Shown one piece after another: positions 1 through 64,000 of a stretch of DNA of 64,000 nucleotides (the stretch's first letter is position 1; every line of letters starts with the position of its first letter). The notes below the pieces were generated by a model. It had not been told where the DNA came from and did no database searches. It saw nothing but the letters and a program-made list of their open reading frames with translations. The translations under genes and the position numbers were made by a program. The stretch lies in the NCBI RefSeq assembly GCF_003334305.1, contig NZ_QOWS01000006.1; one strand, given 5' to 3'. Source of the stretch: Escherichia coli (GTDB lineage Bacteria > Pseudomonadota > Gammaproteobacteria > Enterobacterales > Enterobacteriaceae).

Positions 1-1347
<1,347 letters not shown>

Positions 1348-2226
1348 ATGGCTGAAGCGCAAAATGATCCCCTGCTGCCGGGATACTCGTTTAACGCCCA
1401 TCTGGTGGCGGGTTTAACGCCGATTGAGGCCAACGGTTATCTCGATTTTTTTATCGACCGACCGCTGGGAATGAAAGGTTATATTCTCAATCTCACCATT
1501 CGCGGTCAGGGGGTGGTGAAAAATCAGGGACGAGAATTTGTCTGCCGACCGGGTGATATTTTGCTGTTCCCGCCAGGAGAGATTCATCACTACGGCCGTC
1601 ATCCGGAGGCTCGCGAATGGTATCACCAGTGGGTTTACTTTCGTCCGCGCGCCTACTGGCATGAATGGCTTAACTGGCCGTCAATATTTGCCAATACGGG
1701 TTTCTTTCGCCCGGATGAAGCGCACCAGCCGCATTTCAGCGACTTGTTTGGGCAAATCATTAACGCCGGGCAAGGGGAAGGGCGCTATTCGGAGCTGCTG
1801 GCGATAAATCTGCTTGAGCAATTGTTACTGCGGCGCATGGAAGCGATTAACGAGTCGCTCCATCCACCGATGGATAATCGGGTACGCGAGGCTTGTCAGT
1901 ACATCAGCGATCATCTTGCTGACAGCAATTTTGATATCGCCAGCGTCGCACAGCATGTTTGCCTGTCGCCGTCGCGTCTGTCACATCTTTTCCGCCAGCA
2001 GTTAGGGATTAGCGTCTTAAGCTGGCGCGAGGACCAACGCATTAGTCAGGCGAAGCTGCTTTTGAGCACCACCCGGATGCCTATCGCTACCGTCGGTCGC
2101 AATGTTGGTTTTGACGATCAACTCTATTTCTCGCGAGTATTTAAAAAATGCACCGGGGCCAGCCCGAGCGAGTTCCGTGCCGGTTGTGAAGAAAAAGTGA
2201 ATGATGTAGCCGTCAAGTTGTCATAA
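1348..2226 (+). CDS. araC: Arabinose operon regulator AraC (AraC/XylS family)
   Basis: 292-aa product [35 protein letters not shown]... Start is internal to ORF 1297..2226 at the ATG at 1348. Confidence 0.97.
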
Positions 2227-2311
2227 TTGGTAACGAATCAGACAATTGACGGCTTGACGGAGTAGCATAGGGTTTGCAGAATCCCTGCTTCGTCCATTTG
2301 ACAGGCACATT

Positions 2312-3076
2312 ATGCAAGCATTGCTGGAACACTTTATTACCCAATCCACCGTGTATTCATTGATGGCGGTGGTGTTGGTGGCCTTTCTGGAGTCGCTGGC
2401 GCTGGTCGGTTTGATTCTACCCGGTACGGTGCTGATGGCGGGGCTGGGAGCGCTGATTGGCAGCGGCGAGTTAAGTTTCTGGCACGCCTGGCTGGCAGGG
2501 ATCGTCGGTTGCCTGCTGGGCGACTGGATCTCCTTCTGGCTGGGCTGGCGTTTTAAAAAGCCGTTGCATCGCTGGTCATTTCTGAAGAAAAACAAAGCAT
2601 TACTCGATAAAACTGAACATGCGTTGCATCAACACAGCATGTTCACCATTCTGGTCGGTCGCTTTGTTGGCCCGACGCGTCCGCTGGTGCCAATGGTGGC
2701 GGGAATGCTGGATCTGCCGGTGGCAAAATTCATTACGCCGAATATTATCGGCTGCCTGCTGTGGCCACCGTTTTACTTCCTGCCTGGGATTCTGGCGGGC
2801 GCGGCGATCGATATTCCAGCCGGAATGCAGAGCGGCGAGTTTAAATGGTTGCTGCTGGCGACGGCGGTATTTTTGTGGGTTGGTGGCTGGCTGTGCTGGC
2901 GGTTATGGCGCAGCGGTAAAGCAACCGATCGTTTAAGTCATTATTTGTCGCGCGGCCGTTTGTTGTGGCTGACGCCGTTAATTTCTGCCATCGGCGTGGT
3001 GGCGCTGGTGGTGTTAATTCGCCACCCGTTGATGCCGGTGTATATCGATATTTTGCGTAAAGTGGTTGGGGGTTAG
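2312..3076 (+). CDS. yabI: DedA-family inner membrane protein YabI
   Basis: 254-aa hydrophobic protein MQALLEHFITQSTVYSLMAVVLVAFLESLALVGLILPGTVLMAG..., typical DedA/SNARE-associated fold. Confidence 0.9.
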   Translation: MQALLEHFITQSTVYSLMAVVLVAFLESLALVGLILPGTVLMAGLGALIGSGELSFWHAWLAGIVGCLLGDWISFWLGWRFKKPLHRWSFLKKNKALLDKTEHALHQHSMFTILVGRFVGPTRPLVPMVAGMLDLPVAKFITPNIIGCLLWPPFYFLPGILAGAAIDIPAGMQSGEFKWLLLATAVFLWVGGWLCWRLWRSGKATDRLSHYLSRGRLLWLTPLISAIGVVALVVLIRHPLMPVYIDILRKVVGG

Positions 3077-3096
3077 GAGATAGTCTTGTGCGGGTT

Positions 3097-3183
<87 letters not shown>

Positions 3184-3189
3184 TGCATA

Positions 3190-3888
3190 CTAACCCGTAA
3201 TCCCCAATAGTGCCGAAGCACTCGCCTTACCGCTCAACAACTCATTGGTCTTACCCTGCCAGGCGATGCGCCCGTCGGCGACCACCACCGAGCGTGTGGC
3301 GATCCGCGCCGCATCTTCCACACTGTGCGACACCATCAATAGCGTCATTTTTTGCTGCTGGCAGCTCGTGCTCACCAGCGTCAGCATCTCCTGACGTAAC
3401 GCCGGATCGAGCGCAGAGAACGGTTCATCGAGCAATAAAATCGGCTGTTCGCGCACCAGACAACGCGCTAACGCCACGCGCTGTCGCTGACCGCCGGAAA
3501 GCTCGCCCGGTAACCGCGCCATTAAATTATCAATCCCCATCTGGCGGGCGATAGCGTGCATTTTCTCCTGCTGCGCCGCGTTCAGCTTCAATCCCGGATT
3601 AAGCCCCAGCCCGATGTTCTGCGCGACCGTCAGGTGGCTGAACAGGTTGTTCTCCTGAAACAGCATCGATACCGGACGGCGTGACGGCGGCGTCGTGGTG
3701 TGATCAACGCTGTCGATAGTCAGCGAACCGCTGGCTGGCGTCAGAAAACCGGCAATCAAATTCAGCAGGGTACTTTTACCCGCGCCGCTTGGCCCGAGGA
3801 TTGCCACCTGCTCGCCGCGTTCTACCGTTAAGCTAAAACGCATCGGCAAATGGTGATAAAGCCAGGTGATATCAGTCAGTTTTAACAT
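3190..3888 (-). CDS. thiQ: Thiamine ABC transporter ATP-binding protein ThiQ
   Basis: [48 protein letters not shown]... with Walker A and ABC signature LSGGQRQR. Start chosen at the internal ATG (3886-3888) rather than ORF-track 3909. Confidence 0.93.
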
Positions 3889-5482
3889 TTCGCCCCGGTA
3901 GTTTTTCAATCACGGTAAACAGCAGAAAACAGAGTAGTAGCAGAATTAACGCGGTGACCGCGCCGTCCTGGCTGCGATAGGAGCCAATTTGCTGGTAGAG
4001 ATAAAACGGCAGGGTACGGAAATCATCGTTACCGAACAACGCCACTACGCCAAAATCACCAATCGACAGCACGCAGGCAAAAGCCAGCGCCTGCGCCAGT
4101 GGACGTTTCAGGGCGTGCAGCTCGACCACTTTTAAGCGCGACCAGCCTTCAATGCCCAGCGACTGACACAATATACTGTAGCGGGCGGTGATATCGCGCA
4201 TCGGGTTTTCCAGTACTTTCAGCGCATAAGGGATCGCCATTAACGCATTGGTGAAAATCACAATGCCGTCAGCAGATTGTGGCAGGCCGATAGTGTTGTT
4301 GAGCAGTAAAAAGAAGCCGGTAGCCAGCACAATCCCCGGCATGGCGAGGATCAACATGCCGCTCATCTCCAGCGCCTGACCCGCCAGCATTTTCTGCCGC
4401 GCCCGCAGTTCGCGACTGCTCCATAGCAGCATCATGGTCAGCACTACGCACAATACACCTGCCGCCAGCGCAATACGCAACGAGGTCCACAGCGCCTGCC
4501 ACAGCACCGGTTGTGCCAGCACTTCCGGCAACTGGCGATTTACGCCATCGACGATCACCGCCAGCAACGGTGGCAGCAACAGCAGCAGCGCCAGCACTAT
4601 TAACACCGTGTCGCAAATGCGGCTATGCAGACGATCGTCCGGATCGCGCCAGCCTTGCAGCAGCGTGGTACCGGGCGCAATGGCCTTACTTAGTCGCTGA
4701 CTCAACAGCACCAGCCCAAGGCAACACACCATCTGGAGCAGCGCCAGCATCGCCGCGCGGGCAGGATCGTAGTCGTAACTCAGCGCCTGATAAATAGCCA
4801 GCTCGATAGTAGTTGCCTGCGGACCGCCGCCCAGCGATAGCACGGTGGCGAAGCTGGCGAAACAGAGCATAAAGATAAGCGCGGCAACCGGCGGGATTTG
4901 TCGCCGTAGCCACGGCCATTCGACGAAGCGGAAAAAATGCCAGCCGCGCATCCCAAGCTGGGCGGCAAGCTGACGTTGTTCGCCGGGAATGTTTTCCAGT
5001 GCCTGGAGTAATAAGCGGCTCGCCATCGGCAGATTAAAAAATACGTGCGCCAGCAAAATGCCTTGCAGGCCGTAGGGCGAAAAGGTCCACTCCAGACCGA
5101 GCGATTGGCAGAGCGATGCCAGCCAGCCCTGACGACCATAGACGCTAAGAATGCCGAAAACAGCAACTAGCACCGGGAGGATCAAGGTCATTGCGCACAG
5201 ACGCAACAGCGCCAGCCGACCCGGAAAGCGCCTGCGATAGAGGGCGCGGGCGAGGAATATCGCGGGTACGACAGAGAGTAGCGCCGAGAGAAACGCCTGC
5301 CAGAAGGAGAAGCGCACCACATGCCACAGGTAGCTGTCCTGCCAGACTGCCACCCAGTTACCCTGCGGCGCGTTCCACCACAGGGCGAGAAACGCCGCGA
5401 GCGCAACCGCTACCACCAGCGTGGCGGCGCTTACACCTGGAATTAACCAGCCGGGAATTAACGGCTGACGGCGCGTTGCCAT
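3872..5482 (-). CDS. thiP: Thiamine ABC transporter permease ThiP
   Basis: 536-aa polytopic membrane protein; overlaps thiQ start and thiB stop (operon thiBPQ). Confidence 0.93.
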
Positions 5483-6441
5483 TCGCTAATCCATGCCTGA
5501 CGTTGTGCCGCCACTTCAGCTGGTGTGAACTCCAGCGTGGTGGCCGGTTTGGTCAATTGTTCAAACCCGGCAGGCAGCGTGACATTTGCCACCGGATACA
5601 TCCAGTTACCGGTTGGGATCGCATTCTGAAAAGCCGGAGAAACCATAAACTGGAGGAATTTTTGCGCCAGCTCCGGCTGCTTGCTGGCAGCGGTGCGGGC
5701 GGCGACTTCCACCTGCAGATAGTGACCTTCGCTAAAGTTCGCGGCGGCGTAGTTATCTTTTTTCTCTTCGAGAATGTGATAAGCCGGAGAGGTGGTGTAA
5801 CTCAGTACCAGATCGCTTTCACCTTTTAAAAACAGGCCGTAGGCTTCGCTCCAGCCTTTGGTGACCGTGACGGTTTTCTTCGCCAGTTTTTGCCAGGCTT
5901 GTGGGGCGTCATCGCCATAGACTTTTTGCATCCACAACAGCAGGCCCAGCCCCGGCGTACTGGTGCGCGGATCCTGATAAATCACCCGCCAGTTTTGATC
6001 GCTCTCAACCAATTCTTTCAGGCTTTGCGGCGGGTTTTTCAGTTTGTTCTTGTCATAGACGAAGGCGAAATAGCCGTAATCAAACGGGACGAAAGTGTCA
6101 TTATTCCAGCCGCCGGGAACGTTAACGGCATCCGCTGCCACACCGCTTTTGGCAAATAGTCCGGTTTTACTGGCGGCGTCTAACAGATTGTTATCCAGCC
6201 CCAGCACCACATCGGCTTTACTATTTTTGCCTTCCATCCGTAGACGGTTGAGAAGCGAAACGCCATCTTCCAGCGCCACCAGTTTCAGTTCGCAGTTACA
6301 GTCGGCTTCAAAAGCTTTTTTGATCTTTGGACCAGGCCCCCAGTCGGCGGCGAAGGAATCGTAGGTATAAACAGTCAGAACGGGTTTAGCGAAAACGGGC
6401 GCTGTGCACAGCAACAGCAGGGGAAGACATTTTTTTAACAC
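5458..6441 (-). CDS. thiB: Thiamine/TPP periplasmic binding protein ThiB (TbpA)
   Basis: MLKKCLPLLLLCTAPVFAKPVLTVYTYDSFAADWGPGPKIKKAFEADC..., signal peptide plus SBP fold. Start at the internal ATG, not ORF-track 6453. Confidence 0.93.
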   Translation of the reverse strand: MLKKCLPLLLLCTAPVFAKPVLTVYTYDSFAADWGPGPKIKKAFEADCNCELKLVALEDGVSLLNRLRMEGKNSKADVVLGLDNNLLDAASKTGLFAKSGVAADAVNVPGGWNNDTFVPFDYGYFAFVYDKNKLKNPPQSLKELVESDQNWRVIYQDPRTSTPGLGLLLWMQKVYGDDAPQAWQKLAKKTVTVTKGWSEAYGLFLKGESDLVLSYTTSPAYHILEEKKDNYAAANFSEGHYLQVEVAARTAASKQPELAQKFLQFMVSPAFQNAIPTGNWMYPVANVTLPAGFEQLTKPATTLEFTPAEVAAQRQAWISEWQRAVSR

Positions 6442-6469
6442 TTTGCACCTCAAAAAAGAGTGGCAAAGG

Positions 6470-6595
6470 ACTTGAGAAGGAGCCTCAAATCCCTTCGCCG
6501 GCGTTATCCGGATCAGGTTCGACGGGTATTTTCTCAGCGCACGCGTTTGCGTGGCACCCCGTTGAGAACGGCGTTAGTGTAGTGATTTTGTTATC
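6470..6595 (-). promoter_or_regulatory. sroA: TPP riboswitch (THI-box) in the thiBPQ leader; corresponds to the SroA RNA fragment
   Basis: Minus-strand sequence ctgagaaaatacccgtcgaacctgatccggataacgccggcgaagg carries the conserved THI-box CUGAGA...ACCUGAUC-GGAUAAUGCC-GCGAAGG, directly upstream of thiB. Boundaries approximate. Confidence 0.85.
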
Positions 6596-6604
6596 TACCA
6601 GCAA

Positions 6605-8260
6605 TCATGGATCCGGCGGCGCAAACCACGCTGATTTAAAATCGAACCAGCCGAGGGTATTCATACGCAGGCCGCGCATACTGCGTTGTCCCTGAATGAT
6701 CAGCCAGTGGTGGATAAGCGGCACCATTGCTTTACTGGCGACCAGTTGCTGGCACCAGTTCGCCAGGTTCATTTCGCCATTGCGCCAGCGGGCGGCGTCG
6801 GCTTGCCAGTCGATCGGAATACAGTGTTGGAGCAGCGGCACCTCGCACAAGTGCGCGAACAGCGAAAAATCCAGCGGCAGCGTAAAGTTGGCGCTATTAA
6901 GCCAGATATCGCTCTCGATCTCTCCTTCATGCCACTGATCGTAGTCGATCTCTTTGATTTCCAGCGTGACCTGGTGGCTTGCCAGAATCTGCTGCATGAT
7001 CCCGGCAATCACCCGATGCTCACTGTGATCCTGATAAAAGGTCAGGGTGAGGCTTTCCAGACCAGCCGGTTTTTCGCTCTTTATGGTGCGGGCATGGTGC
7101 CAACGGGGGAGCAGTCCATAAGCCGGGAACCACAGTTGCTGGTACTGTTCCTCAGCGAAATAGACCAGATTAGTTGGAGAAAGCACATAGCTTACCCAGT
7201 CCCTGACTTGCTGATTCGCACCGCGATGGGTGCGGCTGTCGAATAGTAAATAGTAGCAACCTTCCTCCAGGCGGCTTTCAATCTCTTTTTCCTCGCCCTG
7301 TGGACCTTTTAGCATCAGACCTCCAGCTGGCTCGTCGGCAATTTCCGGCAGAACCCAGACGTTAACTTCATCGATTAATGCCCGGTAACCGAAGAAGTCA
7401 TCGAATGCCTGAATTTTCAGTTGATTGGTGGTGTTGCGGATCACCGCATACGGACCGGTGCCGATGGGATGGCTGGCAAAGTTACTGAGGGTTTCCCATT
7501 CGCGCGGCAGGATCATCGCCGGAACTTGCCCCAGCAGTAACGGTAACCAGCGGTCCGGTTGCGTGAGATGGATATCCAGCGTCCAGGGCGTCGGCGACAC
7601 AATGTCCGCAATATGCGAATAGAGCGGCAGCGTATTGATTCGTTTTAAAGAGGCGATCACGTCGTCCATTTCCAGTTCACGACCATGATGAAAATGGACT
7701 CCTGGACGCAAAAAGAAACGCCAGTGAAGCGGTGATATTTGCTGCCAGTGGTGGGCGATGTCTGCTTCCAGTTCCCCATTTTCCTCATTTATGCGCGTTA
7801 GCGAACTGAAGATTTGCCGGGCAATATGGGTTTCGGAACGGCGCAATGCGCTGCCAGGTAGCAGATTACGCAACGGACGATAGTAGAGCACGCGCAGGAT
7901 GTGCCGCCCCTGGCGGAAGCTGCGGCCCAGATGAGAAACCAGCATTTGCCGCACAGTCGCTTTGTCGCCAACCAACTGCACTAGTTGGTCGATACGATCC
8001 TGCTCCAGCAGGTCTTCCGCCCGCTGTTGCTGAAGCGCCAGCCCGGTATAGAGGAATGTCAGACGCGAGCGTTTACCACGCCCGACTTCCGCTTCCCACG
8101 TCAGCCAGCCGCGATCCTGCATGGTGTTGAGCAGGGTGCGCATATGACGACGCGAGCAGCTCAATAACGCTGCCAGTTCGTTGAGCGTTGTGTCCTGCGA
8201 TTTACCCTCGCAGCATTGCCACAGGCGGATGAACTGTTGTTGCAGACGAGCAGATGGCAT
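6605..8260 (-). CDS. sgrR: Sugar-phosphate stress transcriptional regulator SgrR
   Basis: 551-aa product [45 protein letters not shown]... (N-terminal HTH plus solute-binding-like domain); divergent from sgrS. Confidence 0.93.
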
Positions 8261-8327
8261 AAAAGGGGAACTCCTGTGCAAAAGACAGCAATTTTATTTT
8301 CCCTATATTAAGTCAATAATTCCTAAC

Positions 8328-8554
8328 GATGAAGCAAGGGGGTGCCCCATGCGTCAGTTTTATCAGCACTATTTTACCGCGACAGCGAAGTTGTGCTGGT
8401 TGCGTTGGTTAAGCGTCCCACAACGATTAACCATGCTTGAAGGACTGATGCAGTGGGATGACCGCAATTCTGAAAGTTGACTTGCCTGCATCATGTGTGA
8501 CTGAGTATTGGTGTAAAATCACCCGCCAGCAGATTATACCTGCTGGTTTTTTTT
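8328..8554 (+). ncRNA. sgrS: SgrS small RNA (dual-function: base-pairing sRNA plus sgrT mRNA)
   Basis: Divergent from sgrR; contains the sgrT ORF; 3' end has the conserved seed region (gtgtgactgagtattggtg) and an intrinsic terminator ccagcag-attatac-ctgctgg followed by an 8-T run (8526-8554). The 5' end is from memory of the annotation. Confidence 0.85.
8349..8480 (+). CDS. sgrT: SgrT, 43-aa inhibitor of glucose transporter PtsG, encoded within SgrS
   Basis: ATG at 8349 gives MRQFYQHYFTATAKLCWLRWLSVPQRLTMLEGLMQWDDRNSES. Confidence 0.85.
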   Translation: MRQFYQHYFTATAKLCWLRWLSVPQRLTMLEGLMQWDDRNSES

Positions 8555-8581
8555 ATTCTCGCCGCGCTAAAAAGGGAACGT

Positions 8582-9760
8582 ATGATCTGGATAATGACGA
8601 TGGCTCGCCGTATGAACGGTGTTTACGCGGCATTTATGCTGGTCGCTTTTATGATGGGGGTGGCCGGGGCGCTACAGGCTCCTACATTGAGCTTATTTCT
8701 GAGTCGTGAGGTTGGCGCGCAACCTTTCTGGATCGGACTCTTTTATACGGTGAATGCTATTGCTGGGATCGGCGTAAGCCTCTGGTTGGCAAAACGTTCT
8801 GACAGTCAGGGCGATCGGCGAAAACTGATTATATTTTGCTGTTTGATGGCTATCGGCAATGCGCTATTGTTTGCATTTAATCGTCATTATCTGACGCTTA
8901 TCACCTGTGGTGTGCTTCTGGCATCTCTGGCCAATACGGCAATGCCACAGTTATTTGCTCTGGCGCGGGAATATGCGGATAACTCGGCGCGAGAAGTGGT
9001 GATGTTTAGCTCGGTGATGCGTGCGCAGCTTTCTCTGGCATGGGTTATCGGTCCACCGTTGGCCTTTATGCTGGCGTTGAATTACGGCTTTACGGTGATG
9101 TTTTCGATTGCCGCCGGGATATTCACACTCAGTCTGGTATTGATTGCATTTATGCTTCCGTCTGTGGCGCGGGTAGAACTGCCGTCGGAAAATGCTTTAT
9201 CAATGCAAGGTGGCTGGCAGGATAGTAACGTACGGATGTTATTTGTCGCCTCGACGTTAATGTGGACCTGCAACACCATGTACATTATTGATATGCCGTT
9301 GTGGATCAGTAGCGAGTTAGGATTGCCAGACAAACTGGCGGGTTTCCTGATGGGGACGGCAGCTGGACTGGAAATACCAGCAATGATTCTGGCTGGCTAC
9401 TATGTCAAACGTTATGGTAAGCGGCGAATGATGGTCATAGCAGTGGCGGCAGGAGTACTGTTTTACACCGGATTGATTTTCTTTCATAGCCGTATGGCGT
9501 TGATGACGCTGCAACTTTTTAACGCTGTATTTATCGGCATTGTTGCGGGTATTGGGATGCTATGGTTTCAGGATTTAATGCCTGGAAGAGCGGGGGCAGC
9601 TACCACCTTATTTACTAACAGTATTTCTACCGGGGTAATTCTGGCTGGCGTTATTCAGGGAGCAATTGCACAAAGTTGGGGGCACTTTGCTGTCTACTGG
9701 GTAATTGCGGTTATTTCTGTTGTCGCATTATTTTTAACCGCAAAGGTTAAAGACGTTTGA
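8582..9760 (+). CDS. setA: Sugar efflux transporter SetA (MFS)
   Basis: 392-aa 12-TM MFS protein MIWIMTMARRMNGVYAAFMLVAFMMGVAGALQAPTLSLFLS... Confidence 0.93.
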   Translation: MIWIMTMARRMNGVYAAFMLVAFMMGVAGALQAPTLSLFLSREVGAQPFWIGLFYTVNAIAGIGVSLWLAKRSDSQGDRRKLIIFCCLMAIGNALLFAFNRHYLTLITCGVLLASLANTAMPQLFALAREYADNSAREVVMFSSVMRAQLSLAWVIGPPLAFMLALNYGFTVMFSIAAGIFTLSLVLIAFMLPSVARVELPSENALSMQGGWQDSNVRMLFVASTLMWTCNTMYIIDMPLWISSELGLPDKLAGFLMGTAAGLEIPAMILAGYYVKRYGKRRMMVIAVAAGVLFYTGLIFFHSRMALMTLQLFNAVFIGIVAGIGMLWFQDLMPGRAGAATTLFTNSISTGVILAGVIQGAIAQSWGHFAVYWVIAVISVVALFLTAKVKDV

Positions 9761-9808
9761 TGACGTGGACGATAGCGGAAAGCCCGGTCATTTGACCGGG
9801 CAAGGGGA

Positions 9809-11825
<2,017 letters not shown>

Positions 11826-11827
11826 GA

Positions 11828-14490
<2,663 letters not shown>

Positions 14491-14533
14491 GGTTTGGGTC
14501 CTTGTCTCTTTTAGAGCGCCTCGCTTCGGGCAT

Positions 14534-14564
14534 AAAAAAACCCGCGCAATGGCGCGGGTTTTTT
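14534..14564 (-). terminator. leu operon attenuator (intrinsic terminator between leuL and leuA)
   Basis: On the transcribed minus strand: hairpin cccgcgccattgcgcggg followed by a 7-U run; lies between the leader peptide stop and leuA start. Confidence 0.85.
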
Positions 14565-14582
14565 GTTTGACTGCGTGCTGGC

Positions 14583-14669
14583 TTAATGCTGGATGCCGCT
14601 CACTCGTCTACCGCGCAAAGAAGATGCGTTTAGTAGTAGTAGACCGATAAAGCGAACGATGTGAGTCAT
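14583..14669 (-). CDS. leuL: leu operon leader peptide LeuL (28 aa, four consecutive Leu codons)
   Basis: [28 protein letters not shown]; the four Leu are consecutive CUA codons (complement of tagtagtagtag at 14631-14642). Confidence 0.9.
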
Positions 14670-14774
14670 TAAATCAGCTCCAGATGAATGCGATATGCTT
14701 TTAGAGTTACTGGATACAAAAACGGATGTCAACCCTGACGCAATAAAAACGTCCCGCCAGCGTGAGTTCTGCAT

Positions 14775-15328
14775 CCGTAAAATTAGCTAATTGTGCTGCG
14801 GTGGTTAAAGTAAGCGATATTAATTTCTGCTTAACTACCGACGCTTTTCATCGGTTGACATATTTCAGCATAAATTTTTGCATCTAATCAACGAGGAAAA
14901 AGGGGACAAAATGCACGCGTTGCAAAACCTATCCTGATGATTTGTATTGAATTATATGTTTTGCGATTTTTTTTGATATTGATTTGGTGAATATTATTGA
15001 TCAATTAATGTTAAGAATTAATGCATTAAATATATAAATTAATTATTAAATAAGCACATTTAATCCATTTTGTAGATGATTGAGTATTCGCGGTAGTTAT
15101 GATTAGATTGTTTTCGCAACAAAAACATTATGGATTATTATGCTGTGGTAAATGACTCATTCCACGGCAATGGATTCTGTTTTTATCAGAACCCGTATCT
15201 TTATGTTTTCCGAATTTTACTCATTTTGCTTTTTCTTATTTTATATGCATGATAAATCATATTCTTCAGGATTATTTCTCTGCATTCCAATAAGGGAAAG
15301 GGAGTTAAGTGTGACAGTGGAGTTAAGT
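14775..15328. promoter_or_regulatory. AT-rich leuLABCD/leuO divergent regulatory region (leu promoter, leuO promoter, H-NS-bound AT tract)
   Basis: About 550 bp of very AT-rich DNA (e.g. attaatgttaagaattaatgcattaaatatataaattaattattaaataagc) between divergent leuL and leuO. H-NS silencing of leuO here is established for E. coli/Salmonella. Confidence 0.7.
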
Positions 15329-16273
15329 ATGCCAGAGGTACAAACAGATCATTCAGAGACGGCGGAGTTAAGCAAGCCACAGCTACGCATGGTCGATCTC
15401 AACTTATTAACCGTTTTCGATGCCGTGATGCAGGAGCAAAACATTACCCGTGCCGCTCATGTTCTGGGTATGTCGCAACCTGCGGTCAGTAACGCTGTTG
15501 CACGCCTGAAGGTGATGTTTAATGACGAGCTTTTTGTTCGTTATGGCCGTGGTATTCAACCGACTGCTCGCGCATTTCAACTTTTTGGCTCAGTTCGTCA
15601 GGCATTGCAACTAGTACAAAATGAATTGCCTGGTTCAGGTTTTGAACCCGCGAGCAGTGAACGTGTATTTCATCTTTGTGTTTGCAGCCCGTTAGACAGC
15701 ATTCTGACCTCGCAGATTTATAATCACATTGAGCAGATTGCGCCAAATATACATGTTATGTTCAAGTCTTCATTAAATCAGAACACTGAACATCAGCTGC
15801 GTTATCAGGAAACGGAGTTTGTGATTAGTTATGAAGACTTCCATCGTCCTGAATTTACCAGCGTGCCATTATTTAAAGATGAAATGGTGCTGGTAGCCAG
15901 CAAAAATCATCCAACAATTAAGGGCCCGTTACTGAAACATGATGTTTATAACGAACAACATGCGGCGGTTTCGCTCGATCGTTTCGCGTCATTTAGTCAA
16001 CCTTGGTATGACACGGTAGATAAGCAAGCCAGTATCGCGTATCAGGGCATGGCAATGATGAGCGTACTTAGCGTGGTGTCGCAAACGCATTTGGTCGCTA
16101 TTGCGCCGCGTTGGCTGGCTGAAGAGTTCGCTGAATCCTTAGAATTACAGGTATTACCGCTGCCGTTAAAACAAAACAGCAGAACCTGTTATCTCTCCTG
16201 GCATGAAGCTGCCGGGCGCGATAAAGGCCATCAGTGGATGGAAGAACAATTAGTCTCAATTTGCAAACGCTAA
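15329..16273 (+). CDS. leuO: LysR-family global regulator LeuO
   Basis: 314-aa product [61 protein letters not shown]... (LysR HTH). Start internal to ORF-track 15152. Confidence 0.93.
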
Positions 16274-16278
16274 CTGAA

Positions 16279-16326
16279 TGCAGAATAGGCCAGACATGAA
16301 TGTCTGGTTTATTCTGCATTTTTTAT
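16279..16326 (+). terminator. leuO intrinsic terminator
   Basis: Extended inverted repeat tgcagaatagg-ccagacat/atgtctgg-tttattctgca followed by ttttttatt. Confidence 0.7.
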
Positions 16327-16590
16327 TGAATGTAGAATTTTATTCTGAATGTGTGTGCTCTCTATTTTAGGATTAATTAAAAAAATAGAGAAATTGCTGT
16401 AAGTTGTGGGATTCAGCCGATTTATTGTCAATTTAATCCTTCGTAATGGAGGATTTTATCGTTTCTTTTCACCTTTCCTCCTGTTTATTCTTATTACCCT
16501 GCGTTTATGTCTCTGGCTGCCAATTGCTTAAGCAAGATCGGACGGTTAATGTGTTTTACACATTTTTTCCGTCAAACAGTGAGGCAGGCC
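16327..16590 (+). promoter_or_regulatory. ilvIH promoter/leader region (Lrp-regulated)
   Basis: AT-rich region with repeated tgaatg/tagaat motifs upstream of ilvI. Lrp control of ilvIH is established; individual sites were not mapped by me. Confidence 0.5.
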
Positions 16591-18315
16591 ATGGAGATGT
16601 TGTCTGGAGCCGAGATGGTCGTCCGATCGCTTATCGATCAGGGCGTTAAACAAGTATTCGGTTATCCCGGAGGCGCAGTCCTTGATATTTACGATGCATT
16701 GCATACCGTGGGTGGTATTGATCATGTATTAGTTCGTCATGAGCAGGCGGCGGTGCATATGGCCGATGGCCTGGCGCGTGCGACCGGGGAAGTCGGCGTC
16801 GTGCTGGTAACGTCGGGTCCAGGGGCGACCAATGCGATTACCGGCATCGCCACCGCTTATATGGATTCCATTCCATTAGTTGTCCTTTCCGGGCAGGTAG
16901 CGACCTCGTTGATAGGTTACGATGCCTTTCAGGAGTGCGACATGGTGGGGATTTCGCGACCGGTGGTTAAACACAGTTTTCTGGTTAAGCAAACGGAAGA
17001 CATTCCGCAGGTGCTGAAAAAGGCTTTCTGGCTGGCGGCAAGTGGTCGTCCTGGACCAGTAGTCGTTGATTTACCGAAAGATATTCTTAATCCGGCGAAC
17101 AAATTACCCTATGTCTGGCCGGAGTCGGTTAGTATGCGTTCTTACAATCCCACTACTACCGGACATAAAGGGCAAATTAAGCGTGCTCTGCAAACGCTGG
17201 TGGCGGCAAAAAAACCGGTTGTCTACGTAGGCGGTGGGGCAATCACGGCGGGCTGCCATCAGCAGTTGAAAGAAACGGTGGAGGCGTTGAATCTGCCCGT
17301 TGTTTCCTCATTGATGGGCCTGGGGGCATTTCCGGCAACGCATCGTCAGGCGCTGGGCATGCTGGGAATGCACGGCACCTACGAAGCCAATATGACGATG
17401 CATAACGCGGATGTGATTTTCGCCGTCGGGGTAAGATTTGATGACCGAACGACGAATAATCTGGCAAAGTACTGCCCAAATGCCACTGTTCTGCATATCG
17501 ATATTGATCCTACTTCCATTTCTAAAACCGTGACTGCTGATATCCCGATTGTGGGGGATGCTCGCCAGGTCCTCGAACAAATGCTTGAACTCCTGTCGCA
17601 AGAATCCGCCCATCAACCGCTGGATGAGATCCGCGACTGGTGGCAGCAGATTGAACAGTGGCGCGCTCGTCAGTGCCTGAAATATGACACTCACAGTGAA
17701 AAGATTAAACCGCAGGCGGTGATCGAGACTCTTTGGCGGTTGACGAAGGGAGACGCTTACGTGACGTCCGATGTCGGGCAGCACCAGATGTTTGCTGCAC
17801 TTTATTATCCATTCGACAAACCGCGTCGCTGGATCAATTCCGGTGGCCTCGGCACGATGGGTTTTGGTTTACCTGCGGCACTGGGCGTCAAAATGGCGTT
17901 GCCAGAAGAAACCGTGGTTTGCGTCACTGGCGACGGCAGTATTCAGATGAACATCCAGGAACTGTCTACCGCGTTGCAATACGAGTTGCCGGTACTGGTG
18001 GTGAATCTCAATAACCGCTATCTGGGGATGGTGAAACAGTGGCAGGACATGATCTATTCCGGCCGTCATTCACAATCTTATATGCAATCACTACCCGATT
18101 TCGTCCGTCTGGCGGAAGCCTATGGTCACGTCGGGATCCAGATCTCTCATCCGCATGAGCTGGAAAGCAAACTTAGCGAGGCGCTGGAACAGGTGCGCAA
18201 TAATCGCCTGGTGTTTGTTGATGTTACCGTCGATGGCAGTGAGCACGTCTACCCGATGCAGATTCGCGGGGGCGGAATGGATGAAATGTGGTTAAGCAAA
18301 ACGGAGAGAACCTGA
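16591..18315 (+). CDS. ilvI: Acetolactate synthase III large subunit IlvI
   Basis: [38 protein letters not shown]... TPP-dependent enzyme, 574 aa; start internal to ORF-track 16507. Confidence 0.96.
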
Positions 18316-18317
18316 TT

Positions 18318-18809
18318 ATGCGCCGGATATTATCAGTCTTACTCGAAAATGAATCAGGCGCGTTATCCCGCGTGATTGGCCTTTTTTCCCAGCGTGGCTA
18401 CAACATTGAAAGCCTGACCGTTGCGCCAACCGACGATCCGACATTATCGCGTATGACCATCCAGACCGTGGGCGATGAAAAAGTGCTTGAGCAGATCGAA
18501 AAGCAATTACACAAGCTGGTCGATGTCTTGCGCGTGAGTGAGTTGGGGCAGGGCGCGCATGTTGAGCGGGAAATCATGCTGGTGAAAATTCAGGCCAGCG
18601 GTTACGGGCGTGACGAAGTGAAACGTAATACGGAAATATTCCGTGGGCAAATTATCGATGTCACCCCCTCGCTTTATACCGTTCAATTAGCAGGCACCAG
18701 CGATAAGCTTGATGCATTTTTAGCATCGATTCGCGATGTGGCGAAAATTGTGGAAGTTGCTCGCTCTGGTGTGGTCGGACTTTCGCGCGGCGATAAAATA
18801 ATGCGTTGA
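18318..18809 (+). CDS. ilvH: Acetolactate synthase III small (regulatory) subunit IlvH
   Basis: [40 protein letters not shown]... ACT domain, 163 aa. Confidence 0.96.
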
Positions 18810-18834
18810 GAATGATCTCAGTGCGCAATTTGCA

Positions 18835-18862
18835 GCCCAACATGTCACGTTGGGCTTTTTTT
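18835..18862 (+). terminator. ilvIH intrinsic terminator
   Basis: Hairpin gcccaac-atgtcac-gttgggc followed by a T7 run. Confidence 0.8.
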
Positions 18863-18988
18863 GCGAAATCAGTGGGAACCTGGAATAAAAGCAGTTGCCG
18901 CAGTTAATTTTCTGCGCTTAGATGTTAATGAATTTAACCCATACCAGTACAATGGCTATGGTTTTTACATTTTACGCAAGGGGCAATT

Positions 18989-19993
18989 GTGAAACTGGAT
19001 GAAATCGCTCGGCTGGCGGGAGTGTCGCGGACCACTGCAAGCTATGTTATTAACGGCAAAGCGAAGCAATACCGTGTGAGCGACAAAACCGTTGAAAAAG
19101 TCATGGCTGTGGTGCGTGAGCACAATTACCACCCGAACGCCGTGGCAGCTGGGCTTCGTGCTGGACGCACACGTTCTATTGGTCTTGTGATCCCCGATCT
19201 GGAGAACACCAGCTATACCCGCATCGCTAACTATCTTGAACGCCAGGCGCGGCAACGGGGTTATCAACTGCTAATTGCCTGCTCAGAAGATCAGCCAGAC
19301 AACGAAATGCGCTGTATTGAGCACCTTTTACAGCGTCAGGTCGATGCCATTATTGTTTCGACGTCGTTGCCTCCTGAGCATCCTTTTTATCAACGCTGGG
19401 CTAACGACCCGTTCCCGATTGTCGCGCTGGACCGCGCCCTCGATCGTGAACACTTCACCAGCGTGGTTGGTGCCGATCAGGATGATGCCGAAATGCTGGC
19501 GGAAGAGTTACGTAAGTTTCCCGCCGAGACGGTGCTTTATCTTGGCGCGCTGCCGGAGCTTTCTGTCAGCTTCCTGCGTGAACAAGGTTTCCGTACTGCC
19601 TGGAAAGATGATCCGCGCGAAGTGCATTTCCTGTATGCCAACAGCTATGAGCGGGAGGCGGCTGCCCAGTTATTCGAAAAATGGCTGGAAACGCATCCGA
19701 TGCCGCAGGCGCTGTTCACAACGTCGTTTGCGTTGTTGCAAGGGGTGATGGATGTAACGCTACGTCGCGATGGTAAACTGCCTTCTGACCTGGCAATTGC
19801 CACCTTTGGCGATAACGAACTGCTCGACTTCTTACAGTGCCCGGTGCTGGCAGTGGCTCAACGTCACCGCGATGTCGCAGAGCGTGTGCTGGAGATTGTC
19901 CTGGCAAGCCTGGACGAACCGCGTAAGCCAAAACCTGGTTTAACGCGCATTAAACGTAATCTCTATCGTCGCGGTGTGCTCAGCCGTAGCTAA
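18989..19993 (+). CDS. cra: Catabolite repressor/activator Cra (FruR), LacI family
   Basis: GTG start; (M)[56 protein letters not shown]... Confidence 0.95.
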
Positions 19994-20499
19994 GCCGCGA
20001 ACAAAAATACGCGCCAGGTGAATTTCCCTCTGGCGCGTAGAGTACGGGAATGGACATCAATATCCTTAAAGTAAATAAGACTATTCCTGACTATTATTGA
20101 TAAGTTCTTTTAAACCCGCCCGTTAATTAACTCACCAGCTGAAATTCACAATAATTAAGTGATATCGACAGCGCGTTTTTGCATTATTTTGTTACATGCA
20201 GAGATGAATTGCCGATTTAACAAGCACTTTTCTTTGCTTTTGCGCAAACCCGCTGGCATCAAGCGCCACACAGACGCAACAGGGACTGTTAACCGGGGAA
20301 GATATGTCCTAAAATGCCGCTCGCGTCGCAAACTGACACTTTATATTTGCTGTGGAAAATAGTGAGTCATTTTAAAACGGTGATGACGATGAGGGATTTT
20401 TTCTTACAGCTATTCATAACGTTAATTTGCTGCGCACGTTGGACGTAAAATAAACAACGCTGATATTAGCCGTAAACATCGGGTTTTTTACCTCGGTAT

Positions 20500-20594
20500 G
20501 CCTTGTGACTGGCTTGACAAGCTTTTCCTCCGCTCCGTAAACTCCTTTCAGTGGGAAATTGTGGGGCAAAGTGGGAATAAGGGGTGAGGCTGGC
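20500..20594 (+). promoter_or_regulatory. Pmra promoter of the dcw cluster with MraZ-binding direct repeats
   Basis: TTGACA at ~20513-20518, then three direct repeats with a 10-bp period (GTGGGaaattGTGGGgcaaaGTGGGaataag, ~20550-20580) immediately upstream of mraZ. MraZ binding to GTGGG repeats is established. Confidence 0.75.
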
Positions 20595-21053
20595 ATGTTC
20601 CGGGGAGCAACGTTAGTCAATCTCGACAGCAAAGGGCGCTTATCAGTGCCTACCCGTTACCGGGAACAGCTGCTTGAGAACGCTGCCGGTCAAATGGTTT
20701 GCACCATTGACATTCATCACCCGTGCCTGCTGCTTTACCCCCTGCCTGAATGGGAAATTATCGAGCAAAAATTATCGCGTCTGTCGAGCATGAACCCGGT
20801 TGAGCGCCGTGTGCAGCGCCTACTGTTAGGTCATGCCAGCGAATGTCAGATGGATGGCGCAGGTCGATTGTTAATCGCGCCAGTACTGCGGCAACATGCC
20901 GGGCTGACAAAAGAAGTGATGCTGGTTGGACAGTTCAACAAGTTTGAGCTGTGGGATGAAACAACCTGGCATCAACAGGTCAAGGAAGATATCGACGCAG
21001 AGCAGTTGGCTACCGGAGACTTATCGGAGCGACTGCAGGACTTGTCTCTATAA
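20595..21053 (+). CDS. mraZ: Transcriptional regulator MraZ
   Basis: [60 protein letters not shown]..., 152 aa; start internal to ORF-track 20559. Confidence 0.95.
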
Positions 21054-21054
21054 A

Positions 21055-21996
21055 ATGATGGAAAACTATAAACATACTACGGTGCTGCTGGATGAAGCCG
21101 TTAATGGCCTCAATATCCGTCCTGATGGCATCTACATTGATGGGACTTTTGGTCGCGGTGGTCACTCACGTCTGATCCTCTCGCAGCTTGGCGAAGAGGG
21201 GCGTTTGCTGGCGATCGATCGCGACCCGCAGGCTATCGCCGTTGCGAAGACTATTGATGATCCGCGCTTCTCCATCATCCACGGACCTTTCTCCGCGCTG
21301 GGCGAATACGTTGCCGAGCGCGATCTTATCGGCAAGATCGACGGCATTCTCCTCGATCTTGGCGTCTCTTCACCGCAACTTGATGATGCTGAGCGCGGCT
21401 TTTCCTTTATGCGCGATGGTCCGCTGGACATGCGTATGGACCCAACCCGTGGGCAGTCAGCCGCTGAATGGCTACAAACCGCAGAAGAAGCCGATATCGC
21501 CTGGGTATTGAAAACCTATGGTGAAGAGCGTTTTGCCAAACGCATTGCCCGCGCCATTGTCGAGCGTAATCGCGAACAGCCGATGACCCGCACCAAAGAA
21601 CTGGCGGAAGTCGTGGCTGCTGCAACGCCGGTGAAAGATAAGTTTAAACATCCCGCGACTCGTACCTTCCAGGCGGTGCGCATTTGGGTAAACAGTGAAC
21701 TGGAGGAGATAGAGCAGGCGCTAAAAAGCTCGCTCAACGTGCTGGCCCCGGGAGGGCGGCTTTCGATCATCAGCTTCCACTCGCTGGAAGACCGTATTGT
21801 GAAACGTTTTATGCGTGAAAACAGCCGCGGTCCGCAAGTTCCGGCAGGGTTACCGATGACTGAAGAGCAGCTCAAAAAACTGGGTGGCCGTCAGCTGCGA
21901 GCATTAGGCAAGTTAATGCCGGGCGAAGAAGAGGTGGCTGAGAATCCTCGTGCCCGTAGTTCAGTTCTGCGTATCGCAGAGAGGACGAACGCATGA
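21055..21996 (+). CDS. rsmH: 16S rRNA m4C1402 methyltransferase RsmH (MraW)
   Basis: [45 protein letters not shown]..., 313 aa; ATG 2 nt after the mraZ stop. Confidence 0.95.
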
Positions 21997-22358
21997 TCAG
22001 CAGAGTGACAGAAGCTCTAAGCAAAGTTAAAGGATCGATGGGAAGCCACGAGCGCCATGCATTGCCTGGTGTTATCGGTGACGATCTTTTGCGATTTGGG
22101 AAGCTGCCACTCTGCCTGTTCATTTGCATTATTTTGACGGCGGTGACCGTGGTAACCACGGCGCACCATACCCGTTTACTGACCGCTCAGCGCGAACAAC
22201 TGGTGCTGGAGCGAGATGCTTTAGACATTGAATGGCGCAACCTGATCCTTGAAGAGAATGCGCTCGGCGACCATAGCCGGGTGGAAAGGATCGCCACGGA
22301 AAAGCTGCAAATGCAGCATGTTGATCCGTCACAAGAAAATATCGTAGTGCAAAAATAA
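21993..22358 (+). CDS. ftsL: Cell division protein FtsL
   Basis: 121 aa, [63 protein letters not shown]... Overlaps rsmH stop (ATGA). Confidence 0.95.
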
Positions 22359-22373
22359 GGATAAACGCGACGC

Positions 22374-24140
22374 ATGAAAGCAGCGGCGAAAACGCAGAAA
22401 CCAAAACGTCAGGAAGAACATGCCAACTTTATTAGTTGGCGTTTTGCGTTGTTATGCGGCTGTATTCTCCTGGCGCTGGCTTTTCTGCTCGGACGCGTAG
22501 CGTGGTTACAAGTTATCTCCCCGGATATGCTGGTGAAAGAGGGCGACATGCGTTCTCTTCGCGTTCAGCAAGTTTCCACCTCCCGCGGCATGATTACTGA
22601 CCGTTCTGGTCGCCCGTTAGCGGTGAGCGTGCCGGTAAAAGCGATTTGGGCTGACCCGAAAGAAGTGCATGACGCTGGCGGTATCAGCGTCGGTGACCGC
22701 TGGAAGGCGCTGGCTAACGCGCTCAATATTCCGCTGGATCAGCTTTCTGCCCGCATTAACGCCAACCCGAAAGGGCGCTTTATTTATCTGGCGCGTCAGG
22801 TAAACCCTGACATGGCGGACTACATCAAAAAATTGAAACTGCCGGGGATTCATCTGCGTGAAGAATCTCGCCGTTATTATCCATCCGGCGAAGTGACTGC
22901 TCACCTCATCGGCTTTACTAACGTCGATAGTCAGGGGATTGAGGGCGTTGAGAAGAGTTTCGATAAATGGCTTACCGGGCAGCCGGGTGAGCGCATTGTG
23001 CGTAAAGACCGCTATGGTCGCGTAATTGAAGATATTTCTTCTACTGACAGCCAGGCGGCGCACAACCTGGCGTTGAGTATTGATGAACGCTTGCAGGCGC
23101 TGGTTTATCGCGAACTGAACAACGCGGTGGCCTTTAACAAGGCTGAATCCGGTAGCGCCGTGCTGGTGGATGTCAACACCGGTGAAGTGCTGGCGATGGC
23201 TAACAGCCCGTCATACAACCCTAACAATCTGAGCGGCACGCCGAAAGAGGCGATGCGTAACCGTACCATCACCGACGTGTTTGAACCGGGCTCAACGGTT
23301 AAACCGATGGTGGTAATGACCGCGTTGCAACGTGGCGTGGTGCGGGAAAACTCGGTACTCAATACCATTCCTTATCGAATTAACGGCCACGAAATCAAAG
23401 ACGTGGCACGCTACAGCGAATTAACCCTGACCGGGGTATTACAGAAGTCGAGTAACGTCGGTGTTTCCAAGCTGGCGTTAGCGATGCCGTCCTCAGCGTT
23501 AGTAGATACTTACTCACGTTTTGGACTGGGAAAAGCGACCAATTTGGGGTTGGTCGGAGAACGCAGTGGCTTATATCCTCAAAAACAACGGTGGTCTGAC
23601 ATAGAGAGGGCCACCTTCTCTTTCGGCTACGGGCTAATGGTAACACCGTTACAGTTAGCGCGAGTCTACGCAACTATCGGCAGCTACGGCATTTATCGCC
23701 CACTGTCGATTACCAAAGTTGACCCCCCGGTTCCCGGTGAACGTGTCTTCCCGGAATCCATTGTTCGCACCGTGGTGCATATGATGGAAAGCGTGGCGCT
23801 ACCAGGCGGCGGCGGCGTGAAAGCGGCGATTAAAGGCTATCGTATCGCCATTAAAACCGGTACCGCGAAAAAGGTCGGGCCGGACGGTCGCTACATCAAT
23901 AAATATATTGCTTATACCGCAGGCGTTGCGCCTGCGAGTCAGCCGCGCTTCGCGCTGGTTGTTGTTATCAACGATCCGCAGGCGGGTAAATACTACGGCG
24001 GCGCCGTTTCCGCGCCGGTCTTTGGTGCCATCATGGGCGGCGTATTGCGTACCATGAACATCGAGCCGGATGCGCTGACAACGGGCGATAAAAATGAATT
24101 TGTGATTAATCAAGGCGAGGGGACAGGTGGCAGATCGTAA
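22374..24140 (+). CDS. ftsI: Peptidoglycan D,D-transpeptidase FtsI (PBP3)
   Basis: 588 aa with the STVK active-site motif (…[12 protein letters not shown]…), SSN and KTG motifs. Confidence 0.97.
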
Positions 24141-25614
24141 TTTGCGCGACCTTCTTGCTCCGTGGGTGCCAGACGCACCTTCGCGAGCACTGCGAGAGAT
24201 GACACTCGACAGCCGTGTGGCTGCGGCGGGCGATCTCTTTGTAGCTGTAGTAGGTCATCAGGCGGACGGGCGTCGATATATCCCGCAGGCGATAGCGCAA
24301 GGTGTGGCTGCCATTATTGCAGAGGCGAAAGGTGAGGCGACCGACGGTGAAATCCGTGAAATGCACGGCGTACCGGTCATCTATCTCAGCCAGCTCAACG
24401 AGCGTTTATCTGCACTGGCGGGCCGCTTTTACCATGAACCCTCTGACAATTTACGTCTCGTAGGCGTAACGGGCACCAACGGCAAAACCACGACTACCCA
24501 GCTGCTGGCGCAGTGGAGCCAACTGCTTGGCGAAACCAGCGCGGTAATGGGCACCGTTGGTAACGGTCTGCTGGGGAAAGTGATCCCGACAGAAAATACC
24601 ACCGGTTCGGCAGTCGATGTTCAGCATGAGCTGGCGGGGCTGGTGGATCAGGGCGCGACGTTTTGCGCAATGGAAGTTTCCTCCCACGGGCTGGTACAGC
24701 ACCGTGTGGCGGCATTGAAATTTGCGGCGTCGGTCTTTACCAACTTAAGCCGCGATCACCTTGATTATCATGGTGATATGGAACACTACGAAGCCGCGAA
24801 ATGGCTGCTTTATTCTGAACATCATTGTGGTCAGGCGATTGTTAACGCCGACGATGAAGTGGGCCGCCGCTGGCTGGCAAAACTGCCGGACGCGGTTGCG
24901 GTATCAATGGAAGATCATATCAATCCGAACTGTCACGGACGCTGGTTGAAAGCGACCGAAGTGAACTATCACGACAGCGGCGCGACCATTCGCTTTAGTT
25001 CAAGTTGGGGCGATGGCGAAATTGAAAGCCATCTGATGGGCGCTTTTAACGTCAGCAACCTGCTGCTCGCGCTGGCGACACTGCTGGCACTTGGCTACCC
25101 GCTGGCTGATCTGTTAAAAACCGCCGCGCGTCTGCAACCGGTTTGCGGACGTATGGAAGTGTTCACTGCGCCAGGCAAACCGACGGTGGTGGTGGATTAC
25201 GCGCATACGCCGGATGCACTGGAAAAAGCCTTACAGGCGGCGCGCCTGCACTGTGCGGGCAAGCTGTGGTGCGTCTTTGGCTGTGGTGGCGATCGCGATA
25301 AAGGTAAGCGTCCACTGATGGGCGCAATTGCCGAAGAGTTTGCTGACGTGGCGGTGGTGACGGACGATAACCCGCGTACCGAAGAACCGCGTGCCATCAT
25401 CAACGATATTCTGGCGGGAATGTTAGATGCCGGACATGCCAAAGTGATGGAAGGCCGTGCTGAAGCGGTGACTTGCGCCGTTATGCAGGCTAAAGAGAAT
25501 GATGTGGTACTGGTCGCGGGCAAAGGCCATGAGGATTACCAGATTGTTGGCAATCAGCGTCTGGACTACTCCGATCGCGTCACGGTGGCGCGTCTGCTGG
25601 GGGTGATTGCATGA
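24127..25614 (+). CDS. murE: UDP-MurNAc-tripeptide synthetase (meso-DAP adding) MurE
   Basis: 495 aa, GTG start overlapping the ftsI 3' end; Mur ligase motifs ([11 protein letters not shown]). Confidence 0.96.
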
Positions 25615-26969
25615 TTAGTGTAACCCTTAGCCAACTTACCGATATTCTCAACGGTGAACTGCAAGGTGCAGATATCACCCTTGATGCTGTAACCACTGAT
25701 ACCCGAAAACTGACGCCGGGCTGCCTGTTTGTTGCCCTGAAAGGCGAACGTTTTGATGCCCACGATTTTGCCGACCAGGCGAAAGCTGGCGGCGCAGGCG
25801 CACTACTGGTTAGCCGTCCGCTGGACATCGACCTGCCGCAGTTAATCGTCAAGGATACGCGTCTGGCGTTTGGTGAACTGGCTGCATGGGTTCGCCAGCA
25901 AGTTCCGGCGCGCGTGGTTGCTCTGACGGGGTCCTCCGGCAAAACCTCCGTTAAAGAGATGACGGCGGCGATTTTAAGCCAGTGCGGCAACACGCTTTAT
26001 ACGGCAGGCAATCTCAACAACGACATCGGTGTACCGATGACGCTGTTGCGCTTAACGCCGGAATACGATTACGCAGTTATTGAACTTGGCGCGAACCATC
26101 AGGGCGAAATAGCCTGGACTGTGAGTCTGACTCGCCCGGAAGCTGCGCTGGTCAACAACCTGGCAGCGGCGCATCTGGAAGGTTTTGGCTCGCTTGCGGG
26201 TGTCGCGAAAGCGAAAGGTGAAATCTTTAGCGGCCTGCCGGAAAACGGTATCGCCATTATGAACGCCGACAACAACGACTGGCTGAACTGGCAGAGCGTA
26301 ATTGGCTCACGCAAAGTGTGGCGTTTCTCACCCAATGCCGCCAACAGCGATTTCACCGCCACCAATATCCATGTGACCTCGCACGGTACGGAATTTACCC
26401 TACAAACCCCAACCGGTAGCGTCGATGTTCTGCTGCCGTTGCCGGGGCGTCACAATATTGCGAATGCGCTGGCAGCCGCTGCGCTCTCCATGTCCGTGGG
26501 CGCAACGCTTGATGCTATCAAAGCGGGGCTGGCAAATCTGAAAGCTGTTCCAGGCCGTCTGTTCCCCATCCAACTGGCAGAAAACCAGTTGCTGCTCGAC
26601 GACTCCTACAACGCCAATGTCGGTTCAATGACCGCCGCTGTTCAGGTACTGGCTGAAATGCCGGGCTACCGCGTGCTGGTGGTGGGCGATATGGCGGAAC
26701 TGGGCGCTGAAAGCGAAGCCTGCCATGTACAGGTGGGCGAAGCGGCAAAAGCTGCTGGTATTGACCGCGTGTTAAGCGTGGGTAAACAAAGCCATGCTAT
26801 CAGCACCGCCAGCGGCGTTGGCGAACATTTTGCTGATAAAACTGCGTTAATTACGCGTCTTAAATCACTGATTGCTGAGCAACAGGTAATTACGATTTTA
26901 GTTAAGGGTTCACGTAGTGCCGCCATGGAAGAGGTAGTACGCGCATTACAGGAGAATGGGACATGTTAG
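25611..26969 (+). CDS. murF: UDP-MurNAc-pentapeptide synthetase MurF
   Basis: 452 aa; Mur ligase P-loop ([13 protein letters not shown]); overlaps murE stop. Confidence 0.96.
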
Positions 26970-28045
26970 TTTGGCTGGCCGAACATTTGGTCAAATATTA
27001 TTCCGGCTTTAACGTCTTTTCCTATCTGACGTTTCGCGCCATCGTCAGCCTGCTGACCGCGCTGTTCATCTCATTGTGGATGGGCCCGCGTATGATTGCT
27101 CATTTGCAAAAACTTTCCTTTGGTCAGGTGGTGCGTAACGACGGTCCTGAATCACACTTCAGCAAGCGCGGTACGCCGACCATGGGCGGGATTATGATCC
27201 TGACGGCGATTGTGATCTCCGTACTGCTGTGGGCTTACCCGTCCAATCCGTACGTCTGGTGCGTGTTGGTGGTGCTGGTAGGTTACGGTGTTATTGGCTT
27301 TGTTGATGATTATCGCAAAGTGGTGCGTAAAGACACCAAAGGGTTGATCGCTCGTTGGAAGTATTTCTGGATGTCGGTCATTGCGCTGGGTGTCGCCTTC
27401 GCCCTGTACCTTGCCGGCAAAGACACGCCCGCAACGCAGCTGGTGGTCCCATTCTTTAAAGATGTGATGCCGCAGTTGGGGCTGTTCTACATTCTGCTGG
27501 CTTACTTCGTCATTGTGGGTACTGGCAACGCGGTAAACCTGACCGATGGTCTCGACGGCCTGGCAATTATGCCGACCGTATTTGTCGCCGGTGGTTTTGC
27601 GCTGGTGGCGTGGGCGACCGGCAATATGAACTTTGCCAGCTACTTGCATATACCGTATCTGCGACACGCCGGGGAACTGGTCATTGTCTGCACGGCGATA
27701 GTCGGGGCAGGACTGGGCTTCCTGTGGTTTAACACCTATCCGGCGCAGGTCTTTATGGGCGATGTAGGTTCGCTGGCGTTAGGTGGTGCGTTAGGCATTA
27801 TCGCCGTACTGCTACGTCAGGAATTCCTGCTGGTGATTATGGGGGGCGTGTTCGTGGTAGAAACGCTTTCTGTCATCCTGCAGGTCGGCTCCTTTAAACT
27901 GCGCGGACAACGTATTTTCCGCATGGCACCGATTCATCACCACTATGAACTGAAAGGCTGGCCGGAACCGCGCGTCATTGTGCGTTTCTGGATTATTTCG
28001 CTGATGCTGGTTCTGATTGGTCTGGCAACGCTGAAGGTACGTTAA
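26963..28045 (+). CDS. mraY: Phospho-MurNAc-pentapeptide translocase MraY
   Basis: 360-aa polytopic membrane protein [38 protein letters not shown]... Confidence 0.96.
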
Positions 28046-28047
28046 TC

Positions 28048-29364
28048 ATGGCTGATTATCAGGGTAAAAATGTCGTCATTATCGGCCTGGGCCTCACCGG
28101 GCTTTCCTGCGTGGACTTTTTCCTCGCTCGCGGTCTGACGCCGCGCGTTATGGATACGCGTATGACACCGCCTGGCCTGGATAAATTACCCGAAGCCGTA
28201 GAACGCCACACGGGCAGTCTGAATGATGAATGGCTGATGGCGGCAGATCTGATTGTCGCCAGTCCCGGTATTGCACTGGCGCATCCATCCTTAAGCGCTG
28301 CCGCTGATGCCGGAATCGAAATCGTTGGCGATATCGAGCTGTTCTGTCGCGAAGCACAAGCACCGATTGTGGCGATTACCGGTTCTAACGGCAAAAGCAC
28401 GGTCACCACGCTAGTGGGTGAAATGGCGAAAGCGGCGGGGGTTAACGTTGGTGTGGGTGGCAATATTGGCCTGCCAGCGTTGATGCTGCTTGATGCTGAG
28501 TGCGAACTGTACGTGCTGGAACTGTCGAGCTTCCAGCTGGAAACCACCTCCAGCTTACAGGCGGTAGCAGCGACCATTCTGAACGTGACTGAAGATCATA
28601 TGGATCGCTATCCGTTTGGTTTACAACAGTATCGTGCAGCAAAACTGCGCATTTACGAAAACGCGAAAGTTTGCGTGGTTAATGCTGATGATGCCTTAAC
28701 AATGCCGATTCGCGGTGCGGATGAACGCTGCGTCAGCTTTGGCGTCAACATGGGTGACTATCACCTGAATCATCAGCAGGGAGAAACCTGGCTGCGGGTT
28801 AAAGGCGAGAAAGTGCTGAATGTGAAAGAGATGAAACTTTCCGGGCAGCATAACTACACCAATGCGCTGGCAGCACTGGCACTGGCAGACGCAGCTGGTT
28901 TACCGCGCGCCAGCAGCCTGAAAGCGTTAACCACCTTCACCGGTCTGCCGCATCGCTTTGAAGTGGTGCTGGAGCACAATGGCGTACGCTGGATTAACGA
29001 TTCGAAAGCCACTAACGTCGGCAGTACGGAAGCGGCGTTGAATGGCTTGCAGGTAGACGGCACGCTGCATTTGTTGCTGGGCGGCGATGGTAAATCGGCG
29101 GACTTCAGTCCACTGGCGCGCTATCTGAATGGCGACAACGTGCGTTTGTACTGTTTTGGTCGTGACGGTGCGCAGCTGGCGGCGCTACGCCCGGAAGTGG
29201 CAGAACAAACCGAAACCATGGAACAAGCGATGCGCTTGCTGGCTCCGCGTGTTCAGCCGGGCGATATGGTTCTGCTCTCCCCGGCCTGTGCCAGCCTTGA
29301 TCAGTTCAAGAACTTTGAACAACGAGGCAATGAGTTTGCCCGTCTGGCGAAGGAGTTAGGTTGA
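28048..29364 (+). CDS. murD: UDP-MurNAc-L-Ala--D-Glu ligase MurD
   Basis: 438 aa; [29 protein letters not shown]..., Mur ligase motif ([13 protein letters not shown]). Confidence 0.96.
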
Positions 29365-30608
29365 TGCGTTTATCTCTCCCTCGCCTGAAAATGCCGCGCC
29401 TGCCAGGATTCAGTATCCTGGTCTGGATCTCCACGGCGCTAAAAGGCTGGGTGATGGGCTCGCGGGAAAAAGATACCGACAGCCTGATCATGTACGATCG
29501 CACCTTACTGTGGCTGACCTTCGGCCTTGCGGCGATTGGCTTTATCATGGTGACCTCGGCGTCAATGCCCATAGGGCAACGCTTAACCAACGATCCGTTC
29601 TTCTTCGCGAAGCGTGATGGCGTCTATCTGATCCTGGCATTCATTCTGGCGATCATTACGCTGCGTCTGCCGATGGAGTTCTGGCAACGCTACAGTGCCA
29701 CGATGCTGCTCGGATCTATCATCCTGCTGATGATCGTGCTGGTAGTGGGTAGCTCGGTTAAAGGGGCATCGCGTTGGATCGATCTCGGTTTGCTGCGTAT
29801 CCAGCCTGCGGAGCTGACAAAACTGTCGCTGTTTTGTTATATCGCCAACTATCTGGTGCGTAAAGGCGACGAAGTACGTAATAACCTGCGCGGCTTCCTG
29901 AAACCGATGGGCGTGATTCTGGTGTTGGCAGTGTTACTGCTGGCACAGCCAGACCTTGGTACGGTGGTGGTGTTGTTTGTGACTACGCTGGCGATGTTGT
30001 TCCTGGCGGGAGCGAAATTGTGGCAGTTCATTGCCATTATCGGTATGGGCATTTCAGCGGTTGTGTTGCTGATACTCGCCGAACCGTACCGTATCCGCCG
30101 TGTTACCGCATTCTGGAACCCGTGGGAAGATCCCTTTGGCAGCGGCTATCAGTTAACGCAATCGCTGATGGCGTTTGGTCGCGGCGAACTTTGGGGACAA
30201 GGTTTAGGTAACTCGGTACAAAAACTGGAGTATCTGCCGGAAGCGCACACTGACTTTATTTTCGCCATTATCGGCGAAGAACTGGGGTATGTCGGTGTGG
30301 TGCTGGCACTTTTAATGGTATTCTTCGTCGCTTTTCGCGCGATGTCGATTGGCCGCAAAGCGTTAGAAATTGACCACCGTTTTTCCGGTTTTCTCGCCTG
30401 TTCTATTGGCATCTGGTTTAGCTTCCAGGCGCTGGTTAACGTAGGCGCGGCGGCGGGGATGTTACCGACCAAAGGTCTGACATTGCCGCTGATCAGTTAC
30501 GGTGGTTCGAGCTTACTGATTATGTCGACAGCCATCATGATGCTGTTGCGTATTGATTATGAAACGCGTCTGGAGAAAGCGCAGGCGTTTGTACGAGGTT
30601 CACGATGA
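29364..30608 (+). CDS. ftsW: Peptidoglycan glycosyltransferase / lipid II flippase-family protein FtsW (SEDS)
   Basis: [53 protein letters not shown]..., 414 aa; start overlaps murD stop (TGATG). Confidence 0.95.
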
Positions 30609-31672
30609 GTGGTCAAGGAAAGCGATTAATGGTGATGGCAGGCGGAACCGGTGGACATGTATTCCCGGGACTGGCGGTTGCGCACCATCTAATGGCTCAG
30701 GGTTGGCAAGTTCGCTGGCTGGGGACTGCCGACCGTATGGAAGCGGACTTAGTGCCAAAACATGGCATCGAAATTGATTTCATTCGTATCTCTGGTCTGC
30801 GTGGAAAAGGTATAAAAGCACTGATAGCTGCGCCGCTGCGTATCTTCAACGCCTGGCGTCAGGCGCGGGCGATTATGAAAGCGTACAAACCTGACGTGGT
30901 ACTCGGTATGGGCGGCTATGTATCAGGTCCAGGTGGTCTGGCCGCGTGGTCGTTAGGCATTCCGGTTGTACTTCATGAACAAAACGGTATTGCGGGCTTA
31001 ACCAATAAATGGCTGGCGAAGATTGCCACCAAAGTGATGCAGGCGTTTCCAGGCGCTTTCCCTAATGCGGAAGTGGTGGGTAACCCGGTGCGTACCGATG
31101 TGCTGGCGCTGCCGTTGCCGCAGCAACGTTTGGCTGGACGTGAAGGTCCGGTTCGTGTGCTGGTAGTGGGTGGTTCCCAGGGCGCACGCATTCTTAACCA
31201 GACAATGCCGCAGGTTGCTGCGAAACTGGGTGATTCAGTCACTATCTGGCATCAGAGCGGTAAAGGTTCGCAACAATCCGTTGAACAGGCGTATGCCGAA
31301 GCGGGGCAACCGCAGCATAAAGTGACGGAATTTATTGATGATATGGCGGCGGCGTATGCGTGGGCGGATGTCGTCGTTTGCCGCTCCGGTGCTTTAACGG
31401 TGAGTGAAATCGCCGCGGCAGGACTACCGGCGTTGTTTGTGCCGTTTCAACATAAAGACCGCCAGCAATACTGGAATGCGCTACCGCTGGAAAAAGCGGG
31501 CGCAGCCAAAATTATCGAGCAGCCACAGCTTAGCGTGGATGCTGTCGCCAACACCCTGGCCGGGTGGTCGCGAGAAACCTTATTAACCATGGCAGAACGC
31601 GCCCGCGCTGCATCCATTCCGGATGCCACCGAGCGAGTGGCAAATGAAGTGAGCCGGGCTGCCCGGGCGTAA
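30605..31672 (+). CDS. murG: UDP-GlcNAc:lipid I GlcNAc transferase MurG
   Basis: 355 aa; [41 protein letters not shown]... Confidence 0.96.
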
Positions 31673-31725
31673 TTGTAGCGATGCCTTTTGCATCGTATGA
31701 ATTTAAGAAGTTAATGGCGTAAAGA

Positions 31726-34114
<2,389 letters not shown>

Positions 34115-34115
34115 T

Positions 34116-34946
34116 ATGTCGCAGGCTGCTCTGAACACGCGAAACAGTGAAGAAGAGGTTTCTTCTCGCCGCAATAATGGAACGCGTCTGGCGGGGATCC
34201 TTTTCCTGCTGACCGTTTTAACGACAGTGTTGGTGAGCGGCTGGGTCGTGTTGGGCTGGATGGAAGATGCGCAACGCCTGCCGCTCTCAAAGCTGGTGTT
34301 GACCGGTGAACGCCATTACACGCGTAATGACGATATCCGGCAGTCGATCCTGGCATTGGGTGAGCCGGGTACCTTTATGACCCAGGATGTCAACATCATT
34401 CAGACGCAAATAGAACAACGCCTGCCGTGGATTAAGCAGGTGAGCGTCAGAAAGCAGTGGCCTGATGAATTGAAGATTCATCTGGTTGAATATGTGCCGA
34501 TTGCGCGGTGGAATGATCAACACATGGTAGACGCGGAAGGAAACACCTTCAGCGTGCCGCCAGATCGCACCAGCAAGCAGGTGCTTCCAATGCTGTATGG
34601 CCCGGAAGGCAGCGCCAATGAAGTGTTGCAGGGCTATCGCGAAATGGGGCAGATGCTGGCAAAGGACAGATTTACTCTGAAGGAAGCGGCGATGACCGCG
34701 CGGCGTTCCTGGCAGTTGACGCTGAATAACGATATTAAGCTCAATCTTGGCCGGGGCGATACGATGAAACGTTTGGCTCGCTTTGTAGAACTTTATCCGG
34801 TTTTACAGCAGCAGGCGCAAACCGATGGCAAACGGATTAGCTACGTTGATTTGCGTTATGACTCTGGAGCGGCAGTAGGCTGGGCGCCCTTGCCGCCAGA
34901 GGAATCTACTCAGCAACAAAATCAGGCACAGGCAGAACAACAATGA
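34116..34946 (+). CDS. ftsQ: Cell division protein FtsQ
   Basis: 276 aa; single TM plus POTRA; [48 protein letters not shown]... Confidence 0.95.
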
Positions 34947-36205
34947 TCAAGGCGACGGACAGAAAACTGGTAGTAGGACTGGAGATTGGTACCGCGAAGG
35001 TTGCCGCTTTAGTAGGGGAAGTTCTGCCCGACGGTATGGTCAATATCATTGGCGTGGGCAGCTGCCCGTCACGTGGTATGGATAAAGGCGGGGTGAACGA
35101 CCTCGAATCCGTGGTCAAGTGCGTACAACGCGCCATTGACCAGGCAGAATTGATGGCAGATTGTCAGATCTCTTCGGTATATCTGGCGCTTTCTGGTAAG
35201 CACATCAGCTGCCAGAATGAAATTGGTATGGTGCCTATTTCTGAAGAAGAAGTGACGCAAGAAGATGTGGAAAACGTCGTCCATACCGCGAAATCGGTGC
35301 GTGTGCGCGATGAACATCGTGTGCTGCATGTGATCCCGCAAGAGTATGCGATTGACTATCAGGAAGGGATCAAGAATCCGGTAGGACTTTCGGGCGTGCG
35401 GATGCAGGCAAAAGTGCACCTGATCACATGTCACAACGATATGGCGAAAAACATCGTCAAAGCGGTTGAACGTTGTGGGCTGAAAGTTGACCAACTGATA
35501 TTTGCCGGACTGGCATCAAGTTATTCGGTATTGACGGAAGATGAACGTGAACTGGGTGTCTGCGTCGTCGATATCGGTGGTGGTACAATGGATATCGCCG
35601 TTTATACCGGTGGGGCATTGCGCCACACTAAGGTAATTCCTTATGCTGGCAATGTCGTGACCAGTGATATCGCTTACGCCTTTGGCACGCCGCCAAGCGA
35701 CGCCGAAGCGATTAAAGTTCGCCACGGTTGTGCGCTGGGTTCCATCGTTGGAAAAGATGAGAGCGTGGAAGTGCCGAGCGTAGGCGGTCGTCCGCCACGG
35801 AGTCTGCAACGTCAGACCCTGGCAGAGGTGATCGAGCCGCGCTATACCGAGCTGCTCAACCTGGTCAACGAAGAGATATTGCAGTTGCAGGAAAAGCTTC
35901 GCCAACAAGGGGTTAAACATCACCTGGCGGCAGGCATTGTATTAACCGGTGGCGCAGCGCAGATCGAAGGTCTTGCAGCCTGTGCTCAGCGCGTGTTTCA
36001 TACGCAAGTGCGTATCGGCGCGCCGCTGAACATTACCGGTTTAACGGATTATGCTCAGGAGCCGTATTATTCGACGGCGGTGGGATTGCTTCACTATGGG
36101 AAAGAGTCACATCTTAACGGTGAAGCTGAAGTAGAAAAACGTGTTACAGCATCAGTTGGCTCGTGGATCAAGCGACTCAATAGTTGGCTGCGAAAAGAGT
36201 TTTAA
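34943..36205 (+). CDS. ftsA: Cell division protein FtsA (actin-like ATPase)
   Basis: 420 aa; [57 protein letters not shown]... Confidence 0.97.
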
Positions 36206-36265
36206 TTTTTATGAGGCCGACGATGATTACGGCCTCAGGCGACAGGCACAAATCGGAGAGAAACT

Positions 36266-37417
36266 ATGTTTGAACCAATGGAACTTACCAATGACGCGGT
36301 GATTAAAGTCATCGGCGTCGGCGGCGGCGGCGGTAATGCTGTTGAACACATGGTGCGCGAGCGCATTGAAGGTGTTGAATTCTTCGCGGTAAATACCGAT
36401 GCACAAGCGCTGCGTAAAACAGCGGTTGGACAGACGATTCAAATCGGTAGCGGTATCACCAAAGGACTGGGCGCTGGCGCTAATCCAGAAGTTGGCCGCA
36501 ATGCGGCTGATGAGGATCGCGATGCATTGCGTGCGGCGCTGGAAGGTGCAGACATGGTCTTTATTGCTGCGGGTATGGGTGGTGGTACCGGTACAGGTGC
36601 AGCACCAGTCGTCGCTGAAGTGGCAAAAGATTTGGGTATCCTGACCGTTGCTGTCGTCACTAAGCCTTTCAACTTTGAAGGCAAGAAGCGTATGGCATTC
36701 GCGGAGCAGGGGATCACTGAACTGTCCAAGCATGTGGACTCTCTGATCACTATCCCGAACGACAAACTGCTGAAAGTTCTGGGCCGCGGTATCTCCCTGC
36801 TGGATGCGTTTGGCGCAGCGAACGATGTACTGAAAGGCGCTGTGCAAGGTATCGCTGAACTGATTACTCGTCCGGGTTTGATGAACGTGGACTTTGCAGA
36901 CGTACGCACCGTAATGTCTGAGATGGGCTACGCAATGATGGGTTCTGGCGTGGCGAGCGGTGAAGACCGTGCGGAAGAAGCTGCTGAAATGGCTATCTCT
37001 TCTCCGCTGCTGGAAGATATCGACCTGTCTGGCGCGCGCGGCGTGCTGGTTAACATCACGGCGGGCTTCGACCTGCGTCTGGATGAGTTCGAAACGGTAG
37101 GTAACACCATCCGTGCATTTGCTTCCGACAACGCGACTGTGGTTATCGGTACTTCTCTTGACCCGGATATGAATGACGAGCTGCGCGTAACCGTTGTTGC
37201 GACAGGTATCGGCATGGACAAACGTCCTGAAATCACTCTGGTGACCAATAAGCAGGTTCAGCAGCCAGTGATGGATCGCTACCAGCAGCATGGGATGGCT
37301 CCGCTGACCCAGGAGCAGAAGCCGGTTGCTAAAGTCGTGAATGACAATGCGCCGCAAACTGCGAAAGAGCCGGATTATCTGGATATCCCAGCATTCCTGC
37401 GTAAGCAAGCTGATTAA
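36266..37417 (+). CDS. ftsZ: Cell division GTPase FtsZ
   Basis: 383 aa; tubulin signature GGGTGTG (…[20 protein letters not shown]…). Confidence 0.98.
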
Positions 37418-37496
37418 GAATTGACTGGAATTTGGGTTTCGAGGCTCTTTGTGCTAAACTGGCCCGCCGAATGTATAGTACACTTCGGTTGGATAG

Positions 37497-38435
<939 letters not shown>

Positions 38436-38497
38436 CGACATTTATACTGTCGTATAAAATTCGACTGGCAAATCTGGCACTCTCTCCGGCCAGGTGA

Positions 38498-39178
<681 letters not shown>

Positions 39179-39239
39179 CAACAATAAACCTTTACTTCAT
39201 TTTATTAACTCCGCAACGCGGGGCGTTTGAGATTTTATT

Positions 39240-41945
39240 ATGCTAATCAAATTGTTAACTAAAGTTTTCGGTAGTCGTAACGATCGCACCCTGCGCCGGA
39301 TGCGCAAAGTGGTCAACATCATCAATGCCATGGAACCGGAGATGGAAAAACTCTCCGACGAAGAACTGAAAGGGAAAACCGCAGAGTTTCGTGCACGTCT
39401 GGAAAAAGGCGAAGTGCTGGAAAATCTGATCCCGGAAGCTTTCGCCGTGGTACGTGAGGCAAGTAAGCGCGTCTTTGGTATGCGTCACTTCGACGTTCAG
39501 TTACTCGGCGGTATGGTTCTTAACGAACGCTGCATCGCCGAAATGCGTACCGGTGAAGGTAAAACCCTGACCGCAACGCTGCCTGCTTACCTGAACGCAC
39601 TAACCGGTAAAGGCGTGCACGTAGTTACCGTCAACGACTACCTGGCGCAACGTGACGCCGAAAACAACCGTCCGCTGTTTGAATTCCTTGGCCTGACTGT
39701 CGGTATCAACCTGCCGGGCATGCCAGCACCGGCAAAGCGCGAAGCTTACGCATCTGACATCACTTACGGTACGAACAACGAATACGGCTTTGACTACCTG
39801 CGCGACAATATGGCGTTCAGCCCTGAAGAACGTGTACAGCGTAAACTGCACTATGCGCTGGTGGACGAAGTGGACTCCATCCTGATCGATGAAGCGCGTA
39901 CACCGCTGATCATTTCCGGCCCGGCAGAAGACAGCTCGGAAATGTATAAACGCGTGAATAAAATTATTCCGCACCTGATCCGTCAGGAAAAAGAAGACTC
40001 CGAAACCTTCCAGGGCGAAGGCCACTTCTCGGTGGACGAAAAATCTCGCCAGGTGAACCTGACCGAACGTGGTCTGGTGCTGATTGAAGAACTGCTGGTG
40101 AAAGAGGGCATCATGGATGAAGGGGAGTCTCTGTACTCTCCGGCCAACATCATGCTGATGCACCACGTAACGGCGGCGCTGCGCGCTCATGCGCTGTTTA
40201 CCCGCGACGTCGACTACATCGTTAAAGATGGTGAAGTTATCATCGTTGACGAACACACCGGTCGTACCATGCAGGGCCGTCGCTGGTCCGATGGTCTGCA
40301 CCAGGCTGTGGAAGCGAAAGAAGGTGTGCAGATCCAGAACGAAAACCAAACGCTGGCTTCGATCACCTTCCAGAACTACTTCCGTCTGTATGAAAAACTG
40401 GCGGGGATGACCGGTACTGCTGATACCGAAGCTTTCGAATTTAGCTCCATCTACAAGCTGGATACCGTCGTTGTTCCGACCAACCGTCCAATGATTCGTA
40501 AAGATCTGCCGGACCTGGTCTACATGACTGAAGCGGAAAAAATTCAGGCGATCATTGAAGATATCAAAGAACGTACTGCGAAAGGCCAGCCGGTGCTGGT
40601 GGGTACTATCTCCATCGAAAAATCGGAGCTGGTGTCAAACGAACTGACCAAAGCCGGTATTAAGCACAACGTCCTGAACGCCAAATTCCACGCCAACGAA
40701 GCGGCGATTGTTGCTCAGGCAGGTTATCCGGCTGCGGTGACTATCGCGACCAATATGGCGGGTCGTGGTACAGATATTGTGCTCGGTGGTAGCTGGCAGG
40801 CAGAAGTTGCCGCGCTGGAAAATCCGACCGTAGAGCAAATTGAAAAAATTAAAGCCGACTGGCAGGTACGTCACGATGCGGTACTGGAAGCAGGTGGCCT
40901 GCATATCATCGGTACCGAGCGTCACGAATCCCGTCGTATCGATAACCAGTTGCGCGGTCGTTCTGGTCGTCAGGGGGATGCTGGTTCTTCCCGTTTCTAC
41001 CTGTCGATGGAAGATGCGCTGATGCGTATTTTTGCTTCCGACCGAGTATCCGGCATGATGCGTAAACTGGGTATGAAGCCAGGCGAAGCCATTGAACACC
41101 CGTGGGTGACTAAAGCGATTGCCAACGCCCAGCGTAAAGTTGAAAGCCGTAACTTCGACATTCGTAAGCAACTGCTGGAATATGATGACGTGGCTAACGA
41201 TCAGCGTCGCGCCATTTACTCCCAGCGTAACGAACTGCTGGATGTCAGCGATGTGAGCGAAACCATCAACAGCATTCGTGAAGATGTGTTCAAAGCGACC
41301 ATTGATGCCTACATTCCGCCACAGTCACTGGAAGAAATGTGGGATATTCCGGGGCTGCAGGAACGTCTGAAGAACGATTTCGACCTCGATTTGCCAATTG
41401 CCGAGTGGCTGGATAAAGAACCAGAACTGCATGAAGAGACGCTGCGTGAGCGAATTCTGGCGCAGTCCATCGAAGTGTATCAGCGTAAAGAAGAAGTGGT
41501 TGGTGCTGAGATGATGCGTCACTTCGAGAAAGGCGTCATGCTGCAAACGCTTGACTCCCTGTGGAAAGAGCACCTGGCAGCGATGGACTATCTGCGTCAG
41601 GGTATCCACCTGCGTGGCTATGCACAGAAAGATCCGAAGCAGGAATACAAACGTGAATCGTTCTCCATGTTTGCAGCGATGCTGGAGTCGTTAAAATATG
41701 AAGTTATCAGCACGCTGAGCAAAGTCCAGGTACGTATGCCTGAAGAGGTTGAGGAGCTGGAACAACAGCGTCGTATGGAAGCCGAGCGTTTAGCGCAAAT
41801 GCAGCAGCTTAGCCATCAGGATGACGACTCTGCAGCCGCAGCTGCACTGGCGGCGCAAACCGGTGAGCGCAAAGTAGGACGTAACGATCCTTGCCCGTGC
41901 GGTTCTGGTAAAAAATACAAGCAGTGCCATGGTCGCCTGCAATAA
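39240..41945 (+). CDS. secA: Preprotein translocase ATPase SecA
   Basis: 901 aa; [47 protein letters not shown]...; C-terminal zinc-binding [14 protein letters not shown]. Confidence 0.98.
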
Positions 41946-41962
41946 AAGCTAACAGTTGAAGT

Positions 41963-41991
41963 AAAAGGCGCAGGATTCTGCGCCTTTTTTA
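41963..41991 (+). terminator. Intrinsic terminator-like hairpin after secA, upstream of mutT
   Basis: ggcgcag-gattc-tgcgcc followed by a T6 run, 14 nt before the mutT ATG. Confidence 0.65.
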
Positions 41992-42004
41992 TAGGTTTAA
42001 GACA

Positions 42005-42480
<476 letters not shown>

Positions 42481-42493
42481 CATCAGACAAATG

Positions 42494-42691
42494 TCACTGC
42501 TTTGGCTCTTCGCTCCAGTCATCGCTTTCGGAAAGATCGCCACTGCTGGGGATTCGTTTTTCTTCAGCAGCCCATTCTCCGAGGTCGATCAGCTGACAAC
42601 GTTTGGAGCAAAATGGCCGAAACGGGCTGATTTCACCCCACACCACCGTTTTCCCGCAGGTTGGGCAATTCACCGTAATAGTTTCTGACAT
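42494..42691 (-). CDS. yacG: DNA gyrase inhibitor YacG (zinc-finger protein)
   Basis: [50 protein letters not shown]... (C4 zinc finger CPTC...CSKRC). The ORF track offers a start 2 codons upstream (42697); either is possible. Confidence 0.88.
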
Positions 42692-42700
42692 TTTCACTCC

Positions 42701-43444
42701 TTAGCAACAGGCCAGTTCGAAATCCAGACGTTCCGGTACCTGTCCGTTTTCAGTGTCCAGCGGCATAAAACGAATGGCAAAACGGCTCTTATGTCCGGAA
42801 ATTTGCGGATAAAGCTGTGAATCGAGCGACAGATTCAGGCGCAGCAAGTCGGCATCGCCACCGTTATCCTGATAAAAACCATTCAGGCTGGTTTGTTTAC
42901 GGAAGGGGGCCGACTGGCGAATTAAATCCAGCACCATGGTAAGTGCCTGGGTGAGCGGGTTCAGGCTGGCAATCCAGGTTTCTACCTGGCTGTCGCGCTG
43001 CGCCTGGGGTAGATGCAGCCAAATGTGCAATGTAGGTAAATCAAAGCTGCAACAGCCGCCTGGGATGCTCAGTCGCTGACGCACCAGAGCAATCAAACGA
43101 TCTTCACGCAGAAATTGCCCGATACGCGGCGCGGAAATTAATACGCTCCCCGCCGCTTTTAACTGCTGAATTAATGCTTCAATACGGCTCTGGTCCACGC
43201 CAGGCACGCCAATCCAGGTCTGGAGTTTACGTTGCTGCCGGTCAAGTTCTTTCAACAGCTCAGTGCGGACTTCGCCGCGCTCGAAAACATCCAGTAATTC
43301 ACTGACATTACGGAAGAAATGCAGCGCGCCAGCGTGGTCAACGATGGGTAAATTAACGGTGAGTTGCTGAATCAAAAACTCAATGCGCAGCCATGTACGC
43401 ATTTTTTCATTTAGTGGATGTTCAAAAAGGACCTGGGTCTGCAT
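42701..43444 (-). CDS. zapD: Cell division factor ZapD (YacF)
   Basis: 247 aa; [57 protein letters not shown]... Confidence 0.93.
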
Positions 43445-44064
43445 TACGGTTTTTCCTGTGAGACAAACTGCGACGCAAGCTGCAAATAGTGTGCGTGCAG
43501 GCGGGCAACATCCGATGCGATAGCATCCGGTGCGCCGTTATTATCAATGACGTCATCTGCCACGGCAAGGCGGGCTTCGCGCGTTGCCTGAGCAGCAAGG
43601 ATTTGTTCGACATGCTCGCGAGTTACATCATCGCGCTGCATGGTGCGCTTAAGTTGCGTTTCTGGGCTGACATCCACCACCAGCACTCGATTCGCTTTTT
43701 TATACAGTGAGTTTTCTACCAGCAATGGCACAACCCACAGTACATAGGGGGAAGTAGCTTGCTGGATCTGGTGTTGCGTCTCTTGCTGAATCAGCGGATG
43801 CAGCAGGGCGTTAAGCCAGTTTTTCTCTTCCGGGTTGGCGAAGATCCGCTCGCGCAAGGCCCGGCGCTGCAATGTTCCATCAGCAGCAATCATGTTAGCG
43901 CCAAAGTGATCAGCAATGGCATGTAGCGCAGGTGCACCTGGTTCAACCACCTGACGCGCAATAATATCGGCATCAATGACGTTAATTCCGAGATCAGCAA
44001 ACGCATTGGCAACGGTACTCTTGCCACTGCCAATGCCTCCCGTTAAGGCAACTATATACCTCAT
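43444..44064 (-). CDS. coaE: Dephospho-CoA kinase CoaE
   Basis: 206 aa; P-loop [38 protein letters not shown]...; overlaps zapD start by 1 nt. Confidence 0.95.
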
Positions 44065-44288
44065 AATTTATATTCCCGGGAATTCATCATGATTATCAAA
44101 ACGTTAAAAATGAGTGCACGAAAGCGAAATTGATGAAACGTTCGCTCACTATTTACCAGGTAAATTTATGGGATTGTAGCGTAAAAAAAGACAATTTCGC
44201 AGTCTTGCGCCGCATTGATTAGTGCGTATGATAGCGTCACTGGAGTTGCGCTCTTACCCTTATAGCCATTAACCCCAGGAATCCGCAC

Positions 44289-45332
44289 ATGCGTATTGAA
44301 GAAGATCTGAAGTTAGGTTTTAAAGACGTTCTCATCCGCCCTAAACGCTCCACTCTTAAAAGCCGTTCCGATGTTGAACTGGAACGTCAATTCACCTTCA
44401 AACATTCAGGTCAGAGCTGGTCCGGCGTGCCGATTATCGCCGCAAATATGGACACCGTAGGTACATTTTCTATGGCCTCTGCGCTGGCTTCTTTTGATAT
44501 TTTGACTGCTGTGCATAAACACTATTCTGTCGAAGAGTGGCAAGCGTTTATCAACAATTCTTCCGCTGATGTGCTGAAACATGTGATGGTTTCTACCGGT
44601 ACGTCTGATGCGGATTTCGAAAAAACTAAACAGATTCTCGACCTGAACCCGGCATTAAACTTCGTTTGTATTGATGTGGCGAATGGTTATTCCGAACACT
44701 TCGTGCAGTTCGTTGCGAAAGCGCGTGAAGCGTGGCCGACCAAAACCATTTGTGCGGGCAACGTAGTGACTGGTGAAATGTGTGAGGAGCTTATCCTCTC
44801 CGGTGCTGATATCGTTAAAGTTGGCATTGGCCCAGGTTCTGTTTGTACAACTCGTGTCAAAACAGGCGTCGGTTATCCGCAGCTTTCTGCGGTAATCGAA
44901 TGTGCCGATGCGGCGCACGGTCTGGGCGGAATGATCGTCAGCGACGGTGGCTGCACCACGCCGGGCGATGTCGCGAAAGCCTTTGGCGGCGGTGCCGATT
45001 TCGTCATGCTTGGCGGCATGCTGGCGGGCCACGAAGAGAGCGGCGGTCGCATCGTTGAGGAGAACGGCGAGAAATTTATGCTGTTCTACGGCATGAGCTC
45101 CGAGTCTGCGATGAAACGTCACGTTGGCGGCGTTGCGGAATATCGCGCAGCAGAAGGTAAAACCGTTAAGCTGCCGCTGCGAGGCCCGGTTGAAAATACC
45201 GCGCGTGATATTTTGGGCGGCTTGCGTTCAGCTTGTACATACGTTGGGGCTTCACGCCTGAAAGAACTGACCAAGCGCACCACGTTTATTCGGGTGCAGG
45301 AACAAGAAAACCGCATCTTCAACAACCTGTAA
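44289..45332 (+). CDS. guaC: GMP reductase GuaC
   Basis: 347 aa; [60 protein letters not shown]... (IMPDH/GMPR family). Confidence 0.96.
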
Positions 45333-45338
45333 TCTCCC

Positions 45339-45368
45339 AACGCTGGCGTGGAGCAACACGCCAGCGTT
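45339..45368. terminator. Hairpin between convergent guaC and hofC (candidate bidirectional terminator)
   Basis: aacgctggcgtg-gagcaa-cacgccagcgtt, a 12-bp perfect stem; overlaps the hofC 3' end; no strong T-run. Confidence 0.5.
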
Positions 45369-46569
45369 ATCCCATCCCACTCATCGCATCGCCTAAATGG
45401 AAAATTGGCAGATACATCGCCACCACCAGCGTACCGATAATTCCTCCCGTTATGATCAGCAACGCCGGTTCCAGTAAGGCTGCGAGGTTATCCGCCAGCG
45501 CCATTGTGTTATCCCGATGATGATGGGCGAGGTTGTCTAACATGAGATCCAGCGAGCCGGATGCCTCTCCCGTTCTCACTAATTGCAAACAGAGCGGGCT
45601 AAACTCACCGGCATTTTTTAGCGCCAGCCAGATGGGATGACCGTTACTGATATCGTGCTGGATTTGTGTCAGAAGTTGCACCCAGTACGGGCAGCGCATT
45701 GTTTCTCTGACGCTCTCTACGCCCTGTAAAAAAGTAATGCCTGCACTTTGTGTCAGCGCCAGAATCGTAAAGATCTGCGTGAGTTTTTGTCCCCTCATCA
45801 GTGAACCCATAATCGGGATTCGTAACAACAATTTCTGCCGCGCGATAAGCCAGGTAGGTCGGCGCATCAGCAACTTATTGGCTATCGCCAGCAGAAAGCC
45901 GAACAACACCAGCAGCCAGCTCCATTCGCCACTAAAGTCTGCCAGCGTCATGATCCCCTGCGTTAGTGCCGGTAGTGGGGTGTTGAAGGTCTTATAGATA
46001 GCGGCAAACTCCGGCAGAACAAAATGCAGCATTGCCACAACCACCATGATTGCCATCGCTAAAATGATGATGGGATAACGTAACGCTGATTTCACTTTGT
46101 CGGTCAACTGACGCTGGGCTTTTTGCTGACGCGCCAGTTCAAAGCAGCATTCATCCAGCTTACCGGTCAGTTCACCCGTGCGGATCATCGCCTGATAGAG
46201 TGGCGGAAATACCTCTGACCAGGGTAATAAGGCATTGGAAAAAGCAATGCCCTGTTCGAGATCGTGCGCCAGCGATTGCAGCAACGCTTGCCATTGCTTA
46301 CAGGGATGCTGTTCCGCCAGCAGTGCCAGCCCTTCAGAAAGCGTTAACCCGGCTTTGAGTAGCGTCGCCAGTTGATGAATGACTTCCGCGCTTTTATCTC
46401 CTCGCCACTGCGCAGAATTGATGGCGATTCGCTTCAGGCTAAGTGGGGTAACCATCTGTTGCTGTAGTGCCATGAGCAGCAAAGCACGGCTCTCTGCCCA
46501 TAGCATCCCATCTTGCGCATTGCCGTCGCCGGTTATGCCATGCCAGCGCCAGAGTTGCTTACTCGCCAT
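45367..46569 (-). CDS. hofC: Type IV pilus / type II secretion platform protein HofC (GspF/PilC family)
   Basis: 400-aa polytopic protein; third gene of the ppdD-hofB-hofC operon. Confidence 0.92.
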   Translation of the reverse strand: MASKQLWRWHGITGDGNAQDGMLWAESRALLLMALQQQMVTPLSLKRIAINSAQWRGDKSAEVIHQLATLLKAGLTLSEGLALLAEQHPCKQWQALLQSLAHDLEQGIAFSNALLPWSEVFPPLYQAMIRTGELTGKLDECCFELARQQKAQRQLTDKVKSALRYPIIILAMAIMVVVAMLHFVLPEFAAIYKTFNTPLPALTQGIMTLADFSGEWSWLLVLFGFLLAIANKLLMRRPTWLIARQKLLLRIPIMGSLMRGQKLTQIFTILALTQSAGITFLQGVESVRETMRCPYWVQLLTQIQHDISNGHPIWLALKNAGEFSPLCLQLVRTGEASGSLDLMLDNLAHHHRDNTMALADNLAALLEPALLIITGGIIGTLVVAMYLPIFHLGDAMSGMG

Positions 46570-47944
46570 GCGGCATCCCCAGTACGCGGATTAACTCTTC
46601 AAAGGTGGTTAAGCCTTGCTCCACGGCCAGGCAGCCGTTTTCAAAAAGCGTACGCATACCCGCCTGTCGTGCGTGCGTTTCCAGCGATTCAACGTCGGTA
46701 TTAGCGGAAATAAGCTGACGAATGACCGGCGTTATGGGCAGAACTTCAAATAAGGCCGTACGACCATAAAAACCGTGGTAGCAATGTACACAACCGGGTG
46801 CCTGCCAGTGGGGCAGCGGCGATGGCCATACATTGTCTGGAATGTGGATGGGCTCCCCTTGCTGCCGGCGACAATGTGGGCAAAGTTTGCGTACCAGACG
46901 CTGGGCTATTACCAGCGTAAGCGCCGATGATAGCATCCAGCGGGCGACCCCCATTTGCTGTAAACGTACCAGCGTTTCGCAGGTGGAATTAGTGTGTAGG
47001 GTAGACAACACCAGGTGACCAGTTTGCGCCGCTTTAATAGCGATCTCTGCTGTTTCGCCATCGCGGATCTCTCCGATCATGATGACGTCAGGATCCTGGC
47101 GCAATAACGCACGCAACACGCCCTGAAAGGTGAGTCCGGCACGCGGATGGATTTGCGTCTGGTTTAGTCCGGCTATGGGGATCTCAACCGGATCTTCGAC
47201 GCTACAAATATTAATGTCAGCGGTATTCAGCGTTTGCAGGGCACTATAAAGCGTGACCGTTTTGCCGCTGCCTGTAGGGCCAGTTACCAGCACCAGTCCC
47301 TGTGGTTGTTGCAAGGCATGAGCAAAGTCCGCCAGTTGTAACGGCTGCATTCCAAGCGTGTTGACATCCAGTGCCTGGCTCACCTGCTGTAACAACCTTA
47401 ATACCACCTTTTCACCACCCCGACATGGTAAGGTCGCAATACGAAATGAGACGGCGTTTCCTGCCAGTTCGACAGTGAATTGCCCGTCCTGCGGCAGGCG
47501 ATGTTCCGCAATATCCAGGTTTCCCAGCACTTTTAATCTGGCGGTTAATGCGACTCCGGCATCCGGTGAAACATCCGGTAAAGGATGCAATACGCCGTCG
47601 ATACGCAAGCGGATGCGGTAGGCATTGTCCGCTGGTTCGATATGAATATCAGACGCGCGTTGTTCCAGCGCAGATTGTAACGTTCGAGTTAGCAACTCTG
47701 CTTTGGGCTGATGCTTCTCCTGAACAGCTACGGGCAATGTCTGTTGTGTGCGACTGGCGTGACCTTCCATTTGTTGGCGCGTCCAGCAGGTGATCTCAAT
47801 ACGTTTGGTGGTAGCGAAATGCAATGCGTCCAGTAGCTCATGCGAAGGTGCATCGACTACCGCAACATGAACCACCTCTTCGCTGGCATCCAGCAAGACT
47901 CCATGATAACGCAGACACAGGGCAGTGAGCTGTGGAATATTCAT
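46559..47944 (-). CDS. hofB: Type IV pilus assembly ATPase HofB (GspE/PilB family)
   Basis: 461 aa; Walker A LVTGPTGSGKT and C-terminal tetracysteine motif (CPHC...C..C). Confidence 0.93.
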   Translation of the reverse strand: MNIPQLTALCLRYHGVLLDASEEVVHVAVVDAPSHELLDALHFATTKRIEITCWTRQQMEGHASRTQQTLPVAVQEKHQPKAELLTRTLQSALEQRASDIHIEPADNAYRIRLRIDGVLHPLPDVSPDAGVALTARLKVLGNLDIAEHRLPQDGQFTVELAGNAVSFRIATLPCRGGEKVVLRLLQQVSQALDVNTLGMQPLQLADFAHALQQPQGLVLVTGPTGSGKTVTLYSALQTLNTADINICSVEDPVEIPIAGLNQTQIHPRAGLTFQGVLRALLRQDPDVIMIGEIRDGETAEIAIKAAQTGHLVLSTLHTNSTCETLVRLQQMGVARWMLSSALTLVIAQRLVRKLCPHCRRQQGEPIHIPDNVWPSPLPHWQAPGCVHCYHGFYGRTALFEVLPITPVIRQLISANTDVESLETHARQAGMRTLFENGCLAVEQGLTTFEELIRVLGMPHGE

Positions 47945-47953
47945 TGCCGCTCC

Positions 47954-48394
47954 TTAGTTGGCGTCATCAAAGCGGAAGACATCTTCGCAGGCTTGATGCA
48001 ATGCGCTGTCACTTTGAATATTGCAGTTGCGCGTCCAGCCGGTGACGCCGTTTGCGTTATCCCAACCCGGTGTCATGACGACGCTTAGCCCATTGAGACT
48101 TTCTTGCCCGGTCAGCGACACCACGCCCTTTGCCACACTCATGGCTGAAACATAGCGGGTGGTGGTAGGCGAGGGAATGCCATTGCTGCCACCGTCGCAG
48201 GTATCTAATCCACCATGTTCCAGCGCGCACAACTCTACGGCGGTACGGTAAGGCACAAAGGTTTGTAGCATGTCGGTGAGTGCGGCTTTGCGCAGGTAGT
48301 TTTGATAAGCGGGAATACCAATGGCGCTTAAAATGGCAATGATGCCAATAACCACCATCAGTTCGATAAGTGTAAAACCGCGTTGCTTGTCCAT
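47954..48394 (-). CDS. ppdD: Prepilin-like protein PpdD (type IV pilin)
   Basis: 146 aa; class III signal MDKQRGFTLIELMVVIGIIAILSAIGIPAYQNYLRKA (G/F cleavage site, conserved E+5). Confidence 0.93.
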   Translation of the reverse strand: MDKQRGFTLIELMVVIGIIAILSAIGIPAYQNYLRKAALTDMLQTFVPYRTAVELCALEHGGLDTCDGGSNGIPSPTTTRYVSAMSVAKGVVSLTGQESLNGLSVVMTPGWDNANGVTGWTRNCNIQSDSALHQACEDVFRFDDAN

Positions 48395-48596
48395 CTGTTT
48401 CGCTCCTTGATTTGGTTGGCGCTACTTTGGCAAACGCCATCAGCACAGGCGAGGGGCAAAAAACGAAACGGGAAAGCAGATTCCGAGGTTTTTTATTTCG
48501 TTGCAGCGAAAGACAAGAAATTTGCGAGGCGTTACGAAGAAAGTTGGGGAAGGGGAGATTATCCGCCCGCGATGGAGCGGATAAATCTGTCAACTA

Positions 48597-49550
<954 letters not shown>

Positions 49551-49577
49551 TTAGCACCACATATAAGGAGATCCTGC

Positions 49578-50129
49578 ATGTTGTTAGAACAGGGGTGGCT
49601 GGTTGGCGCGCGCCGCGTTCCCTCACCACATTACGATTGCCGCCCGGATGACGAAACACCCACCCTGCTGGTGGTGCACAATATTAGCCTGCCGCCAGGC
49701 GAGTTTGGCGGTCCGTGGATCGACGCATTATTCACTGGAACTATTGATCCGCAGGCACATCCTTTCTTTGCTGAGATCGCCCATTTGCGCGTCTCCGCTC
49801 ACTGTTTGATTCGCCGTGATGGTGAAATAGTCCAGTATGTTCCTTTCGATAAACGTGCATGGCATGCGGGAGTCTCTCAGTATCAGGGGCGCGAACGCTG
49901 CAATGATTTTTCTATTGGGATTGAGCTTGAAGGCACCGATACGCTGGCGTATACCGATGCGCAGTATCAACAGCTTGCGGCGGTTACGCGGGCACTGATT
50001 GATTGCTATCCGGATATCGCTAAAAACATGACGGGCCATTGTGATATTGCGCCGGATCGGAAAACCGATCCCGGTCCTGCATTTGATTGGGCACGGTTTC
50101 GTGTGCTGGTCAGCAAGGAGACAACATGA
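49578..50129 (+). CDS. ampD: 1,6-anhydro-N-acetylmuramyl-L-alanine amidase AmpD
   Basis: 183 aa; [52 protein letters not shown]... Confidence 0.95.
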
Positions 50130-50980
50130 CGCTATTTACAACCTTACTGGTGTTAATTTTCGAGCGCCTGTTTAAGTTGGGCGAGCACTGGCAGCTTGAT
50201 CATCGTCTTGAAGCGTTCTTTCGGCGGGTGAAACATTTTTCTCTCGGGCGCACGTTAGGCATGACCATTATTGCGATGGGCGTGACTTTTTTACTGTTAC
50301 GCGCATTGCAGGGAGTATTGTTCAACGTTCCCACGCTACTGGTGTGGCTGCTGATTGGTTTGCTGTGTATTGGCGCAGGTAAAGTTCGTCTTCATTATCA
50401 TGCTTATCTGACAGCTGCTTCACGTAATGATAGCCATGCCCGTGCCACGATGGCTGGCGAACTCACCATGATTCACGGCGTCCCGGCAGGCTGCGACGAA
50501 CGTGAGTATTTGCGTGAGCTGCAAAATGCATTGCTGTGGATTAACTTTCGTTTTTATCTTGCACCGCTGTTCTGGCTGATTGTGGGGGGAACCTGGGGAC
50601 CCGTTACGCTGATGGGGTATGCGTTTTTGCGTGCATGGCAATACTGGCTGGCGCGATATCAGACGCCGCATCATCGTTTACAGTCCGGCATTGATGCCGT
50701 GCTTCATGTACTGGATTGGGTGCCGGTTCGTCTTGCGGGTGTGGTATATGCCTTGATCGGTCATGGTGAGAAAGCGTTACCGGCCTGGTTTGCTTCGCTG
50801 GGTGATTTCCATACTTCGCAGTATCAGGTGTTAACGCGTCTGGCGCAGTTCTCTCTGGCGCGTGAACCGCATGTCGATAAGGTGGAGACGCCGAGGGCAG
50901 CGGTTTCAATGGCGAAGAAAACCTCGTTCGTGGTCGTGGTGGTGATTGCACTACTGACGATTTACGGGGCGTTGGTGTAA
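50126..50980 (+). CDS. ampE: Membrane protein AmpE
   Basis: [53 protein letters not shown]..., 284 aa; ATG overlaps ampD stop (ATGA). Confidence 0.93.
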
Positions 50981-50988
50981 AGATTATT

Positions 50989-51013
50989 GCCCTCACCCTG
51001 TACGGGTGAGGGC
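50989..51013. terminator. Bidirectional terminator hairpin between convergent ampE and aroP
   Basis: gccctcaccc-tgtac-gggtgagggc, a 10-bp perfect GC-rich stem. Confidence 0.7.
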
Positions 51014-51022
51014 GTAGAGAGA

Positions 51023-52396
51023 TTAATGCGCTTTTACGGCTTTGGCGGTTTTCTCTTTAAACAGATAGCCGATACCTAACACGATCAGCCATACCGGGAT
51101 CAGGTATACCGAAATCGCCATTCCTGGGGTCATCAGCATAATCACCAGTACCGCCGCCATAAACAGCAGGCAGATCCAGTTACCCAGCGGATAAAGCAGA
51201 GCAGGGAAGCGAGTTACCACGCCTTGTTCCTGCTTGGCGCGACGGAATTTCATATGCGCCAGGCTAATCATCGCCCAGTTGATTACCAGTGCAGATACCA
51301 CCAGCGCCATTAACAGTCCGAAAGCGGACTCTGGGGCAAGGTAGTTAATCAGTACGCACAACGCCGTTACCAGTGCAGACACCAGAATGGTATTTACTGG
51401 TACACCACGTTTATCGACAGACGCCAGCGCTTTTGGCGCATTACCCTGTTGTGCCAGACCAAACAGCATACGGCTGTTGCAATATACGCAGCTGTTGTAC
51501 ACGGAGAGCGCCGCAGTCAGTACCACGATGTTCAGCGCATTCGCCACAAAGGTATCGCCTAACTCGTGGAAGATCAGCACAAACGGACTGGTATCGGCGG
51601 TAACGCGGGTCCACGGCATCAGTGAGAGCAGAACGGCTAACGAACCAATATAGAAAATCAGGATGCGGTAGATAACCTGGTTAGTTGCTTTCGGTATACT
51701 TTGCTCCGGGTTATCAGCTTCTGCTGCGGTGATCCCCACCAGTTCCAGACCACCGAACGAGAACATGATAATCGCCATCATCATCACCAGCCCGGTGAAG
51801 CCGTGCGGCAGGAAACCACCCTGATCCCACAGGTTGCTAACGGTCGCCTGCGGGCCGCCGTTGCCACTGAATAGCAGCCAGCCGCCGAAGATGATCATCG
51901 CTACCACCGCGATAACTTTGATAATGGCAAACCAGAACTCCATCTCGCCAAACACTTTAACGTTGGTCAGGTTGATGGCGTTAATCACCACAAAGAATAC
52001 GGCGGCAGAAACCCAGGTGGGGATTTCCGGATACCAGAACTGAATGTATTTACCCACGGCAGTCAGCTCAGCCATGGCAACTAAAACGTACAGTACCCAG
52101 TAGTTCCAGCCAGAGGCGAAACCGGCAAAACTGCCCCAGTATTTATAAGCAAAGTGGCTAAAGGAGCCTGCGACAGGTTCTTCGACCACCATTTCACCCA
52201 GCTGACGCATGATCAGAAAGGCGATAAAACCAGCAATGGCGTAACCCAGGATAATCCCTGGCCCTGCGGACTGTATTACGGAGGCGCTACCCAGGAATAA
52301 CCCGGTCCCTATCGCGCCACCCAGCGCGATAAGCTGAATATGGCGGTTTTTAAGGCCGCGCTTTAGCTGCTCGCCGTGCTGTTGACCTTCCATCAT
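51023..52396 (-). CDS. aroP: Aromatic amino acid:H+ symporter AroP (APC family)
   Basis: 457 aa; MMEGQQHGEQLKRGLKNRHIQLIALGGAIGTGLFLGSASVIQSAGPGIILGYAIAGFIAFLIMRQLGEMVV... Confidence 0.96.
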   Translation of the reverse strand: MMEGQQHGEQLKRGLKNRHIQLIALGGAIGTGLFLGSASVIQSAGPGIILGYAIAGFIAFLIMRQLGEMVVEEPVAGSFSHFAYKYWGSFAGFASGWNYWVLYVLVAMAELTAVGKYIQFWYPEIPTWVSAAVFFVVINAINLTNVKVFGEMEFWFAIIKVIAVVAMIIFGGWLLFSGNGGPQATVSNLWDQGGFLPHGFTGLVMMMAIIMFSFGGLELVGITAAEADNPEQSIPKATNQVIYRILIFYIGSLAVLLSLMPWTRVTADTSPFVLIFHELGDTFVANALNIVVLTAALSVYNSCVYCNSRMLFGLAQQGNAPKALASVDKRGVPVNTILVSALVTALCVLINYLAPESAFGLLMALVVSALVINWAMISLAHMKFRRAKQEQGVVTRFPALLYPLGNWICLLFMAAVLVIMLMTPGMAISVYLIPVWLIVLGIGYLFKEKTAKAVKAH

Positions 52397-52466
52397 GAAA
52401 CCTCGTGCGGTGGTTGTTTTTTTGATCTACGCAGTGATGCGTGTGTAAGTTTGCAATTCCGTTTGT

Positions 52467-52484
52467 TGTATTAATTTGTTTACA
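52467..52484. promoter_or_regulatory. Candidate TyrR box upstream of aroP
   Basis: TGTATT-aatttg-TTTACA resembles the TyrR box TGTAAA-N6-TTTACA, ~70 bp upstream of the aroP start. Confidence 0.5.
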
Positions 52485-52888
52485 TCAAAGAAGTTTGAAT
52501 TGTTACAAAAAGACTTCCGTCAGATCAAGAATAATGGTATGAGGCAGCGAATGCACCCGCTTTATGCATGGTTGAAGATGAGTTGCTTAAAAAGAAACCG
52601 TTTGTAAAGCTCAGCCTCAACCCCTCTCAATATGTAGAATGAATTTAAATTCGTTTTAATTGAATTAAAAATCACAAAATTGGTAAGTGAATCGGTTCAA
52701 TTCGGATTTTTATAGTTTAATAATCGTTAAAAAACTCCTTTCCTACGTAAAGTCTACATTTGTGCATAGTTACAACTTTGAAACGTTATATATGTCAAGT
52801 TGTTAAAATGTGCACAGTTTCATGATTTCAATCAAAACCTGTATGGACATAAGGTGAATACTTTGTTACTTTAGCGTCACAGACATGA

Positions 52889-52905
52889 AATTGGTAAGAC
52901 CAATT
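52889..52905. promoter_or_regulatory. PdhR operator (autoregulatory site of the pdhR-aceEF-lpd operon)
   Basis: Palindrome AATTGGTAAGACCAATT, ~30 bp upstream of the pdhR start; matches the established PdhR box. Confidence 0.85.
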
Positions 52906-52936
52906 GACTTCGGCAAGTGGCTTAAGACAGGAACTC

Positions 52937-53701
52937 ATGGCCTACAGCAAAATCCGCCAACCAAAACTCTCCGATGTGATTGAGCAGCAACTGGAGTTTT
53001 TGATCCTCGAAGGCACTCTCCGCCCGGGCGAAAAACTCCCACCGGAACGCGAACTGGCAAAACAGTTTGACGTCTCCCGTCCCTCCTTGCGTGAGGCGAT
53101 TCAACGTCTCGAAGCGAAGGGCTTGTTGCTTCGTCGCCAGGGTGGCGGCACTTTTGTCCAGAGCAGCCTATGGCAAAGCTTCAGCGATCCGCTGGTGGAG
53201 CTGCTCTCCGACCATCCTGAGTCACAGTATGACTTGCTCGAAACACGACACGCCCTGGAAGGTATCGCCGCTTATTACGCCGCGCTGCGTAGTACCGATG
53301 AAGACAAGGAACGCATCCGTGAACTCCACCACGCCATAGAGCTGGCGCAGCAGTCTGGCGATCTGGACGCGGAATCAAACGCCGTACTCCAGTATCAGAT
53401 TGCCGTCACCGAAGCGGCCCACAATGTGGTTCTGCTTCATCTGCTAAGGTGTATGGAGCCGATGTTGGCCCAGAATGTCCGCCAGAACTTCGAATTGCTC
53501 TATTCGCGTCGCGAGATGCTGCCGCTGGTGAGTAGTCACCGCACCCGCATATTTGAAGCGATTATGGCCGGTAAGCCGGAAGAAGCGCGCGAAGCATCGC
53601 ATCGCCATCTGGCCTTTATCGAAGAAATTTTGCTCGACAGAAGTCGTGAAGAGAGCCGCCGTGAGCGTTCTCTGCGTCGTCTGGAGCAACGAAAGAATTA
53701 G
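52937..53701 (+). CDS. pdhR: Pyruvate dehydrogenase complex repressor PdhR (GntR/FadR family)
   Basis: [64 protein letters not shown]..., 254 aa; start internal to ORF-track 52904. Confidence 0.95.
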
Positions 53702-53861
53702 TGATTTTTCTGGTAAAAATTATCCAGAAGATGTTGTAAATCAAGCGCATATAAAAGCGCGGCAACTAAACGTAGAACCTGTCTTATTGAGCTTTCCGGC
53801 GAGAGTTCAATGGGACAGGTTCCAGAAAACTCAACGTTATTAGATAGATAAGGAATAACCC

Positions 53862-56525
53862 ATGTCAGAACGTTTCCCAAATGACGTGGATCCGATCGAA
53901 ACTCGCGACTGGCTCCAGGCGATCGAATCGGTCATCCGTGAAGAAGGTGTTGAGCGTGCTCAGTATCTGATCGACCAACTGCTTGCTGAAGCCCGCAAAG
54001 GCGGTGTAAACGTAGCCGCAGGCACAGGTATCAGCAACTACATCAACACCATCCCCGTTGAAGAACAACCGGAGTATCCGGGTAATCTGGAACTGGAACG
54101 CCGTATTCGTTCAGCTATCCGCTGGAACGCCATCATGACGGTGCTGCGTGCGTCGAAAAAAGACCTCGAACTGGGCGGCCATATGGCGTCCTTCCAGTCT
54201 TCCGCAACCATTTATGATGTGTGCTTTAACCACTTCTTCCGTGCACGCAACGAGCAGGATGGCGGCGACCTGGTTTACTTCCAGGGCCACATCTCCCCGG
54301 GCGTGTACGCTCGTGCTTTCCTGGAAGGTCGTCTGACTCAGGAGCAGCTGGATAACTTCCGTCAGGAAGTTCACGGCAATGGCCTCTCTTCCTATCCGCA
54401 CCCGAAACTGATGCCGGAATTCTGGCAGTTCCCGACCGTATCTATGGGTCTGGGGCCGATTGGTGCTATTTACCAGGCTAAATTCCTGAAATATCTGGAA
54501 CACCGTGGCCTGAAAGATACCTCTAAACAGACCGTTTACGCGTTCCTCGGCGACGGTGAAATGGACGAACCGGAATCCAAAGGTGCGATCACCATCGCTA
54601 CCCGTGAAAAACTGGATAACCTGGTCTTCGTTATCAACTGTAACCTGCAGCGTCTTGACGGCCCGGTCACCGGTAACGGCAAGATCATCAACGAACTGGA
54701 AGGCATCTTCGAAGGTGCTGGCTGGAACGTGATCAAAGTGATGTGGGGTAGCCGTTGGGATGAACTGCTGCGTAAAGATACCAGCGGTAAACTGATCCAG
54801 CTGATGAACGAAACCGTTGACGGCGACTACCAGACCTTCAAATCGAAAGATGGTGCGTACGTTCGTGAACACTTCTTCGGTAAATATCCTGAAACCGCAG
54901 CACTGGTTGCAGACTGGACTGACGAGCAGATCTGGGCACTGAACCGTGGTGGTCACGATCCGAAGAAAATCTACGCTGCATTCAAGAAAGCGCAGGAAAC
55001 CAAAGGCAAAGCGACAGTAATCCTTGCTCATACCATTAAAGGTTACGGCATGGGCGACGCGGCTGAAGGTAAAAACATCGCGCACCAGGTTAAGAAAATG
55101 AACATGGACGGCGTGCGTCACATCCGCGACCGTTTCAATGTGCCGGTGTCTGATGCAGATATCGAAAAACTGCCGTACATCACCTTCCCGGAAGGTTCTG
55201 AAGAGCATACCTATCTGCACGCACAGCGTCAGAAACTGCACGGTTATCTGCCAAGCCGTCAGCCGAACTTCACCGAGAAGCTTGAGCTGCCGAGCCTGCA
55301 AGACTTCGGCGCGCTGCTGGAAGAGCAGAGCAAAGAGATCTCTACCACTATCGCTTTCGTTCGTGCCCTGAACGTAATGCTGAAGAACAAGTCGATCAAA
55401 GATCGTCTGGTACCGATCATCGCCGACGAAGCGCGTACTTTCGGTATGGAAGGTCTGTTCCGTCAGATTGGTATTTACAGCCCGAACGGTCAGCAGTACA
55501 CCCCGCAGGACCGCGAGCAGGTTGCTTACTATAAAGAAGACGAGAAAGGTCAGATTCTGCAGGAAGGGATCAACGAGTTGGGCGCAGGTTGTTCCTGGCT
55601 GGCAGCGGCGACCTCTTACAGCACCAACAATCTGCCGATGATTCCGTTCTACATCTATTACTCGATGTTCGGCTTCCAGCGTATCGGCGATCTGTGCTGG
55701 GCGGCTGGCGACCAGCAAGCGCGTGGCTTCCTGATCGGCGGTACTTCCGGTCGTACCACCCTGAACGGTGAAGGTCTGCAGCACGAAGATGGTCACAGCC
55801 ACATTCAGTCGCTGACTATCCCGAACTGTATCTCTTACGACCCGGCTTACGCTTACGAAGTTGCTGTCATTATGCATGACGGTCTGGAGCGTATGTACGG
55901 TGAAAAACAAGAGAACGTTTACTACTACATCACTACGCTGAACGAAAACTACCACATGCCGGCAATGCCGGAAGGTGCTGAGGAAGGTATCCGTAAAGGT
56001 ATCTACAAACTCGAAACCATTGAAGGTAGCAAAGGTAAAGTTCAGCTGCTGGGCTCCGGTTCCATCCTGCGTCACGTCCGTGAAGCGGCAGAGATCCTGG
56101 CGAAAGATTACGGCGTAGGTTCTGACGTTTATAGCGTGACCTCCTTCACCGAACTGGCGCGAGATGGTCAGGATTGTGAACGCTGGAACATGCTGCACCC
56201 GCTGGAAACTCCGCGCGTTCCGTATATCGCTCAGGTGATGAACGACGCTCCGGCAGTGGCATCTACCGACTATATGAAACTGTTCGCTGAGCAGGTCCGT
56301 ACTTACGTACCGGCTGACGACTACCGCGTACTGGGTACTGATGGCTTCGGTCGTTCCGACAGCCGTGAGAACCTGCGTCACCACTTCGAAGTTGATGCTT
56401 CCTACGTGGTTGTAGCGGCGCTGGGCGAACTGGCTAAACGTGGCGAAATCGATAAGAAAGTGGTTGCTGACGCAATCGCCAAATTCAACATCGATGCAGA
56501 TAAAGTTAACCCGCGTCTGGCGTAA
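53862..56525 (+). CDS. aceE: Pyruvate dehydrogenase E1 component AceE
   Basis: 887 aa; [48 protein letters not shown]... Confidence 0.98.
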
Positions 56526-56539
56526 GAGGTAAAAGAATA

Positions 56540-58432
56540 ATGGCTATCGAAATCAAAGTACCGGACATCGGGGCTGATGAAGTTGAAATCACCGAGATCC
56601 TGGTCAAAGTGGGCGACAAAGTTGAAGCCGAACAGTCGCTGATCACCGTAGAAGGCGACAAAGCCTCTATGGAAGTTCCGTCTCCGCAGGCGGGTATCGT
56701 TAAAGAGATCAAAGTCTCTGTTGGCGATAAAACCCAGACCGGCGCACTGATTATGATTTTCGATTCCGCCGACGGTGCAGCAGACGCTGCACCTGCTCAG
56801 GCAGAAGAGAAGAAAGAAACAGCTCCGGCAGCAGCACCAGCGGCTGCAGCGGCAAAAGACGTTAACGTTCCGGATATCGGCAGCGACGAAGTTGAAGTGA
56901 CCGAAATCCTGGTGAAAGTTGGCGATAAAGTTGAAGCTGAACAGTCGCTGATCACCGTAGAAGGCGATAAAGCTTCTATGGAAGTTCCGGCTCCGTTTGC
57001 TGGCACCGTGAAAGAGATCAAAGTGAACGTGGGTGACAAAGTGTCTACCGGCTCGCTGATTATGGTCTTCGAAGTCGCGGGTGAAGCAGGCGCGGCAGCT
57101 CCGGCGGCTAAACAGGAAGCGGCTCCGGCAGCGGCCCCTGCACCAGCGGCTGGCGTGAAAGAAGTTAACGTTCCGGATATCGGCGGTGACGAAGTTGAAG
57201 TGACCGAAGTGATGGTGAAAGTGGGCGACAAAGTTGCCGCTGAACAGTCACTGATCACCGTAGAAGGCGACAAAGCTTCTATGGAAGTTCCGGCGCCGTT
57301 TGCAGGCGTCGTGAAGGAACTGAAAGTCAACGTTGGCGATAAAGTGAAAACTGGCTCGCTGATTATGATCTTCGAAGTTGAAGGCGCAGCGCCTGCGGCA
57401 GCTCCTGCGAAACAGGAAGCGGCAGCGCCGGCTCCGGCAGCAAAAGCTGAAGCTCCGGCAGCAGCACCGGCTGCGAAAGCGGAAGGCAAATCTGAATTTG
57501 CAGAAAACGACGCTTACGTTCACGCGACTCCGCTGATCCGCCGTCTGGCACGCGAGTTTGGCGTTAACCTGGCGAAAGTGAAGGGCACTGGCCGTAAAGG
57601 TCGTATCCTGCGCGAAGACGTTCAGGCTTACGTGAAAGAAGCTATCAAACGTGCAGAAGCAGCTCCGGCGGCGACTGGCGGCGGTATCCCAGGCATGCTG
57701 CCGTGGCCGAAGGTGGACTTCAGCAAGTTTGGTGAAATCGAAGAAGTGGAACTGGGCCGTATCCAGAAAATTTCTGGTGCGAACCTGAGCCGTAACTGGG
57801 TGATGATCCCGCATGTTACTCACTTCGACAAAACCGATATCACCGAGCTGGAAGCGTTCCGTAAACAGCAGAACGAAGAAGCGGCGAAACGTAAGCTGGA
57901 TGTGAAGATCACCCCGGTTGTCTTCATCATGAAAGCCGTTGCTGCAGCTCTTGAGCAGATGCCTCGCTTCAACAGTTCGTTGTCGGAAGACGGTCAGCGT
58001 CTGACCCTGAAGAAATACATCAACATCGGTGTGGCGGTGGATACCCCGAACGGTCTGGTTGTTCCGGTATTCAAAGACGTCAACAAGAAAGGCATCATCG
58101 AGCTGTCTCGCGAGCTGATGACTATTTCTAAGAAAGCGCGTGACGGTAAGCTGACTGCGGGCGAAATGCAGGGCGGTTGCTTCACCATCTCCAGCATCGG
58201 CGGCCTGGGTACTACCCACTTCGCGCCGATTGTGAACGCGCCGGAAGTGGCTATCCTCGGCGTTTCCAAGTCCGCGATGGAGCCGGTGTGGAATGGTAAA
58301 GAGTTCGTGCCGCGTCTGATGCTGCCGATTTCTCTCTCCTTCGACCACCGCGTGATCGACGGTGCTGATGGTGCCCGTTTCATTACCATCATTAACAACA
58401 CGCTGTCTGACATTCGCCGTCTGGTGATGTAA
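56540..58432 (+). CDS. aceF: Dihydrolipoamide acetyltransferase E2 AceF (three lipoyl domains)
   Basis: 630 aa; three repeats of ...[37 protein letters not shown]... separated by Ala/Pro-rich linkers, then a catalytic domain with DHRVIDG. Confidence 0.98.
56546..57420 (+). repeat. Three tandem ~300-bp DNA repeats encoding the AceF lipoyl domains
   Basis: Near-identical segments beginning gaagttgaa(a/g)t(c/g)accga at 56579, 56888 and 57191 (periods 309 and 303 bp). Confidence 0.85.
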
Positions 58433-58435
58433 GTA

Positions 58436-58465
58436 AAAGAGCCGGCCCAACGGCCGGCTTTTTTC
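58436..58465 (+). terminator. Intrinsic terminator after aceF
   Basis: gccggcc-caac-ggccggc followed by a T6 run. Confidence 0.8.
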
Positions 58466-58639
58466 TGGTAATCTCATGAATGTATTGAGGTTATTAGCGA
58501 ATAGACAAATCGGTTGCCGTTTGTTGTTTAAAAATTGTTAACAATTTTGTAAAATACCGACGGATAGAACGACCCGGTGGATAATGGGCGTCATAAAAAA
58601 AACGTCAGACCCGCCGGAGATAAATATATAGAGGTCATG

Positions 58640-64000: not shown

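Follow-up and report, generated by a model that had tools for sequence, protein, structure and literature searches.

The thiB (tbpA) TPP riboswitch in the thiBPQ leader of an Escherichia coli chromosome

Identity and genomic setting of the element upstream of thiB

The element upstream of thiB in the Escherichia coli DNA analysed here is, with very little room for doubt, the thiB (tbpA) TPP riboswitch, an OFF switch located in the 128-nt leader of the thiBPQ operon. It ties the uptake of thiamine and TPP to the intracellular TPP level. E. coli has three TPP riboswitches, and the thiBPQ leader is one of them. All positions given below are those of the window, by which we mean the whole stretch of 64,000 nucleotides that was analysed. 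The riboswitch is already known, being annotated in RefSeq and dissected in several recent papers, and the value of the present analysis is that of a positive control rather than of new biology: a reading of the sequence alone had located the aptamer to within a few bases of where the covariance model puts it.

This initial annotation had proposed a TPP riboswitch, or THI-box, on the minus strand just upstream of thiB, and had named a scan of that strand with the Rfam TPP covariance model as the way to check it. The scan with cmscan returned a match to the TPP family (RF00059) on the minus strand at 6571-6472, with a score of 66.1 bits against a gathering score of 54.3. The match spans model positions 1-105 of 105 without truncation, and its E-value was 2.8e-12 in a scan of 2 kb (5500-7500) and 8.9e-11 in a scan of the whole window. 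When all 4,227 Rfam families were searched with E-values up to 1, this TPP element was the sole match in 5500-7500, and the plus strand of that region yielded no Rfam match. A second TPP element was not found in the 64-kb window at Rfam gathering thresholds, and no open reading frame of at least 50 amino acids overlaps 6470-6595 on either strand. The latter interval, in which the riboswitch had been placed, does contain the aptamer; its outer part (6572-6595), however, lies upstream of the transcription start and does not belong to the riboswitch, and beyond the other boundary the functional element takes in the expression platform, as far as the GUG codon of thiB (6441-6439).

To describe the aptamer, the structure line of the model was mapped onto the window sequence. 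Of the 23 model pairs that are present, 22 are standard pairs, the lone exception being G6514-A6495 at the base of P4, which is identical in K-12. All five helices of the TPP model can be formed on the minus strand according to the model pair list, namely P1 (6566-6562 with 6488-6484), P2 (6561-6556 with 6529-6523), P3 (6555-6549 with 6544-6537), P4 (6517-6514 with 6495-6492) and P5 (6511-6508 with 6501-6498), while the P3a stem, which is optional in the model, is missing. The THI-box core (6490-6537) comprises CUGAGA (6537-6532), ACCC and GAACCUGAUCCGGAUAACGCCGGCGAAGGGA, as defined by the upper-case consensus matches in the cmscan alignment. CUGAGA, which forms J3/2 in the pyrimidine-sensor arm, carries no substitution, and the same holds for the pyrophosphate-sensor arm ACCUGAUC...GCG.AGGGA at 6518-6490.

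The window is a stretch of E. coli chromosome that is collinear with K-12 MG1655, such that a K-12 coordinate equals the window position plus 69039. Within it, the element sits between sgrR, as the upstream open reading frame encodes SgrR, and an intact thiB-thiP-thiQ operon on the same strand. The gene for the periplasmic thiamine-binding protein, thiB (tbpA; minus strand, 5458-6441), has a GUG start, is annotated in RefSeq and encodes a protein that matches the equivalog model TIGR01276 with 645 bits (cut-off 317). It is followed by thiP, encoding the permease (minus strand, 3872-5482; NF006953, equivalog, 1191.7 bits against a cut-off of 970), and by thiQ, encoding the ATPase (minus strand, 3190-3888; NF008039, equivalog, 450 bits against a cut-off of 298). 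The distance from the P1 end of the aptamer to the start of thiB is 42 nt (6483-6442). These three equivalog matches, together with the TPP riboswitch that RefSeq annotates at the site, agree with the proposal that the transporter operon is under TPP control. The thiB and thiP reading frames overlap by 25 nt (5458-5482) and those of thiP and thiQ by 17 nt (3872-3888), which suggests translational coupling, and occlusion of the thiB start could in this way propagate down the operon.

A query of 451 bases around the site was 100% identical to many RefSeq genomes, in which sgrR, the riboswitch (as "TPP riboswitch") and thiB are annotated. Relative to MG1655 there are 21 substitutions over the 501 bases compared, and the leader holds only two of these (6548 and 6547). 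As a result, the apical loop of P3 reads AAAC in the window and GUAC in K-12. No pair is affected by this difference, which is not predicted to alter the structure. The AAAC allele is common, given the full identity of the 451-base query to many RefSeq genomes. In all other respects the element corresponds to the published thiB/tbpA riboswitch of K-12 (PMC10578472, PMC11487190, PMC8609307): the locus, the sgrR and thiB flanks, the transcription start and the GUG codon are the same, as are the P1, anti-P1 and sequestering segments.

We also considered that the match might reflect a chance resemblance or a decayed, non-functional relic. The E-value and the score above the gathering threshold speak against this reading, as do the intact core motifs and helices, the intact thiBPQ genes downstream, the conservation of the leader in E. 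coli and in other Enterobacterales, and the direct experiments on a sequence that is just two loop bases away (PMC10578472, PMC11487190). With the scores, the genomic setting and the experiments all pointing the same way, a chance match can be excluded, and we regard the probability of this explanation, relic included, as practically negligible. No evidence that contradicts the identification as the thiBPQ TPP riboswitch was found.

Six further Rfam families had matches above the gathering score elsewhere in the window, namely SgrS (228.8 bits), the leucine operon leader, PssrA, STnc40, naRNA4 and tp2, at 8328-8554 (+), 14534-14683 (-), 36185-36274 (+), 41921-41990 (+), 42394-42471 (+) and 53746-53859 (-), respectively. 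The name PssrA denotes in Rfam a plasmid-encoded Shigella sRNA, while the match observed here is on chromosomal sequence.

Leader architecture and the translational switch

The 5' end of sroA in MG1655 (75608) maps to the G at 6569 on the minus strand, which we take as the transcription start. With nucleotide 1 at 6569, the mutated positions G35, G121 (Shine-Dalgarno sequence) and U130 (start codon) of PMC11487190 fall on G6535, G6449 and U6440, and these are located within CUGAGA, the Shine-Dalgarno sequence and the GUG codon, respectively. In Salmonella, the start determined by 5' RACE is 129 nt upstream of the start codon (PMC3511261). The mapped start, together with the conservation of the hexamer itself, points to a putative -10 hexamer TACACT (minus strand, 6576-6581). 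TACA(A/C)T is present 5-6 nt upstream of the first transcribed G in most of 20 Enterobacterales leaders, and TAGAAT in two of them. A weak putative -35 hexamer, TTGCTG (minus strand, 6599-6604), is separated from the -10 hexamer by a 17-nt spacer and directly follows the sgrR stop codon (6607-6605). A consensus promoter scan of 6300-6800 gave no hit at a threshold of 9 of 12; the thiBPQ promoter was missed because the scan needs nine of 12 consensus matches.

Downstream of the aptamer, the leader encodes mutually exclusive P1, anti-P1 and Shine-Dalgarno-sequestering pairings, as in the published thiB model. The linker arm UCUCA (6477-6473) is identical to the P1 5' strand (6567-6563), an identity that has been described as that of nts 95-99 and 5-9 (PMC10578472). 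An anti-P1, or antisequestering, hairpin is predicted at 6465-6495 (minus strand) in the unconstrained fold, with -15.5 kcal/mol for the isolated hairpin. It consists of 10 bp between GGAUUUGAGG (6492-6483) and UCUCAAGUCC (6477-6468) around the loop CUCCU, and it can be extended by the three pairs G6493-U6467, A6494-U6466 and A6495-U6465. This hairpin overlaps P1 at 6488-6484 and the sequestering stem at 6468-6465. The sequestering stem itself (minus strand, 6441-6468; -11.6 kcal/mol for the isolated hairpin) was present in all ViennaRNA folds and is formed by CUUUGC (6468-6463) with GCAAAG (6446-6441) and by CUC (6460-6458) with GAG (6451-6449). In this way it pairs the GAG of the Shine-Dalgarno sequence GAGG (minus strand, 6448-6451), which is 6 nt upstream of the GUG, as well as the G of the start codon.

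From these elements the following course of events would be expected. Transcription would begin at G6569, and the aptamer (P1-P5, 6566-6484) would fold while the RNA is being made. If TPP is bound before RNA polymerase has left the leader, P1 would be locked, and the hairpin 6468-6441 could then pair the GAGG and the G of the GUG codon, so that 30S subunits would be unable to start translation of thiB. [quoted passage not shown] This would both break the aptamer and take up the 5' arm of the sequestering stem, leaving the ribosome-binding site open and allowing the transporter to be made.

Published experiments on the K-12 sequence can be placed on the window base by base. The numbering of Berman et al. 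(PMC10578472) starts at window position 6571, which puts nts 5-9 and 85-89, the two strands of P1, at 6567-6563 and 6487-6483, and nts 95-99 of the linker at 6477-6473. In Chauvier et al. (PMC8609307) and in Grondin et al. (PMC11487190), nucleotide 1 is window position 6569. The published numbering maps exactly onto the window bases, including G17 (PMC10578472) and the aforementioned G35, G121 and U130 (PMC11487190). Point mutants in the aptamer or the binding site of the K-12 sequence were constitutively ON, weakening of the sequestering stem by mutation abolished the TPP response, and deletion or randomisation of nts 95-99 locked the switch OFF (PMC10578472). Mutations favouring P1 biased the switch to OFF and those favouring the antisequestering stem to ON (PMC10578472). 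Toeprints revealed that TPP blocks 30S binding, and sensing was several-fold more efficient when it took place cotranscriptionally (PMC8609307, PMC11487190). Complexes at position 136 (window 6434) have lost the response, as anti-P1 is already in place by then (PMC8609307, PMC11487190). Lastly, the G121C mutation in the Shine-Dalgarno sequence (window 6449) destroys expression (PMC11487190).

TPP binding and the resulting change in expression have thus been documented for the K-12 sequence, which is two loop bases away from that of the window (PMC10578472, PMC11487190, PMC8609307). These experiments demonstrate TPP-dependent translational repression by this architecture, with sensing during transcription, and the same behaviour is to be expected of the window allele from its sequence. 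The thiB riboswitch serves as a model of how translational riboswitches sense their ligand cotranscriptionally.

We searched for an opening of the Shine-Dalgarno sequence in the ligand-free state by computing ViennaRNA equilibrium folds of 6425-6569 for four states: unconstrained, with the aptamer enforced, with anti-P1 enforced and with the extended anti-P1 enforced. The Shine-Dalgarno hairpin was closed in all four, with probabilities of being unpaired of at most 0.08 for G6451, A6450 and G6449 in each state. The unconstrained minimum-energy fold holds anti-P1 and the sequestering hairpin together. Simple thermodynamic modelling fails to reproduce the ON state and is uninformative for this kinetic switch. 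The closed Shine-Dalgarno sequence in these equilibrium folds is compatible with the published kinetic model and lends it no independent support.

[quoted passage not shown] It differs in the operon that it controls (thiMD, encoding salvage kinases) and in the sequence of its expression platform. Moreover, 34 codons are needed for RNA-level control by Rho in thiM, whereas 12 codons are reported for tbpA (PMC11487190).

Control at the mRNA level and the SroA RNA

An alternative to the translational switch described above is that the riboswitch acts mainly on the level of the mRNA, through premature Rho termination or RNase E decay, with translational occlusion being secondary. Arguments for such a mode of action come from transcriptional lacZ fusions with 12 thiB codons, the activity of which fell 1.6- to 3.9-fold with TPP, and from the start-codon mutant U130A, which was still repressed 2.4-fold at the RNA level (PMC11487190). 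In addition, the short and abundant SroA species does not extend beyond 6477, a position within the leader. Against this stands that no intrinsic-terminator-like site, i.e. a hairpin followed by a U-run, was found on the minus strand in 6300-6800, and that single-round in vitro transcription gave full-length product only at all TPP concentrations, which means that there was no intrinsic termination (PMC10578472). Bicyclomycin, furthermore, had no effect on thiB repression (PMC10578472). This sets thiB apart from thiC, which has the same ligand and an aptamer of the same family, also senses TPP during transcription and likewise ends its sensing window through an anti-P1 stem, but which is larger and employs Rho-dependent termination and a regulatory pause at the start codon. 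The Shine-Dalgarno mutant of tbpA also loses RNA-level regulation (PMC11487190), which implies a dependence of that regulation on ribosome binding. The result of Grondin et al. with the 12-codon fusion conflicts with that of Berman et al., a discrepancy that its authors left open (PMC11487190). Whether there is an additional TPP-dependent drop in the mRNA level is accordingly disputed, with one laboratory reporting it and another seeing none. In view of these data we consider it unlikely that the mRNA level is the main point of control, and we favour repression at translation initiation as the main mode of action.

The initial annotation had also placed the processed SroA fragment at this site. 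The sroA coordinates of MG1655 (b4762, 75516-75608) indeed map to 6477-6569 of the window (minus strand, 93 nt), which covers the aptamer and the beginning of the linker. The fragment may result from processing or from pausing, termination or decay. SroA, or sYJ20 in Salmonella, is an RNA species that has been seen on blots and in cDNA libraries; it has no separate gene. One may ask whether the 93-nt RNA (6569-6477) is itself a functional trans-acting sRNA, with the leader doubling as its gene. If this were true, the leader would have a second, thiamine-independent function. In line with this idea, the MG1655 annotation lists sroA as an ncRNA gene. Salmonella sYJ20 accumulates upon exposure to tigecycline or tetracycline while the tbpA mRNA is unchanged, and its deletion lowers viability under tigecycline, a defect that is complemented by a plasmid copy (PMC3511261). 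This evidence stems from a single Salmonella study, however, in which no induction was observed in E. coli (PMC3511261). No SroA target or pairing region is known, a stable and tightly folded aptamer would be expected to survive as a decay or pause remnant, and the window holds nothing that bears on a function of SroA in trans. Taken together, a trans-acting function of SroA seems improbable to us, more so than predominant control at the mRNA level. That SroA is more than a remnant of the riboswitch and is produced deliberately as a trans-acting RNA, as has been suggested for Salmonella sYJ20 in antibiotic tolerance, we deem if anything a shade less probable still.

Conservation of the leader within and beyond E. 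coli

Within E. coli, the 147-base leader (window 6425-6571) was found as a single copy, at an identity of at least 95%, in 5,399 of the 5,426 complete genomes searched. On three occasions among these 5,399 matches, the record was typed as plasmid instead of chromosome.

To look at conservation of the structure, 19 Enterobacterales leaders were aligned, a set that is shallow and biased, having been collected with a pattern derived from the aptamer. The alignment included the leaders of the window, K-12, E. albertii and several Enterobacter, one each of Klebsiella, Leclercia, Pseudescherichia and Superficieibacter, and one each of Pectobacterium, Brenneria, Photorhabdus, Yersinia and Morganella. 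The THI-box core was invariant in these 19 leaders, which were themselves chosen by a pattern from that core. Within the same pattern-selected set, P3 displayed compensatory changes at four of its seven pairs, while P1, P2, P4 and P5 were invariant. The outer six pairs of the sequestering stem were invariant as well, and its inner pairs varied, with one compensatory pair. For anti-P1, standard pairs were present in 87.9% of the cells of the alignment and the changes were one-sided only; a covariation test over the 19 leaders detected no compensatory changes in anti-P1 and did not exceed the shuffles. Anti-P1 is conserved without covarying, since the aptamer dictates the 5' arm of the hairpin. 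Given this lack of compensation in anti-P1 and the invariant outer part of the sequestering stem, the support for the expression platform is therefore one of conservation and not of covariation. The direct observations of the present analysis are the aptamer match and its location, as well as the alternative pairings that the sequence encodes and the degree to which these are conserved.

We also scanned species-representative genomes with one pattern for the aptamer core in which P5 was left free. This yielded at least 120 loci from many phyla, and among the matches listed a ThiB homologue was encoded just downstream of the motif in at least 33 loci. Ten spirochaete loci (L012, L013, L016, L017, L035, L038, L044, L071, L081 and L090) have a core-pattern TPP aptamer directly upstream of genes for ThiB homologues, and the ThiB homologues of Spirochaetota, from genomes and MAGs, are 33-47% identical to the window protein. 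The association of the aptamer with ThiB therefore extends well beyond the Proteobacteria.

In about 1,047 of 5,400 complete E. coli genomes, the 451-base query was split at a junction at 6598-6606. Two of these genomes, those of the apple-cider isolate SRCC 1675 and of a chicken isolate, were examined and were found to have an islet of ∼1 kb between the sgrR stop codon and the thiB promoter. The islet (L003 2497-3535; L004 2497-3535) carries the gene for the type III effector EspY2 in the opposite orientation, and setA is absent from both strains. The putative -35 hexamer TTGCTG is retained on the thiB side in these espY2-islet strains; the window is K-12-like and islet-free. A different situation was observed in E. 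coli UTME-10, a pig isolate (L005 3647-5751), where only the sgrR part of the query matches and ∼2.1 kb without an annotated feature separates sgrR from a thiP pseudogene that lacks its N-terminus. It thus appears that this strain has had the riboswitch, thiB and the 5' end of thiP replaced or deleted.

Outside E. coli, the thiB aptamers of Kluyvera (L086 4025-4199) and Brenneria (L096 2728-2907) contain a large insertion in P3. In Kluyvera, a loss of the 5' half of the aptamer had been suspected from a failed anchor search. This was rejected, as there is a full-length Rfam TPP match, which at 175 nt is longer than the E. coli match of 100 nt and exceeds the gathering threshold all the same. 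In the leaders of Photorhabdus (L015 8693-8876), Yersinia (L043 657-847), Morganella (L083 2374-2558) and Pectobacterium (L093 5695-5845), an additional 10-50 nucleotides separate the P1 3' strand from the conserved CUCA(A/G) of the anti-P1 arm. The anti-P1 loop in these four leaders would therefore be far longer than the 5 nt of E. coli, and under the published kinetic model strand displacement could then be timed differently.

Follow-up and report, generated by a model that had tools for sequence, protein, structure and literature searches.

A K-12-type sgrS gene with an intact sgrT reading frame and a ptsG-pairing seed in an Escherichia coli genome

SgrS, together with the small protein SgrT, is the founding dual-function RNA of Gram-negative bacteria and a standard system in which to study regulation that depends on Hfq. 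Studies of a K-12 sequence identical to the one described here report that sgrS is induced by glucose-phosphate stress in an SgrR-dependent manner (PMC4021124, PMC12612679), and that its seed blocks the ptsG ribosome-binding site and acts on manXYZ and other targets too (PMC12612679; PMC4021124). The dual function of SgrS lies in its also encoding SgrT, an inhibitor of PtsG (PMC12612679), and ectopic sgrT by itself rescues stressed cells (PMC12612679; PMC2760806). The SgrS and SgrT of Salmonella Typhimurium belong to the same family and share the dual function, but Salmonella SgrS is without the 5' hairpin of the K-12 allele and yields more SgrT (40 aa), and Salmonella SgrT can rescue stressed cells without base pairing (PMC2760806, PMC2760817). 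AzuCR, RNAIII, SR1 and Pel resemble SgrS in that one transcript combines base pairing with a small protein (PMC12612679, PMC8915982); in the locus examined here the coding segment (8349-8480) is separate from the pairing segment (8484-8515), whereas the two segments of AzuCR overlap (PMC8915982).

The window that we analysed is a stretch of 64,000 nucleotides from an E. coli contig (NZ_QOWS01000006.1), in which an original prediction, made from the letters alone, had placed an SgrS RNA with an embedded sgrT of 43 codons. An Rfam 15 scan of the whole window places the SgrS family (RF00534) on the plus strand at 8328-8554, end to end over model positions 1-232 of 232, with a score of 228.8 bits (gathering score 37; E 2.7e-64). 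Alignment to K-12, which the prediction had proposed as a check, gives 100% identity to MG1655 sgrS (b4577) over all 227 nt, and the fold energy of the full RNA is better than that of 200 out of 200 shuffles (z -3.43). The gene is divergent from that of its activator, sgrR (6605-8260, minus strand, at the coordinates of K-12 b0069), whose product scores 1128.9 bits against the NCBIfam model NF010149, 'HTH-type transcriptional regulator SgrR' (cut-off 476). Just 27 nt separate the end of the sgrS U tail from the start of setA, a sugar efflux transporter gene (8582-9760, plus strand; TIGR00899, 602 bits; K-12 b0070), and read-through of the sgrS terminator into setA, forming an sgrS-setA operon, has been reported with a setA probe (PMC4509938). 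Downstream of setA lies leuD (9809-10414, minus strand), with leuC next, so that sgrS sits between sgrR and leuD, the location characteristic of the family, and the order of sgrR, setA and leuD around it is that of K-12. In its 227 nt, its neighbours, its SgrT (b4662) and the 5' hairpin containing G8340, the feature shows no difference from MG1655. We are as good as certain that window 8328-8554 is the sgrS gene in its K-12-type allele, carrying an intact sgrT and a ptsG-pairing seed; the feature is already known, since it matches without any difference the SgrS that has been studied most.

Collinearity with K-12 (positions 69040-133100) extends over the entire window, whose first 20000 nt (1-20000) are 100% identical to at least four other E. 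coli genomes (H15, A7, 41 and FCI51). The strain is nevertheless different from MG1655: there are 304 differences in the first 14961 nt, very unevenly distributed. Divergence is greatest at 6501-7000, in the 3' half of sgrR, where 500 nt hold up to 41 differences, and amounts to 11-28 differences per 500 nt in thiQ/thiP/thiB, as against only 3 differences across 8001-10000, which holds the 5' end of sgrR, sgrS and setA. Over window 1-15000 this divergence looks like a recombination mosaic.

Several further observations concern other parts of the window. A match of 105.5 bits to RF02797, 'Plasmid-encoded Shigella sRNA A' (PssrA), lies on the chromosome at 36185-36274 (plus strand), where the 3' end of ftsA meets the start of ftsZ (K-12 ~105224-105313), opposite the antisense RNA stfZ; the family name is ill-fitting for this site. 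Rfam also reports tp2 at 53746-53859 (minus strand), on the opposite strand of the pdhR-aceE intergenic region, STnc40 at 41921-41990 (plus strand), at the 3' end of secA and upstream of mutT, and naRNA4 at 42394-42471 (plus strand), over REP elements past mutT, at a place where a small indel also distinguishes the window from K-12. The leu operon leader/attenuator (14534-14683, minus strand, 145.8 bits) and a TPP riboswitch upstream of thiB (6472-6571, minus strand, 66.1 bits; the sroA region of K-12) are both expected. Within aceF, as annotated in K-12, an internal tandem repeat of about 80% identity with an offset of about 300 nt spans 56555-57420; we take it to represent repeated lipoyl-domain segments.

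Within SgrS, the translation of 8349-8480 (plus strand) is uninterrupted from the ATG at 8349 to the TGA at 8478-8480 and reads MRQFYQHYFTATAKLCWLRWLSVPQRLTMLEGLMQWDDRNSES, 43 codons and a stop, at the position of K-12 b4662, which is annotated there as 'PtsG glucose transporter inhibitor'. The peptide matches Pfam PF15894 (SgrT) over residues 3-37 with an E-value of 3.5e-13, and the prediction of an intact sgrT is thereby borne out. A search of NCBIfam with SgrT returned 0 matches, but that library is without an HMM for the family, so this is not evidence against the reading frame.

The transcript that carries this frame is delimited at both ends. The sgrR-sgrS intergenic region (8261-8327, plus strand, 67 nt, as read from the sequence) contains the sgrS promoter, and its likely -10 element is AATAAT at 8315-8320, 7 nt upstream of the 5' end at 8328; the -35 that we assign to it, TTTTAT at 8292-8297, is likely a poor one, as would be expected of an activator-dependent promoter. 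A consensus promoter scan left this -10 uncalled. The scan instead proposed AAGACA/TATATT at 8282-8309, which we reject as the sgrS promoter because 18 nt lie between the end of its -10 and the mapped 5' end. Between the two E. coli haplotypes described below, the spacer shows 1 difference in 67 nt, and conservation of the -10 element and of SgrR-dependent sequences has been described (PMC2760817). At the other end, a terminator scan, the fold and the Rfam consensus structure place a Rho-independent terminator at 8525-8554 (plus strand), consisting of an 8-bp stem and a 7-nt loop (hairpin 8525-8547) followed by 8 T at 8547-8554, and thus lying 3' of the seed as predicted; a polyU length of 8 is also given for the SgrS terminator in the literature (PMC4509938). 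In the fold of 8494-8555 and in the centroid structure, a small hairpin (GGUG-UAAAAU-CACC, 8510-8523, plus strand) preceded by a U-rich UAUU stands immediately upstream. The Hfq-binding module, of which the small hairpin and U-rich stretch form part, was defined by Ishikawa et al. (2012), as later papers relate (PMC4021124, PMC4509938), and the architecture of the predicted module is present here: small hairpin, U-rich stretch, terminator and long U tail. At the sequence level a single terminated RNA (8328-8554) contains both the small ORF and the seed, as a dual-function RNA should. On the minus strand, two ORFs (8369-8494, 41 aa; 8427-8522, 31 aa) and a promoter-like site (8517-8490) are without support, and we take them as chance occurrences.

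Base pairing was assessed by an accessibility-corrected duplex search, in which windowed hybridisation was combined with an unpairing cost charged for both RNAs. An unrestricted RNAduplex run of full SgrS against the ptsG leader had returned a long-loop structure of -77.9 kcal/mol, which is physically meaningless and was discarded. The ptsG sequence was taken from strain 41, 100% identical to window 1-20000; its leader (-110 to +60) is identical to that of K-12, and the leader is conserved at 99% identity or more in 5423 of 5426 complete E. coli genomes. The best duplex joins SgrS nt 167-188, that is 8494-8515 (UGUGUGACUGAGUAUUGGUGUA), to ptsG -29 to -8 (AGCACCCAUACUCAGGAGCACU), over the ptsG Shine-Dalgarno sequence, with a total energy of -17.9 kcal/mol and a hybrid energy of -27.8. 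None of 100 dinucleotide shuffles of the leader did as well (mean -5.7, sd 1.8; z -6.7). The proposed test of seed complementarity to the ptsG 5' UTR in the same genome, with strain 41 as stand-in, thus has a positive outcome, and the predicted seed 'around 8487-8520' proves a correct if generous bracket.

The same prediction named manX as a second partner, and here the outcome is mixed. A duplex between manX +19 to +39 and 8484-8504 was found (hybrid energy -22.3 kcal/mol), but once accessibility is charged it is indistinguishable from shuffles (z -0.4), and the site rests on the literature; the ptsG half of the claim stands. The manX-manY intergenic region (manY -45 to -29) pairs with 8494-8507 at z -2.4, with 0 of 40 shuffles as good. 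Taken together the sites define a base-pairing region at 8484-8515 (plus strand), and no other stretch of SgrS is as accessible in the computed ensemble as the seed, whose mean unpaired probability at 8498-8507 is 0.88.

In the same ensemble the least accessible part of SgrS is the sgrT start region, 8348-8357, with an unpaired probability of 0.04. The GGGGG at 8338-8342, 6 nt upstream of the sgrT ATG and part of AAGGGGG at 8336-8342, had been put forward as a plausible ribosome-binding motif. It is indeed the sgrT Shine-Dalgarno sequence, but it is not simply that, being also one half of an inverted repeat, GGGGGTGCCCC (8338-8348, plus strand, within the 8336-8348 element), which is evident in the sequence and the local fold and is known from mutagenesis of the K-12 allele to repress SgrT synthesis (Wadler & Vanderpool 2009; PMC2760806). 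In westerns, no SgrT was detected from the K-12 allele sgrS1, in which the repeat is kept, and SgrT was detected from the repeat-mutated sgrS4 and sgrS5 (C-to-T or C-to-A; PMC2760806). In a local fold, the hairpin is worth -10.2 kcal/mol with G at 8340 versus -4.5 with A. Because the GGGGG completes GGGGGTGCCCC, which is repressive in K-12, the protein arm would be weak in this allele and the base-pairing arm dominant.

G rather than A at 8340 is the minority state. The exact 40-mer 8311-8350 occurs in 1429 of 5367 E. coli genomes, and the remaining 3938 have a one-position mismatch to it, so that most E. coli genomes are without the hairpin variant; these counts agree with the rarity of the stem-loop noted by Horler & Vanderpool (2009), who found it in only 3 of 15 E. 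coli strains (PMC2760817). The sgrS of STEC383 differs from that of the window solely by G-to-A at 8340. Among the strains sampled, the G8340 40-mer is always on the haplotype that carries setA. We considered whether the GGGGG Shine-Dalgarno sequence is tied to setA, with SgrT and SetA as alternatives, and rejected the idea: setA is present in 3241 genomes as against 1429 for the 40-mer, and many genomes, STEC383 and 2014C-3050 among them, have setA together with GGAGG.

A survey of 5426 complete E. coli genomes, counted per identity band, found sgrS in 5400. The 26 genomes without a match may reflect mislabelled replicons, large chromids or deletions, and the same possible causes apply to the 3 sgrS/setA and 5 ptsG matches that sit on plasmid-labelled records. 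The distribution has two states: 3230 genomes are at least 99% identical to the window's sgrS and 2158 fall at 80-90%, with almost none between. The second state corresponds to the 88% identical allele of the CFT073/O157 type, described in 2009 (PMC2760817), and the allele variation in the species is partly published already. In 4 of 4 fetched examples of this allele sgrS abuts leuD and setA is absent. Since setA is found in 3241 genomes and K-12-type sgrS in 3242, the 3' third of sgrS and setA (window 8443-9760) appear to form one two-state block, the boundary of which lies inside the last sgrT codons.

The differences between the two alleles are concentrated in the 3' third of the RNA. They amount to 0.9% over the SgrS 5' end and sgrT codons 1-31 (8328-8441), 42% over sgrT codons 37-43 and the stop (8457-8480), none over the seed island (8489-8514) and 26-56% over the two hairpins (8516-8547), where the architecture of two hairpins and a U tail is kept all the same. 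The CFT073/O157:H7-type allele agrees with the window in its promoter and 5' end, in SgrT residues 1-31, in the seed (8489-8514) and in its terminal architecture, but differs in having a canonical GGAGG Shine-Dalgarno sequence (A at 8340), other hairpin loops, no setA downstream and an SgrT C-terminus of EELMQWEGSHSDY as opposed to EGLMQWDDRNSES. O157-type copies have ATT in place of the sgrT ATG (PMC2760817), and the copy in ERL06-2503 (L003:422-553) conforms to this published state; RefSeq (PGAP) still annotates an intact sgrT in it, WP_001248768.1, under the same accession as ATG alleles. In HS-02 (L005:422-552) sgrT is a frameshifted pseudogene.

How such an allele would work can be set out from published studies of the identical K-12 sequence, our own tests being of the anatomy of the sequence. 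Under glucose-phosphate stress, SgrR would activate the sgrS promoter, and the resulting 227-nt transcript would stop at the intrinsic terminator, whose hairpin and U8, together with the small hairpin and U-rich stretch, would serve as the Hfq-binding module. The single-stranded segment 8494-8515 would then pair across the ptsG Shine-Dalgarno sequence, leading to a translation block and RNase E-dependent decay, and overlapping stretches would pair with manX +19 to +39 and with the manX-manY intergenic region. From the 5' two-thirds of SgrS, sgrT would supply a 43-aa product that attaches to PtsG and prevents it from transporting glucose. In the modelled structure, a GC-rich hairpin holds the Shine-Dalgarno sequence (with G8340) and a long-range helix takes in the AUG, and their sequestration would keep SgrT output low, leaving the base-pairing arm to carry most of the response. 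Some transcripts would read through into setA, giving extended forms that would be without Hfq binding; such forms have been described in K-12, where stress raises termination (PMC4509938). As far as can be read from it, the sequence holds nothing that contradicts this explanation.

Might SgrS here act by base pairing only, with sgrT intact but essentially silent, and possibly decaying, under all natural conditions? Translation would be prevented by the hairpin with G8340 and by the long-range helix that covers the AUG, the start region being almost wholly paired. Such a reading would account for the failure to detect SgrT from the hairpin-keeping sgrS1 and for the inability of a base-pairing-defective K-12 allele to rescue stressed cells (PMC2760806); it also fits a hairpin variant that is derived and in the minority, and the loss of sgrT elsewhere through the O157 ATT start and the HS-02 frameshift. 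A silent gene is nonetheless difficult to square with an ORF that is perfectly conserved in the 3230 genomes at 99% identity or more, and with residues 1-31 that are the same across both haplotypes, and ectopic sgrT, as noted, rescues alone (PMC12612679; PMC2760806). The authors of the mutagenesis study, moreover, leave the hairpin as possibly regulatory (PMC2760806). We consider lasting silence unlikely, though it deserves to be taken seriously. A further reading, following that opening in their discussion (PMC2760806), is that the G8340 hairpin could be a conditional switch and not a step towards loss of SgrT, with temperature, a helicase or chaperone, or target pairing as proposed openers that could unmask sgrT only under particular conditions; we hold this to be distinctly improbable.

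The proximity of setA raises another question, namely whether the stretch serves mainly as the leader of the setA mRNA, with the 227-nt RNA arising only incidentally when transcription terminates early. With setA beginning 27 nt past the U tail, frequent read-through in a documented sgrS-setA operon (PMC4509938) and setA presence that co-varies with the sgrS 3' allele, the idea has some appeal. As a sole function it is refuted, however, because the 2158 E. coli genomes without setA keep sgrS, with seed and terminator architecture intact. The inducing stress, moreover, enhances termination, and only the terminated form binds Hfq (PMC4509938); complementarity of the seed to ptsG (z -6.7) is also highly non-random. 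We regard a mainly leader-like role as scarcely credible. We dismiss outright the idea that an intergenic region contains the ORF and the complementary seed merely by chance: a lone ORF of 43 codons is not rare, but the Rfam (E 2.7e-64) and Pfam (E 3.5e-13) matches, the duplex z-score of -6.7 and identity to a characterised gene are all incompatible with chance. The reading that we retain is that of a K-12-type sgrS, with both functions encoded and SgrT probably made sparingly.

The worth of the identification lies in correct annotation only, as nothing new about the biology follows from meeting the K-12 allele in a further E. coli strain. Little SgrT is to be expected from strains with the G8340 allele, in line with the published results on the same allele in K-12; were the conditional switch true, the allele would instead be a regulated two-stage responder. 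Across the two states of sgrS in E. coli, the invariant 26-nt seed shows, as an example provided by nature, where in the RNA constraint is strongest.

Follow-up and report, generated by a model that had tools for sequence, protein, structure and literature searches.

The leuL leader of Escherichia coli as a ribosome-mediated transcription attenuator of leuABCD

The leuL locus and its surroundings

The window, meaning the whole 64-kb stretch of Escherichia coli DNA that was analyzed, contains the gene order leuL-leuA-leuB-leuC-leuD divergent from leuO, with ilvIH, cra and mraZ on one side of this neighborhood and setA and sgrT on the other. The first regulated gene is leuA (14490..12919, minus strand), a 523-aa ORF annotated as 2-isopropylmalate synthase in the RefSeq entries for identical DNA, and leuB, leuC and leuD follow it. 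The leuL leader ORF occupies 14669..14583 on the minus strand and consists of 28 codons plus a stop, with the ATG at 14669..14667 and the TAA at 14585..14583. A GGAG Shine-Dalgarno sequence (14681..14678, minus strand) is located 8 nt 5' of the ATG and falls within the Rfam match described below. leuL is a short ORF equipped with a Shine-Dalgarno sequence and an ATG for translation, and it contains a run of codons for the cognate amino acid: Leu10-13 read CUA CUA CUA CUA at 14642..14631 (minus strand). Translation of leuL has been seen by ribosome profiling (PMC8384417).

The original prediction for this DNA, which was made from the letters alone, described four consecutive rare CUA codons, and codon usage in the window bears this out. 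Among the 1849 Leu codons in 42 long ORFs of the window, 70 are CTA (3.8%), fewer than for any other Leu codon. The chance of four successive CTA codons calculated from this usage is ~2e-6, and the leuL run is the sole run of at least three CTA triplets on either strand of the 64 kb. The hairpin and U7 tract expected before leuA are also present. An intrinsic terminator lies between the leuL ORF and leuA, with a 13-bp stem (14564..14552 with 14547..14535), a CAUU loop, a calculated stability of -19.6 kcal/mol and a U-run of exactly 7 (14540..14534). The end of the U tract at 14534 is 44 nt from the leuA start codon at 14490 on the same strand.

A perfect match to the TTGACA hexamer, read from the sequence at 14732..14727 (minus strand), is the candidate -35 element of the leu promoter. 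The sequence TAACTC, 17 bp downstream at 14709..14704 on the same strand, is a weak candidate for the -10 element. A consensus promoter scan of the minus strand did not call the leu promoter because TAACTC fails the scan rule. Transcription probably starts near 14696 if the E. coli leu leader is roughly 160 nt long, the length that Wessler and Calvo reportedly gave in 1981. The description of the element as a complete device held for its parts, all of which were found at the positions assigned to them, but not for its extent: the promoter lies outside 14534-14669, and the device reaches to ~14732. The leuL frame is also open in the 5' direction as far as an ATG at 14774 (14774..14583, minus strand; listed as a 63-aa ORF). 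Translation of this extended frame is very unlikely, judging from its sequence, because the ATG at 14774 is upstream of the -35 hexamer.

Rfam searching positively identified the element as Leu_leader (RF00512), with a score of 145.8 bits against a gathering score of 50 (E = 4.5e-32). The match runs from 14534 to 14683 on the minus strand and spans model positions 1-148 of 148, and its end coordinate, 14534, is the end of the U tract. No Rfam family besides Leu_leader, and hence no riboswitch or T-box, was found between leuO and leuA at the gathering thresholds. Many E. coli chromosomes annotated with leuL and leuA match a 501-nt query spanning the site at 100% identity, and in RefSeq the identical DNA, located upstream of leuABCD, bears the label 'leuL: leu operon leader peptide' (WP_001300467.1). 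The interval given in the original prediction for the leu leader peptide and its attenuator, 14534-14669, proved exact to the base, running from the last U of the tract to the A of the leuL ATG, and Rfam and RefSeq agree with it. The attenuator at this site is already known, and the copy in the window departs nowhere from the reference.

The 163-nt leader is present as a single copy labelled leuL in 5400 of 5426 complete E. coli genomes, with at least 99% identity in 4876. The match is absent from 26 of the 5426 genomes, and 3 matches are on plasmid-labelled records. Laboratory strains deleted for leu, or replicons with wrong labels, could account for these cases.

Other RNA features occur elsewhere in the window. 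The Rfam matches to SgrS (8328..8554, plus strand, 228.8 bits), the TPP riboswitch (6472..6571, minus strand, 66.1 bits), tp2 (53746..53859, minus strand, 103.4 bits), STnc40 (41921..41990, plus strand, 81.7 bits) and naRNA4 (42394..42471, plus strand, 78.4 bits) are all above their gathering scores and are expected for such a stretch of E. coli chromosome. A match to PssrA ('Plasmid-encoded Shigella sRNA A') at 36185..36274 on the plus strand scores 105.5 bits against a gathering score of 69 and spans the short gap between the plus-strand ORFs 34943..36205 and 36266..37417. The DNA that carries it looks chromosomal, which is odd for a family named plasmid-encoded. In the neighborhood of leuO, RefSeq annotates two more very small ORFs in NZ_CP025892.1: a 'hypothetical protein' of 14 aa in the leuO-ilvI interval (L001:4429-4473) and a 'fruR/shl operon leader peptide' (L001:1994-2080) after ilvH, which is labelled ilvN in NZ_CP025892.1.

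Alternative helices in nascent and complete leader RNA

Four regions of the leader RNA, all read on the minus strand, form three mutually exclusive pairings. Region 1 (14644..14625) is the 5' strand of the protector; its GUCUACU segment forms one side of helix P1b and overlaps the first Leu codons, and its CGCA segment (14628..14625) forms one side of P1c. Region 2, UGCGCGGUAGAC (14617..14606), is the shared strand and pairs either with region 1 or, through GCGCGG (14616..14611), with region 3. Region 3, AAAAAACCCGCGC (14564..14552), is the 5' arm of the terminator, and its CCGCGC segment (14557..14552) is the 3' strand of the antiterminator. Region 4, GCGCGGGUUUUUU (14547..14534), comprises the terminator 3' arm and the U7 tract and was assigned from the hairpin fold and the Rfam alignment. 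RNA folding, the check proposed along with the original prediction, confirms the mutually exclusive stems, with region 2 pairing with region 1 or 3 and region 3 pairing with region 2 or 4. The 8-nt sequence UUGCGCGG is a direct repeat that occurs in region 2 (14618) and again in the terminator loop plus 3' arm (14549). Region 2 and the terminator 3' arm compete for one partner because both carry this repeat. Protector, preemptor and terminator are the names used in the classical scheme for leaders of this type, and the pairings found here are that scheme.

The 171-nt leader folds at -57.5 kcal/mol compared with -39.7 ± 3.8 kcal/mol for dinucleotide shuffles (z = -4.66), and none of 200 such shuffles folded as well. 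The complementarity between regions 2 and 3 in leuL alone is modest (p = 0.03 against mononucleotide shuffles), and weight was therefore placed on the conserved position and covariation of this pairing. A consensus terminator scan of the minus strand did not report the leuL terminator (14534..14564) because the stem is extended by A6/U6 pairs, and the T residues that stay unpaired after it are too few for the scan rule. The two terminator-like hits of the scan (14484..14500, plus strand; 14347..14331, minus strand) are within shuffle expectation and were discounted.

Attenuation is decided during RNA synthesis, and the nascent RNA was therefore folded as a 149-nt transcript that ends before the terminator 3' arm emerges. 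The ribosome footprint was assumed to extend from -15 to +13 nt around the A-site codon. In the nascent RNA without a ribosome, P1b (GUCUACU:GGUAGAC) and P1c (CGCA:UGCG) each form with a probability of 0.97, the antiterminator probability is 0.00 and the terminator 5' arm is left unpaired. Masking the footprint only, with the ribosome at Leu12/13, allowed RNA 5' of the ribosome to pair across it. This was judged unrealistic, and the stalled-state fold was repeated with all RNA 5' of the ribosome masked. Under this mask, ribosome stalling at any one of the four Leu codons gives a probability of 0.98 for the GCGCGG:CCGCGC antiterminator. The corresponding value for the nascent RNA with the ribosome at the stop codon is 0.01. 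Pairing in the nascent-RNA ensemble thus depends on the position of the mask: the antiterminator excludes the terminator and forms only when the ribosome is stalled.

At equilibrium, the terminator forms in the complete leader with a probability of 0.97 whatever the ribosome state, and imposing the antiterminator on this RNA costs 11.8 kcal/mol (-19.9 versus -31.7 kcal/mol). Equilibrium folding with ribosome masks was consequently rejected as a test of the switch in favor of the nascent fold, the terminator being present in all states and the switch invisible. The alternative stems anticipated from folding are thus found in the nascent transcript but not in the complete RNA at equilibrium, which is always in the terminator form. 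Control is taken to be kinetic because the terminator wins by 11.8 kcal/mol in the finished RNA. Read-through would then rest on kinetics that are beyond the reach of folding, with a 6-bp antiterminator set against a more stable hairpin.

Conservation of the helices and choice of control codons

Leaders were collected by a leader-independent search, in which a degenerate DNA pattern for the conserved LeuA N-terminus was applied to one genome per species and returned 120 loci. Sequence of 300 nt or more upstream of the leuA anchor was available at 110 loci, and 98 of these carry a short ORF that includes three to six consecutive Leu codons. The 98 leader ORFs start ~170-260 nt upstream of the anchor. 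All 98 leaders retain the Leu run as the peptide sequence around it drifts, and a terminator hairpin with a U-run was detected in 97. In these 97 leaders, the best complement to the terminator 5' arm usually starts 9-15 nt past the Leu run. The terminator arm and region 2 covary, with CCGCGC/GCGCGG in Enterobacterales, ACCCGC/GCGGGU in Vibrio, and CCCGUGC with GCACGGG, GCAUGGG or GUACGGG in Glaciecola, Oceanisphaera and Psychromonas.

Helix conservation was scored by mapping the window helices onto a structure-blind MAFFT alignment of 97 distinct Gammaproteobacteria leaders, with slid partners for comparison. The antiterminator is paired in 96% of cells compared with 17-65% for slid partners, and 5 cells carry double changes. 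The terminator is paired in 91% of cells (slid partners 33-69%; 26 double-change cells), P1c in 93% (5-77%; 30 double-change cells) and P1b in 88% (26-53%; 36 double-change cells). P1a, paired in 60% of cells with slid partners at 42-53%, is weakly supported. The outermost helix (14664..14683 with 14571..14590; leader positions 13-32 with 106-125) is not conserved, its 47% of cells paired standing against 35-44% for slid partners, and it was rejected as a conserved part of the mechanism. This helix, which the Rfam consensus also shows, may occur only among close E. coli relatives.

In the leader peptides, the conserved Arg-Gly comes from GCGCGG, which is part of region 2 (14617..14606). The third codon position is nearly fixed, with C at leader position 83 in 92 of the 97 leaders, and the Vibrionales leader ORF usually ends directly after the Arg-Gly. 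These two properties indicate that Arg-Gly conservation reflects a constraint of RNA pairing and not a function of the peptide.

Control codons were compared among orders, with genera assigned to orders by their usual placement. CUA is the commonest control codon in Enterobacterales, where it makes up 79% of Leu-run codons and 3.2% of Leu codons in the flanking ORFs. CUC takes this place in Vibrionales (60% of Leu-run codons, 8.0% of flanking-ORF Leu codons) and in Orbales (94% and 3.0%). The codon that predominates in the Leu runs of each of these three groups is the one used least among the Leu codons of the flanking long ORFs. Locus by locus, the predominant control codon ranks rarest of the six Leu codons in 32 of the 47 loci with enough flanking data and is one of the two rarest in 41 of the 47. 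CUC serves as the control codon in Vibrionales, Orbales, Colwellia, Budvicia, Rosenbergiella and Hafnia, and CUA in most Enterobacterales. A codon choice that tracks lineage in this way fits the idea of a rare control codon. The account in PMC1183508 considers rarity alone too simple an explanation and ascribes the choice to selective isoacceptor charging; for control-codon number it refers to Bartkus et al. 1991.

Control-codon number varies within E. coli. Strain STEC299 (NZ_CP022279.1, host Marmota; WP_054494771.1) has five CUA codons, owing to a 3-nt insertion in the (CTA)n run at L122:102-116, which aligns to 14631..14642 of the window. The STEC299 leader is the most divergent E. coli copy, at 94.6% identity, and has several substitutions farther along the ORF. 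The five-CUA allele represents natural variation in control-codon number by triplet slippage.

Attenuation at leuL and related systems

The element is, with close to full confidence, the E. coli leuL leader, a ribosome-mediated transcription attenuator of leuABCD, and none of the tests run gave evidence contradicting this identity. In the proposed mechanism, transcription would begin upstream of leuL, and a ribosome would translate leuL before RNA polymerase has left the leader. When leucine is plentiful, the CUA-reading Leu-tRNA would be charged and the ribosome would pass the four CUA codons and reach the stop codon. Region 1, consisting of the Leu-codon stretch and CGCA, would then capture region 2 (UGCGCGGUAGAC) to form the protector. 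This pairing would leave the terminator 5' arm free to enter the 13-bp hairpin, and with the U7 tract transcription would end 44 nt before leuA. When leucine is scarce, the ribosome would stall at the CUA codons and cover region 1. GCGCGG of region 2 would be freed by this and would pair with CCGCGC of the terminator 5' arm once the arm is made, forming the antiterminator. The antiterminator would delay the hairpin until the polymerase clears the U tract, resulting in read-through into leuA. The exact start site, polymerase pausing and timing are presumptive elements of this scheme.

Leucine-specific repression, pausing at CUA and the effect of codon change are taken from the literature. Leucine represses a GFP fusion to the E. 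coli LeuL 5'UTR, and glycine does not (PMC2836559). Ribosomes pause at the four leuL CUA codons, RNA density in control cells drops 29-fold from leuL to leuA, and replacement of CUA by UUA in a reporter reduces induction from 11.5-fold to 2.7-fold (PMC8384417). In Salmonella, a CUA to CUG change lowers sensitivity, as PMC1183508 relates from Carter et al. 1986.

A different reading is that the hairpin is a constitutive or leaky intrinsic terminator that sets a basal level, located after a short untranslated ORF that arose by chance, with no regulated antitermination. The equilibrium fold of the full leader, which is the terminator in every state tested, is what such an element would give. However, the antiterminator needs the Leu codons to be masked before it reaches 0.98 in the nascent RNA, its place 9-15 nt past the Leu run and its covariation are conserved across orders, and a run of four CUA codons would arise by chance at ~2e-6. 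The published leucine-specific repression (PMC2836559) and codon-dependent response (PMC8384417) also argue against an unregulated terminator. The probability left to it is negligible. In some Gram-positive bacteria, the leu and ilv genes are under tRNA-sensing T-box leaders, and an RNA of the riboswitch or T-box type that senses leucine or tRNA directly, or a bound protein that does so, would make the small ORF irrelevant. No evidence supporting direct sensing was found at leuL, where Leu_leader is the sole Rfam family matching. The persistence of the Leu run across all 98 leaders amid drift of the peptide around it points away from an irrelevant ORF, and a response altered by synonymous codon replacement (PMC8384417) is unexpected for a ligand-sensing RNA. 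Direct sensing is accordingly regarded as practically dismissed.

By analogy with another leader, the terminated ~160-nt leuL RNA or the 28-residue peptide might act in trans beyond the role of the leader in cis. The precedent is rnTrpL/peTrpL of Sinorhizobium meliloti (PMC6614838, PMC7298713), and the terminated leuL transcript is abundant relative to leuA (29-fold; PMC8384417). The conservation of the peptide outside the Leu run is nonetheless explained by RNA pairing, given the GCGCGG that encodes Arg-Gly and the C at position 83 in 92 of 97 leaders, and the Vibrionales ORF stops right past Arg-Gly. A report of a trans role for leuL was not found in the literature, and such a role seems very unlikely. 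A slim chance is given to the broader proposal that a leuL RNA or peptide acts in trans or, more modestly, that the number of CUA codons, five in STEC299, tunes the leucine set-point between lineages.

Ribosome-mediated attenuation at leuL serves here as a control and not as a discovery: a textbook device was recognized from raw sequence, and the classical model was reproduced. Attenuators with A-tract/U-tract stems escape a simple terminator scan rule, and a kinetic switch is invisible to equilibrium folding.

The window copy and E. coli K-12 leuL (Wessler & Calvo 1981; RF00512) have the same peptide, four CUA codons, terminator and place before leuA; there is no difference of substance, and they are the same element. 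The E. coli trpL leader likewise relies on a ribosome-set choice between a 2:3 antiterminator and a 3:4 terminator, with stalling at codons for the end product. A ribosome at the trpL stop codon masks region 2 directly. The leuL stop codon, in contrast, is past region 2, and a footprint at this stop covers leader positions 96-124, whereas region 2 is at positions 79-90. leuL needs a separate 1:2 protector to prevent region 2 from pairing with region 3 because a ribosome at the stop codon leaves region 2 uncovered.

The leu leader peptide of Salmonella typhimurium differs from that of E. coli outside the Leu run. The Salmonella typhimurium leu leader has the same protector, preemptor and terminator together with rare CUA codons (Gemmill et al. 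1979; Carter et al. 1986). Its CUA codons number three according to PMC1183508, compared with four in the window leuL. Vibrio cholerae LeuL also consists of a short ORF with a Leu run followed by an intrinsic terminator upstream of leuA; it is repressed by leucine, and half of its six Leu codons are CUA (PMC2836559). The sampled Vibrionales leader ORFs have 15-23 codons and use mostly CUC (60%) as opposed to CUA in E. coli leuL, and these leaders share the region 2:3:4 logic of E. coli leuL.

Follow-up and report, generated by a model that had tools for sequence, protein, structure and literature searches.

The AT-rich divergent intergenic region between leuL and leuO in Escherichia coli: composition, conservation and place among H-NS targets

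The leuO locus and its flanks

The window analysed here is a 64-kb stretch of Escherichia coli DNA, and the region of interest within it is the AT-rich body of the intergenic region that separates the divergent genes leuL and leuO (Table 1). The gene ilvI is positioned further downstream of leuO, as judged from its ORF and translation. Between the leuA start and the start codon of leuO, the window and E. coli K-12 MG1655 have the same sequence, and the coding sequence of leuO shows two base differences from K-12 in its aligned first 72 bp. Window positions are converted to K-12 coordinates by adding 69,039, an offset taken from the alignment. A 901-bp query spanning the region finds a match in 5400 of 5426 complete E. 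coli genomes at 90–100% identity; six of the matching genomes fall below 95% and the rest are at or above it.

Table 1. Features of the leuL–leuO locus, in window coordinates
Feature	Position	Strand	Basis or remark
leuA	12919–14490	-	ORF and translation
Leu_leader RNA, Rfam RF00512, 145.8 bits	14534–14683		Outside 14775–15328
leuL, leu operon leader peptide	14583–14669	-	ORF listing, RefSeq, Rfam
Full leuL–leuO intergenic region, 659 bp	14670–15328		RefSeq annotation of K-12 and an identical strain
leuLABCD core promoter: TTGACA (14732–14727), 17-nt spacer, TAACTC (14709–14704)	14704–14732	-	Own reading
AT-rich body of the leuL–leuO divergent intergenic region	14775–15328		GC, curvature, K-12 identity
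Marbox, core GCACAATTAGCTAAT at 14796–14782, at the edge of the AT-rich tract facing leuL	14780–14799	-	Published site and conservation
‘Promoter island’ 83898_426, leuL(-)/leuO(+), H-NS-bound	14859–15284		PMC3661553 Table 1 and footnote, offset conversion
AT-richest, least stable core, 15–21% GC per 100 bp	14950–15064		GC profile, nearest-neighbour energies
Very probable LeuO site I core, ATATTGA-N5-TGAATAT	14976–14994		Likeness to the cas palindrome
Sigma-70-like promoter TTCGCA-17-TATTAT toward leuO, candidate distal promoter	15113–15141	+	Only scan match
Candidate BglJ-RcsB box TGTTTTCCGAATTTT	15204–15218	+	Contains the wwTTCykA core (PMC3950696)
Conserved promoter-proximal block ATATGCATGATAAATCATAT	15243–15262	+	Conservation
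leuO, LysR-type regulator, H-NS antagonist, 45.9% GC	15329–16273	+	ORF, translation, RefSeq

A preliminary description of this DNA, made from the letters alone, had named leuL and leuO as the genes on either side. These calls are borne out: leuA, leuL, leuO and ilvI flank the region. The same description had taken 14775–15328 to be the leuL–leuO divergent region, which is right as to identity, although the left edge so drawn lies 105 bp inside the true intergenic region and leaves out the leuL promoter. The core of that promoter is a block kept across the Enterobacteriaceae, and its position suggests a transcription start for leuLABCD at about 14697.

At the opposite end of the region, the unit GGAGTTAAGT occurs twice in tandem (15301–15331), with a start codon after each copy (GTG at 15311, ATG at 15329). 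The two codons are in frame and 18 nt apart. The small duplication codes for (V/A)ELS(M/K)P, and a third copy of the unit, GGAGTTAAGC, is found within leuO at 15364–15373. Since each tandem copy carries an in-frame start codon, an alternative start adding six residues to LeuO is possible.

Base composition, duplex stability and curvature

The 554 bp from 14775 to 15328 contain 30.9% GC, as against 52.7% for the window as a whole. Stretches of this length in the window average 52.6% (SD 3.8%), so that the region lies 5.7 SD under the mean, and 0.03% of such stretches across the 64 kb have a GC content as low. The minimum for any 554-bp stretch, 30.5%, is found at 14777–15330 and the region is therefore the exact GC trough of the window. 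In a 200-bp profile, the dip starts near 14700 and stops at the leuO start codon; at 100-bp resolution, GC content falls to 15% at 14950–15049 and is 21% at 15000–15099. The longest uninterrupted run of A and T, 29 bp, occupies 15025–15053 and a T8 run is located at 14967–14974. Tracts of at least four A/T bases occur at 30.7 per kb in the region compared with 8.7 per kb in the window, and TpA steps and the tetramers AATT, ATAT and TTAA are enriched 2.3- to 5-fold. The region had been called extremely AT-rich with long A/T tracts, and both statements hold. Flanking genes of ~51% GC had been described as well; this is close for leuA and ilvI, both at 52.9%, but not for leuO.

Curvature was predicted with the Bolshoy–Trifonov wedge model (Bolshoy et al. 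1991). The mean curvature index of the region is 13.5 compared with 8.7 ± 1.2 for 554-bp stretches of the window, placing it in the top 0.45%, which agrees with its earlier portrayal as curved DNA. As it also exceeds the value for 199 of 200 mononucleotide shuffles of the same sequence, the predicted curvature is more than composition alone would give. The highest single peak in the region, 28.6 at 14900, is unexceptional for the window. The spectral maximum of the AA/TT steps is at 10.8 bp, a signal matched by 13 of 500 shuffles, and the A-tracts are thus weakly phased. By nearest-neighbour energies, the 100-mer at 14965–15064 is the least stable of the full 64 kb. AT palindromes are densely packed in 14950–15064. 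We propose this core as the zone in which H-NS would nucleate, by analogy with the AT-rich silencer of Salmonella, and as the place where the duplex would open most easily.

Conservation across the Enterobacteriaceae

The comparative set, drawn from the Enterobacteriaceae only, comprised 80 leuO loci from species-representative genomes, and the leuA–leuO spacer was recovered in 79. The leuA–leuO arrangement is kept in every one of the 79 species with leuA recovered. All 79 spacers are low in GC, their lowest 500-bp stretches ranging from 26 to 42% (median 31%) with flanks at 51%. The length of the spacer is 814 ± 21 bp (CV 0.026), and it is 838 bp long here (14491–15328). The adjoining leuO–ilvI spacer (16274–16590 here) measures 376 ± 85 bp in the same genomes, a CV of 0.227, and is thus about nine times more variable.

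Mean identity to the window over the 79 spacers is 57%. Even so, the AT-rich body (14800–15190) is better conserved than the 4-fold degenerate sites of leuO, with identities of 0.78–0.79 versus 0.58–0.60 in other Escherichia and 0.54 versus 0.40–0.44 in Salmonella, although the identity of AT-rich alignments is somewhat inflated, random expectation being 0.29. Short conserved blocks stand out at 14783–14798, 15199–15218 and 15243–15262 and at the ribosome-binding region. Spacer length is held though most of the sequence drifts, which suggests selection on the geometry of a silenced domain or on the supercoil coupling of the divergent promoters.

An AT-rich stretch of non-coding DNA might be no more than a remnant of horizontally acquired DNA or the outcome of mutational drift, with no selected function. 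In a published compilation (PMC3661553 Table 1, columns B and C), the locus is marked as overlapping a genomic island and also a foreign gene, both of them predictions, and the GC content of leuO itself is under that of its neighbours. Such an origin is hard to square with an arrangement, a low GC content and a spacer length retained in 79 species, the length being so much tighter than that of the next spacer, or with an AT-rich body that changes less than the degenerate sites of leuO in both Escherichia and Salmonella and short blocks whose distance to the ATG is fixed. Horizontal acquisition is rejected as the explanation, the architecture being shared throughout the family, and we consider a remnant or drift origin very unlikely. 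The conservation of composition, length and short blocks instead indicates that the region belongs to the ancestral core genome and is constrained in composition, in length and, in part, in sequence, rather than being a recent acquisition.

One record titled ‘Chryseobacterium sp. 18061’ (CACSKA010000010.1) carries an enterobacterial leuA–leuO locus, with a LeuO 79% identical and a spacer of 815 bp. Mislabelling or contamination of the assembly is the likeliest reason.

Search for a hidden gene or RNA

Another possibility is that the composition of the region reflects an unannotated gene, coding for a small protein or specifying a small RNA, and not a silencing platform. Mechanical ORFs of 22–41 aa are present, an in-frame upstream extension of leuO begins at 15152, and a 40-aa ORF at 15130–15252 has similar ORFs by blastp in 15 other loci. 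However, each mechanical ORF is intact in at most two of the 79 orthologous spacers and the leuO extension in none, whereas leuL, put through the same strict test as a control, is intact in 52 of 79, with a similar ORF detected by blastp in 77 of the 79 loci. Since none is conserved, the hidden ORFs are rejected. In the RefSeq annotation, the interval from leuL to leuO is empty, for K-12 as well as for an identical strain. A search of 14000–16600 against Rfam (E ≤ 1) returned the leu leader as its sole significant match, and matches inside the region were at chance level only (MIR2629, 19 bits). A consensus scan found no terminator-like site within 14775–15328, and no conserved block exceeds 35 bp. 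A concealed gene is accordingly a very remote prospect. The earlier statement that no ORF is supported within the region stands, with GC content far from the genome norm and neither a conserved ORF nor a conserved small RNA found.

H-NS binding, leuO promoters and mapped elements

The biology of this region is already known, and it is a textbook target of H-NS. The segment 83898–84323 of K-12 (14859–15284 in the window) is listed as bound by H-NS ‘according to all studies’ compiled, by ChIP-chip (PMC3661553), these being Grainger 2006/2007, Kahramanoglou 2011 and Oshima 2006. Comparison with published ChIP data thus supports the suggestion that the DNA is of the kind on which H-NS nucleates, occupancy being documented and the nucleation core being our own placement. 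The 10-bp high-affinity H-NS motif TCGATAAATT has two 8/10 matches in the region, at 14997 and 15031, compared with ~0.7 expected from the window-wide rate, which is no clear enrichment. Over the whole 64 kb, there are 81 matches with up to two mismatches as against 53 ± 7 in dinucleotide shuffles, and the matches of the window are not concentrated upstream of leuO.

Under laboratory conditions leuO is silent through the action of H-NS and StpA (PMC5025477, PMC3950696), as the preliminary description had stated. The gene has at least two promoters, of which the distal P1 is fully active in hns stpA mutants (PMC5025477, PMC3950696). The proximal P2 is activated by BglJ-RcsB from a box centred 57 bp upstream of the P2 transcription start (PMC3950696). 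LeuO is a negative autoregulator that binds >100 bp upstream of the BglJ-RcsB box (PMC5025477, PMC3950696).

Several of these elements can be tentatively placed on the window. LeuO site I at leuO contains a 19-bp palindrome (7-N5-7) that closely resembles, almost to identity, the core site of the cas promoter (PMC6698644). The casA–cas3 intergenic palindrome of K-12 is perfect, ATATTCA-TACTG-TGAATAT, and the sequence upstream of leuO reads ATATTGA-TTTGG-TGAATAT; the latter is very probably the core of LeuO site I. The palindrome is found in 6 of 79 spacers compared with 4 of 79 shuffles, and outside Escherichia it is not conserved above chance. The wwTTCykA core of BglJ-RcsB is matched by TTTTCCGA at 15206–15213, within TGTTTTCCGAATTTT, the candidate BglJ-RcsB box. 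With up to two mismatches, TGTTTTCCGAATTTT is present in 39 of 79 spacers and in no shuffle of 79. The candidate box lies >200 bp from the likely LeuO site, in agreement with the published distance. The conserved block ATATGCATGATAAATCATAT is found in 71 of the 79 orthologous spacers at 76–90 bp from the ATG (0/79 shuffles) and is likely to be the core of P2, a link that we infer from its conservation and position. The P2 transcription start would then fall at about 15265–15271, just past ATATGCATGATAAATCATAT and 57 bp downstream of the candidate BglJ-RcsB box.

A sigma-70 consensus scan of the region gave one site as against 3.3 ± 1.8 in dinucleotide shuffles, and so no excess of promoters. 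The single match, the candidate distal promoter of Table 1, is also listed for leuO by genomic SELEX with the RpoD holoenzyme (PMC3946193). The locus is among the 78 E. coli ‘promoter islands’ listed by Panyukov and Ozoline (2013; PMC3661553), AT-rich and H-NS-bound as others of the class. It differs from them here in that promoter-like sequences show no excess over shuffles; the character of a promoter island is therefore not reproduced by our crude consensus scan, which is much cruder than PlatProm, whose scores define the class.

The marbox at the leuL-side edge

The best-conserved block inside 14775–15328 is 14783–14798, which covers a site for MarA, SoxS and Rob. The marbox consensus AYNGCACNNWNNRYYAAAYN is matched at 18 of 20 positions on the minus strand (14799–14780). 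Its core, GCACAATTAGCTAAT, agrees in every letter with the site reported for leuL<>leuO from MarA ChIP-seq in ETEC H10407, to which purified MarA bound at the lowest of the concentrations tried (PMC5684230 Table 1). The orthologous Salmonella site, GCACAATTAGCTAAA, is near-identical, ending in AAA, and is bound by MarA, Rob and SoxS in ChIP-seq (PMC10268841 Table 1). With at most one mismatch, the 14-mer core GCACAATTAGCTAA is present in 52 of the 79 spacers and in none of 79 shuffles, and its distance to the leuO ATG is always 491–545 bp.

The marbox is centred ~92 bp upstream of the putative leuL transcription start in the forward orientation and conforms to neither class I nor class II. Neither strand carries a convincing sigma-70 promoter at a class I or class II distance from it. 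The literature searched contained no report of a transcriptional output for the leuL<>leuO marbox. A further region bound by MarA is yjjP<>yjjQ, where the promoter region of the bglJ operon lies (PMC5684230 Table 1). As MarA binds at both leuL<>leuO and yjjP<>yjjQ, it could, with SoxS and Rob, prime both nodes of the LeuO–BglJ double-positive loop. Such priming might work through a boundary or counter-silencing role of the three proteins where the H-NS filament ends. We suggest tentatively that the conserved marbox (14782–14796) is a working entry point for stress signals to the LeuO circuit, and would put this on the doubtful side. If true, it would link antibiotic and oxidative stress to the efflux pumps, porins and CRISPR-Cas under LeuO control. 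Although speculative, this reading of the marbox is the only route to something new at this locus.

A silenced, supercoiling-responsive control region

There is little doubt that the region is the known divergent control region between leuLABCD and leuO, silenced by H-NS and StpA and responsive to supercoiling. What was computed here is the base composition, the curvature and instability predicted from it and from sequence, the match to K-12, the lack of ORFs and RNAs, and conservation; occupancy, P1 and P2, and the binding of BglJ-RcsB, LeuO and MarA are taken from published papers. In the mechanism that we favour, H-NS and StpA would nucleate in the AT-rich core and then spread as a filament that masks P1, P2 and many promoter-like sequences, keeping leuO silent in ordinary growth. 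Silencing can be relieved in three ways. One is activation of P2 by BglJ-RcsB, whose box is centred ~57 bp ahead of the P2 transcription start. LeuO, at sites >100 bp further upstream and near P1, limits the spreading of H-NS and autoregulates its own gene. Negative supercoils from the transcription of neighbouring divergent units (‘promoter relay’) would destabilize the H-NS filament on easily unwound DNA. The conserved MarA/SoxS/Rob site at the leuL-side edge may provide a further adjustment.

The supercoiling route, also anticipated in the preliminary description, is documented in Salmonella Typhimurium rather than in E. coli (PMC4264507, PMC6797219, PMC10981669). The promoter relay model is summarized in a review (PMC4264507) and has been extended by later work (PMC10981669). 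The Salmonella nucleation site for H-NS, located upstream of leuO, is called well defined, and in that organism transcription that invades from upstream when NusG is depleted relieves the silencing of leuO (PMC6797219). Supercoiling generated by transcription from 427 bp upstream activates the Salmonella leuO promoter more than 10-fold (PMC10981669).

These observations could be taken to mean that the role of the region is primarily physical, that of a spacer which is sensitive to supercoiling, melts easily and serves to couple or to insulate the promoters of leuLABCD, leuO (and ilvIH), to which H-NS binding would be secondary. The least stable 100-mer of the 64 kb lies within it, the spacer length is strikingly conserved, and activation of the Salmonella leuO promoter by transcription-driven supercoiling is as such a spacer would have it. 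The same Salmonella work, however, reads the effect as relief of H-NS silencing, and hns mutation makes NusG depletion unnecessary (PMC6797219). A mainly physical role is therefore improbable as the primary account, although it overlaps with silencing by H-NS and StpA and does not exclude it.

The reading of raw sequence had thus picked out the lowest-GC, least stable stretch of the window, which is among the most curved and is bound by H-NS in experiments. Its value is that of a positive control.

Relation to known systems

The closest known system is the leuO regulatory region of E. coli K-12 with P1, P2, the BglJ-RcsB box and LeuO sites I and II, which is the same intergenic DNA base for base between the same flanks. 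Stratmann et al. (2012) reportedly describe this region in K-12, including P1/P2, BglJ-RcsB and the LeuO sites. Breddermann and Schnetz (2016) provide a further source on it.

The ilvIH-leuO-leuABCD promoter relay of Salmonella Typhimurium, with its 72-bp AT-rich gene silencer, is reportedly the subject of the work of Fang and Wu in 1998 and of Chen et al. in 2001 and 2005. The locus is orthologous, and its gene order (ilvIH / leuO / leuLABCD, leuO and leuL being divergent across an AT-rich spacer) is present here. The Salmonella spacer is 820–827 bp long compared with 838 bp, and its lowest 500-bp stretch has 30–31% GC. The two loci differ in sequence, ~61% of the aligned positions in 14775–15328 being identical. 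They also differ in that the BglJ-RcsB input is described for E. coli only, unlike the Salmonella relay locus, while the evidence for promoter relay comes from topA leu-500 strains of Salmonella and not from E. coli.

The loci bgl, proU, cas and yjjQ-bglJ have in common with the leuO region AT-rich curved DNA, silencing by an H-NS filament and counter-silencing by LeuO and/or BglJ-RcsB. IS insertions occur in the silencer of bgl, and likewise an IS1 at the leuO region. Unlike recently acquired islands, the leuO region is ancestral core-genome DNA conserved across the Enterobacteriaceae.

Interrupted copies and other AT-rich sites

The IS1 insertion is found in one E. coli isolate (NZ_CM194533.1). 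It lies in the AT-richest core with a 9-bp overlap at 15002–15010, the target duplication, and detaches leuO from the upstream half of its silenced region. In a second genome (NZ_CP065615.1), the match to the 901-bp query is limited to its first 331 bp, on the leuL side and as far as ~14830, which suggests that a rearrangement, a large insertion or a deletion has broken the region just beyond the marbox.

Two further AT-rich parts of the window were noted. The second-lowest GC content, 34.7%, belongs to 52415–52968, the divergent intergenic region between a gene for an aroP-like permease (51023–52396, minus strand) and pdhR (~52904–53701, plus strand); by the K-12 offset, it overlaps the published promoter island 121694_343 aroP/pdhR. 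The leuO–ilvI intergenic region (16274–16600) falls to 30.5% GC at 16300–16499 and contains two of the three top predicted curvature peaks of the window, at 16390 and 16565. It also contains yabR, a 14-aa ORF annotated in K-12 (85467–85511), at ~16428–16472 on the minus strand of the window.

Follow-up and report, generated by a model that had tools for sequence, protein, structure and literature searches.

What are the three GTGGG repeats that stand between the Pmra promoter and the start codon of mraZ, at the head of the dcw cluster? A first-pass annotation of this locus, which lies in the window analysed here (the whole stretch of 64,000 nucleotides of Escherichia coli DNA), proposed that they match the described operator of the MraZ protein and place autoregulation at the head of a 16-gene cluster. 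Our analysis leads to the same identification with high confidence, and the repeats are very probably the Pmra operator, that is, the MraZ-binding repeats of E. coli. This operator is already known from E. coli K-12 as well as from several further bacterial species, and is an ordinary element. Binding and repression by MraZ at the site have been reported in the literature for the identical K-12 sequence.

The repeats were found where they had been placed, as three copies of GTGGG on the plus strand whose starts lie exactly 10 bp apart between Pmra and mraZ (Table 1). The interval originally given for them, 20550–20594, encompasses the whole stretch from just past the −10 hexamer to the start codon, but the repeats themselves occupy only 20551–20575. 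Read on the plus strand, positions 20538–20597 are TAAACT CCTTTCA GTGGG AAATT GTGGG GCAAA GTGGG AATAAGGGGTGAGGCTGGC ATG, with 19 nt between the end of box 3 and the mraZ ATG. An MraZ operator is expected to contain at least three direct repeats built on a GTG(G/T) core, and three GTGGG are present here on one strand. It is also expected to have a period of 10 bp, one helical turn, which was observed in the window and in 80 related species. Finally, it should sit between promoter and gene, and here the boxes follow a −10 hexamer that ends at 20543 and precede an ATG at 20595, with mraZ, rsmH, and ftsL downstream.

Table 1 Features of the Pmra–mraZ region and the dcw cluster, in window coordinates.
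Feature	Position	Strand	Remarks
Pmra −35 hexamer, TTGACA	20514–20519	+	Consensus scan; invariant in 79 distinct Enterobacteriaceae sequences
Pmra −10 hexamer, TAAACT	20538–20543	+	Promoter scan; invariant across species
MraZ box 1, GTGGG (core GTGG)	20551–20555	+	Overlaps the expected transcription start; 7 nt past the −10 hexamer
MraZ box 2, GTGGG (core GTGG)	20561–20565	+	Preceding TT invariant
MraZ box 3, GTGGG (core GTGG, 20571–20574)	20571–20575	+	Fifth G (20575) specific to E. coli
Possible degenerate fourth in-phase unit, GGGGT (speculative)	20581–20585	+	10 bp past box 3; abuts the ribosome-binding site
Likely Shine-Dalgarno sequence, GGTGAGG	20583–20589	+	5 nt before the ATG; inferred by reading the sequence; column conservation 0.81–0.99
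mraZ CDS, 152 aa	20595–21053	+	TIGR00242, 225 bits (cut-off 98)
Remaining 15 dcw genes, rsmH to lpxC	21055–38435	+	K-12 annotation and collinearity

No second copy of the phased arrangement exists in the window. A search of both strands for GTGGGN5GTGGGN5GTGGG gave a single match, even with one mismatch permitted, against none in 100 dinucleotide-preserving shuffles, and the relaxed pattern GTGG-N6-GTGG-N6-GTGG likewise has a single match (shuffle mean 0.01). Lone GTGGG occurs 90 times, below the shuffle mean of 116. Since the lone word is this common and the triplet is unique, the signal lies in the phased triplet and not in the word. The two-box pattern GTGG-N6-GTGG was found five times, including two matches inside the operator, against a shuffle mean of 2.6; further candidate MraZ sites with this pattern at 12751, 57703, and 59504 were rejected because the counts are within chance expectation. 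Tandem Repeats Finder called no repeat between 20400 and 20700, as the 10-bp units have just 4–5 bases in common and are too degenerate for it, while a general repeat finder recovered solely AGTGGGAA, in two copies 20 bp apart.

Directly upstream of the boxes lies the σ70-like promoter Pmra, which matches 10 of 12 consensus positions in a consensus scan and has an 18-bp spacer. Judged from the −10 hexamer, transcription would start at approximately 20550–20552; database annotation is reported to place the start 38 nt before the ATG, at approximately 20557. The spacer between the two hexamers (20520–20537, AG[C/G]TTTTCCTCCGCTCCG) itself hardly varies among 81 sequences. A σ70 spacer does not normally need such strong conservation, which suggests an extra constraint on 20520–20537.

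The gene context is that of the dcw cluster. The gene for Cra (18989–19993) lies upstream of mraZ, and the next open reading frame after mraZ is rsmH, which scores 452 bits against TIGR00006. Positions 19861–38961 of the window are collinear with positions 88900–108000 of K-12 MG1655, without gaps and at 99.06% identity. The cluster extends from mraZ to lpxC (20595–38435) and comprises 16 protein-coding genes by the K-12 annotation. Because that annotation lists 16 coding sequences and the window is collinear with it, the proposed gene count is correct. Repression has been reported for the first 11 of these genes, not for all 16.

The immediate reference for this operator is that of E. coli K-12, which has the same boxes, −10 hexamer, leader, and gene context, and the same position downstream of the −10 hexamer. 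The window is identical to MG1655 from 20532 to the mraZ start, and the sole nearby difference falls at 20531 within the promoter spacer, where the window has C and K-12 has A. According to Eraso 2014, as cited in PMC7761207, the E. coli protein binds to repeats located past the −10 hexamer and represses Pmra, with repression extending over the first 11 genes, from mraZ to murC. In PMC8475190, MraZ is likewise described as binding conserved “MraZ boxes” upstream of the cluster. The proposed match to the described operator agrees with the repeats that these sources, and those on other bacteria considered below, report.

In order to define the conserved part of the operator, we compared 80 Enterobacteriaceae loci, taken from one genome per species and encoding MraZ proteins 88–96% identical to the query, which together with the window give 81 sequences; column conservation was derived from an alignment of 79 distinct sequences. 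All 81 sequences fit the layout TTGACA-18 nt-TAAACT-4–8 nt-GTGGN-N5-GTGGN-N5-GTGGN-leader-ATG. The spacer after each 5-nt box is exactly 5 nt in 81/81, with zero indels inside the array. Outside it, lengths differ: box 1 begins 4, 6, 7, or 8 nt after the −10 hexamer (7 nt in 74 of the 81), and box 3 is separated from the ATG by either 18–20 nt or 27–29 nt. In the 79 sequences conservation reaches 100% at every GTGG column of the three boxes, and likewise at the TT preceding box 2 and the AAA preceding box 3. Other spacer positions vary, and most of the cra–mraZ intergenic DNA scores 0.26–0.7. Conservation across the family had been put forward as the check on the operator reading, with a loss of repeat spacing or sequence in related genomes as the outcome that would speak against it. 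Both the spacing and the GTGG core proved invariant in 80/80 other species.

The same comparison narrows the motif. Boxes 1 and 2 are each GTGGG in 80 of the 81 sequences, while box 3 outside E. coli is GTGGT (54 sequences, including E. albertii), GTGGC (15), or GTGGA (11), and has G as its fifth base in the window only. The conserved unit is GTGG followed by a 6-nt spacer, not GTGGG. The core of the motif as first annotated is thus retained, but the 5-nt form overstates the recognition unit, because species other than E. coli lack the fifth G of box 3. Eraso 2014 (J Bacteriol 196:2053) reportedly gave the E. coli repeat as TGGGN with 5-nt spacers, a description that differs from the GTGG core and 6-nt spacers obtained here.

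Phased GTGG arrays extend well beyond the family. Distant loci were chosen as representatives of MraZ clusters 36–63% identical to E. coli MraZ and traced by exact sequence, and in all of them the genes follow the order mraZ-rsmH(-ftsL). Nine such loci were examined over 160 nt upstream of mraZ: GTGG pairs were found 11 times at 10 bp and seven times at 20 bp, and any other spacing up to 25 bp was seen at most once, with shuffles giving approximately 0.01. Arrays of GTGG with 10-bp phasing are present at seven of the nine, some with four boxes. At one locus (L087) a promoter with TTGACA and TAAACT is followed by three boxes, and at another (L088) no repeats were found within 160 nt.

Operators described in other bacteria share this plan and differ in detail. 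In Bacillus subtilis, three GTGG[A/T]G repeats with 4-nt spacers are required for repression (White et al., bioRxiv 10.1101/2022.02.09.479790). As in the window, these are three direct repeats in the mra promoter with a GTGG core and a 10-bp period, and the triplet is reported by White et al. to be unique in its genome; the bases after the core are A/T-G in B. subtilis and G-N in E. coli. MraZ overproduction phenotypes and regulon size are reported to differ between the two species. The consensus for Mollicutes, (AAAGTGKN3)3 (PMC5282649), has the same 10-bp period and a GTG(G/T) core, and box 3 of the window with its preceding bases, AAAGTGG, fits AAAGTGK exactly. For Mycoplasma genitalium, PMC12957436 describes a box of GTG(G/T) plus six spacer nucleotides, with which the GTGG plus 6-nt unit defined here agrees, and reports that the repeats are needed for repression and that the transcription start lies inside box 1. 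M. genitalium has four boxes, whereas E. coli has three clear ones. The Burkholderia cenocepacia site, also downstream of the −10 hexamer, comprises four repeats of 7 nt separated by 3 nt (PMC7761207). It shares with E. coli this placement, the 10-bp period, and an overlap with the transcription start; it differs in its number of repeats and in its leader of 100 nt, compared to roughly 40–45 nt here.

The MraZ encoded in the window has the residues expected of a protein that binds such boxes. It contains two DXXXR motifs, D11-S-K13-G-R15 and D87-G-A-G-R91, along with basic residues in the positions that contact DNA in a structurally characterized homolog. MraZ R15A is said to have lost activity in Eraso 2014, and a loss of activity for R15A is also mentioned by White et al. 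(bioRxiv 10.1101/2022.02.09.479790). The protein matches solved structures of M. genitalium MraZ with promoter DNA (9qlr, 9qlg/9r4j, and 9sx6/9sz7) and of M. pneumoniae MraZ (1n0e). Similarity to M. genitalium MraZ is weak (phmmer E ~1e-11), and PMC12957436 cites 28% identity between the M. genitalium protein and a homolog. In the alignment, D11, K13, and R15 fall on the sequence LDNKNR, and D87 and R91 on LDSANR, so that K13, R15, and R91 of the window protein align with the DNA-contacting residues K13, R15, and R86 of M. genitalium MraZ. In cryo-EM structures of the latter each box is bound by a single subunit, whose K13, R15, and R86 touch the box bases in the major groove, and alanine substitutions of the contact residues end binding and repression (PMC12957436).

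Taken with the position of the boxes, these data point to a mechanism of the following kind. MraZ, an oligomeric AbrB/SpoVT-type protein encoded by the first gene downstream of the boxes, would insert a basic “cradle” of each subunit (E. coli residues K13, R15, and R91) into a single major groove at a GTG(G) box, a one-subunit-per-box geometry extrapolated from M. genitalium. The free M. genitalium protein is described as an octamer, and a dodecamer has been suggested for E. coli (PMC12957436). Owing to their 10-bp spacing the boxes face the same side of the helix, and adjacent subunits of one oligomer could therefore bind cooperatively. The array would span from approximately the transcription start to approximately +25. 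Since this lies inside the region occupied by RNA polymerase, bound MraZ would be predicted to block initiation or promoter escape. The expected outcome is that mraZ is negatively autoregulated and the dcw genes nearest the promoter are repressed.

Other readings of this G-rich stretch were also weighed. The repeats could act mainly as a G-quadruplex, in the non-template DNA strand or the mRNA leader, that impedes transcription or translation, a role proposed for the mraZ promoter of Staphylococcus aureus. Positions 20553–20584 (+) do contain four tracts of at least three G with loops of 1–7 nt, forming one of two canonical G3+N1-7 ×4 motifs in the window and giving its top G4Hunter score (1.68 in a 25-nt window), and a quadruplex downstream of PmraZ has been characterized biophysically in S. 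aureus (PMC11796246). The G at 20575 creates this motif, the only canonical one near mraZ. In the 100 nt upstream of mraZ the canonical motif is present in 0/80 other Enterobacteriaceae species, because box 3 has only GG there, so the motif is not conserved as the boxes are. The invariant T of GTGG and the invariant TT and AAA are not quadruplex requirements but fit recognition by a protein, and a strict 10-bp phase is no quadruplex requirement either. The loops, at 7, 6, and 5 nt, are long. Long loops lower the stability of a G-quadruplex. We regard a mainly quadruplex-based role as very unlikely, and the quadruplex in the operator as incidental, perhaps with a small effect of its own. The only other canonical motif in the window is at 42273–42301 (+), with the sequence GGGAAGGGGAGCCGTGGGGTAAAGAAGGG.

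An action in RNA, through structure in the mraZ 5′ leader or through extra ribosome-contacting G-runs that control translation, would draw on the fact that the repeats are transcribed if the start is near 20550, and on the resemblance of the G-runs, the last of which abuts the likely ribosome-binding site, to Shine-Dalgarno sequences. Yet the repeats are unpaired in the predicted fold of 20550–20630, which is no more stable than expected (z = +0.40, with 128/200 shuffles folding at least as well), and the leader has no family match in Rfam. The 10-bp period and the invariant GTGG are unexpected for an RNA element, and the position of the array relative to the start codon differs widely among distant loci, between −43 and −95. 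This makes an RNA-level role extremely improbable. The probability is closer still to nil that the repeats are the site of another proposed dcw regulator, PdhR or LexA, or a product of chance. A 1.7-fold enrichment of PdhR at the mraZ upstream region with weak in vitro binding is reported in PMC3265435, which also mentions LexA boxes for the dcw cluster. Within 19994–20594, however, no PdhR-like ATTGGT-N3-ACCAAT with up to three mismatches and no LexA-like CTGT-N8-ACAG with up to one mismatch was found, and the sites of both proteins are palindromic, unlike the array of three direct repeats. Both the shuffles and the conservation rule out a chance arrangement.

Beyond the three boxes of the MraZ operator, two further features are conceivable in E. 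coli but unlikely in our estimate: a candidate fourth unit at 20581–20585, and the quadruplex created by G20575. GGGG is present 10 bp past box 3 in 69 of the 81 sequences. In 20 species the leader is approximately 10 bp longer, and GGGG in phase is kept in 10 of these; in the longer-leader species the GGGTGAGG ribosome-binding site is shifted one turn further. The longer leaders (loci such as L053, L055, and L076) look as if one 10-bp unit had been duplicated. Read from the sequence, the in-phase GGGG may represent a degenerate fourth unit, growth of the array by 10-bp duplication, or a purine-rich leader. Were a fourth unit real, MraZ occupancy would extend towards the start codon; were the G20575 quadruplex real, E. 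coli would have a structure-based layer of control that its relatives do not have.

Within E. coli the operator is almost fixed. Many E. coli chromosomes match the 301 bp around it at 100% identity, and the region is found in 5424 of 5426 complete genomes; at least 28 nt of the 30-nt operator (20550–20579) match exactly in at least 5392 of the 5426. Approximately 32 genomes carry the locus without a 28-nt exact match, and these are natural variants or assembly errors. Among the 5424 promoter-region matches, three fall on records labeled as plasmids. A common polymorphism, C20549T, is located immediately outside box 1. In strain WS3294A (NZ_CP035819.1; L082), a 5-bp deletion of CAGTG, aligned to 20549–20553, removes the GTG of box 1; because this strain lacks box 1, the full array would not be indispensable, barring an assembly error.

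The operator is an already known feedback switch by which MraZ acts on its own promoter, as well as on the nearby genes for division and the cell wall, and finding it again confirms annotation only. The comparative refinements, namely the GTGG unit, the strict 10-bp phase, the G found only in E. coli, and the indel-free array between flanks that do have indels, could guide the design of operator mutants.

Several further observations were made around the locus. A record titled Chryseobacterium sp. 18061 (CACSKA010000010.1; L021) contains an Enterobacteriaceae-type mraZ locus, encoding an MraZ 93% identical to that of E. coli, with a promoter and operator almost equal to those of Citrobacter sp. 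18056 from the same study; it is probably a mislabeled or contaminated assembly. Upstream of Pmra, three blocks of the cra–mraZ intergenic region are near-invariant in the 79 Enterobacteriaceae sequences (20305–20345, 20399–20432, and 20181–20196), surrounded by DNA with conservation of 0.26–0.7. A 44-codon open reading frame starting at 20314, in the conserved upstream block, was rejected as a conserved protein, because its length ranges from 7 to 75 codons across species and it contains frameshifts. The block at 20305–20345 has a promoter-like CTGACA-16-GAAAAT at 20333–20360, and ATTTGCTG is common to two of the three blocks, in copies 80 bp apart. Inside the cluster, the K-12 annotation includes the small RNA FtsO within ftsI and the antisense RNA StfZ over the ftsA–ftsZ junction, which on subtraction of 69039 from the K-12 coordinates correspond to window positions 23446–23619 and 35909–36460, respectively. 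As the window is collinear with K-12 there, both RNAs should be present.

Follow-up and report, generated by a model that had tools for sequence, protein, structure and literature searches.

A conserved hairpin and U-tract between secA and mutT of Escherichia coli: probably a leaky intrinsic terminator inside the secM-secA-mutT operon

Between the stop codon of secA and the start codon of mutT in Escherichia coli there is a short GC-rich hairpin followed by a U-tract. We believe that this element, at the end of secA, is probably a constitutive intrinsic terminator of incomplete efficiency, which passes a small fraction of secM-secA transcription into mutT and whose terminated product is the RNA known as STnc40. 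The finding mainly confirms existing annotation, namely STnc40, the mutT attenuator of RegulonDB and the secM-secA-mutT operon; a mildly interesting addition is the strictness with which both the stem and its spacing from the mutT start are conserved across the Enterobacteriaceae. The comparison suggests that the leak rate itself may be under tight selection. Coordinates given below are positions in the window, by which we mean the whole stretch of 64,000 nucleotides analysed (contig NZ_QOWS01000006.1 of assembly GCF_003334305.1), unless MG1655 is named; an MG1655 coordinate equals the window coordinate plus 69039.

The surroundings of the hairpin in the window are the lpxC-secM-secA-mutT-yacG-zapD-coaE cluster of E. 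coli. On the + strand, secA (39240-41945, 901 aa, stop codon TAA at 41943-41945) was identified from the list of open reading frames, from 100% identity to the annotated E. coli secA and from the K-12 annotation; mutT (42005-42394, + strand, 129 aa), which encodes the 8-oxo-dGTP diphosphatase, was identified from the same list and from annotation, with the Pfam NUDIX domain present in its homologues. The 701 nt of the secA/mutT junction are 100% identical to several E. coli chromosomes and are found as a single copy, with annotated secA and mutT, in 5425 of 5426 complete genomes. In K-12 MG1655 the two genes occupy 108279-110984 (secA) and 111044-111433 (mutT), and the annotation places no feature within the 59-nt spacer that separates them; this spacer differs from that of the window by one base, which is upstream of the hairpin, the hairpin itself being identical. 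In a paper of 2025 (PMC11742677) the genes secM, secA and mutT, downstream of the lpxC terminator, are taken together as a single operon; a literature text search for secA-mutT operon phrases returned no match.

Two side observations concern the other end of mutT. The Rfam family naRNA4 (RF02564, a REP/BIME-type nucleoid-associated RNA) matches both strands at 42394-42471, the + strand with 78.4 bits and the minus strand with 52.9 bits; it begins at the final base of the mutT stop codon and lies in the convergent mutT/yacG spacer. The E. coli-like MutT clusters of the protein database mostly contain proteins of 132 aa, while the protein of the window and that of K-12 have 129 aa. No in-frame start codon for mutT is present upstream of 42005, so the difference is presumably C-terminal, beside the REP element.

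Read on the + strand from the secA stop codon, the junction begins with a 17-nt spacer (41946-41962), the sequence of which is not conserved (column entropy 1.2-1.9 bits) and the length of which is. It is followed by the A-tract AAAA (41963-41966), which could form base pairs with the first four residues of the U-tract and which is a T-run in the minus-strand reading. The terminator stem consists of the 5' arm GGCGCAG (41967-41973), assigned from sequence and fold, and the 3' arm CTGCGCC (41978-41984), assigned from sequence and from the comparison of 75 junctions described below; the tetraloop GATT between them (41974-41977) is fixed in length at 4 nt and free in sequence. The U-tract TTTTTT (41985-41990, MG1655 111024-111029) is the predicted site of transcript release. 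The last 14 nt before mutT, ATAGGTTTAAGACA (41991-42004), carry the weak SD-like purines of this gene, AGG at 41993-41995 and AAGA at 41999-42002. The original prediction had placed the element at 41963-42004, with the T-run ending 14 nt before the mutT ATG, and both the coordinates and the distance proved exact to the base.

The stem has 7 bp (six G-C and one A-U) with four further A-U pairs possible, and a loop of 4 nt, within the dimensions expected of an intrinsic terminator (at least 5 GC-rich bp, loop of 3-8 nt); the U-rich tract UUUUUUAU adjoins the 3' side of the stem, as in such terminators. The free energy of the 30-nt element is -17.0 kcal/mol against -4.8 +/- 1.8 kcal/mol for dinucleotide shuffles (z = -6.6, none of 200 shuffles being as good), that of the core 18-nt hairpin is -12.6 kcal/mol, and the hairpin is also the centroid structure in 59 nt of context. 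Hairpins with a T-run were scored with a formula of the d'Aubenton-Carafa type, used here for a relative ranking only. Of the 197 such sites on the two strands of the 64-kb window, the secA-mutT hairpin comes fifth with d = 35.3, a value like that of clear operon-end terminators, whereas the lpxC terminator at 38505 reaches no more than d = 1.7. A scan for a consensus terminator pattern returned eight weak candidates, with 6.4 expected, and the secA-mutT hairpin was not among them. This absence is likely to be an artefact of the scan, in which extension of the stem through A/U pairs consumes the T-run. Terminators with an upstream A-tract can be lost in the scan when the stem extends into the T-run.

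That a hairpin plus T-run stands upstream of mutT, as originally claimed, is thus borne out by the fold (z = -6.6) and by its conservation across 75 species, which rules out chance as its source. The hairpin had also been called strong; this holds as a sequence prediction (d = 35 on the relative scale, fifth of 197) but has no counterpart among the 3' ends in the Term-seq lists of Adams et al. 2021. Two condition lists of that study, which hold thresholded calls only, give no + strand end near MG1655 111029, a weak negative: the + strand ends listed are at 107551 (the lpxC terminator), at 107811 (inside secM) and next at 118766. The lpxC terminator, which looks weaker than the secA-mutT hairpin, was called in these lists. 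The end absent from them at 111029 could be due to a scarce transcript, to fast decay from the 3' end or to poor efficiency of termination in the cell. The supplements of the SMRT-Cappable-seq and TERMITe 2025 studies contain no mutT or secA entries.

A MutT query yielded 80 loci, one per species, 74 of which have secA directly upstream; with the window these make 75 junctions. The 5' arm is unchanged in 74 of them (GGCGCAG alone in 71, with an extra preceding G in three) and reads GGCGCGG, with a G·U pair, in the remaining one; the 3' arm is CTGCGCC, again in 74 of the 75, and CTGCGCT, also G·U, in one. Six T make up the U-tract in 71 junctions and TTTTC in four. The A-tract is AAAA in 47/75 and TAAA in 11/75, its two inner A-U pairs being always paired, and the loop, 4 nt throughout, takes 17 different sequences. 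Accordingly, column entropy is about zero in the arms and the U-tract against 1.5-2 bits in the flanks. In the pair count 96% of cells are paired, and the inner nine pairs are free of mismatches, the only departures being G·U. Spacing is conserved as well: the stop codon is 18-23 nt from the core stem in 71/75 junctions, the U-tract is 13-15 nt from the mutT start in 63/75, and an SD-like GGA (in ATGGA) directly past the U-tract is kept in most genera. The hairpin is under strong purifying selection, and the total invariance of its stem is more than a generic terminator needs. Within the 75 Enterobacteriaceae junctions there are no compensatory changes and no covariation in the stem, so that the comparative argument for the predicted structure in this family is one of conservation. 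Each of the two stem variants gives a G·U pair in RNA of the + strand and would give A·C in that of the minus strand, which is weakly consistent, as two events, with selection acting on the + strand RNA.

In a few junctions the spacer has been enlarged by insertions. Two subspecies of Salmonella enterica (L007, L008) and Citrobacter sedlakii (L032) have secA-mutT spacers of 151 and 101 nt, in which a REP-like palindromic insert separates the hairpin from the secA stop codon; in all three the hairpin itself and the spacing from it to mutT remain as elsewhere. A Buttiauxella metagenome-assembled genome (L048) has a 233-nt spacer with two copies of the hairpin AAAGGCGCAGCTTGCTGCGCCTTTT, one on each side of an insert of about 150 nt that has an inverted repeat of its own. 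An insertion event in which the terminator was the duplicated target would give this picture, as would an assembly artefact.

Beyond the family the picture changes from conservation of sequence to conservation of position. Representatives of MutT at 43-60% identity, taken from a 50%-identity representative set, gave seven distinct junctions with secA upstream. In five of these, at 29-109 nt from the start of mutT, a hairpin with a U-tract is present that has a wholly different stem sequence. The other two lack a hairpin; one of them has a spacer of 17 nt, and one comes from a genome of 1.37 Mb. The Rfam model of STnc40 matched none of the seven. The unrelated hairpins in five of the seven junctions indicate that the terminator keeps its place even though its sequence is replaced over time; such positional conservation supports a structural function, presumably that of a terminator, which has been maintained in evolution. 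The fixed sequence and the placement against the mutT ribosome-binding site are found only in the Enterobacteriaceae. As a separate observation, the distant junction with the 17-nt spacer (L085) is accompanied by a match to the sRNA GlmZ/SraJ (61.7 bits, 1859-2066) just downstream of mutT, where yacG-zapD-coaE would be.

A further comparison is offered by species in which mutT has moved. In three Atlantibacter (L061, L070, L076) and in L030, labelled C. freundii M-21, mutT follows yggN at a distance of 12 nt (about 770-1900); the gene order is trmB-yggL-yggN-mutT, there is no hairpin, and the MutT orthologue is 78-80% identical. The hairpin did not accompany mutT to its place behind yggN, which suggests that it belongs to the 3' end of secA. 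In K-12 trmB adjoins mutY, and mutT would then be near mutY in these four loci. The MutT of L030 falls in a protein cluster named Atlantibacter sp., and this locus may be a mislabelled Atlantibacter.

The element has been described before under two names. A cmscan search finds Rfam STnc40 (RF02057) at 41921-41990 on the + strand, covering the last 25 nt of secA, the spacer, the hairpin and the U-tract; the match covers the whole model (1-70 of 70) at 81.7 bits (E = 2.6e-15), above the gathering score of 45 bits, and ends exactly on the last U of the U-tract, which makes the element a member of this family. Elsewhere the family scores 77.9 bits in Klebsiella, 64 in Cedecea and 60.1 in both Salmonella and Buttiauxella. 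The supplement of Sittka et al. 2008 places STnc40 of Salmonella in the secA/mutT spacer and on the strand of both genes, and its location in the window is the same. That supplement assigns it to class V, the candidates that Pfeiffer et al. 2007 had predicted before, and gives 0 reads for it in the control library as well as in the Hfq co-IP library; the entry "np" marks it as not probed. Matches to "STnc40" in the main text of Sittka et al. 2008 were discarded, being word-start matches to STnc400; a whole-word search of the supplement gave the true entry. Smirnov et al. 2017 (PMC5391140) list STnc40 among ProQ-associated sRNAs and call it a "hypothetical mutT attenuator", and Table S1 of Naville & Gautheret 2010 has a "mutT attenuator (E. 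coli)", indicated in RegulonDB. Both the hairpin and its interpretation in terms of read-through are therefore already in the literature, as predictions.

It was originally claimed that there is no room for a separate promoter between the hairpin and mutT and that mutT hence depends on read-through from secA or on a promoter inside the secA 3' end. The first claim stands: the gap of 14 nt is partly taken up by the SD-like GGA/AGG, contains no -10/-35 pair and cannot hold a sigma-70 promoter together with a leader, so mutT is almost certainly transcribed through the hairpin. Dependence on read-through is likewise upheld by the lack of promoter space, by the gap of 13-15 nt in 63/75 junctions and by the agreement of the attenuator and operon labels in the literature. 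The promoter inside secA does not survive as an alternative, since transcripts from any promoter upstream of 41963 must pass the hairpin and would still need read-through, and no conserved promoter was found in the secA 3' end (see below).

From these data we infer partial termination at the hairpin, read-through as the source of mutT mRNA and a constitutive level of that read-through. A polymerase transcribing secM-secA would make the GC-rich 7-bp hairpin and six U, at which most complexes would release; a minority would read through into mutT, whose weak ribosome-binding site is directly past the U-tract. The hairpin would thereby act as a fixed leaky valve in secM-secA-mutT, keeping MutT low relative to SecA with no separate mutT promoter, and the terminated transcripts would leave a stable 3' fragment, the one catalogued as STnc40 and reported to be associated with ProQ. 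MutT removes 8-oxo-dGTP, and cells with too little of it are strong mutators. Whatever sets the level of MutT matters for the mutation rate; here this is apparently a simple leaky terminator after the highly expressed secA.

A side observation concerns the read-through transcript, in which the U-tract (41985-41991) can pair weakly with AUGAAAAA (42005-42012), that is, with the mutT start and two Lys codons. This weak A-U helix replaces the pairing with the A-tract in both the MFE and the centroid fold, and it might lower mutT translation slightly.

A regulated attenuator, in which read-through is switched by some signal, for instance oxidative stress, an sRNA, a protein or the state of secA translation, is in our opinion unlikely. 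The labels "mutT attenuator" in RegulonDB and "hypothetical mutT attenuator" in PMC5391140 speak for it, but are themselves computational or hypothetical; the same paper reports the association with ProQ. What distinguishes an attenuator is present only in part: there is a terminator upstream of the gene, and there is no antiterminator, leader peptide or sensor domain. A stretch of 130 nt with the U-tract as its 3' end was folded: the MFE and the centroid structure both retain the hairpin, the upstream part has no more structure than shuffles have (z = -1.26), and a competing antiterminator fold is seen for neither arm. An antiterminator was rejected on the basis of this fold, and the intact hairpin, together with the flanks, where the 17-21 nt upstream and also the loop are unconstrained, argues against a classical attenuator of the antiterminator type. 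Coupling to secA translation is also hard to envisage, since at 18-23 nt from stop codon to core stem a terminating ribosome should, by our estimate from known ribosome footprint sizes, be too far away to cover the 5' arm.

There remains the invariance of the stem, which goes beyond what hairpin stability demands and could reflect a sequence-specific binding factor. GGCGCAG/CTGCGCC is frozen despite a substitution-saturated loop and flanks, and recognition by sequence could therefore apply. We give little credence to the idea that the stem is recognised by its sequence as well, for example by ProQ or another factor, and works as a tunable valve, or that the released STnc40 fragment is functional. 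If it were true, the hairpin would couple the dosage of MutT, hence the rate of A:T to C:G mutation, to a cellular signal.

That the main role is played by STnc40 as an sRNA, trans-acting or protein-sponging, released from the 3' end of secA and stabilised by ProQ, with control of mutT being incidental, we regard as quite improbable. Terminator hairpins at mRNA 3' ends are typical ligands of ProQ, which counts for this possibility, as do the existence of an Rfam sRNA family and the listing among ProQ-associated sRNAs (PMC5391140). However, outside the coding sequence only 41946-41962 is single-stranded, and this stretch lacks conservation (entropy 1.2-1.9 bits in the 75 species), so that a conserved single-stranded seed is missing. 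The Salmonella candidate is of bioinformatic origin, with 0 cDNA reads in both libraries and no Northern probing (Sittka et al. 2008), and the E. coli Term-seq lists of Adams et al. 2021 call no 3' end here.

Very improbable, to our mind, is a main role on the minus strand, where a bidirectional terminator would halt antisense transcription from yacG-zapD-coaE before it reaches secA. Read on this strand, the hairpin is followed by TTTTAC and ranks 11th of the 197 candidates (d = 14.9, again a relative measure). Supplementary file 2 of Adams et al. 2021 has an entry at MG1655 111226 (window 42187) for a 3' end on the minus strand, antisense to mutT, which, as far as this list goes, means that antisense transcription from the yacG side enters mutT. 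Nevertheless, the U-tract of the + strand is longer and better conserved (six T in 71/75) than the A-tract that would serve the minus strand (AAAA in 47/75), and both stem variants, which are G·U on the + strand, would be A·C mismatches on the minus strand.

We hardly credit, finally, a promoter of mutT's own, either overlapping the hairpin, with a near-leaderless mRNA, or located in the secA 3' end and supplying most of the mRNA: a promoter upstream of 41963 would still need read-through, the 14-nt gap has no -10/-35 pair, the promoter-like matches are fewer than chance would give, and the synonymous sites at both candidates vary freely. The candidates are TTTGCA-16-TAAAAT at 41670-41697, the sole sigma-70-like match in 38500-43500 (one against 3.5 expected by chance), and TGnTAAAAA at 41906-41914, just upstream of the Rfam 5' boundary. 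Across the final 330 codons of secA the normalised synonymous-site entropy is flat, 0.45-0.67 per 90-nt bin with 0.57 overall and 0.58 in the last bin; it is 0.72 at the first candidate and 0.55 just upstream of the Rfam boundary. This flat profile led us to reject a conserved element at the 3' end of secA, whether a promoter or an RNA element. A sigma-28 SELEX site reported in mid-secA (MG1655 109556) might also be cited in favour of a separate promoter; it is 1.5 kb upstream and has no bearing on the hairpin.

It remains to place the probable leaky terminator among known systems. To STnc40 (Rfam RF02057) it corresponds in full: the flanking genes on the + strand are shared, the hairpin and the U-tract are identical to the consensus of the model, and there is no structural difference; the 5' part of the E. 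coli match is the coding end of secA, where Salmonella has a REP-like insert. The label "sRNA" in Salmonella goes back to the prediction noted above (0 reads and not probed, as of 2008). With the mutT attenuator of RegulonDB and the classical attenuators (trp, his, T-box and riboswitch leaders) it has in common that a terminator directly precedes the gene under control. It differs from the classical ones in having no leader peptide, no antiterminator/anti-antiterminator and no conserved sensor sequence, and also in location, since those are found in a 5' leader, whereas the secA-mutT hairpin is at the end of a long coding gene. The ProQ-bound 3'-end hairpins and the sRNAs derived from 3' UTRs likewise have a terminator hairpin at the mRNA 3' end, and the listing with ProQ is common to them; unlike 3' UTR-derived sRNAs, STnc40 has no conserved seed, and the Hfq co-IP library of Salmonella gave 0 reads for it.

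The closest likeness is to terminators proper. A canonical Rho-independent terminator has the same GC-rich stem, tetraloop, U6 and upstream A-tract, about 20 nt past the stop codon; a stem frozen family-wide and free of compensatory changes is an unusually strict version of it. Leaky terminators within operons, which fix how strongly adjacent genes are expressed relative to each other, are likewise followed by a co-oriented gene with no space for a promoter of its own, and for mutT the leak is what we predict.

Follow-up and report, generated by a model that had tools for sequence, protein, structure and literature searches.

The perfect 12-bp palindrome in front of the essential gene coaE in this stretch of E. 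coli DNA (64,000 nucleotides, hereafter called the window) is real and native but probably incidental, and we favor reading it as the ribosome-binding sites of coaE and of the small gene yacM placed back to back. It is best read as having no function as a palindrome and as an ordinary element that calls for no new mechanism. Direct reading of the sequence and a motif scan placed the exact palindrome ATTCCCGGGAAT at positions 44072-44083, as had been stated in the original prediction, and the next outward pair is T44071/T44084, where the symmetry ends. Seven bases (44065-44071) lie between it and the coaE start codon (ATG at 44064, minus strand), and its nearest base is position −8, in agreement with the distance of 8 bp given before. 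The strandless element holds a SmaI site (CCCGGG, 44075-44080) and overlaps an EcoRI site (GAATTC, 44080-44085). Both of the hexamers recognized previously are present, the supposedly EcoRI-like one being a true EcoRI site that shares one base with the SmaI site. Window positions equal K-12 coordinates minus 69155, and the palindrome corresponds to K-12 113227-113238.

The number of such palindromes in the window does not exceed chance. We found 18 perfect 12-bp palindromes, compared to 15.6 expected in random sequence and 19.5 ± 4.3 in first-order Markov simulations, indicating no window-wide enrichment. Searching the whole window for the motif with at most two mismatches gave three matches vs. 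2.3 expected, which means no copies above the chance level. Three longer perfect palindromes are present elsewhere, one of 18 bp at 58531-58548 (AAAATTGTTAACAATTTT) and two of 16 bp at 38829-38844 (CCAAAGTTAACTTTGG) and 33586-33601 (AGCAGAAATTTCTGCT); with three observed vs. about one expected for lengths of at least 16 bp, these are statistically odder than the 12-mer at 44072-44083.

The identities and the divergent arrangement of the two flanking genes, as originally assigned, were borne out by the open reading frames and the RefSeq annotation: coaE (43444-44064, minus strand; annotated on the identical K-12 sequence) codes for dephospho-CoA kinase, and guaC (44289-45332, plus strand) codes for GMP reductase. 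The annotated gene yacM had been overlooked. It is a small ORF of 14 codons, MIIKTLKMSARKRN, located at 44089-44133 on the plus strand (RefSeq WP_120795372.1; K-12 113244-113288 according to Table 1 of PMC6001520). In the list of VanOrsdel et al., YacM is one of the small proteins that were seen on immunoblots by means of a chromosomal SPA tag, which was fused to the 3' end of the ORF and thereby preserved the native upstream sequence (PMC6001520). Five bases separate the right end of the palindrome from the start codon of yacM at 44089, which is arranged head-to-head with that of coaE, leaving a gap of 24 nt, and the palindrome represents the middle 12 of these 24 nt. Because yacM had been missed, it was also missed that each arm reads as a Shine-Dalgarno-like GGGA of one of the two head-to-head starts. 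The earlier description of the site as the coaE-guaC divergent promoter region is correct for the divergent spacer but loose with respect to the palindrome, which lies in the leader and ribosome-binding region of coaE and in neither core promoter. In strain MS20659, an IS30 element (positions 1779-3001 of locus L002) interrupts coaE after its second codon and before its third, equivalent to window position ~44058 and 13 nt left of the palindrome, with a 2-bp AC target duplication, and the annotated coaE start of this strain falls within the end of IS30. The annotation of the K-12 record NZ_CP047127.1 treats guaC (positions 1840-2883 of locus L001) as a pseudogene that contains an internal stop.

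The assignment of the left arm to the ribosome-binding site of coaE appears well supported by duplex energies and by the orthologous sequences. The GGGA tetramer read on the minus strand (44074-44077) precedes the AUG by 9 nt, which is within the usual Shine-Dalgarno range of ~5-10 nt, and its duplex with the anti-Shine-Dalgarno sequence at the 3' end of the 16S rRNA (−4.3 kcal/mol) is the best one within the 25 nt upstream of the AUG. The best anti-Shine-Dalgarno pairing upstream of coaE is found at the same place in most orthologues. Positions −13 to −10 of coaE read AGGA in 32 and GGGA in 16 cases, together 48 of the 65 distinct orthologues, which represent about 20 enterobacterial genera, and the tetramer keeps a fixed distance to the start codon while the bases flanking it vary. 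Because a conserved AGGA or GGGA at this position is the signature of a Shine-Dalgarno sequence, the left arm of the palindrome would be its complement.

The right arm probably represents the ribosome-binding site of yacM, for which the support is moderate. As read from the sequence, it contains a Shine-Dalgarno-like GGGA on the plus strand (44078-44081), which precedes the yacM AUG by 7 nt. The aligned column of the yacM start contains ATG or TTG in Escherichia, Citrobacter, Salmonella and Kluyvera, preceded by GGGA, GGAG or GGAA at 7-8 nt, and the distance between the coaE and yacM starts was 24 nt throughout the representative sequences of these four genera that we counted by hand. Enterobacter and Leclercia show no canonical start at the yacM column and still contain the GGGAA, which makes the case for a Shine-Dalgarno sequence weaker for the right arm than for the left. 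The yacM ORF also varies in length and sequence among the orthologues; together with its missing start in Enterobacter and Leclercia, this suggests that the conservation of the right arm may be partly inherited rather than selected. We infer that ribosomes use both GGGA tetramers. It counts against this model that GGGA is a weak Shine-Dalgarno sequence, as reflected by the duplex energy given above, and that the sole mapped plus-strand transcription start able to supply a yacM mRNA with the right arm, among the Cappable-seq entries covered here, is very weak (score 2.5).

Two GGGA tetramers abutting on opposite strands would automatically yield the core TCCCGGGA, the left arm being contributed by the complement of the coaE site and the right arm by the site serving yacM. 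This core would then be extended to 12 bp by two chance A/T pairs in the A/T-rich spacers between the Shine-Dalgarno sequences and the starts, a coincidence which we estimate at about 1 in 12 to 1 in 16. The elements resemble other Shine-Dalgarno sites of closely spaced divergent genes in consisting of a purine-rich GGGA that can pair with the 3' end of the 16S rRNA, 9 nt (coaE) or 7 nt (yacM) in front of the start, and in the conservation of the coaE copy at a fixed distance. They differ from these in abutting on opposite strands, which creates the palindrome, and in both being weak sites of 4 nt that involve a G-U wobble. A variant in which only the coaE site is functional, the right arm is neutral, yacM is translated independently of it and the palindrome is a mere coincidence, seems to us unlikely but well worth keeping in mind. 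It agrees with the chance rate of 12-bp palindromes in the window, with the poor conservation of the yacM ORF and with the very weak plus-strand start upstream of yacM among the Cappable-seq entries considered, as well as with the absence of YacM from the 13 small proteins that were also seen in a tetracycline ribosome-profiling screen (PMC6001520). However, it is at odds with the detection of tagged YacM behind its native upstream sequence and with the recurrence in four genera of a GGA-type motif that precedes the aligned start by 7-8 nt.

To compare the site among relatives, we searched with the CoaE protein in one genome per species and obtained 80 loci. In 75 of these, coaE and guaC are likewise divergent, with spacers mostly of 219-235 nt. 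An alignment of 59 spacers showed that the guaC-proximal half (~44155-44288) is almost invariant across the Enterobacteriaceae, whereas the coaE-proximal half is variable, the stable element of this variable half being a plus-strand TCC, which corresponds to GGA on the minus strand. As counted in the 65 distinct orthologous sequences, a palindrome of at least 6 bp is missing from the site in 41, and one of at least 10 bp is present in only seven. Within this set, E. coli, E. albertii and one Escherichia sp. are alone in having the 12-mer in its perfect form. The three remaining Escherichia sequences, from Escherichia sp. E1V33, E. whittamii and a divergent strain that bears the label E. coli (locus L006), contain ATTCCTGGGAAT. 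The same variant was found among the complete E. coli genomes in one natural isolate, GPEC505-623, in which the palindrome is broken; the change, C44077T, converts the coaE Shine-Dalgarno sequence to the canonical AGGA. Further versions of the site are TTCCGGAA in Salmonella, ATTCCAGGAAT in one strain of Citrobacter amalonaticus, ATCCTGGAG in the C. freundii group and ATCCCAAAAT in Kosakonia. Where a dyad exists, its half-sites are spaced by 0, 1 or 2 bp, which does not fit a conserved dimeric operator but is expected for two independent elements, each anchored to its own start codon.

The same comparison revealed other conserved or symmetrical elements in the spacer. The segment 44155-44250 (K-12 113310-113405) shows almost no variation among about 20 enterobacterial genera and is conserved far better than the coaE-proximal half; it includes the guaC core promoter as well as CCAGGTAAATTTATGGGATTGTAGCGTAAAAAAAG, which contains a minus-strand TACAAT and, at about −56 to −50 relative to the guaC start, an A7 tract. 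A motif ATCA-N5-TTAAA at 44086-44108 is conserved with or without a yacM start codon. A 13-bp palindrome, TTTGAT-W-ATCAAA, encloses the yacM start in Citrobacter and Salmonella, and E. coli retains only TGATTATCA of it. The motif at 44086-44108 is a better candidate for an operator than the 12-mer at 44072-44083. An inverted repeat, AGCGAA-N12-TTCGCT, surrounds GATGAAACGTTCGC at 44123-44146 and is found in Escherichia only. The AAACGTT at its center resembles the core of a PurR box, with a match at only ~9 of 16 positions.

For the transcription of guaC, the main promoter is TTGCGC-16-TATGAT (44205-44239, plus strand), with the start at 44239 (K-12 113394), which received a score of 961.7 among the Cappable-seq entries covered here (PMC4782308 supplement) and 2366 reads in the study of Kim et al. 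2012 (PMC3415461 supplement). The promoter block is nearly invariant across the Enterobacteriaceae in our spacer alignment. The same portion of the Cappable-seq data contains a secondary plus-strand start at K-12 113436 and the weak one mentioned above at K-12 113127 (window 43972; score 2.5), and its plus-strand entries show no start between K-12 113127 and 113394 (PMC4782308). On the minus strand, Kim et al. 2012 mapped the coaE start of K. pneumoniae just after a TACAAT in the conserved block (PMC3415461). The same TACAAT in the window (44178-44173) would serve as the −10 element of the E. coli coaE promoter (44167-44178), placing the start at ~44167 and giving a leader of ~103 nt. Such a leader would be antisense to yacM and contain the palindrome. 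A minor minus-strand start with 19 reads was reported at K-12 113199 (PMC3415461), corresponding to window position 44044, 20 nt into the coaE reading frame. The TATAGT that serves as the −10 element of this start (−12 to −7) is formed by coaE codons 3-5 and needs an ATA codon specific to E. coli; this start could feed zapD and yacG without coaE. The palindrome is located at −39 to −28 of this minor start (center −33.5). Relative to the main guaC start its center falls at about −161.5, and relative to the coaE start proposed here at about +89.5.

The palindrome had originally been considered as a possible regulator binding site, and we regard it as improbable that it is the operator through which a dimeric transcription factor acts on coaE, yacM or guaC. 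The perfect dyad symmetry in E. coli, the presence of some TCC-N(0-2)-GGA dyad in several genera and the location close to the −35 position of the minor start inside coaE speak for it, and the site shares a perfect 12-bp dyad and an intergenic location with the palindromic operators of dimeric helix-turn-helix regulators. In contrast to these, neither the half-sites nor their spacing are conserved, as evident from the 41 orthologues without a comparable palindrome, the spacing drifting between 0 and 2 bp and the natural E. coli isolate with a broken dyad, and the site is unusually placed with respect to the main promoters. Gao et al. 2021 investigated 40 candidate factors by ChIP-exo and reported two peaks in the coaE-guaC spacer, one of YiaU at K-12 113297-113336 over the conserved block and one of YqhC at K-12 113379-113405 over the guaC core promoter (PMC8464067). 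Both fall in the nearly invariant segment, at least 59 bp away from the palindrome, and do not overlap K-12 113227-113238. The window contains no additional copies of the motif above chance, and a full-text literature search for TTCCCGGGAA yielded no E. coli regulator, but only a Noc site of B. subtilis, eukaryotic STAT1 and primers. The closest known motif from this search was the 14-bp Noc-binding site of Bacillus subtilis with the consensus ATTTCCCGGGAAAT (PMC3020112, PMC7383237). Its inner 10 bp TTCCCGGGAA are identical to those of the palindrome, and 11 of 14 positions match if the flanks are included, whereas the E. coli palindrome is present as a single copy and is not conserved as a dyad. 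E. coli is not known to encode Noc and uses SlmA, which recognizes a different motif, so we take the match as a resemblance only. We attach very little weight to the idea that the 12-mer is bound as a dyad by some other dimeric protein, for which an uncharacterized regulator or, given the identity over 10 bp, a ParB/Noc-like protein encoded by a mobile element would be candidates. If it were true, the translation or transcription of coaE would be coupled to the divergent yacM. From the original interpretation, the gene identities, their divergence and the native state of the DNA are retained, but not the regulator binding site.

A role of the palindrome as part of a promoter is likewise hard to sustain and appears quite improbable to us. 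Shimada et al. 2014 predicted a constitutive sigma-70 promoter on the guaC side, TTTATA-18-GATTAT, which maps to 44067-44096 on the plus strand and has the palindrome as its 18-bp spacer, and the 19-read start at K-12 113199 with its TATAGT would alternatively place the palindrome in a −35 region on the minus strand. However, the predicted plus-strand promoter falls into the interval that is free of starts in the Cappable-seq plus-strand entries covered here, and a consensus scan of 43900-44400 showed no promoter-like site. The minor start has CCGGGA at its −35 position, which is unlike TTGACA, and its −10 element depends on a codon that is specific to E. coli. An RNA hairpin in the coaE leader which masks the Shine-Dalgarno sequence seems more improbable still, for although AUUC and GAAU pair in a local fold to give a 4-bp stem capped by a CCGG loop, the folding energies were no better than those of shuffled sequences (z = 0.04 for the whole leader, folded as 133 nt, and 0.49 for a local segment of 46 nt), and the arm changes among the orthologues are not compensatory. 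An Rfam search gave no match at E ≤ 1.

The overlapping SmaI and EcoRI sites had also raised the suspicion of a cloning scar or an engineered linker. Alignment to complete E. coli genomes leaves virtually no room for this explanation. The surrounding region of 451 bp is present in 5425 of 5426 genomes, with an identity of at least 99% in 5418 of them and of 100% in K-12, which confirms the previous impression that the flanking DNA is native; three of the 5426 region matches are located on records labelled as plasmids. The 70 bp centered on the palindrome are 100% identical in 5309 of the 5425 genomes, K-12 among them, from many hosts, indicating that the site was not engineered. Since E. albertii carries the palindrome as well, and the survey of complete E. 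coli genomes refutes a scar, we rejected this candidate.

Reading the palindrome as two abutting ribosome-binding sites would dispose of both a regulatory candidate and the suspicion of an engineered sequence in the coaE-guaC region. It also suggests caution when palindromes adjacent to start codons are scored as operators, because head-to-head starts about 24 nt apart can turn two ordinary ribosome-binding sites into a perfect palindrome.

Follow-up and report, generated by a model that had tools for sequence, protein, structure and literature searches.

Upstream of ppdD in Escherichia coli, the 202 bp spacer that separates this gene from nadC is read here as a promoter dependent on Sxy and cAMP-CRP, in which a TGCAAC box would be a CytR half-operator placed between two CRP-type sites; judged from sequence, this reading has a probability of about 0.5. 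The spacer was studied in a window (i.e., the whole stretch of DNA analysed) of 64,000 nucleotides from contig NZ_QOWS01000006.1, and its features are collected in Table 1. Read towards ppdD, the conserved elements follow one another as the CRP-S site, TGCAAC (+33), an A-tract, the repeat GGAA-N6-TTCC (+53), a T-tract with a CTCG block, and TGnCAnAGT. TGCAAC would be sandwiched by two weakly bound CRP dimers in the manner of udp and deoP2, and Sxy, CRP and CytR would jointly decide the expression of the pilus genes. A link between CytR and ppdD is plausible and apparently unreported, since a literature search found no report of CytR and CRP binding at ppdD, or of a response of ppdD to cytidine or to a cytR deletion.

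Table 1. Features of the ppdD-hofB-hofC operon and of the spacer upstream of it (window positions).
Feature	Position	Strand	Description and basis
hofC	45367-46569	minus	400 aa; platform protein, PilC/GspF family; ORF, NF007861, RefSeq annotation
hofB	46559-47944	minus	461 aa; assembly ATPase, PilB/GspE family; ORF, NF007755
ppdD	47954-48394	minus	146 aa; major type IV pilin; ORF, NF007862 and TIGR02532
Shine-Dalgarno AAGGAG of ppdD	48403-48408	minus	read from sequence; conserved in 80/80 orthologous loci
Predicted extended -10 TGcCAAAGT (consensus TGnCAnAGT)	48424-48432	minus	conservation
T-tract and CCnCTCGCC block	48448-48463	minus	-45 to -31 of predicted promoter; information-content peaks
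Proximal inverted repeat CGGAA-TCTGCT-TTCCC	48470-48485	no strand	invariant core GAA-N6-TTC; centre near -61 of predicted start
A-tract, AAAAAA on ppdD strand	48489-48494	minus	conserved
Palindrome TTTCG-TTGCAG-CGAAA	48496-48511	no strand	genuine in E. coli; arms not conserved
TGCAAC box, CytR half-operator type (AATGYAAC)	48500-48505	minus	+33 from first base of CRP-S core
Degenerate upstream box CTTGTCTT	48510-48517	minus	5/8 matches to GTTGCATT; 2 nt from distal 22-mer
Distal CRP-S site, 22-mer TTCTTCGTAACGCCTCGCAAAT on ppdD strand	48520-48541	no strand	core TTCGT-N6-TCGCA; conservation, EMSA fragment
Strong hairpin, 8-bp arms TTATCCGC/GCGGATAA	48559-48584	minus	past nadC stop codon; terminator-like or REP-like

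ppdD-hofB-hofC is a known, normally silent pilus/DNA-uptake operon. First of all, hofC, hofB and ppdD lie downstream of nadC (which ends at 48597) on one strand, hofB and hofC overlapping by 11 nt and ppdD and hofB being separated by a gap of 9 nt. The three products score above the cut-offs of their NCBIfam equivalog profiles: 660 bits against 401 for HofC (NF007861), 824 against 617 for the HofB/GspE-type ATPase (NF007755) and 268 against 138 for the PpdD pilin (NF007862), which also exceeds the cut-off of TIGR02532. The N-terminus of PpdD, MDKQRGFTLIE, is a prepilin cleavage/N-methylation motif; that is, a pilin with this motif, a neighbouring GspE/PilB ATPase and a GspF/PilC platform protein stand together on the same strand, as in a pilus core operon. 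The stretch is found in 5425 of 5426 complete E. coli genomes, and many E. coli chromosomes are 100% identical to it. It has been reported that PpdD is produced by none of 72 ECOR strains (PMC3330819), and that ppdD is induced 90-fold by Sxy, with CRP and cAMP both required (PMC1635313). The earlier note, made from the letters alone, had named the operon as a type IV pilus set of the core genome that is silent in the laboratory and under Sxy/CRP-S control, and all of this is borne out; such knowledge is of textbook level in the field, and the palindrome that the same note singled out upstream of ppdD adds nothing to it.

This palindrome, TTTCGTTGCAGCGAAA, is found exactly where it was described, and its fit to the CRP-S consensus is as poor as had been stated. 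As a candidate operator, however, it does not stand: its arms are not conserved, and the intergenic region has its conserved CRP-S site at another place, the two findings that the earlier note itself had named as a refutation. Among 81 Enterobacteriaceae sequences, all five arm pairs are kept in one, namely the E. coli of the window, while the commonest values are 1-2 of 5, i.e., the level of chance; substitutions occur in both arms, uncompensated, within E. coli itself (EC09) and in other Escherichia. The exact pattern TTTCG-N6-CGAAA is expected 0.10 times per window and is present in 10 of 100 shuffles. It has been shown in this way that the palindrome is a coincidence specific to E. coli, and its six central bases are a conserved element for a reason other than the palindrome. 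The perfect 5+5 inverted repeat could suggest a real binding site for a dimeric regulator, or else a hairpin or terminator with a function; but perfect 5-N6-5 inverted repeats of any sequence number 90 in the window (about 62 expected), folding energies of -2.6 and -4.0 kcal/mol (z -0.8 and -1.3) make for a weak hairpin, a T-run suitable for a terminator is absent at it, and an Rfam search of the region gave no family match. The hairpin or intrinsic terminator was rejected on these three last grounds, and the whole operator or hairpin reading, already refuted by the lack of conservation, keeps only a minute probability.

The CRP-S site overlooked in the earlier note has its 16-bp core, TTCGT-AACGCC-TCGCA, at 48523-48538, which is 12 bp further upstream than the palindrome. 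It was located through EMSA primers and conservation, and it is central within the fragment that was band-shifted by CRP, corresponding to window positions 48478-48607 (Cameron and Redfield, PMC1635313); for this fragment, weak CRP binding and the need for CRP, cAMP and Sxy have been reported from experiments (PMC1635313). The site keeps a fixed position in 80 Enterobacteriaceae loci with TCGCA conserved, and its counterpart in Klebsiella is a perfect TGCGA-N6-TCGCA. That is to say, a 22-bp CRP-type site with C6 and/or G17 is present upstream of the gene and is conserved in relatives, as is characteristic of CRP-S sites.

Moreover, the spacing of the conserved elements, counted from the start of each, is fixed with few exceptions among the loci: 33 bp from the CRP-S core to TGCAAC, exactly 53 bp from the core to the second inverted repeat, GGAA-N6-TTCC, and 53 bp from this repeat to the -10 element. 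No non-coding block is more highly conserved than the extended -10-like element, at 1.7-2.0 bits per position across 63 non-redundant loci. From the position of TGcCAAAGT, transcription is predicted to start near 48417, which would place the proximal repeat near -61 and the CRP-S site near -114, both facing the same side of the helix. [quoted passage not shown] As for the proximal repeat, it is built of half-sites belonging to the weak 'TTCCA/TTCCG' kind that PMC6728893 describes for CRP-S sites. It fits the CRP consensus poorly, with A/T in place of the G7/C16 needed by CRP, and a Psxy construct carrying two such weak half-sites was inactive (PMC6728893), so that the repeat counts only as a candidate for occupancy by CRP.

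Between the two repeats, TG[CT]AA occurs at the offset of the TGCAAC box in 50 of the 63 non-redundant loci, with an information content of 0.9-1.8 bits at T, G, A and A, and the box is invariant across Escherichia. Counting both orientations (TG[CT]AA or TT[GA]CA), there are 63 boxes in the 63 spacers against 10 expected, 50 of 63 being at +33/+34, whereas a box of this kind at +32 to +34 accompanies just 0.4% of random CRP-S-like 16-mers from the window. E. coli ppdD has one good CytR-type half-site, while CytR operators normally have two; at the position of the degenerate upstream box, some genera carry a second (T/C)GCAAC.

The box might instead be a -35 element, with the distal CRP-S site at -61.5, a start at about 48469 and the proximal repeat as a downstream operator. 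CTGCAA does stand about 34 bp upstream of this hypothetical start, and CRP-S promoters have been described as class I-like (PMC6728893). However, the box has 3 of 6 matches to TTGACA, with a conservation pattern (AA strongest) unlike that of a -35 element; the -10 that this reading calls for would lie within the proximal repeat, in its variable N6, where the final T is not conserved, and besides the empty sigma-70 scan there is the much better conserved TGnCAnAGT downstream. This arrangement was rejected for its conservation pattern and missing -10, and we hold it to be highly improbable.

The reading of the box as a CytR half-operator draws on its likeness to the CytR/CRP promoters udp, deoP2, nupG and cdd, in which CRP-type sites are 50-53 bp apart and TGCAA/TGTAA boxes lie between them (+25 and +33 from the distal core). 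Control by CytR is established experimentally for udp and deoP2. In udp, TGCAAC is at +33 and the CRP sites are 52 bp apart; ppdD has the same offset for the box, and the two promoters share the 7-mer TGCAACG at this identical position. In deoP2, TGCAA at +25 and TGTAA at +33 lie between CRP sites 53 bp apart, a geometry like that of ppdD, and in deoP2 (TCGCA) as in cdd (TGCGA) the distal CRP site is itself CRP-S-like. The proximal CRP site of classical CytR promoters is at -40.5. In ppdD, by contrast, the proximal site is non-canonical for CRP and would lie near -61 by the predicted start, and the promoter drives pilus genes rather than nucleoside genes, with an added need for Sxy. The CytR consensus and placement rules used here (TGCAA/TTGCA repeats of the octamer AATGYAAC, with a CRP site no more than about 5 nt away from one of them) were taken from Sernova and Gelfand, whose CytR regulon does not include ppdD (PMC3454398).

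A different LacI-family protein at the box, or a different dimer recognising GAA-N6-TTC at the proximal repeat, would also account for both elements. TGnAAC is a generic shape of LacI-family half-sites, and the GAA-N6-TTC core is poor as a CRP site; yet of the LacI-family consensus sequences compared, that of CytR fits best, with 6 contiguous bases, and we know of no factor that recognises GAA-N6-TTC. Furthermore, TTCC has been described as a weak half-site in the CRP-S sites of E. coli (PMC6728893). Another factor at these elements is therefore rather improbable.

Compared with other CRP-S promoters (H. influenzae CRE, E. coli Psxy), ppdD, which is the standard E. coli reporter for the class (PMC1635313, PMC6728893), has the same weak CRP site with C6/G17 and a TCGCA half-site, and the same need for CRP, cAMP and Sxy. 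It differs in adding the TGCAAC box and a second repeat of weak half-sites at fixed distances, and in that about 114 bp, instead of 61 bp, separate the CRP-S centre from the -10-like element that is best conserved. According to Sondberg et al., conservation outside the CRP site had not previously been described (PMC6728893).

A common fixed layout, consisting of a CRP-S site, one or more TGCAA boxes and a second CRP-type site, is found in the ppdD, ppdA, hofM and comEA promoters and in ppdD of Erwinia and Providencia, and it reproduces the geometry of proven CytR promoters. In E. coli, the boxes are at +23/+33 in ppdA, +22/+32 in hofM (one a perfect AATGCAAC) and +26/+33 in comEA, and each of the three promoters has a second CRP-S-like site at +52/+53. 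The CRP-S cores of ppdA and comEA were assigned after the boxes had been seen, so that the P value is post hoc. Salmonella, Klebsiella, Cronobacter and Enterobacter keep both ppdA boxes; the hofM boxes fall within codons of mrcA. The ppdD promoter of Erwinia persicina retains TGCAAC at +33, and that of Providencia stuartii contains AATGTAAT-AC-GATACATT, which has 14/16 matches to the optimal CytR operator and sits between two CRP-S-like sites 52 bp apart. Full operators of two boxes are present in ppdA, hofM and Providencia ppdD. A clear layout is absent from Rosenbergiella and one further contig, E. coli Psxy lacks the box in spite of its Sxy dependence, and comM has weak look-alikes at most. 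A candidate site at dprA was dropped because it lies inside the def coding sequence.

The presence of boxes in four promoters of the Sxy regulon, on the promoter-proximal side of the CRP-S site, would also fit recognition by Sxy or a CRP-Sxy complex, for which the boxes would be flanking determinants without CytR, and Sondberg et al. have argued that Sxy may touch DNA near CRP (PMC6728893). But Psxy and comM speak against it, inversion of the CRP-S site of Psxy left activation unaffected (PMC6728893), and the boxes share their sequence, their Y degeneracy (TGCAA/TGTAA) and their offset with proven CytR operators, which serve promoters that do not depend on Sxy. Such recognition by Sxy is unlikely. 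It is tentatively proposed, at somewhat under even odds, that the TGCAA boxes beside CRP-S sites are CytR operators and that ppdD, ppdA, hofM and comEA of Enterobacterales are directly targeted by a CRP-CytR-CRP complex which requires Sxy.

In V. cholerae, pilABCD, pilMNOPQ, the minor-pilin cluster (VC0857-61) and comEA need CytR together with TfoX, while CytR is dispensable for dprA and pilF; the authors left the mechanism of CytR undetermined, and a natural promoter at which CytR stabilises CRP on a weak site was not known (PMC4581735). The CytR-dependent operons are orthologous to E. coli ppdD-hofBC, hofMNOPQ, ppdAB-ygdB-ppdC and comEA, and the split is broadly parallel: to the CytR-independent dprA and pilF of V. 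cholerae correspond, in E. coli, the boxless Psxy and comM with its weak look-alikes. The evidence differs in kind: in V. cholerae it is genetic, without a defined site, and in E. coli it comes from sequence only. CytR could act at ppdD either as an anti-activator, as in the nucleoside genes of E. coli, or, in keeping with the genetics of V. cholerae, by stabilising CRP at weak sites; that Sxy overexpression by itself induces ppdD in cytR+ cells counts against a part for CytR. If the proposal for the four promoters is true, they would be natural examples of CytR cooperating with CRP on weak sites, the so far unexplained need of the orthologous competence genes of V. cholerae for CytR would have a direct mechanism, and DNA uptake in E. 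coli would be tied to nucleoside availability. If the boxes bind CytR, both the activation by CytR in V. cholerae and the silence of the regulon in E. coli could be tested on a defined 120-bp fragment.

Promoters of the acsP2 type (tandem class I/III) also have two CRP sites about five helical turns apart and a weak core promoter downstream; acsP2 differs from ppdD in having ordinary CRP sites and no CytR-like box. For other sigma factors and regulators, a sigma-54 reading of GG-N10 was set aside by eye, the -12 position being CC/TC instead of GC, and to our knowledge the spacing does not fit sigma-E, sigma-32, IHF, IclR or a TyrR box. A terminator-like match on the plus strand at 48469-48485 was likewise discarded, being the proximal GGAA-N6-TTCC repeat beside the A-tract (z -0.2). 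The hairpin at the end of nadC is stable (-16 kcal/mol, z -3.4) and lies outside the control region of ppdD.

The earlier note placed a core-genome ppdD-hofB-hofC operon here, and both points are borne out: three minus-strand open reading frames score above the NCBIfam family cut-offs, and the 3.3-kb stretch, with 100% identity to many E. coli chromosomes, is found in 5425 of 5426 complete genomes and absent from one. Matches to 45367-48700 of the window fall on plasmid-labelled records in 3 of 5438 places. Neither the operon nor its place in that regulon is new. Upstream, nadC ends at 48597, giving a nadC-ppdD spacer of 202 bp; directly 3′ of its stop codon lies a strong hairpin (48559-48584, 8-bp arms, -16 kcal/mol, z -3.4, no T-run), and the same place in other genera holds a different, G+C-rich and REP-like hairpin. 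In the HofB representative search (P0361-P0376), the top-scoring distant relatives are matched over two segments of their roughly 1000 aa, as if they were tandem or fused PilB-type ATPases.

Features of the operon and its promoter region (positions in the window)
Feature	Position	Strand	Basis
ppdD, PpdD pilin	47954-48394	minus	open reading frame above curated NCBIfam cut-off
hofB, HofB ATPase (GspE/PilB family)	46559-47944	minus	open reading frame above curated NCBIfam cut-off
hofC, HofC platform protein	45367-46569	minus	open reading frame above curated NCBIfam cut-off
CRP-S site, core TTCGT-AACGCC-TCGCA on ppdD strand	core 48538-48523, 22-mer 48541-48520		conservation
Proximal inverted repeat, invariant core GAA-N6-TTC (E. 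coli CGGAA-TCTGCT-TTCCC)	48485-48470		information content
CTGnCAnAGT, strongest conserved block	48432-48424		information content (63 loci)

Membership in the Sxy/CRP-S regulon also holds, resting on published induction together with a conserved site. Sxy induces ppdD 90-fold with CRP and cAMP required, and CRP band-shifted a ppdD fragment (Cameron and Redfield, PMC1635313), the primers of which map to 48478-48607. The site at 48520-48541 is central in this fragment, is fixed in position in relatives, and in Klebsiella is a perfect TGCGA-N6-TCGCA; it is through conservation that it is identified as the CRP-S site of ppdD.

The palindrome TTTCGTTGCAGCGAAA, confirmed at exactly 48496-48511, is a chance occurrence in E. 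coli. Its exact pattern is present in 10 of 100 shuffles, perfect 5-N6-5 inverted repeats number 90 in the window against about 62 expected, the hairpin it could form is weak, at -2.6 and -4.0 kcal/mol (z -0.8 and -1.3), and an Rfam search gave no family match. When ppdD loci were fetched from 80 Enterobacteriaceae species and their upstream regions aligned, only the window, among 81 sequences, had arms that pair at 5 of 5 positions; most sequences cluster around 1-2 of 5, the chance level. Both arms carry uncompensated substitutions, within Escherichia and within E. coli (strain EC09), and the central TGCAAC is free of substitutions throughout the Escherichia comparison. The operator role proposed in the earlier note is not supported: the palindrome is unconserved and the CRP-S site lies elsewhere, which is the outcome that the note itself had named as refuting it.

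Information content, taken from gap-free anchored sequences of 63 non-redundant loci, peaks towards ppdD at both CRP-S halves, cTGCAAc (the palindrome centre), an A5 tract, the GAA-N6-TTC repeat, a T-tract, CnCTCGC, CTGnCAnAGT and the Shine-Dalgarno sequence. Three distances are almost invariant: TGCAAC lies 33 bp and the proximal repeat 53 bp from the CRP-S core start, and another 53 bp separates the start of this repeat from the TG of TGnCAnAGT. The last element is a predicted extended -10, so that the predicted start would lie near 48417 and the two repeats would be centred near -61 and -114. A simple promoter scan of the region found no promoter. TGCAAC was also considered as the -35 of a promoter immediately following the CRP-S site, a reading that fails because its -10 would have to lie within the proximal repeat's variable N6. 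The GAA-N6-TTC core has a C-rich spacer and A/T at positions 7/16 (48470-48485 and orthologues), a poor fit to CRP; we know of no factor with this specificity.

CytR operators consist of TGCAA/TTGCA repeats, with octamers AATGYAAC / GTTRCATT, located between CRP sites, one of which is required within about 5 nt of the operator (PMC3454398). The boxes of ppdD orthologues are mainly TGCAA or TGTAA (TGAAA in few), and this alternation equals the Y degeneracy of the CytR octamer. Across the 63 loci, the 37-nt spacers hold 63 boxes where 10 are expected; 50 of these boxes stand at +33/+34, and in a few genera there are two or three copies. A box at +32 to +34 accompanies only 5 of 1326 random CRP-S-like 16-mers from the window, ppdD itself being one of the 5. 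In Kluyvera sichuanensis (locus L030) the ppdD spacer between the CRP-type sites holds three tandem CTGCAACG (8-bp period) and a TGTAA.

Layout of proven CytR promoters (from K-12) and competence promoters; offsets give the distance from the distal CRP core's first base
Promoter	First CRP-type element	Boxes	Second CRP-type element	CRP-CRP spacing
udp (proven CytR)		TGCAAC +33		52 bp
deoP2 (proven CytR)		TGCAA +25, TGTAA +33		53 bp
nupG (proven CytR)		TTGCAA +24 and +41		50 bp
ppdD		TGCAAC +33		53 bp
ppdA (K-12)	CRP-S core TTCGAGACGCCTTCCC	TGCAAC +23, +33	CRP-S-like CGGAA... +52	
hofM (K-12)	CRP-S core ATCGAGCCTGCTCCCA	AATGCAAC-AG-ACTGCAAG (+22/+32)	CRP-S-like TACGA... +53	
comEA (K-12)	CRP-S core CTGAAGCCGCCTCGCA	TTGCA +26, TGTAAC +33	CRP-S-like TTCGCGGCCTTTTCCA +53	
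ppdD (Erwinia persicina)	TGCGACGTCGCTTCCA kept	TGCAAC +33		
ppdD (Providencia stuartii)	TGCGAGTCTTCTCCCA	AATGTAAT-AC-GATACATT	TTCGTAGGTGCTCGTA +52	

The same layout recurs at other competence promoters. For four of six promoters the nominal binomial P is 7e-9, which is a guide only, because two cores were assigned with the boxes already seen; K-12 comM has weak look-alikes only. In ppdA (L084:2679-2800, K-12) the two TGCAAC are direct repeats 10 bp apart, directly after the CRP-S-like TTCGA-N6-TTCCC, and both are kept in Salmonella, Klebsiella, Cronobacter and Enterobacter (L091-L095). The hofM core corresponds to the right-end site of the published yrfD EMSA fragment; this CRP-S-like site and the boxes lie inside opposite-strand mrcA codons ~9-24 (K-12 locus L081:1372-1440; L096-L098), where synonymous positions are far less variable than deeper in mrcA. 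The entire 120-bp mrcA-hofM spacer is nearly invariant across four genera, and the lower synonymous change is suggestive, though confounded. Beyond Enterobacteriaceae, the middle element of Providencia stuartii shares 14 of 16 positions with the optimal CytR operator, and Rosenbergiella and one other contig gave no clear layout. As a separate observation, ppdA has a conserved -10-like CATACT/CACACT ending 6-7 nt before the ATG (L084:2679-2700; L091-L095, ~690-700), and no Shine-Dalgarno sequence; its mRNA may be leaderless, or its start codon mis-set.

The conserved box and the tandem layout common to other competence promoters point, by their sequence geometry, to CytR, for which we put the odds a little under even. 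The box-bearing E. coli promoters are orthologues of CytR-dependent V. cholerae operons: pilABCD, pilMNOPQ, the minor-pilin cluster and comEA require both CytR and TfoX, and dprA and pilF do not require the pair (PMC4581735). The authors of that study leave the mechanism of CytR in V. cholerae competence undetermined and know of no natural promoter with CytR stabilising CRP at a weak site. Our literature search found no paper tying CytR to ppdD or Sxy promoters in E. coli, and Sondberg et al. (PMC6728893) state that, for CRP-S promoters, conservation beyond the CRP site had not been described. E. coli ppdD has a single good CytR-type half-site, its proximal repeat resembles a CRP site poorly, and Psxy carrying two halves like those of this repeat was inactive (PMC6728893). 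The boxes could instead be read by Sxy itself, against which stands Psxy, where K-12 has no box and an inverted CRP-S site is tolerated (PMC6728893). As for the CytR promoters, their distal CRP sites are CRP-S-like (deoP2 TTTGA-N6-TCGCA, L087; cdd TGCGA-N6-CGCGCA, L089), and the "CRP-S" and "CytR-partner" classes of weak CRP site may overlap.

Follow-up and report, generated by a model that had tools for sequence, protein, structure and literature searches.

The isolated copy of a PdhR operator arm upstream of Escherichia coli pdhR is most probably a chance similarity specific to Escherichia

The spacer between aroP and pdhR of Escherichia coli contains the full operator of the repressor PdhR and, about 200 bp upstream, a second exact copy of the left arm of this operator. 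We conclude that this distal copy is most probably a chance similarity, specific to Escherichia and with no demonstrable role for PdhR. An earlier note, made from the letters of the same DNA, had proposed that such a half-site could either support looping or be coincidental. Coincidence is favoured here because the distal copy is not conserved, has one arm only and scores at background level with a weight matrix for PdhR. The 17-bp palindrome downstream of the pdhR promoter is the classical PdhR operator, and in the model that we propose it would work alone: a PdhR dimer bound from +11 to +27 would repress pdhR-aceEF-lpd until released by pyruvate. The distal sequence would have arisen in the Escherichia lineage through point substitutions, within a gap of the spacer that is free of constraint. 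As it offers one arm only, it would be no better for PdhR than hundreds of background positions. Any constraint acting on it would be due to neighbouring elements, the AG at its end being the 5' edge of a Cra/FruR-type box.

All coordinates given below, unless otherwise stated, refer to the window, i.e. the whole 64-kb stretch of E. coli DNA that was analysed; K-12 coordinates are obtained by adding 69155 to them. The gene context described in the earlier note was confirmed, since the distal copy lies in the spacer between the divergent genes aroP (51023-52396, minus strand) and pdhR (52937-53701, plus strand), with aceE starting at 53862. The pdhR product (254 aa) is a GntR protein of the FadR subfamily and matches the two PdhR domains present in PDB (5tpm and 5kvr). 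The aroP-pdhR spacer (541 bp) is 100% identical to that of strain E2865 and 99.8% identical to that of K-12 derivatives. Transcription of pdhR starts at an A located 58 nt before the ATG (PMC2759082), which corresponds to position 52879. The promoter (52844-52879, plus strand) would have TGGACA (52844-52849) as its -35 hexamer and TACTTT (52867-52872) as its -10 hexamer, as judged from their sequence. A scan of the spacer for sigma-70 promoters and terminators produced no matches, which leaves the distal copy outside any consensus promoter.

The palindrome that had been designated as a PdhR operator at 52889-52905 was validated on all counts: AATTGGTAAGACCAATT is present at this position, from +11 to +27 of the pdhR-aceEF-lpd promoter, it is identical to a published box with a 14/14 match, and it is invariant across species. 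This box is listed at K-12 position 122052 in a genomic SELEX (gSELEX) table (Table 1, PMC7660256). We scored the 63,984 positions of the window with a symmetrised weight matrix (PWM) built from 28 published gSELEX boxes. The operator ranked first, with a score of 22.0 bits. For comparison between species, the pdhR locus was taken from 80 species-representative genomes of Enterobacteriaceae and Serratia, and 330 bp upstream of the gene were aligned with MAFFT, identity being measured against the window sequence. Both arms of the operator were identical in 80/80 species, at -47 to -65 from the pdhR ATG, and the conservation of the operator columns reached 99%. The PdhR box of the pdhR-aceEF-lpd promoter was reportedly described by Quail and Guest in 1995, with the consensus AATTGGTnnnACCAATT and the core GGTnnnACC. 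The site at 52889-52905 corresponds to this box in its sequence, in its position from +11 to +27 and in its universal conservation. Elsewhere in the window, the second-best PWM score (13.4 bits) was obtained for TAATGGTAACACCGTTA at 23635-23651. This is apparently the published 'type-D' gSELEX peak of PdhR inside ftsI, which is given there as tAaTGGTaacACCAtTa.

We then examined the distal copy itself. The left half of the operator, AATTGGTAAG, was found at 52678-52687, exactly where the earlier note had put it. This 10-mer is present only twice in 64 kb when both strands are searched (0.10 copies expected; 0/100 shuffles reached two). The distance of about 210 bp given previously is precisely 211 bp from start to start, and the exact identity extends one base further than had been noticed, the 11-mer AAATTGGTAAG being present at both 52677-52687 and 52888-52898. 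The distal copy (plus strand, -202 to -192 from the transcription start) thus comprises the left arm and the spacer of the operator, without the right arm. The pair is the sole direct repeat of at least 9 nt in the aroP-pdhR spacer. In order to estimate how often such copies appear by chance, we used a first-order Markov model of the upstream spacer (492 bp). The arm of 7 nt read by PdhR (AATTGGT/ACCAATT) occurred in 15% of the random spacers, any 10-mer of the operator in 0.65% and an 11-mer of the operator including its flank in 0.5%, while some direct 11-mer repeat, of any sequence, was found in 12%. The window contains eight AATTGGT/ACCAATT 7-mers, five of which have no relation to pdhR. 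At the level of a 10-mer or 11-mer the repeat is real and nominally unusual; as a recognised half-site it is unremarkable. As the 7-mer half-site is common by chance, the surprise rests on the three to four extra bases, which fall in the central 'nnn' of the box. A perfect 12-bp palindrome, GAATTTAAATTC (52640-52652), lies within an inverted repeat some 35 bp upstream of the distal copy; its conservation is partial in Escherichia and moderate across genera.

Tight binding of PdhR was concluded to require GGTnnnACC in the gSELEX study, which gives a single box for the aroP-pdhR spacer (PMC7660256). The 17-mer at the distal position, AATTGGTAAGTGAATCG, matches the consensus at 8/14 positions, which 603 17-mers in the window equal or exceed, and its right core is TGA where ACC is expected (0/3). 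Its PWM score of 1.65 bits ranked 364 of 63,984. Whereas a PdhR box has two arms, the distal copy consists of a left arm and its AAG spacer only; it has neither the palindromic core nor a PWM score in the range of bound sites, and with one arm it does not provide the complete second operator of a repression loop. Useful binding of PdhR to the distal copy is therefore not expected. A right arm was also looked for at other spacings. AATTG and CAATT arms separated by a 15-bp gap bracket the neighbouring Cra-type box, and the AATCGGT inside this box is a 6/7 direct repeat of the half-site, 12 bp away from it; both were judged incidental. The centre of the gSELEX peak, at K-12 position 121966, is located 86 bp from the box, and the same table commonly shows offsets of 80-170 bp (PMC7660256). 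The peak has the distal copy (121833-121842) on one side and the box (122052) on the other, which was considered as evidence for the former and rejected, such offsets being routine. At grcA and ndh, moreover, the peak offsets point away from the isolated half-site copies of those spacers.

The earlier note had named non-conservation beforehand as the observation that would count against a role for the distal copy. Conservation was found to be absent outside Escherichia, and within E. coli the half-site is replaced in about 20% of the genomes. Over the 80 species, the columns of the distal 10-mer were 35% conserved, a value not above that of weakly conserved parts of the spacer, and neither the distal site nor its spacing was kept in relatives. 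An exact AATTGGT was present at this position in E. coli and Escherichia sp. E1V33 only. E. albertii carries AGTTGGT, with one mismatch, which is consistent with ordinary point substitution, and unrelated sequence is found in Salmonella, Citrobacter, Klebsiella, Enterobacter, Kosakonia and others. Only 6/80 loci had a further isolated 7-mer in the 700 bp preceding pdhR, below the chance rate of 15% per 492 bp. This indicates that half-sites have not simply moved to other places in these spacers.

Among 5,426 complete E. coli genomes, 4,344-4,364 have the K-12-type upstream block, and the 40-mer at 52676-52715 is exact in 4,327 of them. In the divergent non-B2 strains that were sampled, it is the entire block from 52676 to about 52735 that is invariant, and not the 10-mer specifically, polymorphism beginning directly upstream of 52677. 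About 1,057 of the 5,426 genomes have TGTTGCTTGG at the position of the distal 10-mer, the core GGT being changed to GCT; the same genomes have an intact PdhR operator and an intact Cra-like box at -250. These are the carriers of PAIusp (e.g. CFT073 and ST131), a usp-imu1-3 island present between aroP and pdhR in 1,057/5,426 complete genomes, whose insertion in this spacer has been published (PMC7142922). The segment replaced or diverged in PAIusp-carrying strains (CFT073, ST131) extends from about 52576 to 52746 and includes the distal copy; megablast homology resumes at 52747 and 52795 of the window (query 351 and 399) for ST131 and CFT073.

We compared the spacers of four further strong PdhR targets, cyoA, lldP, ndh and grcA-ung, in a K-12-derived genome. 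No isolated half-site was present in the cyoA spacer. The ycfP-ndh spacer has an isolated AATTGGT (507-513 of the fetched locus L093) 107 bp from its own box. In the spacer of grcA-ung, the second-strongest gSELEX target of PdhR, an isolated ACCAATT is located 146 bp from the box and extends to AATTGGTAAAA, an exact 11-nt copy of the arm and spacer of this box (in NZ_CP053603.1, copy at 8504-8514 and box at 8358-8374 of locus L094). The yibL-lldP spacer contains two full PdhR/LldR-type boxes, AATTGGCCCTACCAATT and AATTGGCAGTGCCACTT, 126 bp apart (8374-8390 and 8500-8516 of locus L095), and this pair is the arrangement of a true two-operator system in the regulator subfamily of PdhR. Under the Markov null, the probability that at least two of four spacers have an isolated 7-mer was 0.043, and the probability that at least one of four has a self-copy of an 11-mer or longer was 0.023. 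The isolated copy of grcA is kept in divergent E. coli haplotypes. It was absent in all six other genera fetched (Salmonella, Klebsiella, Enterobacter, Kluyvera, Pluralibacter and Cronobacter), and the main grcA box was invariant in five of these six, with one base different in Cronobacter. The pattern of isolated copies is modestly non-random in E. coli but lineage-specific at pdhR and grcA. We take it as the starting point of the more general proposal on orphan half-sites considered below, and not as support for function.

The distal copy is immediately followed, with no gap, by a putative Cra/FruR-type box, TGAATCGGTTCA (52688-52699). Together with the preceding AG (52686-52687) this box reads AGTGAATCGGTTCA, a 14/14 match to the 14-nt Cra consensus RSTGAAWCSNTHHW. 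Its match to the palindromic core TGAAWCGWTTCA (11/12) is the best in 64 kb, where only two positions, including this one, are within one mismatch of the core. The box was 93% conserved in the 80 species and was present as TGAA[ATC]CG[GC]TTC[AG] at -248 to -266 from the ATG in 73/80, its variants falling only at degenerate positions of the consensus (W5 and S/N8, as in TGAA[T/A]CG[G/C]TTCA). The likeness to Cra (FruR) operators is thus a property of this conserved 12-mer on the 3' side of the distal copy, and not of the half-site. The pdhR-aceEF-lpd operon is repressed by Cra and belongs to its ChIP-exo/RNA-seq regulon, for which the motif gcTGAAtCGaTTCAgc was given (PMC5888115). In the same work, the in vivo Cra site for pdhR is placed 'downstream of two promoters', which has no obvious fit with the -186 position of TGAATCGGTTCA (PMC5888115). 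For this reason, we only infer binding of Cra to this box. A full-text literature search for TGAATCGGTTCA returned nothing other than unrelated eukaryotic primer sequences. Inside pdhR, at +214 from the transcription start, TGAGGCGATTCA (53092-53103) has a perfect Cra right half and a left half with two mismatches; judging by its sequence, it may be a candidate for the Cra site placed downstream of the promoters.

Several other regulatory sites follow in the direction of pdhR. The published ArcA site 'pdhR1', TAGTTTAATAATCGTTAAAAA (52713-52733, plus strand; K-12 121868-121888; -167 to -146; PMC3798270 supplement), begins 13 bp beyond TGAATCGGTTCA, and its GTTT..GTTAAA block is conserved in the 80 species. 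A second match to the Cra consensus, TGAAACGTTATA (52779-52790, plus strand; -100 to -89), is a candidate found by pattern matching and lies inside a conserved block with conservation digits of 8-9 over the 80 species. The published FNR site ATGATTTCAATCAA (52822-52835; K-12 121977; PMC3688515 supplementary file 6) is invariant in the 80 species, and the published ArcA site 'pdhR2' (52852-52872; PMC3798270 supplement) covers the -10 region of the pdhR promoter. The distal copy occupies the only gap free of constraint, at the upstream limit of this dense conserved regulatory block. The outcome of the analysis is mainly a clean negative together with a better map of the spacer, in which the conserved element found at this place is the Cra-type box, beside the published ArcA, FNR and PdhR sites.

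The distal copy might alternatively be an auxiliary PdhR half-site specific to Escherichia. A second dimer, through one of its subunits, or an oligomer of higher order would dock weakly on AATTGGTAA(G) and would either be stabilised through a loop of about 20 turns to the operator-bound dimer or raise the local amount of PdhR, producing a sharper autorepression. The sharing of an 11-mer with the operator (P ~0.005, Markov null) argues in this direction, as do the presence of isolated half-box copies at E. coli grcA-ung and ycfP-ndh (replication p 0.02-0.04), the related lldP spacer with its two full boxes 126 bp apart, and the agreement of the GGTAA extension into the spacer with the A-rich centre of strong PdhR sites. 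The distance of 211 bp corresponds to 20.1 helical turns at 10.5 bp/turn and would place the two copies on the same face, a single case to which we give little weight. A mutant site at LEE1 retaining only the left arm was bound weakly by PdhR in EMSA, at micromolar protein (PMC11508082). However, the copy has no right arm, it scores at background level with the PWM, it is not conserved, and extra half-sites are not enriched in the 80 species. The half-site is missing from the roughly 1,057 E. coli genomes that retain the operator, the grcA copy from six other genera, and the gSELEX offsets at grcA and ndh are directed away from the isolated copies. PdhR-His furthermore purifies as monomer and dimer, the only forms reported (PMC11508082), and in ChIP modelling one additive energy matrix without cooperativity accounts for PdhR occupancy (PMC12059191). 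We consider an auxiliary role quite improbable. The looping envisaged in the earlier note was not borne out, the distal half-site being non-conserved, replaced within E. coli and no PdhR site by either consensus or PWM. In the lac (O1/O2/O3) and gal (OE/OI) systems, auxiliary operators act by DNA looping, and the distal copy resembles them as a second element about 200 bp away on the same helical face. A looping model is also said to have been put forward by Aguilera et al. in 2008 for the O1 and O2 operators of LldR, of the FadR subfamily, at lldPRD. The lac, gal and LldR systems nevertheless use complete second operators and a bridging repressor, whereas here there is a half-site only, and it is not conserved. 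NanR, another member of the FadR subfamily, binds cooperatively to tandem GGTATA repeats and not to a palindrome, and its structures (PDB 6on4, 6wfq and 6wg7) are among the structural relatives of PdhR. It illustrates that a FadR-type regulator is able to use non-palindromic repeated half-sites, but the NanR repeats are adjacent, whereas the present copies are 211 bp apart and the known PdhR sites are palindromic. A function specific to Escherichia would be compatible with the non-conservation of the distal copy. The more general proposal, that the strong PdhR promoters of Escherichia (pdhR, grcA and perhaps ndh) each gained an orphan half-site (one arm and the spacer of their own box) 100-210 bp away, as a weak auxiliary docking site that would tune pyruvate-responsive repression by looping or by local concentration, appears to us very improbable. 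If it were true, an orphan half-site auxiliary operator would be a lineage-specific design undescribed for GntR/FadR-family repressors. A functional distal copy would make PdhR the first FadR-type repressor for which looping at its own promoter through an orphan half-site is shown, and would imply a different control of pyruvate dehydrogenase in PAIusp-carrying uropathogenic E. coli.

Two further explanations do not require PdhR. The 3' end of the 10-mer (AG, possibly GTAAG) could be the left flank of the 14-nt Cra consensus, within the footprint of Cra, in which case the constraint on it would be related to this regulator. The 14/14 match, the 93% conservation of the box at a fixed distance in 73/80 species and the repression of pdhR-aceEF-lpd by Cra in the ChIP-exo/RNA-seq data all fit such a reading. 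We still regard it as unlikely, as the flank positions carry little information in the Cra motif and differ from genus to genus (GT, GG, AC or AT), and as it accounts for at most 2-5 of the 11 bases; the site reported downstream of two promoters is a poor fit with -186, TGAGGCGATTCA at 53092 being a weaker candidate for it. It can also be imagined that the copies were made without selection by mutation acting locally, for instance through template switching between similar sequences close to each other or through short-patch templated repair. The pdhR and grcA spacers each hold an exact 11-nt self-copy that includes spacer bases not contacted by the protein, and both copies are lineage-specific. 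There are only two such cases, however, and the one-mismatch form of E. albertii fits point substitution. To our knowledge, template switching between direct or inverted 11-mers located 146-211 bp apart has no precedent, and we find this explanation hardly credible. Chance similarity is thus the reading that we retain for the distal copy.

The stretch of spacer that carries the copy in K-12-type genomes borders a horizontally acquired island in about one fifth of E. coli genomes. The flank of PAIusp was compared using two fetched loci (L001, 1393-7000, and L083, 1045-6000). Its pdhR-proximal part is a distinct haplotype, closer to Salmonella and Citrobacter than to K-12 (e.g. GGGTAAATTTAACA versus ACGTAAAGTCTACA). 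This suggests that the flank may have been imported along with the island. In CFT073, an IS3-family element (L001, 5748-6961) is inserted some 77 bp before the transcription start of pdhR, at a position equivalent to about 52802 of the window. This element cuts the promoter off from the distal ArcA site and from the Cra-like boxes, only 143 bp of native sequence remaining before the ATG.
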